Source: Sphaerodactylus townsendi (Eukaryota). From it: a stretch of 64,000 bases of DNA. The notes under the pieces are model-generated. The model did not search any database and had not been told where the DNA came from. It saw only the letters and a list, made by a program, of their open reading frames with translations. Positions 1-64,000 of the stretch are shown here, one piece after another. Position 1 is the stretch's first letter, and each line of letters begins with the position of its first letter. Location of the stretch: contig NC_059429.1 in NCBI RefSeq assembly GCF_021028975.2, forward strand, positions 91,884,001-91,948,000, in the 5' to 3' direction. A program made the translations under genes and the position numbers.

Positions 1-88
1 GTCCTAATGTGTGGAAATGGGTAGTTTAATTTTTTCACAGCATGAAGGAAAATAAGATCTATTAATATCTATTAATATCAGAGAATAA

Positions 89-1110
89 TCTATATATATA
101 TAAAGCTAACAGTGACTTTGTTAGTCACTCCCTAACGCTGAAACGGCTGGACAGATCGCCCCCAAATTTTCACATGATGTTCCTCCCTGTTGTGGGCAGG
201 TAATCGGACCTTCAAATCGCCGAAAGTCCATACCTGAGCCAGGTAAAACGTCTTTTTCCTGGCGCACCAGGCCATGAAGCTGTTTGTGTTTAACTGTCAC
301 CCTTAGAATGTTCGTAGTAGCTCTGTCTGTCTCAGGCCTGAGGGTTTAGAATGCTCTGCGCAGATGGGCAGAGATGAGCAGCAAGTTTGTGCCAGTAACA
401 ACACCTTATGCACACGAGTGGAAGTGAAACACATACACACTTTGCCGTGTGAGACACCAGGTGGGGTTCCCCCCCCCCACATGCAGGTAACTTTCACTCT
501 CTGTGCTTCACCCACTGCTACCACACAACACAATACTCTCATACACATCCAGCTCATCCTCACACACCTCACTCTACCCTCCCTCACATCCAACCACCAC
601 TTACCCACTTCCTCACCCATATTCACCACAGCTCTCTTTTACTAAAAGCAAGCTGGAGTTTGCCTTTTTCTTCTAAGAAAATCCACGGGGTGGGTGGGGG
701 CGAACCAACACTACTGCCTCCGCTTCTTTTGCACATGGCCCTTTAAGAACCCAGGGAGCTGGCCTCGATCTGAGCGCCTCACCACCCTGCCTCTGCTGCC
801 TGTATCTGTGGGATAGCTTCCCTGTCTCCAGTTCTGCCTCACTCTGCCAGGACTGCAGTGTCAACCAGCCCATGGACAGCGGGATTCGCACTCTGGACAG
901 TTCCGTTGTGGAATGGAAAGGGTTACATTATACTAAAAAAACAAGACACCACCATATAACAATGTGAATCGAAAAGGGAAAGAGGGATTCCATTTGACCA
1001 CCCCAAAAGGCTATGCTGGGGATCATTGGACCTGCATGGACATCTGTGTGGGTTGCAGACTGTGATGAGAAGGACAATTGCCACAGCAACATGTGGCCGG
1101 GCCCCGCTAG
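89..1110 (+). mobile_element. Non-autonomous Helitron (~1.02 kb)
   Basis: Begins A|TCTATATATATATAAAG at 89; ends with a GC-rich subterminal segment (CCACAGCAACATGTGGCCGGGCCCCG) followed by CTAG|T at 1107-1111. Inserted between A and T with no TSD, which are canonical Helitron termini. Confidence 0.75.
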
Positions 1111-1401
1111 TATCTATTAAAACTGCATTAAAGGATGGAACAGTTGTACTCCAGGAAGCTGGCAACCATATGCATATTGGAGTGTATATGGCAAAGTGCT
1201 GTGTAGTTTTATGTTGATGCTTTCTATTGTATCCATGTTTCAGTTTCTTTTGTTTAAGGTACTTGCAGCCCATCTTGAGTCTCAGTAAGAAAGGCGGAGG
1301 ATAAATGCAGACAATAAATAAGCTAAGCAGAATTATACCCATCTATGTCCATTGAATTTTATGAGCACAGAAGTCTGTAGCCCTTATTTGGATGGCCCAG
1401 T

Positions 1402-1580
1402 CTAGCCTTCTCTCATAATTTCTAGGAAGCTAAGCAGGATTGGCCCCTGACTTGTACTTAGATGGGAGACTACCAAGGAAGTCCAGGATTGCTATGGAGA
1501 GGCAGAAAATGGCAAACCACCTCTGTTTGTATGGGGGTACCATAAATCAGCTGTGACTTGCTGGCACTTTTCACAACCAA
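1402..1580 (+). mobile_element. 5S rRNA-derived SINE (SINE3-like), decayed
   Basis: GAAGCTAAGCAGG...GTACTTAGATGGGAGACTACC resembles the 5S rRNA box A/box C region. The tail CCATAAATCAGCTGTGAC is shared with the copy at ~51.6 kb. Confidence 0.6.
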
Positions 1581-1816
1581 ACATATGTTCTTAGTATTGC
1601 ACTATAAGCTAAGTACCATAAATTCTCCCATACTTATTAATTAAAAAAATTATTGGGATTATGACTGACTAAACATTTATTATTTTTTTCAGCTCTATTT
1701 AAATGTTTGTTGTCACTGCCTGATCATGAAAAATGGCCAACCTTATGTCCACTGATTTTTGCAATTTAAAATTAAAGGAAAGTTTAATACCACTATATAT
1801 TCTGTTTTCTCCCTAG

Positions 1817-4800
1817 GGCTTGGTTCTCAAATCAATGGTGGTTACAGAAAATACAATTCAGTTGTTGATCTGAGACCTAAGGCATTTGAAGATGACTACT
1901 TGGCTGATGATGAGATACCACCGCCACCATCAGTACCTCCTCCTCCACCACCACCATCAGTACCTCCTCCTCCTCCACCACCACTGCCATCTTCCATTGA
2001 CCTACCAGCACCTCCAACTTCAGTGGAAGGTCCATTCCTACCTTCATTGGAAGTTCCACCTCCACCTCCAGTGCCTCCTCCACCCCCACCCCCACCAGCA
2101 ATGTCAGCTCCTTCTCTTTCATCATTGGCTCCGCCTTCATACCCATATTCTAATTTGTCTTCTCCTACCACTCCTTCTCCACCAGACTTCATTCCTCCTC
2201 CTCCTCTAGCTTTTATGGATAGTGTAGCCTCTCCTACAACTCAGTTTCCAGCACCATGTCATACTCCACCTCTTTCAAATGGTGTCTACAAATGGAAATC
2301 TGAGTGTGTTCTAAATCTGAGGGAGCCATATGATGGCTCTCACAATCCAGATTTGACTGTTCCACCCAGCCCTACCCAAACCAGCCCAGATCCTCACCAA
2401 ACTTTCCCTAGGTCATTAAAAGTACCTCCCCCAACCCCTGTGAGATCATCATCTATTCCTTCAGGAGACAAAGAACCAAGTCCAAGAGATGAACAGGCTC
2501 CTAAGATTGTTCCTCACAGCCGACCTGCATTGCCACCTAACTGTACAATCCGGACTGCAGCCACAGTTCACTTAGAGGGAGAAGCTGGACAGAAAACTCC
2601 TCTGGAAAAACAAATGATGGAAAAACCTGTATTCATCACCGAACCTGGGACTCCAAAACCAACACCAAAGTACAATGGCTTTTCTGCCTCCCCATTGAAA
2701 CATGAGGTACAAAAAGAACTGGTGTCACAACAGGCAATATTGAAAGACTGTTCTCAAAAACCAGTGACTCCACATGCAGAAGAACCAGAGCTTCCTTCTC
2801 CAGACTGGGCACCCTCTGATGATGAAGAATGGAAGGAACGCAGCAATCTGGACAAACTGAAGCATGAACTGTCAGCCCTGCTGTCCTCGTCCTACAGAAA
2901 GGAAGACAGACAGCTGGAGAAAGCTGTAGTTCCCAAGAGTAAAGCCAGCATTACTGATAGTGGCCAAGTTAGTTTAGAAGAATTAAAACAAGCTAAGCCT
3001 TCCATAACTAGCCCACAATCACCTGCAGGGCCAGACAGTGAGAGGAAAGAAAAAATATCAGGCAATGCACCATCTGCAGGCAGAGTTTTGACGGATAACA
3101 TTAACTCAAATCCAGATAATAAATCTACCAGCATGCAAGTGAATTGTGTTCTGAAATTCAAAAATGAATTGGAAGCTTTGTTGTCTCCAACCAAGGATGG
3201 GGGACCACCCTTGGCTCTTGCCAATCTGAAGCACAACCCAGAACCAAAGAAACAAATTACTCTTCAATTTGGTGGCAGCGAGTCCAAGACTCCAAAACCC
3301 ACAATAAATCAAAATACACCAATATCTGAAGTGACAGAAAAAGAGCCTGAGATTTCTAGTGCTTCTACAAATAATTCCCCAGCTGAAAACATTTGTAAGC
3401 CCCCAGCCTCCCCTCTGAAACTCAAGCCTGAACTCTTGGTTCCAGCTGCATCTTTGTCAGCCTCTTCTGGAACTGCCTCACCTGTTCGACCTTTCAGCAT
3501 GGACCTTTCTCACCTACAGTACAAGACACATAGGACAAGATTTGCCTCCACTGATAGCCTGTCCTCTGTGACTTCTTCTCAAACTGCAGAAGATGGAGCT
3601 ATCAACACAAATAATAATGAAAACCAAAGAGACTCTATTAACCACAGGTATTCAGAGACACCAGCAGTCATCAGGAACTCAGAGCAACTGAACAGTAATG
3701 TTTTGATCCATCCTGTAACAGGAGAGGAAGTTGAGAGAGGCTCCCCTATGGCTCTTCTCTTAGCTGCACAACAGCGGGCCCAAAGAGGCAGGCGTTCTGC
3801 CTCAGCTTCACGACAAAACAGTTCTTCATCTGAGAGGCCTCAGTTCAAATTATCAGAAAAGCTGCTCAACAGCAGCCAATCAGAGACTATGTCATCCACC
3901 ATTTATTACAATGATTCCAAGCCTAACACTGTCAGGGTTGTTCCAAAGGGCTCTCAAAGGGAATCCCTTGCAGCCTCAGAAAGTAGGCAGTCTAATGGAG
4001 TAAGTCCATCTGATAATAAGGTTTGGGGCTTTTCTGACTTAGGGCAGAAAGAACATAAGCTACAGTTGTTCTCCAGCACCTCAGAACAGTCCAGGGATTT
4101 GCACACATTCAGGGAGAGCGAATCTCAGAATCTTCCTCCATCAAATGAGTGTCATGGTTCCGTTTTGGTTCCAGAACGCTTGGAGTCCAGTCACATTAAG
4201 CAGCAGGGCTCTTCCAGCATGTCTGACACTCCCCTCTGCTCTCTTACTCAATCCCAAATCCACACCAGTAACAATGAGGTAGAAGGTGGCTTCAGTTATG
4301 AAATAATTCCGCCTCCACCAGAGTTTAGCAATGATGACTGTGGAGTCACAGAAGTTTCTTCAAAGGGGGAAAGGATGCCCAAAGACTTCCACACCTCAGT
4401 AGATGATCAAGCTTCAGATGAACAAGTCCATTTCAATAATTCAAGCTATACCTATGGCAACAGCTATTCCCGCAAATCGAAGCCTGCTTTAGAAAACAGT
4501 GGGCGGCCTAGTGGATATAGTCACCATTACTTAGGTGGAAGTTACCCTGCTAGCTACCTCAGTTCCTACTCTGATAGCCGCCCTCTGATTAAGAAGCGCC
4601 TTTATGTGTCAGAGCCTGATGGATCGTATGACAGACAAGCCATTTCCACTCGCATTGTAAACACACCCAGTTCCTACTCCCACAATACAATGACATACAG
4701 TTCCCAGTTCATGGACGGAATGCGCCGGAACTCTACTCATAGAAACAGCAATGCACAGGGCAGGAGGATGTCACTGGAAGTGCCTGGGAAAATGGTGACT

Positions 4801-4868
4801 TATAATAATGCTGCCAGTGATGCCAAGTATAAAGGGCAGAATGGAGAGTATTCTACCAGTACTGGCAG
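1817..4868 (+). CDS. C6orf132: C6orf132-like proline-rich protein, large internal exon (gene 5' end lies outside the window)
   Basis: Acceptor TTTTCTCCCTAG|G at 1816/1817, donor AG|GTAAGT at 4868/4869, open over 3,052 bp. Motifs LDKLKHELSALL, HPVTGEEVERGSPMALLLAAQQRAQ, IIPPPPEFSND and RPLIKKRLYV match what I recall of C6orf132. Confidence 0.85.
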
Positions 4869-5091
4869 GTAAGTTCCACTTATAAATTTAAACATTGTGA
4901 GCCAAGAGCAGCTGGGAAATGCTGCTGGTGCCATCTTAAAATCTTCTACTTTCTGCTGCCTGCTAAACAGAGCGATATTTCTATGTTCCAGACTAGAGTG
5001 GGAAAATCTTGTCTCTCTACTTTTATTGGGGTTCAAGTCTTTTTAACACAATGTTCTGTCTCTGATTATTGCAATCCATAATGACCTAGAG

Positions 5092-5239
5092 CAGGGGTAG
5101 GGAACCTGCGGCTCTCCAGATGTTCAGGAACTACAATTCCCATCAGCCTCTGTCAGCATGGCCAATTGGCCATGCTGGAAGGGGCTGATGGGAATTGTAG
5201 TTCCTGAACATCTGGAGAGCCGCAGGTTCCCTACCCCTG
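5092..5239. mobile_element. 148-bp palindromic hAT (Charlie-like) MITE
   Basis: TIR CAGGGGTAGGGAACCTGCGG; near-perfect palindrome centred on TGGCCAATTGGCCA; perfect 8-bp TSD ACCTAGAG (5084-5091, 5240-5247). Confidence 0.9.
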
Positions 5240-6427
5240 ACCTAGAGAAACACCGCTATATGGGCAAGCCAAAGACAAGTGCACATACCTGTTACACAGT
5301 CCATGAACTGATGGATTTTCTCTAATTCTTAGAAGTAGTTAGCAGAAGTGACTGCCATATACTCTTTTTGTCTAGTAAAGTTTCTCCTCCAAATATATCA
5401 CCTTGCATTAGGAGTGAAAACTGAAGTGCCATATTTTTCTTGCTTCCTTCTGGCCCACTAGCCAACCTACCTTTATCACCACTCCCCATTCCACTTCAGG
5501 CCAAGCCCAGTAGTGAGTGGTACCTCAGATTCCCCTGTATCTCTCTCCCTACACTATTTCACTATTTCCCTCTTCCTAGCAATCTGCATATCCACACCTT
5601 CCCTTGCTCTCGTCTCTCCTTCCCATTCACCTACCAACCAACATTTTATCTGTCCCTCTTCAGCTGTATTTTATTTACTTCAGTTATACCCTGTATCTCT
5701 CCACAGTGAGGACCCAACTTTGTTTACATCATTCTCCTGTCTTCCATTTTATCCTCACAACAACTCTGTGAGAGTGGTTAGGATGTGAGACTGGTACAAA
5801 ACCTCCCAGTGAGCTTCTGCACTAGAATGGGGATTCAAGCCTGGGTCTCCCAGAGCCTAGTCTGAAACTCCAACTGCTATACTAGCCTTCATGGGTTGGC
5901 TGCCATTGATCAATAGCAAACATCCAGGATTAGGTGAGTCATTGCGTGCTAGGAAATTGTGTGGTAGTTGCTGGTGGACCTGAAGAGTTCTCACAAAGTC
6001 CAGAACAGCTCTGGAAAAGACTGCCTTTTATTGACAGACACCAAGGCTTCAAGGCTGACCATGCTATTGTGGATGCCTAGGAGCCCCCATAATGGCCACT
6101 GAGAGAACATTAGTTTCTTAAAGCTACCAGGTACTGCTTCCATTTTGGGAGGAGTTAACCCCCCCCCCATGACCCCCCATGTATTTTTTAATATTTCAGA
6201 TTTTTATGCAAACTTGAGGTTTTTCTCATGTTTGTATAAAAATCTGTCTTTTTTGTCCATGGTTCAAATCATAGGACTTAAGTATCCACAGATGGCCCCA
6301 TTTTGACACTATATTGATGATACACACACACACATTTACTTCACAGGCTCACTGGCTGAATTGTACAACCCAGAGTTTCCATTCATTTGATTGTAATTTT
6401 TTTTGCCTTTGTTTCCCCCTTATTCAG

Positions 6428-6533
6428 ACCTTCCCATGAAAATCTACACTATGGTGGGACTGCAAATACATTTACAGTCAGGCCTGGAACAAGACAGCCC
6501 ATTTCTTATGCATACCAAGGAGGTCTTCGATAA
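6428..6533 (+). CDS. C6orf132: C6orf132-like terminal coding exon
   Basis: Acceptor CCCCCTTATTCAG|A; phase 2 joins the previous exon to give R-PSHENLHYGGTANTFTVRPGTRQPISYAYQGGLR*, matching the recalled C6orf132 C-terminal motif NTFTVRPGTR.PISY. TAA at 6531-6533. Confidence 0.85.
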
Positions 6534-7661
6534 GGAGTAAACTCTGCTGTTTCACACGCAGCTTGGACAATGCATCACAGAACTCTTCTCCTAAGCTTTG
6601 CAGGGTCTCTTCCTTAAGTAGTTCTTTAGGGAGATACAAGAGCCTGCAAAGAGGTCTCCAGTTTTCCCAGTACCTTCTTGTCAATAGAACTGTTGTAAGT
6701 TATTGGGGCGAAGGGTAAGTCTTCTGAACTGATAGCCTGCTTCTAAAGTCTTCTACGCATTATGAGTTCTGAGGCAAGTGACAGCATGCACTGATTCATC
6801 AGGACCAATTACTTAATTTATATGCTTTAAGCAATTAAGCTTCCTTGTGTCTAGGGCTAGCTAACAGGTTACTTACCTGTATGCAACATTCTTGCATCGC
6901 CTTCGTAAATGTGCTTCACTTATTCCAAAAATAGAGCAAAGGAAGACTGGACATCCTAATCTCAGGCAAGGGACGGACAAGGGAGAGTCCAGCAACAGAA
7001 AAGTGTCTAGTACAGGGTCCAGGATGAGATGGACAGCTGAGGGACATCAGCCAATTAAAACACAAAACTGAATCCTAGAAAATCCCAGTGTGAGGAAACT
7101 GATAGCACAGCTATGAGAATGGAGAAGGGTTAAGGTACAGGTCAGGCAGAATAGATGAAGGGGACAAGGGTTGCCTACATTTTGGATCATTTGAGTTTTT
7201 AAAATGATAAATTATTATACAAAAAACAATTTAGCAGCTGAAACCTGGTTGTATAGGCCAGGACTTGACTAATGTCCTGTGGTTCTAGAAGCTAGGCCAA
7301 AAATTTAGAAGCTAAACTACTATTTCAGTCTTCAGCCATATGTTTTAGCTGTCCTCATGAAATTTCTAGTTGTCAAGGGATTTGTCAAGGTCTGGCCGTG
7401 GCGTAGTCATCTTCAAGCCCATAAGAGCTTCTGTTATTGAATTTGTGCTTGTTATGTAGCTTAAAGATACAAGAACCCTGACAGAGGCCACCCTAGGTGA
7501 TTAAGCCAGCCAGTCATGGATCTATTGGGAAATGAGAGAGGGCTCCTTCCCTAGTTCTCCACCAATCTCTTAATTCCTGCTATGATGTAAAACTAGTCCT
7601 ACTTGTAGGAAAAGGCAGGTAGCACAAGGCAAAAGGGCAGCTCAAGATAGAAGATGAGAGG

Positions 7662-8192
7662 GGAGTATCGTGTCTAGATCAAGGGATGTAATGGTACCTC
7701 TCTATTCTGCATTGGTTAGACCTCACCTGGAATATTGTGTACAGTTCTGGGCACCGCAATTCAAGAAGGACATTGGCAAGCTGGAACGGACCCAGAGGAG
7801 GGAAACCAAAATGGTAAAAGGTCTGGAATCCATGCCCTACGAGGAGAGACTTAGGGAGCTGGGTATGTTTAGTTTGGTCAAGAGAAGGTTGAGAGGTGAC
7901 ATGATAGCCATGTTTAGATATTTGAAGGGATGTCATGTTGGTGAGGGAGCAAGCTTGTTTTCTGCTGCTCCAGAGACTAGGACCAGGAGTAATGGGTTCA
8001 AGGTGAAGGAAAAGAGATTCCACGTGAACATCAGGAAAAACTTTCTGACAGTAAGACCTGTTCGACAGTGGAACGCACTACCTCGGAGTGTGGTGGATGG
8101 CGATCTGTCAGGAGTGTTTTGATTATGTGTTCCTGCATTACATGGGGTTGGATTTGATGGCCCTTGGGGTCTCTTCCAATTCTATGATTCTA
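7662..8192 (+). mobile_element. CR1 LINE, 5'-truncated 3' end
   Basis: ORF2 C-terminus [20 protein letters not shown]...YEERLRELG...RRLRGD; ends in the CR1 terminal repeat TTCTATGATTCTA. Confidence 0.92.
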
Positions 8193-10010
8193 GTCCCATA
8201 GACAAAAAACAAAACAAAAAAACTCCTCCTCAGACCTATTTTGACAGTTTATCATCTTGCAGAAAAATAAACCAGGGATCCCCCCACCCCCTGTAAATAT
8301 TAGTGTAAATTTACAAACCCCATGCAGTCTCCCCTTGTCCCTTTTCCTGGCATTAGGTCTCTTTCATGTAAAATAATATTTCAAGAATGTGGCATAATTC
8401 CAAAGAGGTCATTTTTTTAGGTTGCTAGTATTGTCCGTGAGGCCTATTTTATATGTACATCAAACAAATTTATTTTGGACTATTAAGCACAGTAAAGAAA
8501 ATGGTATTATAGAAGCTCCAACTTTTCCCATCCCTGCAGCATTATGACACGACAGGCTACCTTTTAAAGGTGGTAGGGCTCTGTATGTGCATCTGGTCAC
8601 TATTGAGGTTGCCAGCTCTGGGTTGGAAGTTCCTGGAGTTTTGGGAAGTGCATACTGGAAAGGGTGGGACCACAGTAAGTCACAATGCCATAGATCTGAC
8701 CTTCCAAACCTACCATTTTATCCAATTTTGTGGCCTGGAGCTCAGTTGTACTTCTGGGAGATCTTCAGGCCCTGCCTGGAGGTCAGCAACCATAGTCCTT
8801 ACACTTGTTTATAGGCATGTGTGTCCATAATATTTAGGGCTTGCAGAGAGGTTAGCTCTCCATTATGGAAAAAAAACAGTTATCCTACTGAAGTTGGGTA
8901 GTTGTTTTGTGTATAACAGGGCACAAGAGTAACCTCCAAACATTACAGAAAATACATAATATGTTGTGGCATGGGAAAAATATGAAGTGGTCATCTACCT
9001 TATTGAAAGGTAAATGTATGTGTAAAGGAAGTGGCTTGGAATAAAAAAGGAATTTGCACAACCAGCCTAACTTTTCATCGCATTTTAACTGTAGAAAAGC
9101 TATGTGGCATCCATATGTAAGTGTAAGGACTGAAAAAATAAATGCAAGGCCTGCAAAGGATGAAATCGTCTATATAAAAACACACTTTGAAACATGCCTC
9201 ATTTTCTTTTGCTTTTATTTTCTTCCATAAACAGCATCTCCACTCTAGCACATGATTGCATGTTTAGACAGGCATTACCCTTAGCTTCTATGTCCAGTCA
9301 CTTGACTGTCCAGGGCAACTGCCAGGCCACTGTGTGAAACAAGATGCTGAGCTAGATGAACCACTGATCTGATCCAGCAGGGCTCTTGTATCGACGCAAA
9401 CTAGACTTAAACCTACATTAAAGTGGGGGAAAACTATGCTATTTTGGAACAAAGTATTTTGCAATGAGTGCTGATGGCTGTGCACGCCACAGTATGGTCA
9501 CCTGTGACAGCTGATAATATTTGATTGTGTCAGATGGTGGAAAAGAAATTTCCGATAATAGGTTGCATCCCTTCTATCCCAGGGCTAAGAGCAATACTTT
9601 CCTGCAGCCCAAGGAGGCTTCTGCTGATGGAAGAAACCAGGGGAAAGGACAGCTGTTAGTGGTCTAGATCCACAGGGGGTATCCAACGTGCAGCACATTA
9701 TACATTACTGAGAATGTAAAGGGTTTGTTATTAGCTTTAATTTTAAAAAATTACTTGTATCGTCTCTCTCTTGCTCCTGAAGTGGCTTACATTGTTCTCC
9801 TTTCATCCATATTATCCTTACAGAAGTAGGTTAGGGTTAGGTTGGCTTCCACAGCAGAGTTGGCATTTGATCGTAGGTCTCCCAGATCCTACTAGTCCAA
9901 CACTTTAACCACTACACTACACTGGCTGCTACTGACTGTGAGCTAAAGAAAATTTTTGTATATATTAAAAGAACTATATGCTGTTCTCTGACAGAAAGAA
10001 CAAAATCGAT

Positions 10011-10530
10011 GGCCGTTTCCGCATGGGCATTAAATGGCGGCCTGGAGACGGTAAAAACACTGTCTCCAGGCCGCCATTCACACGGGGGGTGCAGCTGCAA
10101 CGCAGCTGCGCAGCCCTCGCGCCGCCCACCCAGCCTGAAGCCGGTGTTTCCCCAGAGCGCTTCCCAGCGCTCTTTTTGGGGAAAAGCCGCCAGAAGCCGC
10201 TGCCGAAATTTAACGGCAGCAGCTTCACGGGCGCCTCCCTTACCTCGGGAATTACTTTATTTCATCCCGGGCCTCATGCGCGTACCGAGGCCTGGTCAGA
10301 CGCTTCCCTGCCCTGCGCCGCTGGAGCAGGCACTAGGGCCAGGGGGGCCGTTCCTAGGCTCCCGCGACGCACCGGAGGCCCGGGGACATGCTGGGTCGGC
10401 CGGGCGCCAGCGCTCCGTGGCGCCGGCTGCCCGGCTGTTCCCAGGACCGTCCGTGCGGACAGTCCCAGTGTCGTCGGGTCGGCGTCGGAAACGCCGACCC
10501 GGCCGTTTCCACCTTCGTGCGGAAACGGCC
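10011..10530. mobile_element. GC/CpG-rich non-autonomous DNA transposon (PIF/Harbinger-like MITE)
   Basis: TIR GGCCGTTTCCGCA...TGCGGAAACGGCC; internal hairpin at ~10034-10078; TIR related to the element at 41030-41582. No clean TSD, so the superfamily is tentative. Confidence 0.7.
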
Positions 10531-11513
10531 ATACTGATAGCTGTAACATCCATATTGAGGTTGGCAAGACAGTTTGTAAACAGAGTTGGGTACTGAAGCA
10601 AAACTAGCTCCCAGCCATTGAACTTTAAACATATAATTTATTCCCCATACCAATCGAGCAGGTGTCTTATGCATTTCTGGGAATGCAATCAGGATCAAAC
10701 TCCAGCTGTTTGCCTTTGGTAGCATAAAGCAGCCACAGGGATTTAAGTACAGTCACAGACTGCTTTAACCAGCCCAGCGCAAAAGATATACTTTGTATAG
10801 CTATTTTTAAACATTCATGAACTCCAAAGGAATCATTAACTCACTAGGTAAATTATCAGCACAACCTGCAATAGGCCTGAAGGCTGGCAATACTAACTAT
10901 ATGCACAATTTCAACTTGTTGGAAGGAGCTCTATTTATGAAAATGCCTTCAAATGCACGTCTTTGCTTGCAGGGCTAATTTACAGATTTTTTAAATACTT
11001 AGATGAACTTTCAAATTGCTAGGCTTGCATTAAAAAATACATTCCTCATATTAGTTCACTTTGGGGCAGAATAAGCAGATTTGGCATTGTGGTGCACAAT
11101 TCTTTCAAAAACTGGGCTCCTGAGAAGTACTTCTCCATTTGAAATGCAAAATTGTTATGATATGCAGCACCAATCCTCAATAGCGTGGAACCCATATTAT
11201 TGGAGCTATGTGAGATCGAGTCGGGGGAAAACAGCCAGTAATCTATGGTTTCATTACATTCCCCCATGTGCATGCTGTGCAATTAGTTAAAACGCCATGT
11301 GAGCAGATGTAGTAGGATGGAGAGCCTTTTTTCACATTATGAAAGGAATGTGTAGGCATGATTGCCTTACTGTATACAATGGACATATTCTAACATAGGT
11401 AACTGCAATACAGACCATTTTGTGTGTTCTGCCAAGTTCAACTCTGATTTCACTATTTAACTATGGTGCAGTCCTTGTACCTCAACAGAAGGGCTTGAGG
11501 AGATTGGCTAGAA

Positions 11514-11711
11514 CAGGGGTCTGCAACTGCCTGCTCCATTGGGCAGAAGGGGTTTCCCTACCTCCGCCTCCCAGCGCTGGAAGGAAAGGTGAGTGGAGGG
11601 ACCAAACTGGAGGTGGCTCTGTGCAGAGCTGCCTTCCGGCTCGGTAGATCTTCGGAGCCATGGAAAACGGGTCCAAATGGCTCTTTGGGTGGTAAAGGTT
11701 GCCTACCCCTG
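11514..11711. mobile_element. hAT MITE (198 bp)
   Basis: CAGGGGTCTGCAAC...GGTTGCCTACCCCTG termini; perfect 8-bp TSD GGCTAGAA. Confidence 0.85.
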
Positions 11712-12744
11712 GGCTAGAAGGAAATGGAATCATGAAAGCACATAAAACCATTTTCCGAAGTCTCGTTTAAAATGGAATTTTCAATAGATGTCTAACGATG
11801 GAAGAATCTTGTTTCACTTCCTAATATTCAAGGAACTAACACCAAAATTCTACATGAGGCATTAGATCAAAATATATTGTGTGTGCTGCATCTCAGGGCA
11901 AGTTCATGGATTACTGCAAAGGCAAAGCCATCACTTCCCATGCCTTTATACCCACAGTAACATGCAAACAGGAAGAATGCGAGTCACGCTTATGACAGGT
12001 TTTAACACACACACACACACACACACGTATTACAGCCAAGTGAAAAGTCTCAAGCTTCCAACTACCAGGCTGGTTTGGTAATGTATAAATATGCCCTTAT
12101 ATCCCACTGGCTTGCCTACTGTTGATTCTGTATTAAGTCAGCCTCTGCCTTCTTTATAAGCAATATTGAATGAACCATCATGAGAGACGCATACTCCTGA
12201 GAGCCGGATAAGGCATACAGGCAGCAAAGCTGGTTCTGCCACTTACCAAGGCTCATGCTATAAATAGGACTCTTCAAAGCTATCCATGCAGCAACTTTCA
12301 GCAAGCCCCAACATGAGAACCTTTTAAAACTGCACACAGTTCCATTAATCTTCCGACAAACCACTAACAAAAACAATGGCAAAGTATAATGAATACCGCC
12401 ATACGTGGGGTTTTTTTTTTACAATGGCCTCCTTAAATGTACCATATGTGCATAAACAACATTCACAGAATCTCTCTCCACTTCTAAACATTTTTATACA
12501 AATTAAAATTCTAGAAAATGTGTATTATATTGCAATACAAATTGAATAAGGTCAAGAACAGAAGACATTATGATGCTTGCATCTTCTTAATTTCATAATT
12601 CTGCGCAAAGCAGAGATGACAGAAGAAGTGAATTGAGCTCCAAAGGGAACAGAAGCCTCACCCACCACTCCTAATCACTGGAAATCCTGTCTTTGAAAAA
12701 CTGCCCACTCTGAATACTAATCTTAGAAGCCACAAGGACTAGAA

Positions 12745-12981
12745 CAGGGGTAGGGAACCTGCGGCTCACAAGCCGAGCCGCTGGCCCCATCCTGCAGGCA
12801 GCAGGGCAAGCGCATCCATGCGCTTCTCAAAATGAGCGGAGTAAAAGGTAAAAAAAACCCTATATATATAGTGTTATCTTTATTTTAAATGTCAACAATT
12901 ATTTGCGGCTCCAAATGTTTTCTTTTCCCGTGGAAAATGGGTCCAATTGGCTCTTTGAATGTTAAAGGTTCCCTACCCCTG
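12745..12981. mobile_element. hAT MITE (237 bp)
   Basis: TIR CAGGGGTAGGGAACCT / AGGTTCCCTACCCCTG; perfect 8-bp TSD GACTAGAA; 3' end homologous to the 11514 element. Confidence 0.88.
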
Positions 12982-13293
12982 GACTAGAAGCTTGAAGAAA
13001 GCTGCGATTCTCACGATGTCTAAATTCTGAGCTTTGCTACGCTTGTACTGAATTCACACATCTATGGGTAGACACAACATGTCTGCACTTTTTTTTCTTC
13101 TGTTTTTGAGGCTTTTGAGAATTGCATTTGCAACAGACCTCTGTAAGCCTTAATATTTGCCATAGTTTTCATTGTGGCCCTGCTACACAATCTTAAGGGA
13201 GAAATTTTTAAGCTTTCTACATTCAAAGTTTATATATCCTTTTTACAGCAATCTTGCCACAGAAGTCACACATACTAGCAGAAGACTGTAGAA

Positions 13294-13425
13294 CATAAGT
13301 GTCAAACTCACAGCTCTCCAGATGTTATGGACTATAGTTCCCATCATCCCCTGACAGCTTGCTGGTAGGGGATGATGGGAACTGTAGTCCATAACATCTG
13401 GAGGGGTGCGAGTTTGACACCTATG
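13294..13425. mobile_element. Palindromic hAT MITE (older subfamily)
   Basis: CATAAGTGTCAAACTC...GAGTTTGACACCTATG; internal palindrome homologous to the 148-bp MITE; TSD degenerate. Confidence 0.75.
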
Positions 13426-14487
13426 TTCTAGGACATATGCTATGCAGTACACATTATGTACCAAGCCTGGTGGGCCTCACACCTGCCCTTGAGGAAATTT
13501 GATTTGCCTGAAATATCCTTAGAATACTTCTACAGATATACATTGGCATCAGTGATCAAGCTGAGTAACTATCGGTGATCTTCTCTTTGAAGACTCTTCT
13601 TGAAAAGAGCCGGCTCTCCTGAACACAATTAAAAACTGCAGGAGAGGAGCCCAACTGGAGAAGCTTGCTCTGCCACATATAATCTGTGTGACCGTTCTCT
13701 ATCCGGTAGACAGAGATAAGGCCCTCTTGCTATCTTACAGCTTGTAGATAAGAATAAAGTATCATGGAAGATACATGCATGCTGCAACAGCAAATAGTAA
13801 ACTTGAAGGTCACCACAGATCCATTTCATAAATAGCAATGCTTCACCCCGTGGTGAAGGACCTTATACTTGGGCACAATGAATTCATGCGCTAAGACTCC
13901 TTGTCACTGGACAGTTTACATTGTAGCTCCAACACGCTTTAAAATTTAAAGAGTCATTTTCTATGAGAATAAATCTAGCCGCATGTAGCCTCCCAGAAGA
14001 TGACCTTTGACAATGAAAGAGAACAGGTGCTCTCAGATGAAAAGTTTGGATTTATACCCCTTTTCTCAACTGTAAGGAGTCTCAAAGTGGCTTACAAATG
14101 CCTTCCCTAACCCCCAGAATTTCAAGAGTGTTTTGAATCACTTTTCAGTCACCTTGAACTGACCAAAAACACCAACTTGGGGACATGTTTTTAGCTTGAG
14201 TATATCTGAATGCATACCCCTACAAGTCAAGGAAAGTTTGGCAAGAGCTGATTCTACCAAATATCCCCTACACAATATTTCAAAACTATATAGCATCCTG
14301 TTCTTTCAGCAGTAGCCTTCAGAACAATGGAAAAGTCATGCTACCAGTACAATATACGCTTTAGATAGAAATATTTTCAAAAAGGTTAGTCCAAAAGCTG
14401 AAGCCTGTATTCAGCCATGAGGCTTGATTAAAGATAAGCAACTTCTGCCCCCATGTGGCAGAACAGCATAGAAAGCATAGACCAGGG

Positions 14488-14801
14488 CAGTGTTTTCCAG
14501 CCTTTTCAACGTCACGGTACCCTTGACCGCACTCTTCATATCTCACGGTACCACTGCCATCCTCACCCCACCTTCCCCTCCCAGTTTCCCTGCTTGCCAC
14601 CCACCACCTTCCCCTCCCAGGCTGAAGGGAAGCACAGGAGTGGGTGGGAAGTGGCTGCTGACCTTGTGGCAGGCCCTGCCCCCTGGGCCAGCTCCATGTC
14701 TTTGCTGGTGCCAGTGGGAGACACCACAAAAGTGAGGGGGGGGGGCAGTAGCATTGCCACAGCACCCCAGGGTACCACAGAACCCTGGTTGGGAATCGCT
14801 G
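14488..14801. mobile_element. hAT MITE
   Basis: CAGTGTTTTCCAGCC...GGTTGGGAATCGCTG termini; TSD GACCAGGG/GATCAGGG (1 mismatch). Confidence 0.7.
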
Positions 14802-17800
14802 GATCAGGGCATCCAAGTTTTTCCCACAGTGGGCCACATAATCAGAAACCCATGTAGGATGGGTACATGATTTTTTTTATTGATAACCATAGTGGCATAC
14901 AACCTCTTAGTTATTAAAAATATGAACTTTAGGAGAAATGTAAAAGTAGTCCACGTCTGCCCCTTGGTTTAATCAATTGTATTCATACAAAAGGGCACAG
15001 TTACAGACATACTGATCACTGATCAATTTTGATCAAGTCATTGAGAATAAGGGTATTTAACGTGCTAAAGTATACTTAAGAACTGTGGGATAGAAGCACA
15101 GTCAGGACATGCCTCAATTCTGAAGGTACCATTTTTCAAATGTGTAGGAACATTGATGGTGGCTCTCAGCTTCCGTTTCAGCAGTTTCACGAACAAGAAA
15201 GTTACTCCCACAGGTAGACCAAAGCAATGCCCAGTTTTTTTGGTTAAAAATCTCAGGCAGGATGCACCCCAGGTTCAAGTAGACTGCATGTAGCCTGTGG
15301 GCTACATGTTGGAAAACTTTGATGTAGACAAAACTATTGACATGGATCTTTTAAAAGCAATTCCAGGCCTACCTTTCCCCCAGACATCTAATATCTTTTC
15401 CCCAGACATCCAGTTCAGATACCTATTCAAGGAGTGCTCCAATCTGTGAAGCAGAAGATGTACAGCCCTGCCGCAGCAACTGCTATGCCCACTGAATTGC
15501 ATAAGCATACAGAATCTGCATAAGCATGAGGAAACTCTTTTCCTCACCAGCTGCAAGCTTAAGTCAAGCCTTAAGAAGGCAGGTGGCACAAAACGCATTC
15601 ACCTGAAAAATGTTAACAGGTAGCTCAAAACCACTCTTATTGGTATGGACACTGAAATCCATGGGCAGCCACTATTAGCCTGTCAAGAGTCTTAAGAATA
15701 TTTTTGGGAGCTTAAAAATTGGGGCTCTGGATGTCTCCTTTGTGACTGATGTCCTGCCAACTGGACAAGAGGACAGAATGCACTGCAGGGATAACTGGGA
15801 GCTGAGAAACAGATCTTGGATGCTTGGCAGTCATTCTCACCCCCTCCACTGTGAATTACTTCCAATCTATGGCGAACAAGTGTTGTATGAGCATTATTTC
15901 TAAGTTAGTGTAAGGAAACACCAATCAGTCTAGAAGTGGTTCAGGTCTGTGAGAGGTTCTTCAAATGAATGGGAGTGCATCATTTCCTCCCCCAATCATC
16001 CTGTGCAGGGCTGCAATCAGTCAAACCATCTGTTTTCTGAAACTGGAGTAATACCTGACCACTGACTCCAGATAAGGTTTTCTTTAGAAAGACCACTTCA
16101 TCGTCCATCATGTTTCAGAGGTTTGCACATAGGTAAGTGACTGGACACGTAAAATGCTACAACAACAAGCCTAAAAAGAGTGGCACCTACATACAAAACA
16201 TGATTCAAAGCAAGCAGAAATAAATACACTGCTGAGTAAAAGGCAGCGGCCAAATCAGTGAAAGAGTTACATTAAGCATATACCTGGTTAAAAATGAAAA
16301 GGGGTTTATTTAAAAAAAATCTTCCCGTTTCCCCGTGGTCATCTCTATTCCTGTCATGTGACACACACGTCTTGGATTAGTGCTTGTTACCAGCATCAAA
16401 TTAGCATAATGTTAAGTCCCCCTTTGCTCCAGAACATCACCACAGAAGAAAAACACACATCCCCCCATAAGCTGTTCTACAAGTATCCATGACACAACAT
16501 CTGACATCTGCACACCCATTCTAAATCTCCACCATGGAACTGTGGAATGAATACAATTAACAAAACAAAACACGTACATTAACAAGTTAGCCTACCTGCC
16601 CAGAAATGGGCTGAAGGGCACCAAAAACAGTTGGGATTTCATAAAGCAGTTCCACAGGAGACCTACAAAAACATATATGCTGCCAGATCTCCTTTTATTT
16701 TGAAATGTTAATAACCACATAGAGCAGGAGAAGTGACTATCAACTATCTGCCTCACAAAGGGTTTACACATCGTCCAGTTGGGTTGGCACACACAGTCCT
16801 GCATGAGGGTTTCTGAGATCCACAGGGCAGTCTAACACTCCTCCCACACCCAAAATAAAATTTCACATGATTTAGAAATGGTCTGTAGTCTAAATAAAGC
16901 AACCAGATTCAGAGGAGTGCTTTGCTCTCACTTTCAAGGATGTAACATTAAAAAAATAAAATAGTATCTTCTCCAAATGCCTCCATAGTGTAGTAGCAGG
17001 TGAAGGCAGACACCTTCAGTAGTAACCAAAGTTCAAGGATTCCATGAAGACTGTTAAGACATCAGCAAAGCAAGACTCGGTTGCTCAGTGCCTTAGAAAT
17101 GATGAGGACATCCTTTCCTTCATATTACACAACCAAAGCAAAAGAAACAAATGAAAAGGAAGTTTCAGTCCTTGTAACTGTACAGTAGGCCAAATGGATC
17201 CTTCTCCCCTCTCACCCCAGACAGTACAGCATCCTGAACAAAGCATGGACTCACCAGAGCAATGGGCTGGGATCCAGAGACCCAGACAAAGGTTTGGGTT
17301 CAACCTAGCAGAGGTTTTTGCTTCTCTCCTGCCCAAATTATTTGAATAGCATGTCCCTCTGCCATTGCTTCCTAAGCATTTTGCCATGCAGCATGGGGAC
17401 CTATAAAAGGAACCCAAGTCACAGGAACTTTTTGGACAAGGAGATAATTCAGCCATTTTATGCACACAGGCCACTGACATCTAGTATTTTAGTACAGGAG
17501 TATTCAAGGGTTGTTGTTTTGTTTTTTAATTACACAATCTGATGGAGAATTTTTCCTCCCTAGGGCAATTGTTTCTCTTGAGCAGATTAAAATCTCTAGC
17601 ATTACAATCATGGCCAATGAGTGCTATGAAGTCTGTCTGGAGCACACTTACATGGCTCATATTTTTAGGACTGATGTGGACATTCCACCCCTGCCAAGAA
17701 ATGTTGTGAATCACAAAGCACTGCATACTTAAGACAGCACACTTTAAAGTAATGCCCTTAACACAGATAGACCAAGGTGGATGCCGTCATCAGCCAAGTC

Positions 17801-18192
17801 TTGCGAAGTTCCTTTGAATGTTCCTGTGGCTGGATTACTTTCTCATCTCTTTAATTTAACTCAAATCCCTATCCAAAGTTGGCAGGAAAGTTCAAAAGCT
17901 TTCATTTCTTGGATGTTCTAAGAAATACAGTGAAGTTAAACAGACAACAAATGCTTGTCTTTCCAAGAGCAGATGCCAAAGGGAGATTGAGCTCTGCCAA
18001 GAAGCTTCTTACAAGGAGATCCAGACTGGTCAACAAGAAGCTGGTGTAAGGCTAGTCCTCATCTAACACAAAACTGTTACAGGACTTTTTTTCTAAGCTG
18101 CAATGGCTACATTCAAACCCCCCAGACATGACAACACAAAACAAATGCTATTTCAGAGAGAAGGATTCAAATATATATAGATATATATAAAA

Positions 18193-18352
18193 CTATGCAG
18201 TGATGTCATTATTTGCAGAAGGATGGTTATTCTGTGTTGGGACTATATGATGTAGAACTTGATGGTCCCATCCAACCGTTGTTAGGCAGCCTTTGTCTGA
18301 CGGCAACCATGACAGCCCTTTCACAAAGTCTCGATGGGAACGGTTTCTGAAG
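18193..18352 (-). CDS. WDR77: WDR77 exon 10 (terminal coding exon)
   Basis: Acceptor TTTCTCAG|C; [17 protein letters not shown]...[16 protein letters not shown]; stop TAG at 18193-18195. Confidence 0.95.
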
Positions 18353-19308
18353 CTGAGAAAAGCACAAAGTGTTCCATTGTTATTTGTGAAACACATAATG
18401 CCTCAGTCACTAAGAACAAACAGCCCTCCTTCTTAAGCAATATGCATTCTTGGGAGTTACTAGAAATTGAATTTTCCTAATGTATGGTACAGCTTAGGAA
18501 TTCAGGTGGCTACCATTGTAACAATCAGGCGGTTCTAGCTCTAGGATCAGGGACTAACAGGATCTTTTCTGGGATATCATCAAAGTAAATTCCAGTCCAT
18601 GATTTCTCCACCACCATGCAATCGATCAACACGGAAGTCAATGTGCGGGGGACAGAGACTGTCTTCCTCACATGGCTGCCCAAGTAACTACCTTAGAAGA
18701 CAGTACACTACTGAGGTTATCCCTGCAAAGAGGGAGTCTAAGGAATCAGCCCCAGGCTCTCTTCCTCCCTCCTTGTAGACCAAGCAGTGGGTTGGACAAT
18801 GGGATGCAAAAAATGTGACCCTCACTACGTCTCTTCGCCTATCTAGCAGACTTGGAAATGGACTCAGTGAGAAATGGGCAGCATAACCTGTTTTGCCTTA
18901 AGTGGCAGATGGGTTGGTAGCCCTCTACTGCCTTACAATCTACCTCTCTTTCCACCAACACATTGTTGATACTTGGCTACCTAGTGATACTGAGAGCCAC
19001 GTGAAAAGAAATTTATTGTGAAGAGCGTCTTTTTGGATTTGTAGAAATTCAGGCCACACCCACAGGATACATGTCAAAACAAAATAATCCGCAGGGGAAC
19101 TGAAAGTATAACCTAGACTGATTCAGAAAATTAAATCTCCATTTAAACGCAATGCTGGCTAGTGAAAAGCACTTTCCTGCTGCCCTTTCCCCTTATGAGA
19201 GAAGCTGATTTAAACTGGACTGTTATCCGAATCAAACAGCTACAGGTTCCATCTGAATCATGCCTAAGATATTAGGCAGCAAAGGGAGTTGCCCTATTTT
19301 GTACTTAC

Positions 19309-19377
19309 ACTTCTGAAAAGTTGGAGTCAAGAACAACTACGGAGCAGTCTTCACTGATGGAAGCCAGAAGGGGTGAA
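19309..19377 (-). CDS. WDR77: WDR77 exon 9
   Basis: SPLLASISEDCSVVVLDSNFSEV; AG and GTAAGT boundaries; 69 bp. Confidence 0.95.
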
Positions 19378-20184
19378 CTACCGACAGAAGAAAAGCTCAT
19401 GAATATATGCAGAGACTTGCAATTAACCCTGACAAGCCACATAAAAACAGATGCCACAGATGAACTCAGGTGACCCACTGCTACAGTTTTTAAATATTTA
19501 TGTAGTGGTACCAGCATACAGGGGATGAACAGAGTAACATAAAACAAAAATAGATGGGCCACAGTCCAGTGGGGGTTGGGGCAGACTCAAACCAACATTT
19601 TGACAAAGGGGAAAAAAGAAGGAAGGGACAGAAGTGATAAATACGTGCAAAGATTGCACATCATCTCAGTTGCAAACAGGATTAAATCCTTAAGGCGAAG
19701 TCTTCACAGACTAAGTAGGCCTTGACACACACAGGAGTTCTAGGTAGGTGGCAGCAAGGGAAAAATGAAGGAATAGTTTAAGGCTAGAGCTGCTGGAATG
19801 TCTACGGTGCTTTCCTCCACCAATCTATCCATAATCTACTGATTGCACTGCAAATCAGGTGCTATCGTTTAAAACTGAGGCTGCAGGACAATGAAAAGAC
19901 ATACCGGCAATGGATAAAACCAAAGCTGAAAATACTAATTACGGGTTCTTAGTGAGATCAAGCTTTGATCCTCCCAAAGCCTTTGTTTCAAATAACACTA
20001 TAAACATTTTCAGTGGGAGAAAAAAACACACATAGGATCTGGAAAACACATGCTTCAGTTCACTACAATTTCCCAAGAAAAAATGTAAATGGACATTTCT
20101 GTTATCCCCGACCCTCAGCACAGAACACTGCTTCACCTGGCAAATAACTTAGGTACTTTCAACACACAACCAAACTACCTAAAG

Positions 20185-20480
20185 CAGTGATCCCTAACAT
20201 GGTGTCTGTGGACACCTTTTCTGGAGTCAACCAAGGGTTTTAGGAAACAGGTAGGGTTCTGATTGGCTATGCAGATTTTTTAAAAATGTTGCTTTAGAAG
20301 CAGCTGCCACCACAGCACAAGGATCTCCGCCCTATTACTGAAGTTAAACTGGGGAAATCATTTGGTGACTGGCTCCATCTCCTGTAGCAGCCATTCTGTG
20401 GCACCACTTTGGTTGATGAGCTCACTATGCAGTGTCAGACTTGCAAGTATGCCCAGTCTTGAAACGGCTCGGAACCTCTG
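20185..20480. mobile_element. hAT MITE in WDR77 intron 8
   Basis: CAGTGATCCCTAAC...GGAACCTCTG; TSD ACCTAAAG/ACCTGAAG; body homologous to ~33540-33886. Confidence 0.65.
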
Positions 20481-20504
20481 ACCTGAAGCATACAGCTTAT
20501 CTAA

Positions 20505-20644
20505 GGCCCCTTCCGCACATGCAGAATAATGCATTTTCAATGCACTTTGCAGCTGGATTTTACTGTGTGAAACAGCAAAATCCATTTGCAAGCAATTGTG
20601 AAAGTGGATTGAAAGTGGATTATACTGCATGTGCAGAAGGAGCC
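20505..20644. mobile_element. ~140-bp Harbinger-type MITE
   Basis: GGCCCCTTCCGCACATGCAG...CTGCATGTGCAGAAGGAGCC; flanks TAA/TTA; same family as the copies at 38557 and 48666. Confidence 0.8.
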
Positions 20645-20826
20645 TTAGTAATTTCATATTGAGGATAATCATCAGCACACAGAACTGAATTTTACAAGGG
20701 AAAAAAGAAAGTCCTAGCTTAGGATGAACACAGGTTACATGGACCTACCCATCAGAAATGATGCTGCCTATTTAGAGTAGGCTTTAGGTTGCAAAGGGAA
20801 ATACCTGCTAATATTATAGATCGTAC

Positions 20827-20935
20827 CTATGTGCAGAGAAAGCAAATCCTGTAACACTTCGAGAGTGCACAGCTGTGCTGAGCGCAGAGTCAGGCTTCTT
20901 TGTGTCTACAAGGACAACAGTTCCATTTTCGTCAC
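20827..20935 (-). CDS. WDR77: WDR77 exon 8
   Basis: [36 protein letters not shown]; 109 bp; AG/GT boundaries. Confidence 0.95.
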
Positions 20936-21037
20936 CTTGGAAAGGGCGACAGAGAGCAACATTATTGTCAAGTCAGCTGAAGAGAAATAAAATTCAATTG
21001 TAATGATGATGTAGAAAGAATCAAGAAGTACTCTTAC

Positions 21038-21109
21038 CCAAAACAAAAGTGTCATTTTGATGTGGATGCCACACCAGTGAGGTAGAAAGATTATTAGAGG
21101 CAGTATGGA
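21038..21109 (-). CDS. WDR77: WDR77 exon 7
   Basis: VHTASNNLSTSLVWHPHQNDTFVL; 72 bp; donor GTAAGA. Confidence 0.92.
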
Positions 21110-22153
21110 CTATGTGAGACAAAAAAAAAGCAATCACTTTATTTTTAATTATACTTCCTAGCATAGTTGATTAGCTAATGATTTAAACAAGAGAGGAGGA
21201 AAGAAGGACACAAAAGACTGGTTGTTGTGGAGTTCCTCAGCCTTAGAATTTATAACTATTATCTTCTCAATATTGTCCATCTAGTTCTATTTAAGTAGTA
21301 GTACTTTGGGGAAGGTCTGTGGCCAAAAAAACTGGCATCTTGCCTATTTCATTCTGTTGAGAATCAAGAGATCTCACTCTCTGGCCAGCAGAAGTTCAGG
21401 AAAATACAAGATCCTTTCATTGGGCAGCAGCTGCCTTAATTTTTTTGACTTGGCAGACACTAAACAAACTTGTATGTATGTGACTAGGCTGCTCACCTGC
21501 CTCAGTGGCACTAACTACCAAAACAATCACATCTTCTCCAAGTTTTAGAACTGCACAGTTTGGACAATACTAAGACATTCTGTGCATATAATGAGGCTGT
21601 CAATAACAAACTGTTTCTAAAATATAAAGGATTTTGTTTAAAGTACAGAATTTAAGTTGTTGAAGTAGATTTATCTATGCAAGCTACTGCTGTAAGTAAC
21701 GCAATGCCACCTGATTGTGGGCCCTGGTCCTGAAGGAAATAGGCTTTTCAAAGGAGTTTTTTAAATCACTGGGTTCCAGCACAACACTCTTCATTAAGAG
21801 CAAGGCTGAAGTTCATGCACAAACTTGCACATAATTGCCCCTTTCCCTTCCATGACTTGCTGTAACCTTCACTTAACCTGCACCGGCACGAGGATTAAGA
21901 GTAAGCAAGATGGCCTGAAACCATGACTTAAGTTGCCAGCTGTGGTTTGGGGCAATTCTGCTTAGCCTTAACCATTGTCAGCACAAAACCTGGACAATGA
22001 TAAATTCGGATTATGGCAAATTGATTAATTATAGCTCTCTAGGACACTCTCTGGTTAGAAAATGTGAAATTTCTGCAGGGCAACTAACTTTGAAATCGAC
22101 AAGTTGCTTCCTCCAACTTCTAGTCACAGAACATTTGGCAACAAAAGACGTAC

Positions 22154-22208
22154 CAATGCGAGTTGCTGGTTTTGGAGACCTGGTATCCCAGAGTAAAATC
22201 CTGCCATC
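22154..22208 (-). CDS. WDR77: WDR77 exon 6
   Basis: DGRILLWDTRSPKPATRI; 55 bp. Confidence 0.95.
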
Positions 22209-22408
22209 CTAAGAACAAACAAAACAAATGAAAGTTATTTTTAAAGGCAAAATCATAACTGCCAGGAACTATACATTCTTTTTCAGAAGTAGCTGTTTCA
22301 GCCTTGCCATATTCTTCCCTCTCCCCTATGAAACTCTGATGGCAACATTAAAGAGATCAAACCTTGCATTCAGATCACAAAGAATCAGAAGCAAGAAGAT
22401 GGTTTTAC

Positions 22409-22479
22409 CTCAGCGCAGGACAAGAACACCATATCCTTTCCAGGACAGGATGCGACACATGTTACTTGACCGGAATGAG
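22409..22479 (-). CDS. WDR77: WDR77 exon 5
   Basis: AHSGQVTCVASCPGKDMVFLSCAE; 71 bp. Confidence 0.95.
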
Positions 22480-23204
22480 CTAGCAAAAATAAAACAAACA
22501 GAAATAAAGCTTTTATGTTAATATGGACACCTCTGGCTGGTCAACCAAAACTTGGAGCTGTATAGGCCTTGGAGCCGTATAGGAAAGAGAATGGTTCACT
22601 GTACATGCATAGGACAAAGGGGTTTCTGATCCTCACAGTAGCTTAAGGAAAAGAAAGGACCACTGGCTAGAAATGTGAATTAAGAAAGACATCCCAGCTA
22701 GCATCATGGCTGCTAAGAGGCCCTGAGCACTGGCAGCACAGACTCAAAACTTAAGGCAGTTAGAACAACTCAAAAACAACAAAAATGTGAGAAACACAGT
22801 TTTCATTTAGAATCGGAGCAGGAAAATGGGAGCTTTGGCTGCTTTAGCAAATTCCATTATGAAAATTCAGGTGTGATATACTCAGGGCAGAGTCATTGGT
22901 GGTAGTGCGGGGGGTAGGACTGTAGGGGCTTGCTTGTGTTCCTGCTAATTCAACTGCCAGATGATTCATCTTTGATGAAATCACCTTAATAGTCTTCCCC
23001 TCCCTAAACTGAATGAGGATCAAGCTAGAAAGATGAAGATGAAGAAGATTTTTACTCAGTCAACACAACAATTCTAAGTACCAGGAAGCAAAAGAACTCC
23101 TCTTCAGGAATTGTTTTATAATGGCAACTGATTTCAGAAAGATCAGAAATTTCAGTTCAGAAAACCATTCGTCCAACACATTGGAAAGAGAATTTTTTAT
23201 CATG

Positions 23205-23377
23205 TGGGGTGCTGTGTGGTTTCTGGGCTGTATGGCCGTGTTCTAGCAGCATTCTCTCCTGAAGATGCCAGCCACAGATGCAGGCGAGACGTCAGGAGAG
23301 AATGCTGCTAGAACACAGCCATACAGCCCAGAAACCACACAGCACCCCAGTCCGGCCGTGAAAGCCTTCGACAATAC
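23205..23377 (+). mobile_element. Penelope-like element terminal fragment, fold-back, with degenerate hammerhead motif
   Basis: ~55-bp inverted arms around CTGAAGATGCCAGCCACAGATGCAGGCGAGACGTC; tail CCGTGAAAGCCTTCGACAATAC; approximate TSD TTTTTATCRTGTGG. Confidence 0.8.
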
Positions 23378-25207
23378 ATTTTTATCGTGTGGTTTGCTCA
23401 AATGTCAACCACTGAAAAATAAATAAAAAATAAATAAAAACTAGGCCTTCTTTAATCAGAATACAATGTTTGTCTTTCATGTCTTCCTCCCCACTTATTG
23501 TTCTTCTTTCATCTATCTAGCTCTCAGAAGGGAATAATTTTATTTAACTTTCTGATGAGTGTTGCTTGTGGAATTCAGAACTGTGCACATAAGAGGTAGT
23601 GTGGAGCTTATATCTCCTTCACATCTGGTGTATCATTAGAATGTTCAATGTAACCAAAAGGCAGAAGAGCCACAGAGCATCTGTCAACACGTTATTTGTT
23701 GGCCCCTCCACACTGAATGCAGAAAGAAAGAAGACCATACGAGCAATGCAGGGTTGATGGGCTGGGACGACACAGCTCCAGCACTGCCTGCTCCATGGGG
23801 CACTAATCTAGCACTGCCCGCTCCTGCAGGGTTATCCTGCAGTGTAGGAAATCCGAAAAGTAAAACAAAACATTCTGAGGAATCCCCCATAGGGGAGAAT
23901 AGAGATACCGTATGTCATGAAAATAATGGAGTATCTCTGCTGGCACAGAAGCCAGAAAGGTGCTGGAGGCTAAGGTTGGCCCCGCCCTCCAGCCACATTT
24001 TGTGCAGATGGGCCTGGGCAATGGAGGTAGCTTCTGGGTCAGGTGCTGTGGAATTGCATGGGATAAGTTACCCACCCCCACCAGCGCATTTGCCCCTGCA
24101 CTGGCTCCAGAGAAAGATCCCCCCCCTCCCCACCCCTGGATTGAGCTATTAATCTGTTTGGGGCTACGTTGGCCAACTAAGTTGGCCAATTAATCTGTTT
24201 GGGGCTAAGTTGGCCTTCCTTTAAAAGTGAGATCTGACTGCAGTTATTTGTGCTCTGGTCATGTCAAAGTTGAACTGTTGCAGTGTGCTGTAGTGAGCCT
24301 GTTTATGAGGATGGCTGAAGAGTTCTGAAGTGTTTCACAGGCGGTCCGTTTGTTTCTGGGTTGAGTTCAAAATGCTGGTTTGTTTCAGGTTTTGAAACCT
24401 TAAACAACCTAGTATTGTGAAACCAAAAGGAGTGTGTGCCTGCTCCCACTCAAGCCAGACTGAGCTCCAAGTTCATTCTCTGAGGCCCTGCTCCGTGGAC
24501 CCGCAAGTCTCAAAAGTATCAGGGTAAAAGCCTTTTATCTCATGTTGAAGAATACCTTGTCCCAACCTTCCTTTGGTAACTTTCTGGTACCAGGCAAAAG
24601 CTTTATTTATTGATCCAGGCATTTATAAATTATTTGTTTTAGCATTCTGGGGGGAGTTGATGAGTCCTGCTCTTCAAGGTGTTAAGATCTCATTTATATT
24701 TGCTGTTATTCTATTTTAGATCAATATGTCTTCCTGTGCTCAGAAGCTTCTCATACAAAGTAGGCTAATGACAATGTTTACTGAACAACAGTAATACATT
24801 TTAAAAACAAAACAAAAGCAAAACAAGGACTGCAGTTTGATCAGAAGGCCACAGCTTGATCAAAAGGCCAACTGAAAGCACTGCTTCAGTTTTAATCCTA
24901 CTTCAGAATTTAATTCAGTTTTAATCCTTCAAACAGACAAGTTTGAAGAGCAGGCAGAATGCAAAGCTAGTAGCCAATGTAATGCCATGCTTGGACCTCT
25001 GTAGTTGGATGAAGAAGACCTGAGTGCAAATCACTGCTCAGCCATGATTCAAACTAGGTGATCTAGAACAAATCATTCTCTTGCAGCCTAACCTACCTCA
25101 CAAAAAACTGCTGTGTGGGTTGTTCAGGGTAATTAACCCTGAGATACTTTGGTGAGAGGATAACCTAAAACAATACATAAAAAGATGGAAGAAAGCTTAG
25201 CACTCAC

Positions 25208-25257
25208 CTCTGTAGGAATTCAACACTGTTTCTTGAGGGATGTCCCAGATCTTCACA
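25208..25257 (-). CDS. WDR77: WDR77 exon 4
   Basis: VKIWDIPQETVLNSYR; 50 bp; donor GTGAGT. Confidence 0.95.
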
Positions 25258-25340
25258 CTAAACATAAAATCCAAACCATGTTAAGAAGAAGAACAGATAC
25301 TTTTACATAAAGCAGAAAACATTACACCACAAAGAATAAC

Positions 25341-25482
25341 CTGAAGTCTTTGCTACCGCTGACAGCCTGTGTGTTGTTGGCGAGGACACTCACTGTGGTC
25401 ACAATGTCGTCGTGCTCGTACTTACAAAATTTGTTCACTATCAGGGTCTCATTCTCATCCAGCTCCCAAAGCTCCAGAGCAC
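25341..25482 (-). CDS. WDR77: WDR77 exon 3
   Basis: [47 protein letters not shown]; 142 bp. Confidence 0.96.
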
Positions 25483-26740
25483 CTGGACAAGATAACACCA
25501 AATTCAGCAGATCAATTCCTATGAAAACTCAAACATGCATTTAAAAGATGTGACCCTCTGTTGTGTGATATTATTGGTGTGCCTACCTCAACCTGGTCCA
25601 CTAGATTACATCAACAATCCAAATATATTAATGGCCCAATCCAGTGGGCTGCAGCAGATGGAGATGGTGCCGCCCTACACCGCCTCCAGAGTGGATCCAG
25701 GCATCACAGTGAGGCAGCGAAAAGAAGAAAGTCCCTGGCACTGGAGAAACTGACTTATGCTGCCCCTGCACCAGGGATATTCCTGGGCCAAAAGCCCAGT
25801 GAAAGCCAACTAAGGTTGGCTCTACCCCTGGGAATACCGATAGCGTGCCCCAACTGTGTAAGCAGCCAAGTTTAGGCTGGCACAGGTCTGGGGTCAGAGA
25901 CTGCTTCTGGGTTGGGCACTGTGGAGCTCTTCCCACCTCCATTTGCCCACCCTGCTGGCATAAGTGCTACATACTCTGGCAGAGTGGGCAAACACCCCAG
26001 TGTGGCCCTATGCTGGTCCCAAGAGCCAATTATTTTCCCACCCCCACCCCGACCCTAAGGTGGGCTCCTGACCCCTATTTATTAATAGGTTGTATTCTAG
26101 AAGTTAGTTTGAATAAATTGCATTCTAGAAGTTTGTTTGAAAGTCAGCATACATTTTCCCATAGAGGTACATGAATGTGTGCAACAGGAGAAATCAATAA
26201 TGTTGTAATTCTATGAAGTAATTAAATCAGAAAAACAATAGAATAACTGTAGGATAAGGTTTTTACCATTTTCTTTCAATGCATGGGTGCTTTACTTGCA
26301 GTAAACAGGTCTACAAATCATACTTAAGAGGAAGGGAGGGATTTCTTGTATTCGTGCCTGAACAGCTAACAGAAAATACATTTAAAAGGGAGAAGGGCTA
26401 AAAATACAAATCAGTGCCCCTCCTTCTCCCCCCACTCCTCATCCTTTTCCCCACTGCTTTCCAAGCTCACTTCTTGGTCTCTGCTATTTGCAAGTATAGA
26501 CTATTTGTAAGTCAGGGGATGACTGTACCATAAGAACTCTGAAGAAGCTAATGTTCCTTAAAGGAAATAACACCTTTTGAAATAAGCACAGCTTTTGAAA
26601 CAGTTTACAGTGTGCGTTTTCTCCTGTAATGTCCAACTAAAGTCTTTGCAGAGCTAAGGGCAAACACTAATTCACTGCTGGAAAAGTAGAGAAATATTAC
26701 CTATAAGACAGTTCACTAGCAAGAGGGCCTCAATACACAC

Positions 26741-26926
26741 CTGAGTCAGAAGCAACCAAGATGCCTTTATCATCCACCCATTTCAGATCTGCTATTCCTG
26801 CTTCAGTTTGAACCCCTGCGGCGCAAAAGCCTTCATTCGGAGCTTTTGTCGGATCCTTGAATACCCAAATGGAACCAACCCAGCACCGTCCACTTAAGCT
26901 GGATGCTCCAAGGAGCAAGACACCAT
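26741..26926 (-). CDS. WDR77: WDR77 exon 2
   Basis: [26 protein letters not shown]...APNEGFC...GILVASDS; 186 bp. Confidence 0.96.
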
Positions 26927-28893
26927 CTGGAAAATAGAAAGTTACATCAGAGTTAAGTAGCGATGAAATATCTGCAATATATTTTTTATCCTCTAATATT
27001 AAGAAGAAACATTACCAGTGATTATTCAATACCCAGGCTGAGCTAAGGAACACAGTAGCTTCACTCTACATTGTATAACACTAGACACAAAACCTCATTT
27101 TGAGCCTTTCTGAGAACGGAAACAATAAATTCTATCAAAATCAAATCAATTCAAGGCCAAACTTTGCCTGGAATTGTTCTAGAATCCAAAATTGCCAGAA
27201 ATGGTATGCATTTTTAATACCAAAGCCCTAATCAGTGCCATTCATCAGGATGATGCTAAAGACAAATAACATCTGAAAACCAGTAGAAAATCTTACATGA
27301 AGGAGAACCTGCATCTTCATGACTGTAACTGAATTTAATAGTTTTTGAAAAACAATACTGGGGACAGTATTAAGATAAGCAGGAGGGAAAAAAGAGGAAT
27401 TTTTGAGGATGCAATGGAAGAGACCAAACAAAGACAAGCATGCATATCACCATATCCAAAGATGTGGGGTGGGACTACATATGGATGGAGCATTGCTTGC
27501 CATTCAACAAAAATCAGACTGCTTCAGCATAATAGTTTCTTTGCAGGAGTACTGAATATGCCTGCTTACTGGGTAGGATGCCTTCTGCCTAATCACATGC
27601 CCACTAGAATTAGCAACATATTTGTAAAGGATCACTTTTCCTTATATGAGCCCATGATGTGCTGGCTCTGATCAGCAACTGCTCCTGGCATTGCCCTCAT
27701 CACAGGTGGCTCCTTTAATTCATTCAAGAACCTTCTTTGTTACCACACTGAAGAAACAGGCTTCCAGAAAGGTGAGGAATGCTTCATCCTTCCTCTCAGC
27801 CTTTAGAAAAGCTTACAACTCAAGAGAGCAATTGGCTGAAGTTGAATTTTGATGGTGGTCACAGATCAATTCTTTCCACATTTCTCTTTCCATTCTTTTC
27901 CCCCATGGTGGACTGGGACAGAATGATTGGCTGCTTGTTATACAAACTTGATTTGAGGGTTTCTATATTCTGTTGGGAGGCTGGGTTATGATACAACAGA
28001 AATGGTTGTGTTGTTTGATGGGATTTGTATGGCCACAACCCTTTCAAGCAAAAGGATGCTTTGAAGAACTTTAGCTCAAGATGCTAGGCTACAAAGATAT
28101 TGCAACCACAGACTAATATGACTATTGATTCAGCATATACGACAATATGTTACTGACAGGCTTTACCTGGGGCAATCAAGCTCCTATTTTTGGTTTTAAA
28201 ATTTTACTGCAGAAGAACATTGCACCCTTTGCTCACATAGCAATTGCCCAACCACTGAAAATAGAAATGAAGTAAGCGTGTTCTCTGTTGATAACCAGTG
28301 GACTGAGATTTAGTTATGAAATCGAATAACAATTCACAGGCATTCTAGGCTCTGTGGCCTGTATTTTGGATCTCAGATTGTCCTCTTTTTAAGTAATCTA
28401 TGGAATATGCAAGAATCTCTACCACATCTGATGCATGCTCTCAGTGTGTTCCATTTCTTCTCCCTACCTTTTGTCCCTTCAGCTCTATCAGGTGCACACT
28501 ATCCACCCATCTCTTACTATCCCTTCAATGCTGCCACAATTGGCCTGATAGCAGTAAGTCTGACAGGATGTCAAGCTCGTGCAAATTAAGGAAATCAGGA
28601 CATGTTGACAGGTATGATTCAACAGCTGTGTACTAGCCGATGCTATCCTGTCTTTCGTCCAGTGTTCGACTCTACTTCAATTTAATTCTCACAATCCTGT
28701 GAGGTAGGCTAGACTTAGGGGAAGCAACTAGCTTAGGGTCACCTCACTGAAATTCATTTGCTCTAACTAAATGAAGATAAATCATTCATTCACAGCTGGG
28801 TGTGCGTGTGTGTGACCATATATCTCCCTTCCATCCAACTTCTCCTACACCGACTCGCTATGTTTAACAACGGGGTGCGTTAGAGGCGAGTAC

Positions 28894-29017
28894 CTGCCCG
28901 GTAGTGGGCCCCGTCCAGGTGCCGCTCCATGCAGGCGGGTGCGTTGGGCGGGATGCTCCACTCGGACCCGGCCTCGCCATCCACCGTCTGTCCGGTATGC
29001 GGCTTCGCGGAGTCCAT
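28894..29017 (-). CDS. WDR77: WDR77 (methylosome protein 50, PRMT5 cofactor) exon 1; full CDS 10 exons, 1,038 bp, 345 aa
   Basis: Strong Kozak GCCGCCATGG; EWSIPPNAPACMERHL matches the recalled WDR77 N-terminus; all ten exons join in frame. Confidence 0.95.
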
Positions 29018-29598
29018 GGCGGCGGAGCACAACTCTAACGGAGCCAGATCAAAATCGGAGCACACCCACGTGCTCCCACAACACCTTCCAACAAATCTCG
29101 GTACCCCTATCCTCGCGAGAATGTGTAACCGTTCACTCATCGCCGCCGCCTCCTCCTCCTCCTCCTCCTCCTCCTCCACTCCAACCATAGAGGACAGGAA
29201 GCTTTAGGGCAGAGCGGGCGGTCATTAGTCTCATGATAGGAACCCCTGAAGAATTTTTTTTCTGATCGTCACACATATCGCAACGGAAAAAAACAACTTC
29301 TCGTTTCTCAGTGAGACGCTTCATATTAAATTCACCGACATAGTTTGCCACTGGCTGAAGCGGTGTCAGGTAACCTTGGCGGAAGTAGTCATTCACCGTG
29401 TTATGTTCTCGCGTGGCTCTGTCAACACTCGCGGGATCGAAGTCTACTCCGCTCGTGACTGCTGCCTGGTGAAAGAAAGCTAATCTAACTGAACGGGAGG
29501 AGCATCTCGCGAGACTTACCTTGGGAAGGGGGCCATCTTGTTGCCTCAGAACCGGCGGGGGTCACAGGGACAGTGAGGGCAGCGGTGCTGGTGACGCG
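29018..29598. promoter_or_regulatory. Bidirectional CpG-rich promoter shared by WDR77 and ATP5PB
   Basis: 581 bp between divergent ATGs; TCTCGCGAGA at 29505-29514 plus variants at 29111, 29407 and 29427; ETS-type GGCGGAAGT at 29378-29386; YY1-type GCCATCTTG at 29532-29540. Confidence 0.9.
29141..29177. repeat. (CCG)3(CCT)n trinucleotide repeat
   Basis: CGCCGCCGCCTCCTCCTCCTCCTCCTCCTCCTCCTCC. Confidence 0.9.
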
Positions 29599-29629
29599 AT
29601 GCTGGCCCGGTTGGCTTTGGGCGGCTTGG
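29599..29629 (+). CDS. ATP5PB: ATP5PB (ATP synthase peripheral stalk subunit b) exon 1; full CDS 7 exons, 762 bp, 253 aa
   Basis: MLARLALGGL (mitochondrial presequence-like); donor G|GTAAGC; the seven exons join in frame. Confidence 0.88.
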
Positions 29630-29720
29630 GTAAGCGAGGGTCCTACGAGGTGGTGGGCGGCGGGCGAGCGGGTGCCGTCTTTCGGCTGCCCTGTGACAAG
29701 CTGTTTTTTGCTTCCTGTAG

Positions 29721-29763
29721 CCCCCGCCGCATTGAGGAGGTTGGCGCCCGCTCTCTCTGCTGG
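29721..29763 (+). CDS. ATP5PB: ATP5PB exon 2
   Basis: Acceptor CTTCCTGTAG; APAALRRLAPALSAG; donor GTGAGT; phases fit exons 1 and 3. Confidence 0.88.
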
Positions 29764-29859
29764 GTGAGTACAGGTGCCAATGGGACCGGGAGCGCTGGGC
29801 CTGTTGAGTTTGCTAGAACCTTAGGCTGGGGGTGGAGGAATTTAGTAATTGATGCACTT

Positions 29860-30025
29860 CGCATTCCTGCTGGGTGACCTTGGGCTAGTCACAGTTCTTC
29901 GGGCCTCTCTCAGCCCCAGCTACCTCACGAGGTGTTTGTTTTGGGGAGAGGAAGGGAAAGGAGCTTGTAAGTCACTTTGAGTCTCCTTACAGGAGAGAAA
30001 AGGGGGGATATAAATCCAAACTCTT
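29860..30025 (+). mobile_element. tRNA-derived squamate SINE (Squam3-like), 3' part
   Basis: GCTGGGTGACCTTGGGCTAGTCACAG...GAGTCTCCTTACAGGAGAGAAA...ATAAATCCAAACTCTT; reverse-complement homolog of 33925-34222. Confidence 0.7.
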
Positions 30026-30785
30026 ATAAATAATAAGATTATGCCAGCCAGGAAGTCTTTATGTAGTAAACCATGATTTAAATCACGTCTTATAGACTGT
30101 TTTGATTTAAATCAAATCCACTCTGACAAGATGAGCGTCGCTGTCAATTCTGTCCTGATACAACTGTAACACTTTCTCATATTCTGCTCCATTGTTCAAA
30201 GTACAACAACATCAGAACCAATTTGAGAACTGTGTTACCAACAGGATTTATGCTCCTCTCTGATAAAACAAAAATGGCTAAGCTTCTAAATAGCTCTAGT
30301 GTGGAAATATCTGAAGCTGTTGCTATGTTTTTGCTCGGTGTAGTTTCGGGGAAGCAGTGTAAGTAACCCTATTAAGCGCTGTTAAACCTCACCGATTTTC
30401 ATGGGAGGAACTAAAGCATGATCCTTTACCTGTCAGTAAGCTTGGTTGCTGACAATGGGGCTTGCTTCTGAGTAAACCCCCCCAGGGTCATGATTCACCT
30501 GTTGGAAGAGTTGCACGGTTGCTTCAAAGCAAAGTTACTGACTACCACCAAGCTTACTCCTGAGTGGCCTTGAAGCGCCACCGAATTAGCTGTTTTCTGA
30601 AAACTAAAACCTCAGGTTAAATTGCCGTGTTGGCACTTTGCGATAAATAAGTGGGTTTTGGGTTGCAATTTGGAAAAGGTTTGCCACCACTGGTTTTGGG
30701 AGGATAAACAACCAGGGAGTTGATTTACGCACCACAAATCCTGATTTCGCTCACTGTGTTATCAATAGAGATTCAGTCCACTTTG

Positions 30786-31091
30786 CTATACGCCGAAGTA
30801 GATATAATGCATAAAGCTTCCCTGTAATTGAATACAAACCTGTATTTGTTTATAATCACTAGATTTATTCTTGGAGCCTCTTTTGTAGATAGGAATGGCA
30901 GTGTATTTTTTCCAGACTACCAGCATTACTCCTGAAGAGTTTATCAGGGTGAATAAATGGGCAAGTAAGGGAATCCATCTATCTTTGAAAACCATTAACA
31001 GTTCAGTAGGTATATCAGTATCTCCTGTCACTTTGTTAATTTTTAGCTTAGTAATTATTTTTTTATATGAGATGTTGGAACTGGAGGCCAC
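30786..31091 (-). mobile_element. Decayed non-LTR retrotransposon reverse transcriptase fragment
   Basis: GDTDIPTELL...LAHLFTLINSSG...WK...IPIYKRG....SDYKQI resembles the non-LTR RT motif GPDGIP.E...WK...IPI.KKG....NYRPI. Confidence 0.65.
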
Positions 31092-31440
31092 TCTGGTAAC
31101 TTTACTGCAGTCATAGCAGATCTAACTTCTTGTATTTCAGTTGAAAATAAAGCAGTATTTCTTACTTTGTGATTTAAGATGTTGTACATCCCTCATGAAT
31201 AACCTCCCGAAAGAGATGTCTGTAATTTTGTTTGGTATTGTAGATAACTTATTCCATCTTGCTTTCATGTCTGTATTCTCATGGTTTTCTTTCAGTTTCT
31301 GTGTAATCATATAATTATGTTAATCTTATAATATTCTTTAACCAGAGATTTTTCTCAGCTCTATTGATTTGTATTGGACATTCAATTAAACTTCTTGTAT
31401 AAGGGATTAATATCACATCACTCTGTCTTTGTTACTGCAG

Positions 31441-31586
31441 AGTTGTTCATATATCAAGACCACTTCACACTAGTCAGCAGCACTTGGCACCTGTGCCACC
31501 TCTGCCTGAGACAGGAGGTAAAGTCCGCCATGGGATAATCCCTGAAGAGTTTTTCCCGTTCCTGTACCCTAAAACAGGAGTCACAG
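31441..31586 (+). CDS. ATP5PB: ATP5PB exon 3
   Basis: LHTSQQHLAPVPPLPETGGKVRHGIIPEEFFPFLYPKTGVT; 146 bp. Confidence 0.96.
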
Positions 31587-31676
31587 GTTAGTATTCCTAC
31601 CACCAAGTATTCTTACATTATGGAGGAAAGCCAGTTTGTAGCAAATGTACGCTTGTTCCCAGGATTAGGTCTAAAG

Positions 31677-31824
31677 CAGGGGTAGGGAACCTGCGGCTCT
31701 CCAGATGTTCAGGAACTACAATTCCCATCAGCCCCTACCAGCATGGCCAATTGGCCATACTGACAGAGGCTGGTGGGAATTGTAGTTCCTGAACATCTGG
31801 AGAGCCGCAGGTTCCCTACCCCTG
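31677..31824. mobile_element. 148-bp palindromic hAT MITE in ATP5PB intron 3
   Basis: Same element as 5092-5239 in the opposite orientation; perfect TSD GTCTAAAG. Confidence 0.9.
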
Positions 31825-32378
31825 GTCTAAAGCATCACCTGTGGACTTAAGCTGGTAGAATGGGAATACCCTGCTCTTCTTGCTACAGCCTATTGAATCT
31901 CCTGAAAGTCTGAGTATCAGAGGTATGGGGGGCCGTTAGCAAAAAATTACATTTTTGTCCTTAGTTTACAGAAGTGCTGTGTTTTGGATTTCCCCTACAG
32001 TTTTATTGGTGGAGATTTAGCATGCTCTTCTGAACATATGGGATTAAATATTTACAGTTGATGAAGCCAGTGTAGAGGAGAAGGAGCTCTGAACAGTCAT
32101 TCATTGTTAATGACCAACACCTTTTTCAAAATACTGTTAGGGTCGAAAGCTCCTAGCACAATCTTAAGTAAAGGTACACCTGTGTAAGTCTATATAAGTC
32201 AATGGAGTTGGAAGAGTGTAGGCATTGCACTGTGCGCTGTCTTTCCTGACAACTCTATATGGATTTGGATGGTAGAAATTCTCAACATTCCTGTACAATA
32301 ACTTCCTTTTAAAAATTCTCTTTCTATCATGCAGAGTATCTTGCTTGTGTATGTAAGTGTTTATTTGCTTACTTATAG

Positions 32379-32542
32379 GCCCCTACGTGTTGGGAACTGG
32401 ACTCCTGTTGTATCTTCTGTCCAAGGAAATTTATGTAATTAATCATGAAACAATTGCTGCGATCAGTATTGTGGGAATCCTCATCTATGGAATTAAGAAG
32501 TTTGGTGGTGATGTAGCAGCTTTTGCTGACAAGCTCAATAAT
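32379..32542 (+). CDS. ATP5PB: ATP5PB exon 4
   Basis: GPYVLGTGLLLYLLSKEIYVINHET...FADKLNN; 164 bp. Confidence 0.96.
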
Positions 32543-33924
32543 GTGAGAAAACAAGTTTTTTGTATTGCCAAGGGCTAAAAGTGTATTCTGCAATATGTTT
32601 CTGCTGGTATTTCTGCAAGAATATTATAGCCTGCATGATGCATAATACATCAGAATTATGTAATCAGCCAAAATATGTCTTCTTTTTTGTGTTTGTAAGT
32701 GGTTTGAACTGAACATGCACATCTCTAATCTTAATTCATTCCCCCTCCCATGCACTTAATTAGGCTTATATTAGTACAATAATACTTTTTCAGTGCTATT
32801 TAATACTAACATTTTAGTTTAAACTTTGATTTCTAAGTTATTATGATGCATTCACAGAATATCCAGAGTGAAGTGAGTTTTATTGTACATTACAGTAATA
32901 AGAATTTTTAAATCATCAAAACTATTGAGCCTTCAGGATTTTGAATATTTTAGCACCACACCACTCCCCACCCCAGTTCAGTTTGTTTTTCATGCTGTAC
33001 TAGAAGTGCTGTTCTGATACAGGGTGTATGTCACATAACACATTGTAACTATTATTGGTTCTGTTTATTTTTCACTGGGACTGAAGGCAGATTACAAGTA
33101 TGGTTGACTGCGTAGTTCTATTAATATGCTGGTTGCTAAGTTTCCTAGTAGAATATAATAATGCAGTGGAGCTAGAATTAAAAACTGTAAGAAAGGTTAC
33201 ACATTATCCCTAATAAAGGTCCCTTCTTGAGTTGATTCATTATAAAATAGTTTTAATTCTTCTACAGGAATGTTGTATGGAAAAATTTTGTTTTGCACAT
33301 ATAACAATAGAAGTGTTGAGGCCTTCTAATAGCCACTGGGAGACTGTCCCATAATATGGCAATTGCTAATTTTATCTGTTTGCATGGTGGCTCCTTCACA
33401 GTGCTTTGTTGTGATGAGCAGAGCTGTGACAGCGGCATGTAGCAAAAGAGGTGGTCCTCCAGGTATGTGGACCCAATGGCATTAAGGGATTTGTAGTTAT
33501 AGTTAGAACCTTGAATTGATCAGTAACCAATGGAGGATTGCAGTAGAGTTCCCCAGTGAGGGGTTTGTGGGCACCATAGTAAAAATGGTGCCCTTTGATA
33601 CCTTTCCGGGTACCTGCCAATTGGTTTCAGAAAGTAGCCAGAGCCAGGTGAGGCTTTTGCCCAGAACGGTTCCTGATTGGCCATAAGAGATTGGTTATGC
33701 AGATTTTTTAAACATTGCTTTGATGGCAGCTGCTGCCATAACACAAAAATGTTCACTGTATGACCAAAGGTAAATGGGGCAGCCAGTTTATGACTGCCTC
33801 CTGAGAGGGCCATTTTGTGGCTGCTCCCACCACTCTTTGTCAGAATTTTGAAGGTGCCATAGACTCAAAAAGGTTGGGGAGCCCTAGTCTACATAATAGG
33901 AGTAATATGAAGATTCTGCTTAGA

Positions 33925-34222
33925 AGAGAAGAAGAGTTTGGATGTATATCTCCCTTTCTCTCCTGTAGGAGACTCAAAGGGGCTTACAATCTCCATTCCC
34001 TTCCCCCCTCACAACAAACACCCTTTGAGGTAGGTGGGGCTGAGAGAGCTCCGAAAAGCTGTGACTAACCCAAGGTCACCCAGCTGGCATGTGTGGGAGT
34101 ACCCAGGCTAATCTGAATTCCCCAGATAAGCCTCCACAACTCAAAGCGGCAGAGCTGGGAATCAAACCCGGTTCCTCCAGATCAGAGTGCACTTGCTCTT
34201 AGCCACTACGCTACTGCTGCTC
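33925..34222 (-). mobile_element. Full-length tRNA-derived squamate SINE (Squam3-like)
   Basis: Minus strand reads GCAGTAGCGTAGTGGCTAAG (A box) and GGGTTTGATTCCC (B box), then a body and a TTCTTC tail. Confidence 0.8.
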
Positions 34223-34699
34223 TCTCTTAGGTGCCTGATAGTAGCCAGGTTGCAATGTTTTATACCAGCTGGAGTTGCCAAGAGTTGTTTTTAATTTAAC
34301 TATGAGAAATCAAAATGAAAAAGATATTTAGAGGTTGTAGTCCAATATACTATTTCTCTATACAGGTGAGAAAAGAGAAAACTAGGTTGGGTGTTTGAAT
34401 CTGTTCCTCTACTGGTGCTACTTCCCTCCAGCCCAAGAGACCCTTTGGCTGATGAAGGTCCAGGTTTCTTATATCAGAGAAAAGCATCACTGTTAGCAGA
34501 ATGGATCCATAGGATGTACCCATCTGGTGTCGGGTTGCTTGTGCTCACTTTGCATACTGCTAAAAAAATTCAAATCAAATAGCAGTTCTGTGACTTCTAA
34601 TGTTTCCTGTATTAAGGTATAAAGATGTGTGGAAGTTAATCTGTAAGTGCAGAGTTGGAACTTTTTCAGATTATGCTGGTATACACTTTCTGTTTCTAG

Positions 34700-34825
34700 G
34701 AAAAAGTTGCTTCTTTAACAGCTATAAAAGATAGTATGATCAGCAGCTTGGAGACGGCAATTGCGGATGAGAAGAAAGAGCAATGGAGGGTTGAGGGTCG
34801 CCACTATCTCTTTGATGCTAAGCGG
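34700..34825 (+). CDS. ATP5PB: ATP5PB exon 5
   Basis: EKVASL...EKKEQWRVEGRHYLFDAKR; 126 bp. Confidence 0.96.
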
Positions 34826-36015
34826 GTACAGTATCACAAATATATAAGCATTGTCTGTAATTGTACAATCATTATGGAAAGTAATTTTGAAAGATCCTCT
34901 GGGCCTCATCCAATCCTTTTTTTTGAACAAAAGGTTCTATTGTGTTGCCTATTCTTTAAACCCCGTGTGGCTCTAATTCCTAAATTTGTCCTTGTGTGAC
35001 TTTGACCCTGTGATAACACAATACCGGAAACTCTTGGGAAAATCATTCTAAAATTTTGTTGGGACAAAATTATCTTGAAGTGCTTTAAAAATATCTCTCT
35101 TCATACTGCCTTCTAAATATAAAAAAAGATTGTGTTGTGTCAAAATGTCAGCAAAAATTTTGAAATACAAGATTTTCTGATGTTAATGGTAGGACATCAT
35201 AACTATGAAATTAATGGTAATAAAAGTGGGTGATATGAGCTATTGGGAGAATACTGAAATTCTAACTTTTTGTGATTTCCTATGAGGATGTAGTGGAAAA
35301 AATGGGTAATAAAATTCCTGTCTCTTCTCTGTCTTCTCTCAATTTGTTTTTTTTCAGCTTTGGTTTCTTTTATTCTGTGTTAGGAGAGTTTCCAGTTTTC
35401 AAGAAAATATAATGTTGGAAGTACTGGTTATGGATATTTAGAAAAATCTTTTGGGATTACTAATAGTGAAGAAACAGCTATCATAGGATAGCTGTTAAAT
35501 CACAGGACCCTTTATTTTTGGGATTGGAACTCCTGTGTTCCTACTGAAGCTGGTCTCCAGTTTTAAGACTCCTAGCTTTATTTTCAGATGAGTTATGTCT
35601 TCCACAAAAGGACAGGTGGACACACGTGTGGATCCCTTTATTACAAATTAATGGTAACAACAAACCAAGGGTATATCTCTCTCATTAGCTTAGATCACAG
35701 TGGGAGCAATTTTGATGGCATTGTAGAAGCAACTGATATGGAACATTATGGGTTAACACTTAAAAAAAGTATTGTGTACTACAGGACAAAGAGACATACA
35801 CAGTATGAGATAGCTATATCTGAATTTACCAGTAATGTTTAGTATTAATGTGTTGCCAAGTTGAATTTTAGTAGACTAATTTTCATTTATGCTGTTTGTT
35901 GATAATAGGTGTTTGATGATATGTAAGGGGGAGGAATATTCTGTTTATGTATAGCATTGTTGTGAAACAAACATTGGAAGCACTGCCATGGAATATTATT
36001 TATTTGCTCATCTAG

Positions 36016-36195
36016 AACAATATTGCTATGCTGCTGGAGACCAACTATAGGGAAAGGCTACTCAGTGTATTTACTGAAGTAAAGAAACGGCTAGACTATC
36101 AAGTTGCTATGCAGCATTTTGTGCGGCAGAAGGAGCAAGATCACATGATCAAGTGGGTGGAGCAAAATGTTAGGAAGAGTATAACAGCTCAACAG
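36016..36195 (+). CDS. ATP5PB: ATP5PB exon 6
   Basis: NNIAMLLETNYRERL...EQDHMIKWVEQNVRKSITAQQ; 180 bp. Confidence 0.96.
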
Positions 36196-37792
36196 GTAAT
36201 TACAAAATGTTTGTTATCATATATGTCTACTTGTGATTGATGCTTTATCCATATGAATGTTACTTTACCTCAAGAGTAGAAGCAGATTGCACTTGGCCTA
36301 GTCAAGAGAGGCGATGTTATTTATACTATTAAGGCTAATGTTTGGGGAGTTGCATACACATTCTTTAAAGTTTTGCTGTGAAGGAGATGACTAATATTGA
36401 CTCAGATACATCAGAAGCTGATGTTCACATTTCCGCATCTATTCATAGCCTCAGACAGGAAACTGGAGCTACAAAAGCTACAAAATTCTGAGCTGACCAG
36501 ATTACCACAAAATAGAAAAGGATTTTATAGTAGCTATAAATGACAGTTATCCCGTCCTCATTGCAACTTTACCCCTTGCTGTTTGGATATATTGTGGGTT
36601 GGCATAAGAAATTAAATGGAAATTTTGGGGAAATTTTGCGAAAGCCACAGACGACACACAAAGACTAGCAGCCGACACAGAAAAAGTTTAGAAACTCAGA
36701 AATACATAAAATGTATGTACAGTATTGTATCATATCAACATATTTTATCTTTTCGTGCTATAAATATGCACAATTTCTTTTCAAAAGCCAAGATAAATGA
36801 ATAAGAAAAATTGAGATTTATTCTCTGGTACAAAGGGAGGACAAAAAATGTTACATGAATTTCCGGATCACGAGGGCCACCACACCCCTAACCCCAGCAA
36901 TGTGGGAAGGATAGCTGTACAGAATTTGAGCACTAATTACACTATATGTGGACAAATGAAATTTAAGTATTACTGTAAAATACAGTGGTTTTTGGATAAC
37001 ATTGTTTAAAGCTTAACAAAAGAAGACCACGGTGAAACGCACCTTCAATCCTTAGTTCATTTCATTGGAATTAGGTGTGCCCAACAGATTTAGATTTTAG
37101 GCCAGTTGCATACAACTTTACAGAATATATCGATCTGGTTGCAGGCCAGTATTTTTATGTATTTTGGCTTTCTCAGATCACAACATATGGGAAAGCCACA
37201 AATCTTTTACAGAACAGAGGTGCCAAGTTGCTTTTTTCACTTACTGGGGAGATAGTAAATGAGTCCACAGAAGGACTTCAGCTGACTGGGTTTAAACCTG
37301 CCTCTGGTCATTCCTCTGCTACCTGCTCAGTATGGTTGAACAGCTTCAAGGTTTACCCCTTCTGAGCTGCGGGTATCACACTCCTTCTAGTTCCCTGATT
37401 CTAAAAGGGAAGATTTGGATGCACGGCCAGACCTTGCCCAGGGTTGCTTTTAGAGGACTGGGCTAATTAGTTTCCCTTTGTCTTCATGATACTTGAAAAT
37501 TGCTTTGTCATTTTAATATAATTGTTGGGTATCTTAAGTAGGTGCTCCTACCTTAAGTAGGTGCTCCTGGATTTGCCTTGCCAAATAAATTTTGATTCCT
37601 TGTTTGGCAATTTCATTCTTTTAGAATTGTTCATGTACAACTTCAAAACAGTGTAGCTTCAGACTAGTTTGCCTTGATTTTTTTACTAGTTTCCTGGTCT
37701 AATCTTATGCTATACATTTTTCTACTGAAAGCCTCATCTCTTCTCCTCCTTCCCCTTATGTCTCAAAGTGTTCATTTGCTTCTTTGTTGCAG

Positions 37793-37864
37793 GAGAAAGA
37801 GAGCATTGCCAAGTGCATCTCGGATCTGAAGGTGTTGTCAAAGTCTGCACAGGCAGCTGTCTAA
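37793..37864 (+). CDS. ATP5PB: ATP5PB exon 7 (terminal coding exon)
   Basis: EKESIAKCISDLKVLSKSAQAAV*; TAA at 37862-37864. Confidence 0.95.
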   Translation, partial: EKESIAKCISDLKVLSKSAQAAV

Positions 37865-37908
37865 ATGCAGCATTTACTTCCAACCTGTTAAACTGTATGA
37901 TATTCTTA

Positions 37909-37914
37909 ATTAAA
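37909..37914 (+). terminator. Candidate ATP5PB poly(A) signal ATTAAA (alternative AATAAA at 38065-38070)
   Basis: Hexamer ~45 bp after the stop, followed by GT-rich sequence (TTGTTGTGCTCTCAGTCTTGTTG). Confidence 0.55.
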
Positions 37915-38556
37915 ACATCTGTACCATTGTTGTGCTCTCAGTCTTGTTGCTATACAAAAAGTTGCATTCCTCCCAATTGTTCATCCCACGGCAGTTTAAT
38001 TTTGGTTTAGGAGTACTCAGCAAAGTATCTGAGCCATGAGCGAGTGATGCCAAGAGGTGATATTAATAAAATTGTTTTTAACCTCCTGACCCTCCTCTGC
38101 TTCTTGCAATATGGAGTTTGGCACACCTTACGATGTTGCCAAAGTGATGGCTAATGAAGGACAGATTAGCCTCAAAAAAGTTTTTGCTGTTTTCTCACCC
38201 CAAATTGTATTTAGTATCACTCTAACAGAGTCTAATCAATGGCTACAAGCATAAGCTGTATTTTTTTCCCTCAAATGGGGCCCGCTCGTGCTTGGATTCT
38301 TCTGACACCAACAGTCATCCTCCATTTGTGCCTGGCATGAATCCTTCCCTAACTTTGGGAAGTTGACTGCTCTTTTCCCAAGCTGGAACTTGAGGAGCTA
38401 CATAAGGGTTTTTCTGGCACTTGGAAACTCATCTCTCACTTTTGGATAGGAAGGTGCTAATCAGAATAAAAGACATGCTTGTAGATCCAGAGGTGAAACG
38501 ACCTTGTGATTAAAGTCTTGCTGTTATACAATGCAGTAGGGTATCCAGCAAACTTG

Positions 38557-38697
38557 GGCCCCTTCCGCACATGCAAAATAATGTGTTTTCAAACCACTTT
38601 CACAATTGTTTGCAAGAGGATTTTGCCATTCTGCACAGCTTCAAAGAGCACTGAAAGCAGTTTGAAAGTGCATTATTCTGTATGTGCGGAATGAGCC
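38557..38697. mobile_element. ~140-bp Harbinger-type MITE
   Basis: GGCCCCTTCCGCACATG...TATGTGCGGAATGAGCC; perfect 3-bp TSD TTG. Confidence 0.82.
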
Positions 38698-41029
38698 TTG
38701 GTTGTTAGCAACAAGTGATCTGGAGTCCAGACCCATTCTTGCCTCAACATAACAGAAGATTTGTGCTTTTCAAATCTTCCATTTGTTATTTCAGGAGGGG
38801 GTGGGTGGGGGGCACATTCATTTATGACTTTCATCTTTTTTTGGACAGAAAAGAGAACAACCAAATATGAAATGGAATTACTCTGTAGAAGAGGCTTGGA
38901 TTCTTTAGTTTGCCAGACCTGAACCTTTAGTTTGCCAGACCTGAACAAGGTTGTTAATGATAGGATGTTTTGGAGGACATTGATTCAAAGGGTCACCATT
39001 AGTCAGAACCTACTTGACAGCACTTAACACACACATTCATGACAAATTCATCAGAATCAACATTCGGTGGGGTGGGGAGGTGACTCAGGTCTCAATTTCC
39101 GATGCTATGTGGTCATGTTCCCAGTGCTATTAAATTGATTACGTGATCTAGTTTTGGATCAGCGGCCAGTCATGACAAGCTTTTTTCCCCTTGCTGAAGG
39201 GATGCACACAGCCTCCTAAGATTTTTGCAATCTAGGTTTGTTTTAAACTATAAACCTTCCCCTTAGTTTCATGTGTTCTACAGGTAGCAAGTGTGTAGGC
39301 TTTGGGTTTGCTGCTGTGAGGTCATTTTTGTGGTGCACAGAAAAATGATTGAGATCATTGAGATTGGATTACTATATGAGCAACTAAGATTTATTTACGT
39401 ACAGGCTGGTTTTCCAGAAGCAAACCAGCAGCACAGGTCTCCAGATAGGCAAAGTAGAAACCTGGCTGAGGCACAAAAATTTAAACTGGCTATGACTTCA
39501 GAAAGTAGTTAGACTTTTCTACGGTGCTTTCAGGCACATTGATTAGCCAGTAGGTTGGATCCACTTTCACACACTGGATTCTACCCACACCAGCTTGCCC
39601 TTTCTCCAGAGTCAAACTTAATTGTATCAGGTCTACTCATCACCAGAGACAGGCCTAACAATCTAGCATTCTCCTCTCCTAGAGATAGGGATAAGCCAAT
39701 ACTGCCCTTTACTCTGCTGTTTTTCCTGAGCAGCCACTGTTCCCTCCATGAGCAGAACTCAACTCCCATGATACTGCTAACATCTCAGCACTCTTAAGGG
39801 GTCATCATAGTGGATTACTTTCCCTTCAGAGGCAGGACAGTCTTCTGTCCATTACACAAGTGATCTAGAGGAGTGCAGATCCTTGCTTCCTTGTTCCTTT
39901 CAAAGCTTCCATTTGGACAGAAAAGAGGAAGACCCAACTGTGTTGAACTGGGATTAATGACTAGTTCATGGCAGAGGAAGGCGACTTCAAGTTGAAAGGG
40001 ATTTATTTCCTCTCAAGGACACCTAAGCTTCCCAAGCCCACCATTGATGCCTTTAATATGGATGGTTGCCATCAGTAGGACCCCCTTTTTCCCCAGAGCA
40101 GAACCAGCAAGAGGCTGCCGGATGGTTCCCGTTGATGAGCATGACTCCACCACCCCAAGTAGAAGAAAAATCCCACTTGCCTTTTTACATCCACATGGCC
40201 AAGATTGTGGATGGCATAAGGAAGTTAAAGGACTACTCTACCCACCAATGTTTATGTTTAAAAAGAAGGTAACCAAAGTATGGAGGTTTTATTCAGACAT
40301 TCAATTTAGAAATTTTTAAACATCTTCACCTTTCAAGCAGAACCAATATAAGTGTAACCAAAACATAAGGGAAACAACCCTGCTATACTGGATGTCACAC
40401 TTTGTCAATCAGGCATGAGACCTTAGAACCCCAAAAACCCAGTCGGGGACCCGTGGGGGGAAGAAATATATACATTTATTTAAGCTGCAGCAGAAACAAA
40501 TAGACAATCTGACTCGAAGGAAGAAGTAATATTACAATCAAAATCGGAAGGTTTTATAGAAATACATATGCCAAGCAATTGTTACATCATTGTGCCACCA
40601 TCTTTTACATGAAAAGACAGGTGAAGCCTCCTACAGTCAATTTCCTAGGATCTATGATCAGAATATGGAAGGGAAAGGGGGCTTGAAATTACTATTCTAA
40701 AGAGACTCAGACTCACTTTCTCACTTAGTTGACACAGTTTTCTTATTTTGGGAGGTTTTCCTTATGATTGTGAATAGAACAATGGCCCAAACGATAATTC
40801 ACGCCCTTATCTCTTGAAGTGAAGGAAAAAGATTAGTTCAGTTGTATTGTCAAAGGCTTTCACAGCCGGATTCAATAGGAGTTGTGGGTTTTCCGGGCTG
40901 TGTGGCCGTGGTCTGGTAGATCTTGTTCCTAATGTCTTGCCTTCATCTGTGGCTGACATCTTCAGAGGTGTTTCACAGCAAGAAGTCTGTTACACACTGA
41001 TTTTGCATAGCAAGTTCCACCCAAACACT

Positions 41030-41582
41030 GGCTGTTTCCGCACGGGCGGAAAACAGCTCCTTAGGGACGGTTAAAACACCGCTCTGGGGCGCTGTTCACA
41101 CAGCAACGCCATGCTGGACCCGCCCAAGCGGGTAGCGAAGAGCGCCCAGCTTTTAAAGCCTGCTCCGCCTCCTGGTGAGGGTTTTTTTAAAAGCAGGCGA
41201 TCTTCCCGCTCAGATGCGAATCGCGAACTGCACTGGCGTGAGGCCTCCGCCTTTGGCCCTTCCAGTATCTGCGAGGGACTTACCTTGCCTTCCTCTGCAG
41301 CTCCGGGCAGCTGGAAAGACATGCCCACGTTGCCCTGCTGAACAGAGCCTGAGAGATTATCGCAGGGCGAAGCGTGGGCGCTAACGGCTGACCAAAGCTG
41401 CAATGGAAGGCAAGGTAAGTCAAACAACAGGCTACCCTGGGCAGACTCCAGTGCAGAGCCGCCACTGTGGGCGGTGTTGGCATCGGAACTGCCCGCATGG
41501 GACCATGCAAATGGTCCTGATGCTCCACCGGTTTCATTTATGCCGGTGGGAAGCCACTGCCTCTGGCTGTGCGGAAACAGCC
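41030..41582. mobile_element. GC/CpG-rich Harbinger-like MITE nested in the Penelope-like element
   Basis: TIR GGCTGTTTCCGCAC...GTGCGGAAACAGCC, related to 10011-10530. Confidence 0.72.
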
Positions 41583-41705
41583 TTTCAGATTGGTTCCCCA
41601 CCCTGGGACATAGACAATATATACCCCATTCCCAATATATACCCCATATATAAACATTCCCTTTACACTAGACACAGTGCGTAACAGACTTCTCGCTGTG
41701 ATACA

Positions 41706-41746
41706 CCTCTGAAGATGCCAGCCACAAATGCAGGCGAAACGTTAGG
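41706..41746 (+). ncRNA. Minimal type I hammerhead ribozyme motif (Penelope-associated)
   Basis: CCT-CTGAAGA-T-GCC(13 nt)GGC-GAAA-C-GTT-AGG: core boxes CUGANGA and GAAA, helix I CCU/AGG, helix II GCC/GGC, palindromic ACGU helix III, NUH = GUU. Confidence 0.65.
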
Positions 41747-42946
41747 AACAAGATCTATCAGACCACGGCCACACAGCCCGGAAAACCCACAACCCCCACT
41801 AATTCAGCTGTTTGTCAGAAGTGCCTAATGTTCTTAAAGCATCTTCGAACGCAGGGAACGAATTCAACTCCTTGCTATGATGCTATTCTTTCAGGGGAAT
41901 AATTCACATTTCAGCACATTCTGTATTGACAAATTATGAGTGCGAACTCCTTCCCTGGACAGATAGTCAAGCTCTAGACAAACACCAAAATGGAATGATA
42001 TTTTCAGTTGACTGAGCAACAGATCATGTAAAAATGTTGAAGTGCATCAAGTCTTTATCAATTAAAAATAATTATGCCTTGGTTAAAACTATCAATAAAA
42101 TAACTATGAAAGCATCTCCATATCCTAGCAATTGCTGCATACTAAAACCCCTGATCTTTTCCCAATCTGCCAGAGTCTGTCAGCCAGAGCAACTGCCAAC
42201 AACTGACTACTGTCTTAACTGTTTCCAGCTTCCTCCTAATTGGTGAAGAGCTGACAGTAAAAGAATCTGGAGTTTCACCTTCCTCCTTTATCAGAGTGGT
42301 TGCTGTCCATACGGATTCATACCAGCAGTTGACCCATCAAAGTCAACAGAGAAAGAGAATTTGGGGTTTCGTAAAGCTATCGTACTCACATGAGATTAAT
42401 TGACTCTATAAAGGAAGTCATAGTTTGCCAAACTTAGTGGACATGATTAGGAATATTCATGGATGTGCAGGAGACACATTTTGAGCATCTGCAATTTCCC
42501 ACAGCTCCTTCTGCACTGTTCATTGTGTGGTGACTTCAGTTAATTGTATACATAACTGAATTTACTCTGACCTGACTTCAGCTGAATTATTAGTTCACAT
42601 TTGAGAGTTTCCTTTGGTCATCGTGCTGCTTACAATCTGGGGTATGTACATGGAAAACAGACCAGTTAAAAGGGGATAAAGGACATGAGTTAATACAGTG
42701 GCCAGGGCTTTAAACTGTAGCGCTCATTCCTACTCAGTTTTGTTTCTTGCTGTAACGTCCTGGGAAGAGACTAGCACACAGGTAGCATATTTTCACAGAT
42801 CAAGTCCCAAGGTCAGATTCGTGACATCCAGTTAAAAATAAGTTCCCGGTAGGGCTCTTGCCACTTCAGAGAGCCAAAATTGCTCGGGGTTGGCAGTACT
42901 CAGTTTACAGGATCAATGGTCTGAATTAAGATGGCAGCTTCTCATG

Positions 42947-43526
42947 TTATGATGTACTGTTAACTGCATAATCTTGATCTCTGCAGAAGATGTACGTTCT
43001 TAAAATCTGAGAGCATGTTTCCCTAAATTTCTTTATCTTGAAAGCATAGACAATTGGATTCATGACTGAATTTGAGTGGCTGAGAAGGATGCCGATGTAC
43101 CACATATACTGGGGGATCTTAATACGAGGGCAGAAATTTTGAATGCAGTTCATGATACACAGAGGAAGCCAACTCACAGCAAATAACAAAAGGACCAAAG
43201 TCAAATATTTGACTATCTTAAACTCCCTTCTGTAAAATGTTCTTGTTCCTCTGACATCTTTGGACCATTGTCTTAGCTTTGTTTGGATAATGCAGAAGAC
43301 ACTTCCGTAGAGAACAATCATGATGATCAATGGGATAAGGGTACCAACAAAAAAGCTGAAATAAACCATGTACTCCATTTTCATAATTCCGGTGAAAGTG
43401 CAATTCTTGTAGCTTGATTTTTTTTCTGTCCATCCAAAGATGGGTGCAAACCCCATCATCACAGACAACAGCCAGACTATTCCCAGAGCCACCAGAATTC
43501 TTTTTTGACTGGTTATTATCCTATAC
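42947..43526 (-). CDS. ADORA3: Adenosine A3 receptor-like paralog A, coding exon 2 (TM4-TM7)
   Basis: Acceptor ACAG|G; FGW...CTF...MEYMVYFSF, SWLPLCIMNC, ILLSHSNSVMNPIVYAFKIKKFRET; stop at 42947. Confidence 0.9.
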
Positions 43527-44022
43527 CTGTTTGCAAGGGATAAACATAGAATTCCATATAAAAAAAAGATTCGCTTTTTAAAAGCTATAAAGGTTCCAGA
43601 TCACATGCATTCATTTTTATGAGAAATTCTAAGCCATATTTTATTTTATTTTTACAAAATCCTGCCCTCCCACCCTCACAATTACCAAATTAAAACTGAC
43701 ACAATAAAATCACATTTAAGAATCAACTGAAAATCATTAACACAATTAAACCCTCATCTCCTTAGTTTGCAAATTATTTCCCTATGTAAAAAGAAAAAAG
43801 AAAAGCTGCTCAAACATGACAAGGGCCATCATTTAACATATGGTGATAACCTTTTGTCAGCATCTTGTTAAGATCTATTAAAAGTTGTGAGCTTTTTTCC
43901 TGGTTCTTGCCATGAGACTCTGGAGTGGCAACATGGGAGCCCTTGGCTTTTTTTCTTCTTTGGGCATGCAGTTACTTTCTCATCTTTGGCTTGGCCAGCA
44001 CCTGGCTTACCTCCAGCTAGAC

Positions 44023-44121
44023 CAGGGGTAGGGAACCTGCGGCTCTCCAGATGTTCAGGAACTACAATTCCCATCAGCCTCTGTCAGCATGGCCAATTGG
44101 CCATGCTGGTGAAGGCTGATA
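44023..44121 (+). mobile_element. Truncated copy of the 148-bp palindromic hAT MITE in the paralog A intron
   Basis: Matches the left arm and centre of 5092-5239; right arm lost. Confidence 0.85.
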
Positions 44122-45141
44122 AGTCCTGAACCATTGGAAAACACTCAACTAACTAGACTATAGGAACTCTGCACTGCTTGAGAATGCTTGTAGTGATTTC
44201 ACTCTGCTGAGATCTCAAGGGTGGGGATTGGAGGAATGTTTGGAAGAGAGAGATTAACCAAGAAATGCTGTAGTGGAACTCAGTTCCATTAAAGCTCGCT
44301 TTCATGCTGTGTTACCAAACCACCCTGGCATGGGTGGGTGGAATGCTTATTCACGAGTATCCTTGCCCTCCTGCCAGCCTAAAAGGGTGATGCTGGTCTT
44401 GCAGAGATGGGGAGCCCCAAACGTAAAAAGCTGGCAGGTGTAGATCCTACAAAGAGCTTTCAGGAATTGTGATTCCACTGTTTCTCATGCTCTCAGCTTG
44501 CTTGCCATATCAGCACATTTTCAGCTCCACAGCCAAAGAATGTGTCCTCAACATGATACAGTCGCCCTGCTGAATGGATTTCCAGCTACAAGAAGACTCT
44601 CCTGATGTCATTGCCTCCCACGGTTCATGCTTAAACCTTAGATACTACTCCCTTCTGTAACTAACTTCTTCTGACCACCTTACAATGCAATGTTGGGGTG
44701 AGAGATGGGACAGGAGGTGGACAGAGAAAGAGAGTGTGAGGGGTTGGGGATCAGAAAGAGAAAGAAAAAGTAATGGAGTTGAGAACAGAAAGTGAGAAAG
44801 AAAAAGTGATGGGTGGGAATTAAAAAAATAGAAGGAACAGCCGTAGTTTGACAGAAAGTAAGAGAGCAGTGCGGGAGTGAAAGAGAAACAGCGAGAAAAG
44901 TGGGGAGGGGGAGAGAGGAATCAAAGGTGGGAGAATGGCATGACTACTCCCCATACATATGCGGGCTCCTACTTGTATGCCATATTGGTTTCATAATAGG
45001 AAATGGAAGCCCATCAGTTCAAACGTTCAAATCAGCATTTGCCAGTAGTAAATACAGACAGTCTTATGCATATAAGCCAAATGTTTAAACCCAAGTTCCC
45101 AAACTGTCCTTGAACAATTGGTATCTTTAACAATGACTCAC

Positions 45142-45464
45142 CGGGTAAGGAACCTCACTCTCAGGTATCTGTCAACAGCAATAGCAAGGAGTGACATGAT
45201 CGAGGTTTGAGTGCAAGCCACCAGCAGGCAGCACATGAAGAGGCAGGCTTCGAAAGGGAGTTGGACTTTTAAATCCACCATGATGGCCACTGGCAACACG
45301 AGTCCAACTGCAATATCTGCCAGTGCTAGTGAGAGAATGAAGTAGCAAGTTGTTGTCAGACTAGCTGAGTTCTTCTTAACTACCCAGATGACTAGGATAT
45401 TACCCAAGGTAGCAAGCACTGCAATTACAGACTCCAGGAAAGCATAAACTTCCTTGAGTCCCAT
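45142..45464 (-). CDS. ADORA3: Adenosine A3 receptor-like paralog A, coding exon 1 (TM1-TM3); 300-aa protein
   Basis: CCAAGATGG start; [49 protein letters not shown]; donor CG|GTGAGT after DRY, the conserved adenosine-receptor intron position. An in-frame upstream ATG at 45521 is also possible. Confidence 0.9.
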
Positions 45465-45808
45465 CTTGGAAATGAAGAATATCTCCTCAAAATGCAGAAT
45501 TATGGAAATTTCTTTCAACATTGATGACCTGAAAAAAGCTTGGCATATCAGGGATCCTATAACCAAGCACCCAGTGATGCCCACATCCTCATAAATTCAC
45601 AAAAATTACATTTCCCTGCTAAGTGTACATTTCCCTGCTAAGTGTTTTTGTATGCTGAGCCAGAAGTGAGTAAGCTTCATAATGGGATTTCAGTAAAGAA
45701 AAAGCTAGATAAGATTTTAAAGGCTCTTTATATTTTAATTGCAGCAAAGCCCATTGAGGGAAAGATGCAGTGAGCCCTAGCAAAGGGTGACAACGTGTGG
45801 CTAGGCTG

Positions 45809-46182
45809 GGGGAGGGTTGGAAGGTGAGGCTTTGAGTGGGGGAGGGTTGGAAGGTGTGGCTAAGGGTGGGGGGAGGGTAGAATGTGAGGCTTGGAGTGAG
45901 AGGAGGGTTGGAAGGTGAGGCTTGGGGTGGGGGAGGGCTGGATGCAGTGGTGGGATTAAAATAATGTAACAACCGGTTCCAGTGGTGGGAATTCAAATAA
46001 TTTAACAGCGGGTTGCTTACAAGCACCATTTTAACAACCAGTTCTGCCAAAGTGATGCAAACCTGCTGAATCCCACCACAGGTGTGGCTCAGGGTGTGGC
46101 TAAGGTGTGGGGGGAGGGTAGAATGTGAGGCTTGGAGTGAGAGGAGGTGAGGCTTGGAGTGGGGGGAGGGTAGAATGTGAGA
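45809..46182. repeat. G-rich ~30-bp minisatellite interrupted by a small hAT-like MITE (~45945-46079)
   Basis: Units such as GGGGAGGGTTGGAAGGTGAGGCTTGGAGTG; insert CAGTGGTGGGATT...AATCCCACCAC. Confidence 0.8.
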
Positions 46183-46667
46183 TCTGGATGCCATTGGGAT
46201 ATGTTTTATTGACAGGACAGGTTGCTAAATCTGTCTATTGTTTTAGAGTATTAAATTGTATTTTTTAATGTTGAAATTGCCCTGAGCCTATAAAGAGTAG
46301 GGCAGCCTACAAATAAAATAAAATATCCTAAAAGTCTGTGGCGTGAGTACAGTCTGCCTCCAAACAAGGTAAATTTAGACTTAGAGATGGGAGAAAGTAT
46401 TCCTGCAAGGTAGGATTTACAACCAGTTATGGATACAGAAATCCCAACATGTTGGAGTTTATGATCAAGAGGCAGTTGAGAATGTAATATGCTTCCCTAT
46501 CAATAAGTATTCCAGAGAGGGAGAGAGAATTCTCCCTGGGATCCCCAGTGGAATCATGAAGTTCTGAAAGGATCTATTATTTACTGTAAGACTTCATTTC
46601 ATTTCATATGACATGATTGTTAAAAGTACTTTTTGTTGTTGCAGCTGTGAAAATAAGAACTGGACAT

Positions 46668-46668
<1 letters not shown>

Positions 46669-46730
<62 letters not shown>
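46669..46730. repeat. (TAT)n microsatellite, ~20 units, probably the 3' tail of the adjacent L2-like LINE
   Basis: Directly visible; abuts the 3' end of the minus-strand LINE. Confidence 0.9.
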
Positions 46731-48415
46731 GTAATTAGTGCAGGTTTATAGACCCGCCCTCCCCGGAGAACTCAAGAGGCCCGATGTGAACAACATGTAT
46801 AAGTAAGAAACACAATATCAAGTTAAAACCAGTAAGTAATGCATATAAATTAGAATGCAGCTCTAATAGAAAATACAGCCCTACCCCCCATTAAAATACT
46901 ACATTATTAAGAGTACATTAATATAAAGATGGCACCTGCTGCCAGCTCCCCAAAAGCCAACCCTAGGGGGGGAGGCGGTGGGATCAAGCTAGATGTTATA
47001 AAAAGAGAGAGAGGGAGGGGCCCCAATCAGCTGCCTAGGCCTCCCCCAAAGGCCCAGTGGAACAGCTCCGTCTTGCCCAGGCCCTGCGGAACTCAGCAAG
47101 AATCCATGGCAGGGCCCAGACAGCACAATTTTGGTGGGAGGCGAATTCCACCAGGAGCCCAGAAGGCCAGAGCTGTAAAAGGCTCTGTAGCCTGGGTGGG
47201 AAGACCAGCCTTACCGTATCCATTGAGGGCCAGGGATCACCAGTAAAGTTAGCCTCTGCCGGCCATGAAGACAAGATTTAGCAGGACATATAAGGGTAGG
47301 CATGATCCGGTAGATGCGAAGGAGATCCCGGGCTCGCCAAGGGCCTTAAAAGAGTTAATACCAGCACCTTTTATGAACATGATTCGGTATTCAGTTGAAG
47401 TAGCCAGTGCAGCGGCCGAAGCTTACAAGGTGTAATATGCTATGTTCTCTCATGGCACCCCTGTGAGCATCACGGGCCGCATGCATTCTGGACTTAACAT
47501 TTTTCAGATCTCGAATCGAGAGCGCCTTAAAGGCCTGCGTGAAGCCAGAGTTGCAATAATCTAGCCTGGAGGTGACGTTGCATGGACCACAGTAGCAGCC
47601 AGTCAATTGACGGGAGATGAAGGGGAGCCAGCTAGCCGGTTTGGCGTAAGATGGTAAAAAAGAATCAGGACCCGGGTTATATGGGCCACCTGGAGTCTCC
47701 ATTGAGAGAAGAGAATGAATCCAGAGTGGACCCCCCCGAATGCTAGAGACAGAGGGCTGGCGGGTGCCAATGCATAGCCCCCCCTCCCATCATCAGCGGC
47801 TGAAAATCCCACCCCCCCTCACACCCCAAGCCAAAGGATCTCCGTCTTGGGTGGATTCAGTTTCAACCTGCTCTGAGCACCAACCAACCCAGCCACGGCC
47901 TCCTAAAAGCAATGCTGGAGAGCTGCCGAAGCGTGACTGCTCCCACTCCATCAACAGAGATGAGCTGAGTGTCATCCCAGCATATTGGTGACCACGATCA
48001 GCCCGAAGCTCCGCACCAACTGAGCAAGGGAGTGCATATATAGATAATAATTGAGGCAGCAGAAGCCCTGGAGGCACACCACAATGAAGTGAGCACCTCC
48101 GGGATGCTTGGTCCCACACCACACTTGCTGTGTCCGGTCCCGGAGAAACGAGGCAATCCACTCAAGGACAGTGCCTGCTTTTGCACCCAGGCGGCCAGGC
48201 GGTGGGTCAAAGGGTAGGTGGTCGACCACATCAAGCGCTATGTTAGATCTAACAAAACCAGCAAGCGCCGATCCACTATGAAGTCTGGTTGCAAAGGGCA
48301 AATCCGTGTGGCCAGTGAGGCGGTCTCTGTCCCATGCCCAGCCGCCGGAACCCGGTTGAAAGGGATCAAAAGCGATGTCCTCCAGGAAACTGAAGCTGCT
48401 CCAACACCACTCTGT
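46731..48415 (-). mobile_element. L2/CR1-group LINE fragment (RT region, frameshifted)
   Basis: Pieces DPFQPG, LDVVDH, LEWIASFLRDRTQQV, HCGVPPG, HQYA, VTSRLDYCNS spread over several minus-strand frames. Confidence 0.85.
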
Positions 48416-48665
48416 CAATTACCTTCTGAGAAACCTTCCCAGAAGGATTTTGTATATCAGAGATTTATTTATCCTGTAAAGATGATCACAATTTAAGTTC
48501 TCCATGATACACTACACATGTAACTAGAGTTTCCCATGCTGGTAACTGATGTAATGTCTATGTATATATTTGTTTGTTTGTTTTTGTGAATACTGTTTTG
48601 CTACTAGTTAAGTTTTAAACAGATTTCATCACATATAGTGCTGGATGACAGGATGGGAAATCTAT

Positions 48666-50764
48666 GGCCCCTTCCGCACATGCAGACTAATGCACTTTCA
48701 ATCCACTTTCAATGCATTTTGCAGCTGGATTTTACTGCGCAAAATAGCAAAATCCACTTGCAACACTGGCGTTCCTGCCTAGGGACAGGGGTTACCCTAT
48801 GTCCCCTGAAGCCCCATTTAGTGGTCCGTGGAAGCCAACATTTCGAATTAAGTTTGTGCAATCTTTTAAAATTTTAAGTGTTTTTTTTCACGTTTCAAAG
48901 GTACTGCAGAGGCGTATTTTAAGGCCTTCATGGAACCAACATTTCAGGGTACCATCCAGAGACTGTCCTGATGATACCACCCAAATTTGGTGATGTTTGG
49001 TTCAGGGAAGCAAAAGTTATGGACCCCCCAAAGGGGTGCCCCATCCATTGTTTTTCAATAGGGAAGGGCTAACCTGAGATGGGAGCTACTCATTTGAGGG
49101 ACCATAACTTTGGCCCCCCTGAACATAACTTCACCAAACTTGGGTGGAATAATAAGAATAGTTAACAGATGATACCCTGAAAATTTGAGTGTCACTAGCT
49201 TTACAAAATACCCTTCCAGAGCACCCAAAGAAAATTTGCCCAGGATTCTTTGTTTTGCAGTGACTTTGCTCCATTGTAGCCAATGGGAATTTCTGAAGTG
49301 TGTAGGCAGGCTGCATTTTTTTTTGAAGATAGAGGCACCAGACTTTCAGGGTGGCTCCAGGAGAACCTCCCTGGTAATAGCATCCAGGTTTGGGGCAACT
49401 TTGCTTCCTGGAGGGTTCAATTTTATGGGCCCCAAAGGCTTATTTTGTTTCCCAGCTCCTGCACATGAGAAGCCTGTGGGCTGAGTTCTCTCAGAACTCT
49501 CTCAACTCCCCCCGCTCCAGAAGCAAAGCTCACCAAGCTTGGGTGCTGTTACTCAAAACCTCTTGGAGCCACCTTGAAAGTCTGGCACCTCTATCTTCAA
49601 AAATGTGCAGCCTGCCCCAGAAATTCCTCATTAGCTACAATGAATTAGCTACAAAATCACTGCAAAACAAAGAATCTTGGGCAAATTTCTTGGGGCGCCT
49701 GGAAGGGATGTATTTTTAAGCTAGTGATACCAAAATTTCGGGGTATCATCTGTTAACTATTCTTATGATGCCACCCAAGTTTGGTGAAGTTATGTTCAGG
49801 GGACCAACGTTATGGTCCCTCAAATGGGTAGCCCCATCTCAGGTTAGCTCCGTTGAAAACAATGTGGATAAGGGCATTTCCATTTTGGGCGATCCATAAC
49901 TTTGCTTCCCTGAACCAAACATGATGCCAAACTCGGTGAATTATCATCAGGGCAGTCTCTGGATGATGCCCTGAAATCATGGTGCCGCTAGCTTTAAATA
50001 AACTGGCTCCTGCGAATGAAAAAACTATAAAATACCCCAAACCAAATGATACCTTGCATTAGCATTTTGTTCATATTAGGGCAGGGACATAATCGGACAA
50101 TTTTTTGTCCGAATATTGCTAAATTTGCCAGTTTCCAGCCGAATCTTCTATTTGTTTCATCTGAATCTCCAACCCTCCAAAAGTGATGCTGTTTCCAGGG
50201 AATTTGGGGAGAATCCCACCCAAACAGCATCACTTTCCCAATTGTTTTAACCGAAGGGACTCCAGATTCTCCTTTAAGGTGAATTTAAAGAAGAATCCTG
50301 AGCTCCCTAGTTTAGAAAGCACCATTGAAAGTGATGCTGTTTGGGGAGTGGATCCTGGAGAGTGTTTTGTGAGAGAGATGATGCTGACATTTGTTTTGGT
50401 AAATGTTTTGCTGGGGGTGATTTAATGAGAGATTTACATGCTTAATACCCACTTGCACTGGCAGGTTGTTGTTTCTCAGGCTAACAACCTACCTCATAGG
50501 GTTGTTGTGATTAGGAAAATTAGGAGGAGAAGAGTTGGTGGGGAGAGGCATGTATGTTTTCTGGGAGTGGGAGGTGTTTTGTGAGCTGGTACAAAAAAAT
50601 CATTGTTTGGTCATGGTGGGGGAGGGTGGCGACGCCCTATGCCTTGCAGAGGCATGAAACTCAGGTTTTGTCCCCGGGTGCCAGTTTGCCTAGGTATGCC
50701 CCTGCTTGCAAACAATTGTGAAACTGGATTGAAAGTGTATTAGTCAGCATGTGTGGAAGGAGCC
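48666..50764. mobile_element. Harbinger-type MITE split by a ~1.94-kb hAT-like insertion (48764-50704)
   Basis: MITE halves 48666-48763 and 50705-50764 with TSD TAT on both sides. The insert runs CACTGGCGTTCC...GGTATGCCCCTG and is flanked by duplicated CTTGCAA. Confidence 0.85.
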
Positions 50765-51562
50765 TATGGCTTATGAACTGGGGGGTCATATCTTTTTAAA
50801 GACTCTTATCACAGACCATTTTCCTGAGCCCTCACCCTTAGGAAAGTTTCATTATCGAACTTGAAGATAGTGCAAATTGATAAAGCAGATGTGGTATTAA
50901 CATCTTCCTTGTGGTATGTGATGTAGCTAAGGCAGCATGTTAAAAATGATTTGATCTTCACTTGCAGATTTGGCCTATGGAAAGTTACTCAACTGAATTC
51001 TCAGAACTCCACAAACAGTAAAATGTTCAACAAATGTCTCTGAATAACATTACCCCAATTAGCTACTTCTCTGCTTTAGATTCTGTACCCCAAAATAAGT
51101 TATGAATCACTCCAAATCATGGACCTCTGGACTCTGTAGCGCATACAATGCAAGCCACCATACAGGGGAATCTATTCCAAATACCTTTTTTTGTGTGTGT
51201 GCGAAGTGAATAGCGGAAATTTTTGCAAAACACTCACACATACTAGGTTTTGGACAAGGGAATAGGTTATGTTAATTTTAGGGAAATCATCAGAATTTTA
51301 TTAAAAAAAGACTTTTCAGTCATTCAGTAAACAAATTACTGATTGACTGATGTCATCATATTCAGTCAACAGATTACAAGACATGAAAACCACATTTGAG
51401 TCTAACAGCCAAGGTTGCTAGCACGAGAGGAAAAAGCAAGAACAATGCAAGCAAATGTATCTCTTTAAGGCAAGAAGACAACCATTTCAGAAAAGACTAT
51501 CCCGAAGAAAAATCCTCTCTTGGGCTGAACCATTACACCACAGCTTTGCTCCTTCTGCAACA

Positions 51563-51702
51563 ATGCCCAATCTTGTCAGATCTCAGAAGTTAAACCAGGT
51601 TGGCCCTGTTTCATGTCTTGCAAACCACCACTGAACATTTCTTGTCTTGAAAAGCCTGTGGGATTGCCATAAATCAGCTGTGAACTGATGGCAAAAAAAA
51701 AA
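51563..51702 (+). mobile_element. 5S rRNA-derived SINE, decayed
   Basis: GCCCAATCTTGTCAGATCTCAGAAGTTAAACCAGGTTGGCCCTG is 5S-like; tail shared with 1402-1580; ends in an A-run. Confidence 0.6.
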
Positions 51703-53357
51703 AAGGACAGAACAGCAGCACTTTGGGTGTCCTTCACCACTGATTGTAACTGAGGATGAGGCCACGAGATGGTAAACATACTTGCTCTGGTGCAAATCCA
51801 TATCTGACCGTGTGAATTAGTTATCTGTTAGCTGAAACCATGAAGAGGGATCGGGTAGAATAGATTATAGAATTCACTGCTACTAAATCCAAACAAAAGT
51901 GACCTCCACTGGGACCCATCACAGATATACATTTAGTAACGATAGATAATAGGAAACCTTAAAATTACATTTTTAGCACTTGCATTATTGTGGCTGCTGG
52001 CGAAACTAAACAGCTGATCAGTGGTGAGATCAAAATTTTTTAGTAACAGGTTCCCTCGCCAGCTCCCCCTCAGCAAAGGGGGCAGAGGCATACCTAGGCA
52101 AACCTGAGCCGTGGGCAAAACCTGAGTTGGATGCCCCCCTCATGGGCAGCCACCCCACCACGACTCCCCCCAATTCTTTTGCACCAGGTCATTTCTAAAT
52201 CATCATCACATTATAGAAAATGCCCCAACGCACAAATCTGAACACAGCAATGGTGAAACACACAGGTTCTTTGATAGAGACTGGTGAGATAAAAGGTATG
52301 AAAGGCTGAGAATCAATGAATTGTAGTACCTGAAAGGGATTAACCCAGTTCAGGGAGTTACATTATTAGTCACAAGTGCTATATGGAACCTTCACATTCA
52401 AAGGCAGTATGCCTCTCGGGGAGGCGAGGGCATGGAGATGGAAAAGCGGACCCAATTAGTAACCCCCTCTCGGCACACACAAATAATTAGTAACCCACTC
52501 TCTGGAACTGGTGAGAACCTGCTGGATCCCACATCTGCAGCTGATGTTTCCTCAGTGGGATATAATTGCTAGGAGAGTCTCCCTCCCTCCTGGTTCTATT
52601 GAAGTACGCATTTCAAGTACCCAAGGGGACTTGAAAAAGGTGTTCCCCTCCAGCTGAAGTGAAAGTGGGTCCACGTGTATGAAGAAACAGAAGTAAGTCC
52701 TCTCTCCCTCCCTCTGTTGCTCTCTGGATGGGGTGTATGGTAATGTGTCTGCTGCCCTGCAGAAATGCTTCTTTGCCTCCACCTGTGTTCTGCATGTATA
52801 TTTGTAAATGAAGCAAATGTCACAAAGATTCTGTCAAAATGCCCTGTGGTAAATCCGGGAGTGTACTTGCCACAGAACTTTTTGCCCTGCTTCTCTCTTC
52901 ATTGCTCCCCAGTTCTTCCTGGGATTTGAGGCAGGGCCAGTGCATTATGCCCCAACTGTTTCTTCATGAGCCTGGTGCTTCTCTATTTGCACCGTGAGCT
53001 CTTCTGCAATGTCTTCCATGCATGCGCAGACAACCTCCATTTCCCATGTTCTGATTGGCTGAATCCCTCCATATTTTTCCACTGAAAGGGCGGGCACCGA
53101 TTCTCAGTGCCTGTTCATTTGTGAGGTGGGCCAGAGCAGCAAGGAGGGGAAAATGCCCCCGGTTCTGCTGCTGTGGAGATTTTCATGGCAGCAGAAGCCA
53201 CCGGAGCAACAAAGGGGCATTTAAAAAGAACCTCAAATTTGATGGTTTTGGAAATTTGCAGAGCAAAGCCAATGCTGCGGGGCAGCACCAGGGCAACAAC
53301 GTGGCAGACATGCTGCAGCATCTGGGAGCCGTAAATAACTTCCAGCTGCACCAGAGT

Positions 53358-55545
53358 GAATAGAATAGAATAGAATAGAATCTTTATTGGCCAAGTGTGA
53401 TTGGACACACAAGGAATTTGTCTCCGGTGCATATGCTCTCAGTGTACATAAAAGAAAAATACATTTGTCAAGAATCATAAGGTACAGCACTTAATGATTG
53501 TCATACAGGTCTAGTAAGCAATCAGGAAACAATCAATAGTAATGAAAACATAAAATGTAAAATCATAAAATAAAATAAAATAAAATGTCAGCTGGGCTAT
53601 AGTCATACAGTCCGCCGAGGTGGGGAGGAGATGGGTAATAGGAATGATGAAAAAAAGTAGTGCAGTAATTATATAATAAGTATATAATAAATAGTTTAAC
53701 ATTATCCCGAGGAATTATTTCTTTTAACAGAGTGATGGCGATTGAGGAAAAAAACTTTGATGTATGTCTAGTTGTCTTGGTGTGCAGGTGCTCGTGTGGC
53801 GGCGTTTAGAGGTAAGAGTTGAAACAGTTTATGTCCAAGATCTGCGGGGTCGGTAAATGTACCACTGCCCTTTTTTTTTGACTTCAAGTGCAGTATACAG
53901 GTCCTCTCCAATGGAAGGCAGGTTAGCAGCAATTGTTTTTCTGCAGTTCTGATTATTCTCTGAAGTCTGTGTCGATCTTGTTGGGTTTGCGGGGCCAAAC
54001 CACACAGTTATAGAGTGCAGATGACAGACTCAATAATTCCTCTGTAGAACTGTATCAGCAGCTCCTTGGGCAGTTTGAGCTTCCTGAGGTTGAGCAGAAG
54101 AACATTCTTTGTTGTGCTTTTTTTTGATGACATTTTGATATTAGGTGACCATTTTAGGTCATGAGATATGATGGAGCCCTAGAATTTAAAGGTCTCTACT
54201 GTTGATACTGTGTTGTCTAATTATTGTGTGAGAGAGGAGGTAGGATGGGAGGTTTCTCCTGAAATCTACCACCACCATTTCTACGGTTTTAAGTATTGTT
54301 CAGTTCTAGATTGTTCAGTGGCACCACGAGGGCTGGATTGTTCAACCTCCCGTCTGTATGCGGTTTCATCGTTGTCTCGAATGAGACCAATCACTGTTAA
54401 TATCATCTGCAAATTTCAGTATTTTAACAGATGGATGCGTTTGAGATGCAGTCATTGGTATACAGAGAAGAGAGAAGTGGTGAGAAATTACACAGCCTTG
54501 GGGCCCACCAATGCTCATTTACAGGTGTCTGATGTAATTTTCCTAGCTTCACCTGCTGTTTCCTATCTGTTAAGGAAGCTTGTGATCCACTTACAAATAT
54601 GCTCGGGTACTGCTAGCTGATTTAGTTTGGTTAGAAGAGGATGTCGGTCTGATAGTATTGAATGCTGTTAAAAGTCAACAAAGAGGACCCTTGCATAGGT
54701 CTTTGGCAATTCAAGATGCTGGGATATAGTGCAAAGCCATATTAACAGCATCGTCTGTCGATATCTATTTGCTTTCGGTATGCACAGAATTGCAAGGGTC
54801 CAACAAAGGATCATTGATGGTTTCAAATGGTACATCACTAGCCTTTCAAAGTTTTCATAACTACAGATGTTAGAGCAACTGGTCTGTAGTCGTTCAGTTC
54901 CTTGATGGAAGGCTTCTTGACTGGGGCGATAATTGGAGTGTTTGAAGCAGGAAGGAACATATAGCACCTCTCTAGTGATTTGTTGAAGATTTGGGTGAAA
55001 ATGGGGGGAAAATTGGACAGCACAGACTTTTAAGCAAGAAGGTGTTATCTTGTCTGGGCCTGAATTGCTTTTCAGGCTTCTGTCTGTGAAATAGATCTTG
55101 CACTTCCTTTTCACAGAGATCACCAGGGTTGTAAAGCCCAATGGGAAATGGAGTTCAGTTGTGGGAAGGTTGGCGATTGTTGGTGCGTCTGGGATAGAGG
55201 GTGTGGAGCACGGTGACTGTAGATTGTTTTCAAACCTACAGTAGAACACATTCAGGTCATCTGCCAATTGCTGATTTCCTTCAGCTTGGGAAGGTGGTTT
55301 GCTGTAACCGGTGATATTTTTGAGAGTTTTCCACATGTTTGCTGTTTCGTTTGGTGAAAACTGATTTTTTAGCTTTTCAGAGTCGTTTCTTTTTGCTGCT
55401 CTGATCTCCTTTGTTAATACATTTCTGGCCTGATTATACAGCATTCTATCACCCTTTCTGTAAGCCTCTTCTTTGGAACGGCGTAACTGCTTAAGTTTAG
55501 CTGTGAACCAAGGTTTGTTGTTACTATATATACGCAAGTTCCTGG
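53358..55545 (-). mobile_element. Rex1/Babar-like non-LTR retrotransposon, 5'-truncated and frameshifted
   Basis: NNKPWFT..., LADDLNVFYCRFE, GPDKI, LNDYRPVALTSVVMK, YARVLFVDF; (CTATT)n 3' tail seen as GAATAGAATAG at 53358-53381. Confidence 0.85.
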
Positions 55546-56464
55546 AGTGTTCTCCATGATAACAACGGGGCATTTTTACTGTGAAAAATCAGCCTATGTT
55601 TCTAGTGTGCTCTCATCCAAAGGGAGTCAACCCAGGTAAATATCACCCTCAGAACTTCTCATGGCTCAGAAAAGGGAACAGGTAACAATTTCTTACTTTT
55701 AACTTTTCTCCTTGAGCTAATATTATTTCTCAATAAACTAAAATATTTTTACATGATTTTGGCTCTGAGTGCGTGTGTTAACCAAATCCAGAACCCATGT
55801 AAGGGGTAATGATTCCGACTCTTACACCACAGCTTCGTTTTTAAAAGAAGCTTGTAACTTCCTATGAGGTTAGATTACAAGATTGAGTTTTTGCAAGACA
55901 CCTGGGTGTATCTCAGAACAAGTAGGATAAGATTTTTATTTTCGGCACTTCCTGCATAGAATGGTGCTTGTCTGTGTGCATAAATATGCCTAAGAACCTA
56001 TCAAGAGAAACATCTAGAAAACCTTTCCTCATCCAGATTGTAATAACTGTTACCAGAAGTAGTGTATTTTACAAGAAGGAAATCTATTGACCACGCTTAG
56101 GTAATTGCTTCCTCTTAAGGATTTTCAGTCTATGTTTTACTTTTGCTAGTTTAATATTTTCTTGAAGAGGCTTGACTGATATGCTTTACTCATATATGTT
56201 GTTTGTTTCAGGGTAATATACCAATATACCTGGAATTAGGAGTACTTGGACAAATATAAGCCTCTAAGAGCAATTTGATTCTGCAGATTCCCCCACAAAA
56301 ACTGCTTTTTGAGAGACAAAAGGCAGAAGGGGACAGCTCATCTAATTCTGTGTGAAGTAAAACTCTGAGGCTGGCAAGATTTCTTAAAGTGGATTATCAT
56401 CACTACGTCACGCTTCTTTGCTGGGCTCTTCTGCCTGAGGACTGTGCTTGAATTTCAGTGGAAG

Positions 56465-56814
56465 ATGACCAATAGCAACCTGTCCAACGACCCTCTGCTT
56501 ATTGTCTACATAACTATTGAAGCCCTGATAGGATTGATGGCCACCCTGGGAAATGTTCTGGTAATCTGGGTAGTGAGACTGATCCCAGCCAACCAGAATA
56601 CTACTTTTTACTTCATTGTGTCTCTGGCCCTGGCTGATATCGCTGTTGGGATTCTTGTTGTTCCACTGGCCATTGTAGTGAGCTTGGGACTTAAAATGCA
56701 CTTCTATGCTTGCCTCCTCATCTGCACCCTGTTGATGGTTTTTTCTCATGCATCCATCATGTCCTTGATGGCCATAGCAGTCGATCGGTACTTGAGAGTA
56801 AAGGTTCCCACACA
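56465..56814 (+). CDS. ADORA3: Adenosine A3 receptor-like paralog B, coding exon 1 (TM1-TM3); 321-aa protein
   Basis: GGAAGATGA start; MTNSNLS (N-glycan sequon), [60 protein letters not shown]; donor CA|GTGAGT; 350 bp. Confidence 0.92.
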
Positions 56815-58878
56815 GTGAGTATCATTAATGTAGTGCCAATGAATTTCATTCCAGTATGATCTGGCATCAATCGTGTCATGGCTCCTGTGGCTATCTCTCC
56901 TTTCTTTCAGTCCATACTTACTCAGAAAATAAGCTGTCTACTATCTCAGTAACTCGGGCACCAGGTTTAGGGTTTGTGTCAGAAATTTACTAAACGGAAC
57001 CTGTCCCCTTAATATCCCTTCAAAATATTTTCAAATTGAACAGAATTATTTCTGACGCTTGGTAGCAGTTGGAAATCTGACAACTATTCTAAACTCAGTT
57101 TAACTCAGACAGCAAGGGGGGAAAGTCATTTAGCAGATGTATGTTGACAGTGATGACACATAATCAGCAAGATTAGCCAGATGAACAACATGGCCACAAT
57201 TGGTGGGTTGTGTACAGCATTTGGACTTTCTGTTGGTTACTATATGTTCTCAATGCCTTTGGGACAGGTTTGTGATACCATATAAACCTAGGTCCTGTGT
57301 TTATTTGAGATGTTTTGTTCTCTGAGGCTGCATGCACCAAGCAGCTTTAAAGGTTTTCCTTGCTACTCCCTCCCCTACATGATAAGCAATCTCCTGGGGC
57401 TTTCTCCCCCCTCAGTAAGAGAACACACACAAGAGAGATTGGTGATGACACAGGATCAGATAATCTCTCTGTACAAGAAGGAACTGCTGATTCCTGATGT
57501 TGATTTCATTTTACAGCTTTATGGTGATCATATTAACAAGTTTGTTTGTATGTGGGTGATAAGCCAAGAAGATTGTTTTCAAGTTTAAAAAAAACAGAGC
57601 ACATGTGCAAGGGAAGCTAACCCTCCCCATTTTTCCTTGCTCTATGTCACAAAGCATAGGTTTCCCTAGGCAGACTCCAATAACTAAGCTGAAAAATGAA
57701 ACAGAGTGAGGCAGAACACAGCAGAGGATAGGACTGAGCTTGGGCCTGAAATGGGGAAGGAAAGATCCCTTGGGTGAAGAGCGAAGAAGACCTGTGGTAT
57801 TTCTTCCAAATGCTGGTTGTGGCGGTAGAGTTATACATGGAAATGTTTCCTTTGAAACTAGGAAATGTTGAATAGATTAATTTCACTATTCAACTAGACT
57901 TACTTGCAATTTTGAAGTAAAGTGAAATAATATCATAAGAGTTAAATTCAAAGCAAGGTGTTTTTGGACAGCCCTAGTCAGTGCTGTCTGACCCATTTGT
58001 TTCACCTTGCTAGCAATCAGAAACCTTTCAAAAGCAATCAAGCGACACGATGCCTTTCCGTCTACAAATGTCCCAACAATCAGCTAAATAGTTATTGCTT
58101 TAGATCAAAGCAGTCTATAATCTAAAATATGTATATCCCATCCTGCCATTAAAATGCATTGGGTGACCTTGGGATGGTTATTCTCAGTCAAACCTACCCC
58201 ACATGTTAATGCAAGGATAAAATGGAGGAAGGAAAGGATGTTGTAATTGTTGTGGGTCCCTAGTTGGGGGAAAACTTGGTATAAATATCTAAATTAATTA
58301 ACAACAGCCATTTAAATCATTTTTTCTGGTTTTGATAATAAATTGGCAAAAGAACTATTATTCTATGTATGTTTAATCCATCTATGCCTAGAAGGAGTGA
58401 CCTAAATTCCAAACTGCCTTTGGCTTTCCCACTAAAAACTAAGACTAGGCAAGGCAATCCTTGCTATTTCCTTATCCTTCCTTCCCCATCCACTGCTATC
58501 AATAGTCTACTTATGCCAAATTGCTATATTTTCTCATTCCCATCCTGCTATTTCCTCCCCCCATGTTATTTGCCCTTAGCTCCTTTTCTACACATGAGTT
58601 TCTGCTTAAATCTCACTGGCTAGGGATCAGCAAAGAAGAATAGGCAACCTCGAGCCCTTCGGGGAGGAGGTGGCCTATAAATTTAATTAATAAATTAAAA
58701 AAAATAAACCTGCCATTTGATTACACTGGGGGCAGGAAACACAGGGGTTTAGTTGAAGCTTAGGAACATCAAGTCAGCATTTTAGTATAATCAATACAAT
58801 AATTGTGCATGAAGGTGTTGCAAAGAAAGACCTGACTATACAAGAACTGCAGCTAACATGTTTTTTTTTTCAAAATAG

Positions 58879-59494
58879 GTACAGAATAATTGTTACCCGG
58901 AGGAGAATCTGGGTGGCTCTGGGAACTTGCTGGTTCATGTCTTTCTTGGTGGGTCTTGTGCCCTTGTTTGGATGGAACCGAAGGAACCCCCAAAACCCCA
59001 GCTTCTTGGAATGTCATTTTCAGAATGTGATGAACCTAGATTATGTCGTGTTCTTCAGCTTCTTTTCCTTGATCCTTGTTCCACTGCTGATCATGTGCAT
59101 CCTTTACGTAGAGGTCTTCCGTGTCATCCAAAGACAGCTAAAGCAAACTGCAACATCCGTCCAGGGAACAGGAATATTTTATAGAAGGGAATTTAGAACA
59201 GCCAAGTCTTTGGCCCTGGTCCTTTTTCTGTTCATTGTGTGCTGGTTGCCTTTGTGCATTCTGAACTCAATCTCACGTTTCTGCCAAACTTGTAGAATAC
59301 CTCCGTTACTGTTCTATCTAGCCATTCTGCTCTCTCATGCCAATTCAGCTATGAATCCCATTGTTTATGCCCTCAGGATCAACAAGTTCAGAAAAACCTA
59401 TATTCTCATTTTCAAAACGTTCATTTTGCACATGAAACGAGAACCTGATGCTGAGAATTCATCAATAGATCAGTTGTCAGAAGATACTCTCTGA
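58879..59494 (+). CDS. ADORA3: Adenosine A3 receptor-like paralog B, coding exon 2 (TM4-TM7)
   Basis: Acceptor T10-CAAAATAG|G; FGWN...FLECHF, REFRTAKSL, CWLPLCILNS, ILLSHANSAMNPIVYA; TGA at 59492-59494. Confidence 0.92.
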
Positions 59495-60092
59495 AAGTAC
59501 AAGTGTTCAATTCTTCAACCATAGAGAAAGCCCAGTTCATATAATGCTAGTACAATCTGGGACCTTCATACTACTTGAATTGTATCTTCCAATATACTCT
59601 GTGCACTACTGCATTCCTCAGACAGCTTTTTCCTGGCAGCATCATTACCTAGGATGGTCCATTTGGCAATGGTTTTGTCACAGGCATTCTCTGTCATAGG
59701 TCTATTCCTCTGGAATGGCCTACCAGAGGGTGCAAGTGTGGTGGGCCCCTTTACTTGCCATGTACAGGAAGGCAAGCAAGAGTGTTCTGTGCTAGAGGGC
59801 AAACTGTTTTAGTGGGATCATCTCTGTGTGCTGGTTTCTAACACCATGTTTTAATTCTGCATTGGTTTTAATTTGCTGGACACCTGTGACTGCAATAACT
59901 ATCCTCAGGATTGCACTGTCTATGTCTTTTTTTCTACAATCAAAAAGGATCCTGCAACTCTACAGAAAGGCACTTCTGCCACTAGCATCTTTAATACCAG
60001 CAACCCCCCTTTTACAACTCCTTCTTTTTCTCTGTTTTTGAAGGGAACAACCAGGAACCCGGACCATGCCATCAATAGCCATGGGCTGCATG

Positions 60093-60822
60093 CAGTGGCG
60101 TACCACTCAGGGGAACATATGAGGTCAGATGTTCCCGGGTGGAGGCCATTTAGTCACGTGGGGCATGGAGAATCTCTTCTGCATGTAGGGAGTGGCGGCA
60201 GCGGCTGTGGGGCTGTTGCGGGGCTGCCCTCACCTGGGTTCAGTGGTGCCGCTGCACTTAATGGGTTGCAAGGCAAGCTTGTGCTCTCCCCTGCCCAGCG
60301 AGAAGGCTTGGGTGGCATAAGGCTGGCTTGCTGGGTTCCTGGTCAGCCAGGAAGTATTTAAGTCAAGGCGAGAGGGAGCTGCAGCCCACCGGGGAAAGAA
60401 CTAGCCAGCCCGGGCAGCTTCAGGCCAGCAAGAAACCACCTGTTTGCTGGTTGCTCCAGTGTAGTTGCACAGCGAAGATGCCTGTGCCTTCACCTCAGCC
60501 AAGCAGGCAAGCCTGGGGGAAAGGGTGGCCAAGCAGCCCTTTTGAGCCCCCTCTGCCTGAGGAAGCCAGAGGGGGCAGCTCTAGAGCTGCAGCTGGGCAA
60601 GCTGTAGACTGCCGAAGGCCCCAAAGGGGAGCGACCGGCAGTCAGCACTTTAAGGTGTGTGTGGGGGAGCTGGTGGTAACTTTTGGGTGACCTTGGAGGA
60701 TCTCCATCGAGCTGCCCCCGTGCAAAAAAAAATTGTTTGGTCGTGGTGGGGGATGGTGGCCACCCATATGGGGGTGGGACTCAGATTTTGCCCCGGGATG
60801 CATTTTCCCTAGATCACCTCTG
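60093..60822. mobile_element. Non-autonomous hAT-like element
   Basis: Starts CAGTGGCGTACC; its right end is homologous to 50580-50704 and, inverted, to 52083-52190. TSD not clear. Confidence 0.55.
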
Positions 60823-61404
60823 CCTGCCCTGCATGCACATGTGTCACCCAATGTTATGCACATTTCTGTGTTGGAAGCCATACAAGGAAATAATCTATAA
60901 ATCATTAATGTATAAATACATAAAGAAAATAAAATTACTATACTAAAGATTTCATTGCTTTTGGAGATCCTGCCCTGAAGGGGGTAGAAGTCTAACTATA
61001 ATAGAGACAGAAGAAAGATCCATGAGTAGCCACATTGCTGAAATGGCTGATGCAAAGCAGATTGAGCCCATGTGGTCAAAGCAGAGGTTGGGGCTCTCTC
61101 CAGGATGTAGAAGCCTAGAGGTGTTAGAGGGCAACCACAGTTTTGTGGCCAGAGTATAAACCTTTGTCAAAATATCTAGCCAGGCATTTCACTAAGAGAA
61201 CATGAATTGTCAGAGTCTGAGAGTACCTCAGTCTTGAAAATGTAGCAGAGGAATTCAAATGTGGTTTCCAGTGATTTATAAAACTGCTGAAACTTCTAGG
61301 AACTGCCAGTGGTATGACACAAAGATGGGTGTGGCATGATGGTCCAACTCTGGTGTTTCAGTTGTTCATGGACTACAGTTCCCATCAGCCCATGCTGGCT
61401 TCAC

Positions 61405-61542
61405 CAGGGGTGTCCAACTCTGGCACTTCAGATGTTAATGGACTACAATTCCCATCAGCCCCTGCTGGCATGGCCATGCCAGCAAGGGCTGATGGGAATT
61501 GTAGTCCATGAACATCTGAAGCGTCAGAGTTAGACACCCCTG
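61405..61542. mobile_element. Palindromic hAT MITE, preceded by a half copy (~61340-61400)
   Basis: CAGGGGTGTCCAACTCTG...CAGAGTTAGACACCCCTG; palindrome centred on GCATGGCCATGC. Confidence 0.85.
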
Positions 61543-64000
61543 TCCTACACAGTTCCCGCAGTGCAGACCTTCAGAATGTACTGGAGACTACTTTCCTCTC
61601 ACTGTCTCTTGGAGAACATGGTGCTTTTCCTTTTCTCTCTTTTTTTTGGGGGGGGGGGCGAGGGCGTAATGAATAACACCCTCAAAAGATTGTCTTTGGA
61701 CTTGTGCCCCCAAACAGCCTCCTGCTGTAATCCACACAGTAACGATTAGCTGTTGCTCCTCCAAACGTTTGTATCCTTTGTTCATCTGAAGTTTTACTAG
61801 ATGTCCTTTTCAGAGTAAAATTACTTCATAGTGATTTGCTTAAAGCAGACTTAAGTGTTGCAACCAGCCGCAGGATTAAGCAATCTATGATTTCAAAATG
61901 ATATGTTCTACTAACATCGTGTCTTTCCGACTTGCTGCAAGTCTAGCAAATGCTGCTGGGTTTAATTTCTTTTGGATGACAGAACATGAGGGACTTACAA
62001 TATTGTTCTAATATTTGCTTTATGTACAAATTTGTCAACAGAGCATAATGAAGGCAAATAGGTTGGCATAAATTAGCAAAACAGCTGTTTTCAGATAGCA
62101 GCTGAGGCAGCTGGCTCCAAAGGTATACTGATTAGATTCCATGAGCCACTTTTGCAAGACCTGGGCATCTTCATGCAAGGATTACAGATCTTCATGTTCC
62201 CCTTTTCTTAACAGCCATTTCCATCCCTAGGAAAGTTGATTTCTGCAGTTTTGAGCCCAAGAGCAGGTTGGTAGACTGCAGTTGTGGTAAGGGGTGGGGA
62301 AGGGAGTGAAATTGATCCTTCCTCTGTCAGTGTAGTTCTGCTCATGCAAGAGGCAGCTCTGCCAATGAAACAGGCAGGAAGGAGGATTTCACTCCTTCCA
62401 ACTCCTCACTGCAGCCCAGTGTCTTCTGCTGACAGATCACTGGATTTAACCCAGTAATATTCTTTTGCCAAAAGCTATGACCATTAATTCACAATGAACT
62501 CTACATTTTTATGTTTCAGTCAATATGTTTGAACTGACATATGGGAAAAATGTGCTACATGCAATCCTCCTCACATGTGCAATCACTGTTCTTCTGAAAG
62601 TGACCGCACATGGATTTTCAGCCTTGGAGCGCACATACCTGACACCACATTAAACCGGTGTGTGTGTATCAAGACTGAAAAATACATAGTAGTTTCAAAC
62701 AAAATAATGATAATAAGATGGTGTGTAGTGAGTTTGTTCCATACATGCTGTCCCATGAAAAGGCTGTTTCATTGCATTGTTCTCCATTCTTGTAATGCTG
62801 CCTGTGGTTGGCTCTGCATATTGCACTGTCCTTACTGCATTGTTTTACATCAGTCTTCTTTGTGTCCCTGTGAGAAAAGTGGACTACAAATGAAATCAAT
62901 CAATCAATTATTGTGATTGGTTGCCTTCAGCTAGACAGAATATGTTTATTTTAATAAATAAATAAATAATATACACAGTACTGGGGATAGCCTATGCTTT
63001 AGGCCTTAGGCATGTTCCCAAAGCTAGAGTGTCTGCTGCCCAGACAGAATTGCTCTCATGGCCTGGACTGACATGAACCACTACACCACATTGGCTTTTC
63101 TAGGGTGACAGCAGGACCTCAGTGAGTCATGCAACTAATGTATATTAAGTTCTCTGGTAGTTGCTACAGGGCCAAAAGCAAGGCTTGATGGCCTGGAAAT
63201 ACTGTTGTGGTTGCCCAACAATGGCACCTGAGGGCATTTGTTTCATAAAGCTAGCCTACAGGTGCTGCTTTTATCATTGTTGTTGTTTTTTTAAAGCATA
63301 CCTTTTATAAATTTCATATTTTTCTACAAACCCAGGGCTTTTCTTAAGTCTGCAGAAAGATCTGTCTTGTATGGCCCAGTTATCTGATTTAAGTATCCAC
63401 TAAGAGGACATGGGGAGAATTATACATATTTGTAAGCAGTCAGATCCCTCCTCCTGTTAAGGGGTGCCATGGAGGTCAAAGACTGGCATAAAAACAAGAC
63501 AGTGTTCACCACACACAGAGTTTTGGGATCCATCTTGTGTATCAAGCCTGGTCAGGAAGGAGATCAGAACTTTTTCCCTGGCCCTTAAGGTGTGCTTGGC
63601 TGGACAATGGGGCCAGCTAATTCCCACTGTGTCACCCTGAGGTTATTTAATCAGTTATCTGAGCAGACCATTGCTTACTTTGTCTGTACTCATCCCTGTA
63701 ATCAATCAGTATTCAAGAGAATAGCTCAGACATTCTCTTGGGTCCTGACAACCCATCAAGTCTCTCCTACCCTTTGTAGGAAACCCAGAAAAGCAATCAA
63801 TTTTTTGTCTCTGGCTTTCCTGCCAGCTTAATTCATACCACCTCAAGACCCATTTCTGGGTATAAACACTGGTTGTTTGGTCATTTATATGTGTTTGTGT
63901 CTTGGATCTGGGCATCTGCTCCTACTTGCTTGTGGGCCCCTTTGGCTCCTGGAAATGCTGGCCATTTTCCTCCTCAGCACTGCTTCCCTGGATATTCTTC

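What the first reader, a model, noticed from the sequence alone, without database searches (positions are those of the whole stretch)
43340..59060. Complementary ligand-pocket substitutions suggest different agonist preferences
Seen, compared with recalled human A3 (T3.36/H3.37, ECL2 F-V, M5.38): A has T-Q (Gln as in A1/A2A), ECL2 C-T-F-T in a shortened loop, and M5.38. B has S-H, ECL2 C-H-F-Q, and Val at 5.38 (LDYVVF). Known: these positions shape A3 selectivity, and mammalian A3 also responds to inosine and N6-modified adenosines. Inference: the paralogs may divide sensing of adenosine, inosine and modified nucleosides.
Basis: partly seen in the sequence, partly recalled or inferred. Interest (0 to 1): 0.7.

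Follow-up and report, generated by a model that had tools for sequence, protein, structure and literature searches.

The report
Old twin adenosine A3 receptors
This gecko has two intact adenosine A3 receptor genes head to head, a pair also found in crocodilians and many birds, and one twin carries a rebuilt ligand pocket that likely changes how it responds to adenosine, but probably not by sensing methylated nucleosides as first proposed.

Summary
The window is from the gecko Sphaerodactylus townsendi, and both genes are already annotated (ADORA3, ADORA3-like). In the gecko alone, pocket differences are not enriched: 9 of 19 positions against 125 of 274 overall. The same two receptor types occur in other lizards, four crocodilians and many birds. 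Of 282 positions only 7 separate the types in all three lineages, and 6 of those line the pocket. The split is one-sided. Type A keeps the frog/turtle pocket (Gln3.37 is a squamate change from Asn). Type B was rebuilt: Met3.33, Ser3.36, His3.37, Tyr45.52 (Phe in this gecko), Val5.38. These residues sit under the purine ring and the ribose 5' end, not in the N6 pocket that reads m6A and i6A. Both gecko receptors are polar at two N6-pocket sites, and published non-mammalian A3 receptors gave no m6A EC50. A split by modified nucleoside or inosine is therefore unsupported. A long-kept difference in adenosine potency, efficacy or 5'-side tolerance is likely but untested; neutral repacking is the main rival. 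Trees do not resolve one origin versus several. I found no paper on the pair.

The parts
45142..45464 (-). Gene A (ADORA3-like, ancestral-pocket type) coding exon 1, TM1-TM3; V3.33, T3.36, Q3.37
   Evidence: ATG at 45464, GT donor after 45142; the spliced product equals P0121, the annotated 300 aa protein
42947..43526 (-). Gene A coding exon 2, ICL2 to stop; C-T-F-T, M5.35, M5.38, T5.47, C6.52, N6.55, Q6.58, W7.35, H7.43; one Cys in ECL3
   Evidence: AG acceptor, open frame, TAA stop; codon positions
56465..56814 (+). Gene B (ADORA3, rebuilt-pocket His type) coding exon 1, TM1-TM3; M3.33, S3.36, H3.37
   Evidence: ATG at 56465, GT donor after 56814; the spliced product equals P0001, the annotated 321 aa protein
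58879..59494 (+). Gene B coding exon 2; C-H-F-Q, L5.35, V5.38, I5.47, C6.52, N6.55, S6.58, F7.35, H7.43; ECL3 C-x-x-C
   Evidence: AG acceptor, open frame, TGA stop; codon positions; seven-helix model, pLDDT 85.6, best fold match sheep A3 8yh0
45465..56464 (.). 11.0 kb between the two start codons (head-to-head arrangement); holds what looks like a decayed retroelement frame at 54671-55588
   Evidence: Coordinates; long minus-strand frame, no Pfam hit, retroelement label recalled; no CpG island found here
32357..36237 (+). Neighbouring ATP5PB exons (synteny marker); gene A ends tail to tail with it
   Evidence: PF05405 above cut-off in two exons

Best explanation
A and B are two intact ADORA3 paralogs, likely from one old reptile-line duplication, and B's pocket under the purine ring and ribose 5' end was rebuilt, which is predicted to give it a different adenosine potency, efficacy or 5'-side tolerance from A. 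Shown: both genes are intact two-exon A3 genes; the two types occur in geckos, a lacertid, a cordylid, four crocodilians and many birds; the fixed differences cluster at 3.33, 3.36, 3.37, 45.52, 45.53 and 5.38; A matches frogs and turtles except Gln3.37. From human A3 structures: 3.33, 3.36, 3.37, 5.42, 5.47 and W6.48 form the 5'-substituent pocket beside the toggle switch, 45.52 stacks on adenine, and 5.38 adjoins 3.33/3.36. Inferred: both still bind adenosine (N6.55, H7.43, W6.48 and an aromatic 45.52 are kept) and couple to Gi; selection keeps B's pocket distinct while gene conversion has partly blended the rest, so the pair most likely acts as two adenosine sensors with different thresholds or strength of signal.
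For: Diagnostic sites: 6 of 19 pocket against 1 of 263 other positions, Fisher p=3e-7; 5 of 18 without 3.37, p=4e-6; the three other ways of pairing the paralogs across lineages give 1, 4 and 3 sites, none in the pocket. Rate control on 149 slow sites (same in turtles and frogs): B type changed in all three lineages at 5 of 11 pocket against 2 of 138 other sites, A type at 1 of 11 and 2 of 138; site 6.52 changed in both types. B-type haplotype M-S-H-Y-V-I in 26 of 45 proteins, His3.37 in 45 of 45. Four-group site patterns: squamate-crocodilian 10 paralog-type, 11 lineage-type, 0 crossed; crocodilian-bird 11, 7, 0. Pocket anatomy and mutant effects. Paralog dN 0.37, dS 1.71, saturated.
Against: No assay of either receptor. 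Trees leave the amniote groups as an unresolved fan; AU tests reject neither one B-type clade (p=0.31) nor separate duplications in squamates, crocodilians or birds (p=0.47, 0.47, 0.17). With seven type-associated pocket columns removed, the two squamate paralogs group weakly together (78/81). Squamate-bird patterns are 8 paralog-type, 11 lineage-type, 6 crossed. I matched types across lineages partly by His3.37. V3.33/M5.38 against M3.33/V5.38 is a reciprocal size swap that could be neutral. Human T94A barely changed adenosine pKi (4.9 against 5.0) and H95Q barely changed CF101 potency. Some duck, ratite and owl B types depart at single sites. Expression evidence is thin.
Confidence: 0.55

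Rival explanations
1. Neutral repacking: B fixed a set of mutually compensating changes (Met3.33 with Val5.38; Ser3.36 with His3.37) that keeps the pocket's shape. The twins read adenosine alike and are kept for different expression or regulation.
For: Reciprocal V/M swap between 3.33 and 5.38, which share one sub-pocket in the LUF7602 structure; F-to-Y and T-to-S are conservative; human H95Q is mild for potency; N6.55, H7.43 and W6.48 are the same in both gecko proteins.
Against: Only slow pocket sites changed, all in one paralog, and stayed changed in three lineages. Mammals run a mixed set, L-T-H-F-M-I in 12 of 12, so the residues are not locked together. His3.37 changes alter efficacy in a ligand-dependent way in human A3.
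Confidence: 0.25
2. B has moved to a different natural purine (for example a 5'-modified adenosine such as methylthioadenosine, AMP, or inosine), while A remains the adenosine receptor.
For: The changed sites are those that hold the 5' substituent and the adenine ring; one-sided change followed by long conservation.
Against: All direct polar contacts to adenosine (N6.55, S7.42, H7.43) are kept; His3.37, Ser5.42 and Ile5.47 are shared with mammalian A3, an adenosine receptor; no docking or assay was possible; the candidate ligands are my suggestion and come from no call.
Confidence: 0.12
3. One reading: the twins divide adenosine, inosine and N6-modified nucleosides (m6A, i6A).
For: A and B differ at all four N6-pocket positions. 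I253Q raised i6A potency in human A3 and gecko A has Gln6.58.
Against: Three of those four positions are not fixed by type; 45.53 is the exception but is Gln, Pro or Leu by lineage in B. Gln6.58 is in 1 of 9 squamate A proteins. The Ile/Leu6.58 plus Leu7.35 pairing of m6A-sensitive mammals is in 0 of 180 squamate, crocodilian and bird proteins. No m6A EC50 for chicken, frog, lizard or fugu A3 (I could not see which lizard paralog was used or whether adenosine worked in that assay).
Confidence: 0.06
4. History rival, separate from function: lizards, crocodilians and birds duplicated ADORA3 independently and one copy converged on the same pocket each time.
For: AU tests do not reject lineage-wise pairs; 7-11 sites unite the two paralogs within a lineage.
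Against: Needs five parallel changes at slow sites three times; non-pocket paralog-type sites also link squamate with crocodilian and crocodilian with bird copies, with 0 crossed sites; copies are neighbours in each lineage.
Confidence: 0.12

Closest known systems
Mammalian adenosine A3 receptor (human 8x16/9ebh, sheep 8yh0)
   Same: Best sequence and fold match for both genes; N6.55, H7.43, W6.48, S5.42, non-His 6.52; neighbour ATP5PB. B shares His3.37 and Ile5.47; A shares T3.36, F45.52 and M5.38.
   Different: Two genes here, one in mammals (recalled); Cys at 6.52; polar N6 pocket; longer ECL3, with C-x-x-C in B; B type has Met3.33, Ser3.36, Tyr45.52 and Val5.38, seen in none of 12 mammal proteins.
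Chicken, turtle and frog ADORA3
   Same: Pocket of gene A: V/I3.33, T3.36, N/Q3.37, F45.52, M5.38; chicken A3 also reads T-Q.
   Different: No His-type copy from turtles, galliforms or passerines appeared among the 120 listed of 902 hits; loss is suggested, not shown.
Adenosine A1 receptor
   Same: Gln3.37 of human A1 matches A; an ECL3 C-x-x-C like that of A1 is in 44 of 45 B-type proteins.
   Different: A1 is a separate gene 6.6 Mb away in this genome (L003) with His6.52, Asn5.42 and Glu45.53; both window genes fall in the A3 clade.
adora4 and adora5 of fish and reptiles (PMC8462279)
   Same: Extra adora clades beside adora3.
   Different: adora4 was not found in tetrapods, and that study sampled one reptile (python) and chicken for adora (passages). 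A and B nest with amniote A3 beside frog and caecilian A3; named adora4/5 sequences were not in my trees.

Membership tests
Adenosine A3 receptor (ADORA3) | Class A 7TM receptor with DRY and NPxxY | tested here: met
   PF00001 171 and 158 bits; motifs in both; seven-helix model of B
Adenosine A3 receptor (ADORA3) | Core adenosine contacts: aromatic 45.52, W6.48, N6.55, S7.42, H7.43 | tested here: met
   All present in A and B; roles from PMC11544091 and PMC12361428
Adenosine A3 receptor (ADORA3) | Groups with A3 rather than A1/A2 | tested here: met
   A3 side against A1 outgroup 100/100; best PDB hits are A3; separate A1-, A2A- and A2B-like genes elsewhere in the genome (subtype labels from recalled motifs)
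Adenosine A3 receptor (ADORA3) | Conserved position beside ATP5PB, WDR77 and RAP1A | tested here: inconclusive
   ATP5PB confirmed; Ras-family exons about 170 kb beyond B not identified; WDR77 and the human gene order are recalled
Mammalian A3 pharmacology | His3.37-Ser5.42-Ser6.52 sub-pocket | tested here: not met
   A has Q-S-C, B has H-S-C; definition from PMC11021478
Mammalian A3 pharmacology | Hydrophobic N6 pocket (45.53, 5.35, 6.58, 7.35) for m6A | tested here: not met
   A T/M/Q/W, B Q/L/S/F; definition and mutants
Mammalian A3 pharmacology | Short ECL3 without disulfide | tested here: not met
   Both loops are two residues longer than eutherian A3; B keeps C-x-x-C, and 0 of 9 squamate A proteins do
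Adenosine A3 receptor (ADORA3) | Activation by adenosine and Gi coupling | not testable with these tools
   Needs expression assays

The most novel reading that the evidence does not exclude
Reptiles and birds have an unrecognised fifth adenosine-receptor subtype: the His-type A3 twin, rebuilt early in reptile history to sense a different natural purine or to signal at a very different adenosine level, kept distinct against gene conversion, and overlooked because mammals, chickens, songbirds and turtles keep only one copy. Mammalian His3.37 may derive from this line.
Probability: 0.15. Interest if true: 0.75.

Novelty: new variant of a known kind. Interest (0 to 1): 0.42.

Why it matters
If the pocket difference is functional, it is a natural experiment on how A3 agonist recognition and efficacy are set, at the sub-pocket that drug design already targets. 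It also means that 'the' bird or lizard A3 in comparative pharmacology may be either of two receptors: chicken A3 is A type, while the gene named ADORA3 in this gecko is B type. If the difference is neutral, the pair is an ordinary old duplicate and a small annotation correction.

Tried and rejected
Recent gecko-specific duplication: rejected; paralogs share 154 of 297 residues, dS is saturated, and only the coding exons align at 65-68%; both clades span squamates at 100/100. Pseudogene: rejected; frames, splice sites and stops are intact and orthologs are intact in other geckos. Short ECL2 as a paralog trait: rejected. Gln3.37 as an A1/A2A relic: rejected. Dating the duplication or placing mammals by tree: unresolved; B type plus mammals plus axolotl as one clade gave p-AU 0.07. 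Expression: no RNA holder listed. Three RNA runs added by species label were laid; only X13 had reads on coding exons (depth up to 1.4 on A exon 2, none on A exon 1, up to 1.7 on B exons), X11 and X12 had none, and no splice joint was listed in the RNA runs. This is too little to show or rank expression. RAP1A and Ig-domain (TMIGD3-like) motifs were not found in the window or the next 80 kb. The structure model came without coordinates, so no distances or docking. The 50%-identity representative search gave caecilian and newt A3 but no clearly named fish A3 among the 10 looked up. Earlier scan findings: none. The journal version of the m6A paper was not held, and the preprint's supplement (Fig. 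S5) was not seen; it may say which lizard paralog was tested.
Full report
What is there. Two two-exon class A receptor genes lie head to head, 11.0 kb apart between start codons: A on the minus strand (45464-45142, 43526-42947; 300 aa) and B on the plus strand (56465-56814, 58879-59494; 321 aa), each with GT-AG splice sites and an open frame. They are 100% identical to proteins annotated as adenosine receptor A3-like and adenosine receptor A3 of Sphaerodactylus townsendi. The genome search found four more adenosine-type loci elsewhere. ATP5PB exons lie next to the end of A. A model of B is a confident seven-helix bundle whose best match is sheep A3.

Observation. From the gecko pair alone the pocket is no more different than the rest: 9 of 19 pocket positions, 77 of 196 transmembrane positions and 125 of 274 overall. 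The 19 pocket positions are those named in the three structure papers read; numbering was transferred by alignment to a 318-residue lemur A3.

The pair is old. I grouped full-length proteins as squamate B 7 and A 9, crocodilian 4 and 4, bird 34 and 122, turtle 11, mammal 12 and amphibian 13. These are mostly 90%-identity cluster representatives, not species counts. Exon-only fragments were left out, and three mammal and one amphibian row are unnamed and placed by similarity. Within each lineage the two clades are strongly supported (99-100), but their deep order is an unresolved fan, and AU tests reject neither one B clade nor separate duplications. Site patterns show both paralog-type and lineage-type sites with no crossed sites for squamate-crocodilian (10, 11, 0) and crocodilian-bird (11, 7, 0), and a weaker squamate-bird result (8, 11, 6). 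One duplication followed by partial gene conversion fits this best; that step is inference. Crocodilian paralogs are 65 of 68 identical over TM6 to helix 8 but 130 of 174 over the TM1-TM5 blocks (summed by hand). The squamate-archosaur split at about 280 million years is recalled.

The fixed differences are in the pocket. Seven of 282 positions separate the types in all three lineages: 3.33, 3.36, 3.37, 45.52, 45.53, 5.38 and residue 249 beside N6.55 (p=3e-7). The result holds without 3.37, which I used to match types across lineages (p=4e-6), and the three other pairings give no pocket site. Restricting to 149 slow sites controls for pocket conservation: B changed at 5 of 11 pocket sites against 2 of 138 others, A at 1 of 11 against 2 of 138, and the one shared site is 6.52. 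So the change is one-sided: A keeps the frog and turtle pocket, and B is derived. Gln3.37 of squamate A came from Asn and recurs in galliform birds. Mammals carry a mixed set, L-T-H-F-M-I.

What those residues do. In human A3, T3.36 bonds the 5' carboxamide of NECA and piclidenoson, and L3.33, H3.37, S5.42, I5.47 and W6.48 form the pocket for its tail; H95A lowers adenosine pKi from 5.0 to 3.7 and changes efficacy by ligand, while T94A leaves adenosine at 4.9 and lowers NECA from 6.3 to 4.6 (PMC12361428, passages). F45.52 stacks on adenine (PMC11544091, parts 2-4 of 9 read). Alanine at 3.33, 3.36, 3.37 or 5.38 removes the CF101/CF102 response in NanoBiT, but H95Q leaves pEC50 at 8.30 and 8.36 (PMC11021478, passages and rows of supplement 1; supplement 3 had no text). 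B's changes are therefore placed to alter efficacy and 5'-side recognition. They are also partly reciprocal in size (V/M against M/V), which keeps neutral repacking alive as a rival.

Modified nucleosides. m6A and i6A are read by 45.53, 5.35, 6.58 and 7.35. A has Thr, Met, Gln, Trp and B has Gln, Leu, Ser, Phe. Polar swaps at 45.53 and 6.58 selectively weaken m6A. The m6A preprint cloned chicken, frog, lizard and fugu A3 and reports no applicable EC50 for non-mammalian vertebrates, and weak responses in rodents with Ser6.58 (10.1101/2020.11.21.391136, passages; supplement not seen). Inosine could not be judged.

Other differences. B types keep an ECL3 C-x-x-C in 44 of 45 proteins and squamate A types in 0 of 9. 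ECL3 affects agonist selectivity in human A3, but most crocodilian and bird A types shown also keep the motif, so this is a squamate A loss. By recalled human gene order, human ADORA3 has the position and orientation of gene A, although the database gives the name to B.

Novelty. Both genes are annotated. I found no paper describing the pair or its pocket split (listings; the library lacks most subscription journals). The one evolutionary survey found sampled python and chicken for adora genes (PMC8462279, passages). No His-type copy from turtles, galliforms, passerines, snakes or iguanians was among the 120 listed of 902 hits; only 7996 candidates were scored, so these are possible losses only.

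Verdict. A real, previously undescribed variant of a known receptor: an old ADORA3 twin with a conserved, one-sided pocket rebuild. Different pharmacology is likely (about 0.65-0.7 including a ligand shift); the m6A/inosine division is unlikely. Interest 0.42.

Noticed in passing
P0346 vs P0053 and P0348 vs P0352 (crocodilian paralogs): Near-identical in TM6 and TM7-helix 8 (32/33 and 33/35 in Alligator) but 68-80% in the TM1-TM5 blocks; looks like gene conversion of the 3' part that spares the pocket-defining region.
   Followed up: partly
P0178 (axolotl) and P0228 (newt): Axolotl A3-like has His3.37, Ser5.42 and Ile5.47 like mammals; the newt protein has Asn3.37 and is only 84 of 136 identical to it. 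Salamanders may also have two A3 genes, which could push the split back to early tetrapods; the tree did not resolve it.
   Followed up: partly
window 45495-45546: A contig of run X5 differs from the window here by several substitutions and gaps, upstream of gene A's start, and lacks the in-frame ATG at 45521; assembly error or allele.
   Followed up: no
window 43218-43200, gene A TM6: Gecko A reads REFKIVKYL, with Val6.34 where nearly all other A3 have Ala, and Tyr6.36, which geckos' A type shares with bird B type. Position 6.34 is recalled as a site of constitutive activation.
   Followed up: no
L005 (G000:C6:130336928-130337437): An intronless adenosine-type receptor, probably the reptile adorb2/A2c described in PMC8462279; identity not tested.
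   Followed up: no
P0420, P0224, P0418 (falcon, crane, secretarybird B type): Some bird B-type proteins show breaks in conserved motifs or deletions; the copy may be decaying in some lineages, or the records may be faulty.
   Followed up: no
window 1756-4869 (+): A 1038-codon proline-rich open frame with no Pfam hit; likely a large exon of an unrelated gene.
   Followed up: no
G000:C5:92115783-92121767 (+): Ras-family exons about 170 kb beyond gene B, probably RAP1A; not identified.
   Followed up: partly

What the first reader, a model, noticed from the sequence alone, without database searches (positions are those of the whole stretch)
42947..59494. Head-to-head pair of intact, highly diverged adenosine A3 receptor paralogs
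Seen: two complete two-exon GPCR genes on opposite strands with ATGs 11 kb apart, both in frame, with the intron after DRY and the nucleoside-binding residues E1.39, ECL2 Phe, N6.55 and S7.42/H7.43. Known: human has a single ADORA3 next to ATP5PB and antisense to it; Ser at 5.42 and a non-His at 6.52 (Cys in both here) distinguish A3 from A1/A2. Inference: an old inverted duplication with both copies retained, possibly a lineage-specific two-receptor purinergic system. Copy A has the human-like orientation. Copy B looks more human-like in TM1-3, while A looks more human-like in parts of TM5-7.
Basis: partly seen in the sequence, partly recalled or inferred. Interest (0 to 1): 0.85.

Follow-up and report, generated by a model that had tools for sequence, protein, structure and literature searches.

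The report
Two adenosine A3 receptor genes, head-to-head
This gecko carries two intact, very different copies of the adenosine A3 receptor gene lying head-to-head, but both are already in public annotation and lizards, birds and alligators have the same pair, so it is an old reptile-and-bird feature, not a gecko novelty.

Summary
The window is from the gecko Sphaerodactylus townsendi. It carries two intact two-exon class-A GPCR genes on opposite strands, with ATGs 11,001 bp apart. Each has a GT-AG phase-2 intron just after DRY.

All four exons match human A3 best, ahead of A1. Both genes sit inside the amniote A3 clade. Both are already RefSeq models: 'adenosine receptor A3-like' (300 aa) and 'adenosine receptor A3' (321 aa).

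Both are under purifying selection. dN/dS against Gekko is 0.39 for A and 0.33 for B, and no bootstrap reached 1.

The 'lineage-specific' reading fails. The same layout, with ATP5PB tail-to-tail with a proximal A3 that is head-to-head with a distal A3, occurs in Gekko, Podarcis, a duck and an alligator.

A single inverted duplication near the base of reptiles plus birds is the most economical reading. Protein trees cannot separate it from parallel duplications (AU p 0.38 against 0.22).

Expression of copy A is barely documented: 2-3 reads, in a related species.

I found no paper describing the pair.

The scan's other notes on this same stretch concern its TM2 deletion and its ligand-pocket differences.

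Interest is modest.

The parts
45142..45464 (-). Copy A (proximal A3 paralog, public protein P0001) exon 1: ATG to the donor site, covering TM1-TM3 and DRY
   Evidence: Pfam 7tm_1 E 1.4e-17. Best PDB hit is human A3 (99.9 bits, against A1 at 84). Exact prefix of P0001.
43527..45141 (-). Copy A intron (GT...AG, phase 2). It holds a high-copy SINE-like repeat at about 43954-44137.
   Evidence: for the splice sites. One search shows repeat depth thousands of times the flanks in both DNA and RNA runs.
42947..43526 (-). Copy A exon 2: ICL2 to the C-terminus (TM4-TM7, helix 8), with stop TAA at 42949-42947
   Evidence: Pfam 7tm_1 E 2e-24. Best PDB hit is human A3 (183 bits, against A1 at 143). Exact suffix of P0001.
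56465..56814 (+). Copy B (distal A3 paralog, public protein P0121) exon 1
   Evidence: Best PDB hit is human A3 (139 bits, against A1 at 101). Exact prefix of P0121.
56815..58878 (+). Copy B intron (GT...AG, phase 2)
58879..59494 (+). Copy B exon 2, with stop TGA at 59492-59494
   Evidence: Best PDB hit is human A3 (219 bits, against A1 at 178). Exact suffix of P0121.
45465..56464 (.). 11-kb spacer between the two start codons. No gene is called here. It holds a foldback inverted-repeat element (48666-50764) and a 301-aa ORF with no family match (54668-55573, minus strand).
37784..37864 (+). Last coding exon of ATP5PB (ends ...KCISDLKVLSKSAQAAV*). It is the conserved neighbour, tail-to-tail with copy A about 5.1 kb away.
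   Evidence: public gene call, Pfam Mt_ATP-synt_B, 253 aa; ORF ending at 37864

Best explanation
The region holds two working genes for A3-type adenosine receptors. These are class-A GPCRs, presumably Gi/o-coupled and activated by adenosine. The genes lie head-to-head next to ATP5PB.

They descend from an old inverted duplication of the ancestral ADORA3 gene. The duplication predates the radiation of living squamates. Most likely it happened once near the base of reptiles plus birds, possibly with early gene conversion between the copies.

The proximal copy (A here) kept the ancestral position and orientation, tail-to-tail with ATP5PB as in human. In squamates it evolved fast. It lost one residue in TM2, it has a short N-terminus with no N-glycosylation sequon, and it carries Q instead of H or N at 3.37.

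The distal copy (B here) stayed closer to the mammalian sequence.

Both keep the residues that hold adenosine. They differ at the pocket-rim positions (169, 6.58, 7.35) that tune agonist selectivity in human A3.

Shown here: gene structure, A3 membership, purifying selection and shared architecture. Inferred, not shown: ligand, G-protein coupling, expression, and any division of labour between the copies.
For: Gene models: both have canonical splice sites and match the public proteins exactly.

A3 membership:
- All four exons match human A3 best, with A1 second.
- In the ML tree (72 proteins, A1 as outgroup) both copies fall inside the amniote A3 clade (100/96), with frog A3 outside it.
- The AlphaFold model of copy A has pLDDT 81.8 and pTM 0.77. 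Its top Foldseek hit is human A3 8x17 (TM 0.82/0.87).

Age of the split:
- A-type orthologs occur in 9 squamates (5 geckos, cordylid, lacertid, iguanian, skink) and form a 100/100 clade.
- B-type orthologs occur in 7 squamates; the six in the tree (the window's own among them) form a 100/100 clade.

Shared architecture: ATP5PB is tail-to-tail with the proximal A3, which is head-to-head with the distal A3, in this gecko, Podarcis, the duck Mergus and Alligator sinensis. Gekko has the same head-to-head pair. Many other birds have two A3 genes on one contig.

Selection:
- A: dN/dS 0.39 (bootstrap 0.27-0.58).
- B: dN/dS 0.33 (bootstrap 0.22-0.48).
- 0 of 1000 bootstraps reached 1.
- Against a close relative, 5 of the 7 listed coding differences in A are synonymous.

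Conserved residues: binding and activation residues are kept in both copies.

Partial orthology signal: crocodilian distal + squamate B group at 92/95. Alligator paralogs have dS 0.46, which is large for that slow lineage.
Against: The timing of the duplication is not resolved by sequence.
- The amniote A3 backbone is a polytomy.
- A clade of squamate A+B is not rejected (AU p 0.37).
- Three independent duplications are not rejected either (p-AU 0.22, against 0.38 for a single old event).
- Group-consensus sites split evenly: 3-6 for the ancient reading, 3-6 for the independent reading, 2 for the control.
- Alligator-duck dS shows no positional orthology signal.

A turtle has only one A3 gene within 10 kb on either side.

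Expression of copy A rests on 2-3 reads in one of three RNA runs, from a related species, with no splice-junction read. Copy B expression was not examined.

No ligand or coupling data exist for either paralog.
Confidence: 0.75

Rival explanations
1. Parallel origin. The head-to-head pair arose independently by inverted duplication in squamates, in birds and in crocodilians, so the gecko pair is a squamate-specific invention (still older than about 200 million years).
For: The constrained tree with three lineage-specific duplications is not rejected (delta lnL 11.9, p-AU 0.22). Squamate A+B as one clade is not rejected (p 0.37). As many consensus sites unite A with B as unite A with the bird proximal copy. 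Alligator paralogs are closer to each other than to either duck gene.
Against: It needs the same inverted arrangement, at the same place relative to ATP5PB, to arise three times. The single-event tree is slightly better (delta lnL 7.9, p-AU 0.38). Crocodilian distal + squamate B group at 92/95. The slow crocodilian rate and gene conversion explain the closeness of the alligator pair equally well.
Confidence: 0.2
2. Copy A is a silent or decaying duplicate that merely still has an open frame.
For: There are almost no RNA reads on its exons in three RNA runs of a related species. It evolves faster, has a short N-terminus and carries a TM2 deletion.
Against: The frame is intact and splice sites canonical in 9 squamates spanning about 200 million years. 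The TM2 deletion is shared by all nine, so it is ancient and tolerated. dN/dS is 0.39, with no bootstrap at or above 1. Against a close relative, 5 coding differences are synonymous and 2 are not. All activation motifs are kept and the 7TM model is confident. A3 receptors are expressed at low levels and in few cell types in mammals (my own knowledge), so few reads in unknown tissues say little.
Confidence: 0.04
3. Copy A is not an A3 receptor but a member of another adenosine-receptor clade: A1, or the adora4/adora5 clades of Kowatschew and Korsching (PMC8462279).
For: Copy A is only about 50% identical to mammalian A3. adora5 is reported in reptiles.
Against: Copy A falls inside the amniote A3 clade (100/96), with frog A3 and then A1 outside. 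Both of its exons score higher against human A3 than against A1, A2A or A2B. It sits at the ADORA3 position beside ATP5PB. adora4 and adora5 are defined as lying outside adora3 as a whole.
Confidence: 0.01

Closest known systems
Human adenosine A3 receptor (ADORA3; structures 8X16/8X17, 8YH0, 9EBH)
   Same: 7TM class-A fold. One phase-2 intron after DRY. Location beside ATP5PB in tail-to-tail orientation (copy A). Shared residues E1.39, ECL2 Phe, S5.42, W6.48, L6.51, N6.55, I7.39, S7.42, H7.43, DRY and NPxxY.
   Different: Mammals have one gene, while this gecko has two. Both copies have Cys at 6.52 where human has Ser. Copy A has Q3.37, a one-residue TM2 deletion and a short N-terminus with no N-glycosylation sequon. 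Copy B has S3.36 and V5.38. The rim residues 169 / 6.58 / 7.35 are T/Q/W in A and Q/S/F in B. Identity to mammalian A3 is 51% for A and 56% for B.
Bird and crocodilian A3 / 'A3-like' gene pairs (for example Mergus octosetaceus P0048 + P0076; Alligator P0041 + P0072)
   Same: Identical architecture: ATP5PB tail-to-tail with a proximal A3 that is head-to-head with a distal A3. Same exon structure. Distal copies share [S/C/P]3.36-H3.37 with gecko B.
   Different: The spacer between start codons is 2.5 kb in the duck and 5 kb in the alligator, against 11 kb here. Archosaur proximal copies have N3.37 and G5.42, no TM2 deletion and a normal N-terminus. One-to-one orthology with gecko A and B is not proven by sequence.
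Adenosine A1 receptor (ADORA1)
   Same: It is the sister subtype, with the same intron position, the same core binding residues and the same fold.
   Different: A1 has N5.42, H6.52, T7.42 and E3.37. It lies at another locus and scores 16-41 bits lower than A3 on every exon.

Membership tests
Adenosine A3 receptor (ADORA3) subfamily of class-A GPCRs | Rhodopsin-type seven-helix fold | tested here: met
   Pfam 7tm_1 on all four exons. The AlphaFold model of copy A has pLDDT 81.8 and its top structural hit is human A3. Copy B was not modelled, but it is closer to human A3 in sequence.
Adenosine A3 receptor (ADORA3) subfamily of class-A GPCRs | Phylogenetic placement inside the A3 clade, apart from A1/A2 | tested here: met
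   ML tree with A1 as outgroup: tetrapod A3 100/95 and amniote A3 100/96, containing both copies. Human A3 is the best PDB hit for every exon. A2A, A2B, adora4 and adora5 sequences were not in the tree.
Adenosine A3 receptor (ADORA3) subfamily of class-A GPCRs | Two coding exons split by one phase-2 intron in ICL2 shortly after DRY | tested here: met
   The same split codon occurs in the Gekko, Podarcis, duck and alligator genes. It is shared with other adenosine receptor genes, so it is not specific to A3.
Adenosine A3 receptor (ADORA3) subfamily of class-A GPCRs | Conserved genomic position next to ATP5PB | tested here: met
   ATP5PB ends at 37864 (+), 5.1 kb from the stop of copy A. Copy B is the next gene beyond A. 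The human arrangement is from my own knowledge.
Adenosine A3 receptor (ADORA3) subfamily of class-A GPCRs | Adenosine-contact residues (ECL2 Phe, N6.55, T/S3.36, W6.48, L6.51, S7.42, H7.43) and activation motifs (DRY, NPxxY) | tested here: met
   All are present in both copies, with S in place of T at 3.36 in B. The roles of these residues are from published A3/A2A structures, recalled from memory.
Adenosine A3 receptor (ADORA3) subfamily of class-A GPCRs | Residues that separate A3 from A1/A2: S5.42 (not N), non-His 6.52, H3.37 | tested here: inconclusive
   S5.42 and C6.52 are in both copies. H3.37 is only in B, and A has Q. H3.37 is not general even among non-mammalian A3 receptors: frogs, turtles and the bird/crocodilian proximal copies have N.
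Adenosine A3 receptor (ADORA3) subfamily of class-A GPCRs | Activation by adenosine and coupling to Gi/o | not testable with these tools
   It needs expression in cells and a signalling assay.
Adenosine A3 receptor (ADORA3) subfamily of class-A GPCRs | The gene is transcribed and spliced | tested here: inconclusive
   Copy A: 2-3 reads on exon 2 in one of three RNA runs of a related species, and no junction read. Copy B: not examined, because the reads tool allowed one call.
adora4 / adora5 clades (PMC8462279) | Placement outside the adora3 clade as a whole: adora4 is sister to adora3, and adora5 is basal to adora1/3/4 | tested here: not met
   Both copies are nested above frog A3 inside amniote A3.

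The most novel reading that the evidence does not exclude
The inverted A3 duplication happened once in the stem of reptiles plus birds, or even of amniotes with mammals later losing one copy. The squamate proximal copy then changed its pocket: the TM2 one-residue deletion shifts the helix-2 proline, and it carries Q3.37 and W7.35. On this reading it is a receptor with a different preferred nucleoside, such as inosine or a modified adenosine, and not a second plain adenosine receptor. The 'A3R' of chicken or lizard used in comparative pharmacology would then be only one of two distinct receptors.
Probability: 0.15. Interest if true: 0.55.

Novelty: new member of a known kind. Interest (0 to 1): 0.3.

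Why it matters
Textbooks count four adenosine receptors. These data show that lizards, birds and crocodilians routinely carry two A3-type genes side by side. I found no paper that says so.

Comparative work has treated 'the' chicken or lizard A3 receptor as one gene. The m6A study (bioRxiv 2020.11.21.391136) is an example. The two copies differ exactly at the rim residues that study found to set agonist selectivity. Anyone using sauropsid A3 receptors for pharmacology, or ADORA3 as a single-copy marker, should therefore know which paralog they hold.

Beyond that it is an ordinary old GPCR duplication. Both gene models are already public.

Tried and rejected
- A1, A2 or adora4/5 identity for copy A: rejected by exon-wise PDB searches and by the tree.
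- Assembly artefact or false duplication: rejected. The copies are 52% identical, and DNA similarity survives only in two coding stretches. The pair recurs in other species.
- A third copy or pseudogene in the window: none.
- Resolving the date of the duplication with protein trees: a careful ML tree, a one-clade AU test, three constrained trees with an AU test, group-consensus quartet sites and alligator/duck dS four-point sums all came out star-like.
- Expression from public RNA: the only RNA runs were from a related species and gave 2-3 reads on copy A.
- A second turtle copy: none within 10 kb on either side in Mauremys, so this is unresolved.
- Literature on a sauropsid A3 duplication: four searches found nothing.
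- Rfam on the whole window at gathering scores found nothing. A permissive scan of 41400-42000 gave no hammerhead.
- Pfam on the 301-aa ORF in the spacer: no significant family.
Full report
**What is there**

Reading the sequence gives two gene models.

Copy A is on the minus strand:
- ATG at 45464.
- Exon 1 is 45142-45464.
- Donor GT at 45141-45140, acceptor AG at 43528-43527.
- Exon 2 is 42947-43526, ending in TAA.

Copy B is on the plus strand:
- ATG at 56465.
- Exon 1 is 56465-56814.
- Donor GT at 56815-56816, acceptor AG at 58877-58878.
- Exon 2 is 58879-59494, ending in TGA.

Both introns split the same codon in phase 2, eight residues after DRY. The start codons are 11,001 bp apart and the genes point away from each other.

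All four exons match Pfam 7tm_1. There are no N runs in the window, and tblastn finds no third copy.

**How the spliced models were handled**

The database search returned two public full-length proteins, P0001 (300 aa) and P0121 (321 aa). My exon translations are their exact prefix and suffix. One split-codon residue lies between them, R in P0001 and Q in P0121.

Those public proteins were used for the alignments, the trees and the structure model. dN/dS was computed per exon and only the counts were pooled.

**Identity**

The window is from the gecko Sphaerodactylus townsendi. P0001 is named 'adenosine receptor A3-like' and P0121 'adenosine receptor A3' in NCBI's annotation. Both lie on a 139-Mb chromosome record.

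Against all PDB chains, every exon matches human A3 best and A1 second:

| Exon | Human A3 (bits) | A1 (bits) |
|---|---|---|
| A exon 1 | 100 | 84 |
| A exon 2 | 183 | 143 |
| B exon 1 | 139 | 101 |
| B exon 2 | 219 | 178 |

The careful ML tree used 72 proteins, with A1 as outgroup. It puts both copies inside an amniote A3 clade (100/96), with frog A3 outside.

This excludes A1. It also excludes the adora4 and adora5 clades, which a 2021 paper defines as lying outside adora3 as a whole (PMC8462279).

An AlphaFold model of copy A, built from a 45-sequence alignment, is a confident seven-helix bundle (pLDDT 81.8, pTM 0.77). Its best structural match is human A3 8x17.

**Residues**

Both copies have E1.39, the ECL2 Phe, S5.42, W6.48, L6.51, C6.52, N6.55, I7.39, S7.42, H7.43, DRY and NPxxY.

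The differences between the copies are these:

| Position | Copy A | Copy B |
|---|---|---|
| 3.36 | T | S |
| 3.37 | Q | H |
| 5.38 | M | V |
| 169 | T | Q |
| 6.58 | Q | S |
| 7.35 | W | F |

A preprint on N6-methyladenosine found that positions 169, 6.58 and 7.35 set agonist selectivity in human A3 (10.1101/2020.11.21.391136). Different agonist preferences are therefore conceivable but untested.

Copy A also lacks one residue in TM2 (ADIAVG-LV) and has a short N-terminus with no N-glycosylation sequon. Both features are shared by all nine squamate A-type proteins, so they are old and tolerated.

B is closer to mammalian A3 overall (56.3% against 50.6%). A is slightly closer only in TM3, TM6 and helix 8.

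**Selection**

These are Nei-Gojobori estimates against Gekko japonicus:

| Copy | dS | dN | dN/dS | Bootstrap range |
|---|---|---|---|---|
| A | 0.35 | 0.135 | 0.39 | 0.27-0.58 |
| B | 0.29 | 0.095 | 0.33 | 0.22-0.48 |

None of 1000 codon bootstraps reached 1.

DNA contigs of a closely related species keep copy A's exons free of indels. Of the seven listed coding differences, five are synonymous. The introns differ by about 3-5%. Some differences were not listed by the tool, so this count is a minimum.

The two paralogs are 52% identical in protein and dS is saturated at about 1.6. At the DNA level only two coding stretches still pair as inverted repeats.

**Expression**

No RNA run of this species was offered. 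Three RNA runs of a related species put 2-3 reads on copy A's exon 2 in one run, and no splice-junction read.

This neither shows nor excludes expression.

**Is it lineage-specific? No**

A-type proteins occur in five geckos, a cordylid, a lacertid, an iguanian and a skink. B-type proteins occur in five geckos, the lacertid and the cordylid. Each type forms a 100/100 clade in the tree, which holds all nine A-type and six of the seven B-type proteins.

The layout is the same in four species:
- this gecko (ATP5PB's last exon ends at 37864);
- Podarcis muralis;
- the duck Mergus octosetaceus;
- Alligator sinensis.

In each, ATP5PB lies tail-to-tail with a proximal A3 gene, and that gene lies head-to-head with a distal A3 gene.

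Gekko has the same head-to-head pair, 20 kb apart. Many further birds, palaeognaths included, have two A3 genes on one contig.

A turtle shows one gene within 10 kb on either side. Mammals show one.

**When did it happen?**

The shared architecture argues for one inverted duplication before squamates and archosaurs split. A rough dN clock points the same way. It uses gecko-Podarcis ortholog dN of 0.20-0.26, paralog dN of 0.36, and a split of about 200 million years taken from my own knowledge. It gives roughly 300 million years.

Two pieces of sequence evidence fit this:
- Crocodilian distal + squamate B group at 92/95.
- Distal copies share [S/C/P]3.36-H3.37, while proximal archosaur, turtle and frog genes share T-N.

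Sequence alone does not settle it, however:
- The backbone of the tree is a polytomy.
- A squamate A+B clade is not rejected (AU p 0.37).
- A single-event tree (p-AU 0.38) and a three-independent-events tree (p-AU 0.22) both survive.
- Consensus-site quartets are even.
- Alligator/duck distances are star-like.

Early gene conversion between the inverted copies would produce exactly this pattern.

I put about 0.6 on a single old event. I put about 0.95 on the duplication predating living squamates.

**Mechanism**

The most likely working model is two Gi/o-coupled adenosine receptors with the same core binding site. They would be kept for hundreds of millions of years because they differ in where they are expressed, in agonist preference at the pocket rim, or in both.

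The gene structures, A3 membership, constraint and conserved layout are shown here. Ligand, coupling, expression and any division of labour are inferred.

**Novelty and verdict**

Both gene models are public. The pair is a general sauropsid feature, not a gecko invention.

The squamate A clade is an uncharacterised, fast-evolving A3 paralog with an unusual TM2 deletion, which makes it a new member of a known kind. Interest is modest.

Noticed in passing
window 43954-44137 (intron of copy A): High-copy repeat, probably a SINE. Depth in DNA contigs and RNA reads of a related species is thousands of times that of the flanks. Many reads turn back or switch strand at 44057-44100, as if the element has a palindromic core.
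   Followed up: no
window 48666-50764: Nested inverted repeats (arms 72 nt at 94%, 46 nt at 89%, 44 nt at 91%, and others) form a roughly 2.1-kb foldback element in the spacer between the two receptor genes.
   Followed up: no
window 54668-55573 (-): A 301-aa ORF in the spacer with no significant Pfam family. From memory it resembles the part of a LINE ORF2 upstream of the reverse transcriptase. This was not tested.
   Followed up: partly
window 41706-41746: The scan's note of a hammerhead ribozyme motif here is not backed by Rfam. There was no hit at gathering score in the whole window, and no hammerhead at E up to 1 in 41400-42000.
   Followed up: partly
window 45280-45321; alignment: The one-residue TM2 deletion of copy A is shared by all nine squamate A-type proteins and by no other A3 or A1 sequence in the alignment. 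It is a clade marker about 200 million years old or more.
   Followed up: yes
L004 10001-27359 (Alligator sinensis): The public model of the distal alligator A3 gene starts about 15 kb upstream of its coding exon 1 (25424) and spans the whole proximal gene (18833-20379, opposite strand) inside its first intron. This is either a long 5' UTR exon or a model artefact.
   Followed up: partly
proteins: No snake, anole, agamid or monitor A3-type protein appeared in any top-120 list, although their A1 proteins did. Sceloporus showed only the A type. Possible losses in Toxicofera, or simply hits below the list cut-off.
   Followed up: no
alignment, position 3.37 and 5.42: H3.37 is shared by mammals and the distal sauropsid copies, while frogs, turtles and the bird/crocodilian proximal copies have N. 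Bird and crocodilian proximal copies have G at 5.42 instead of S. This is a weak hint that mammalian ADORA3 may not be a simple ortholog of the proximal copy despite its position.
   Followed up: no
P0207 (Eublepharis macularius): The B-type model of the leopard gecko is 474 aa, about 150 aa longer than its relatives. It is probably an over-extended gene model.
   Followed up: no
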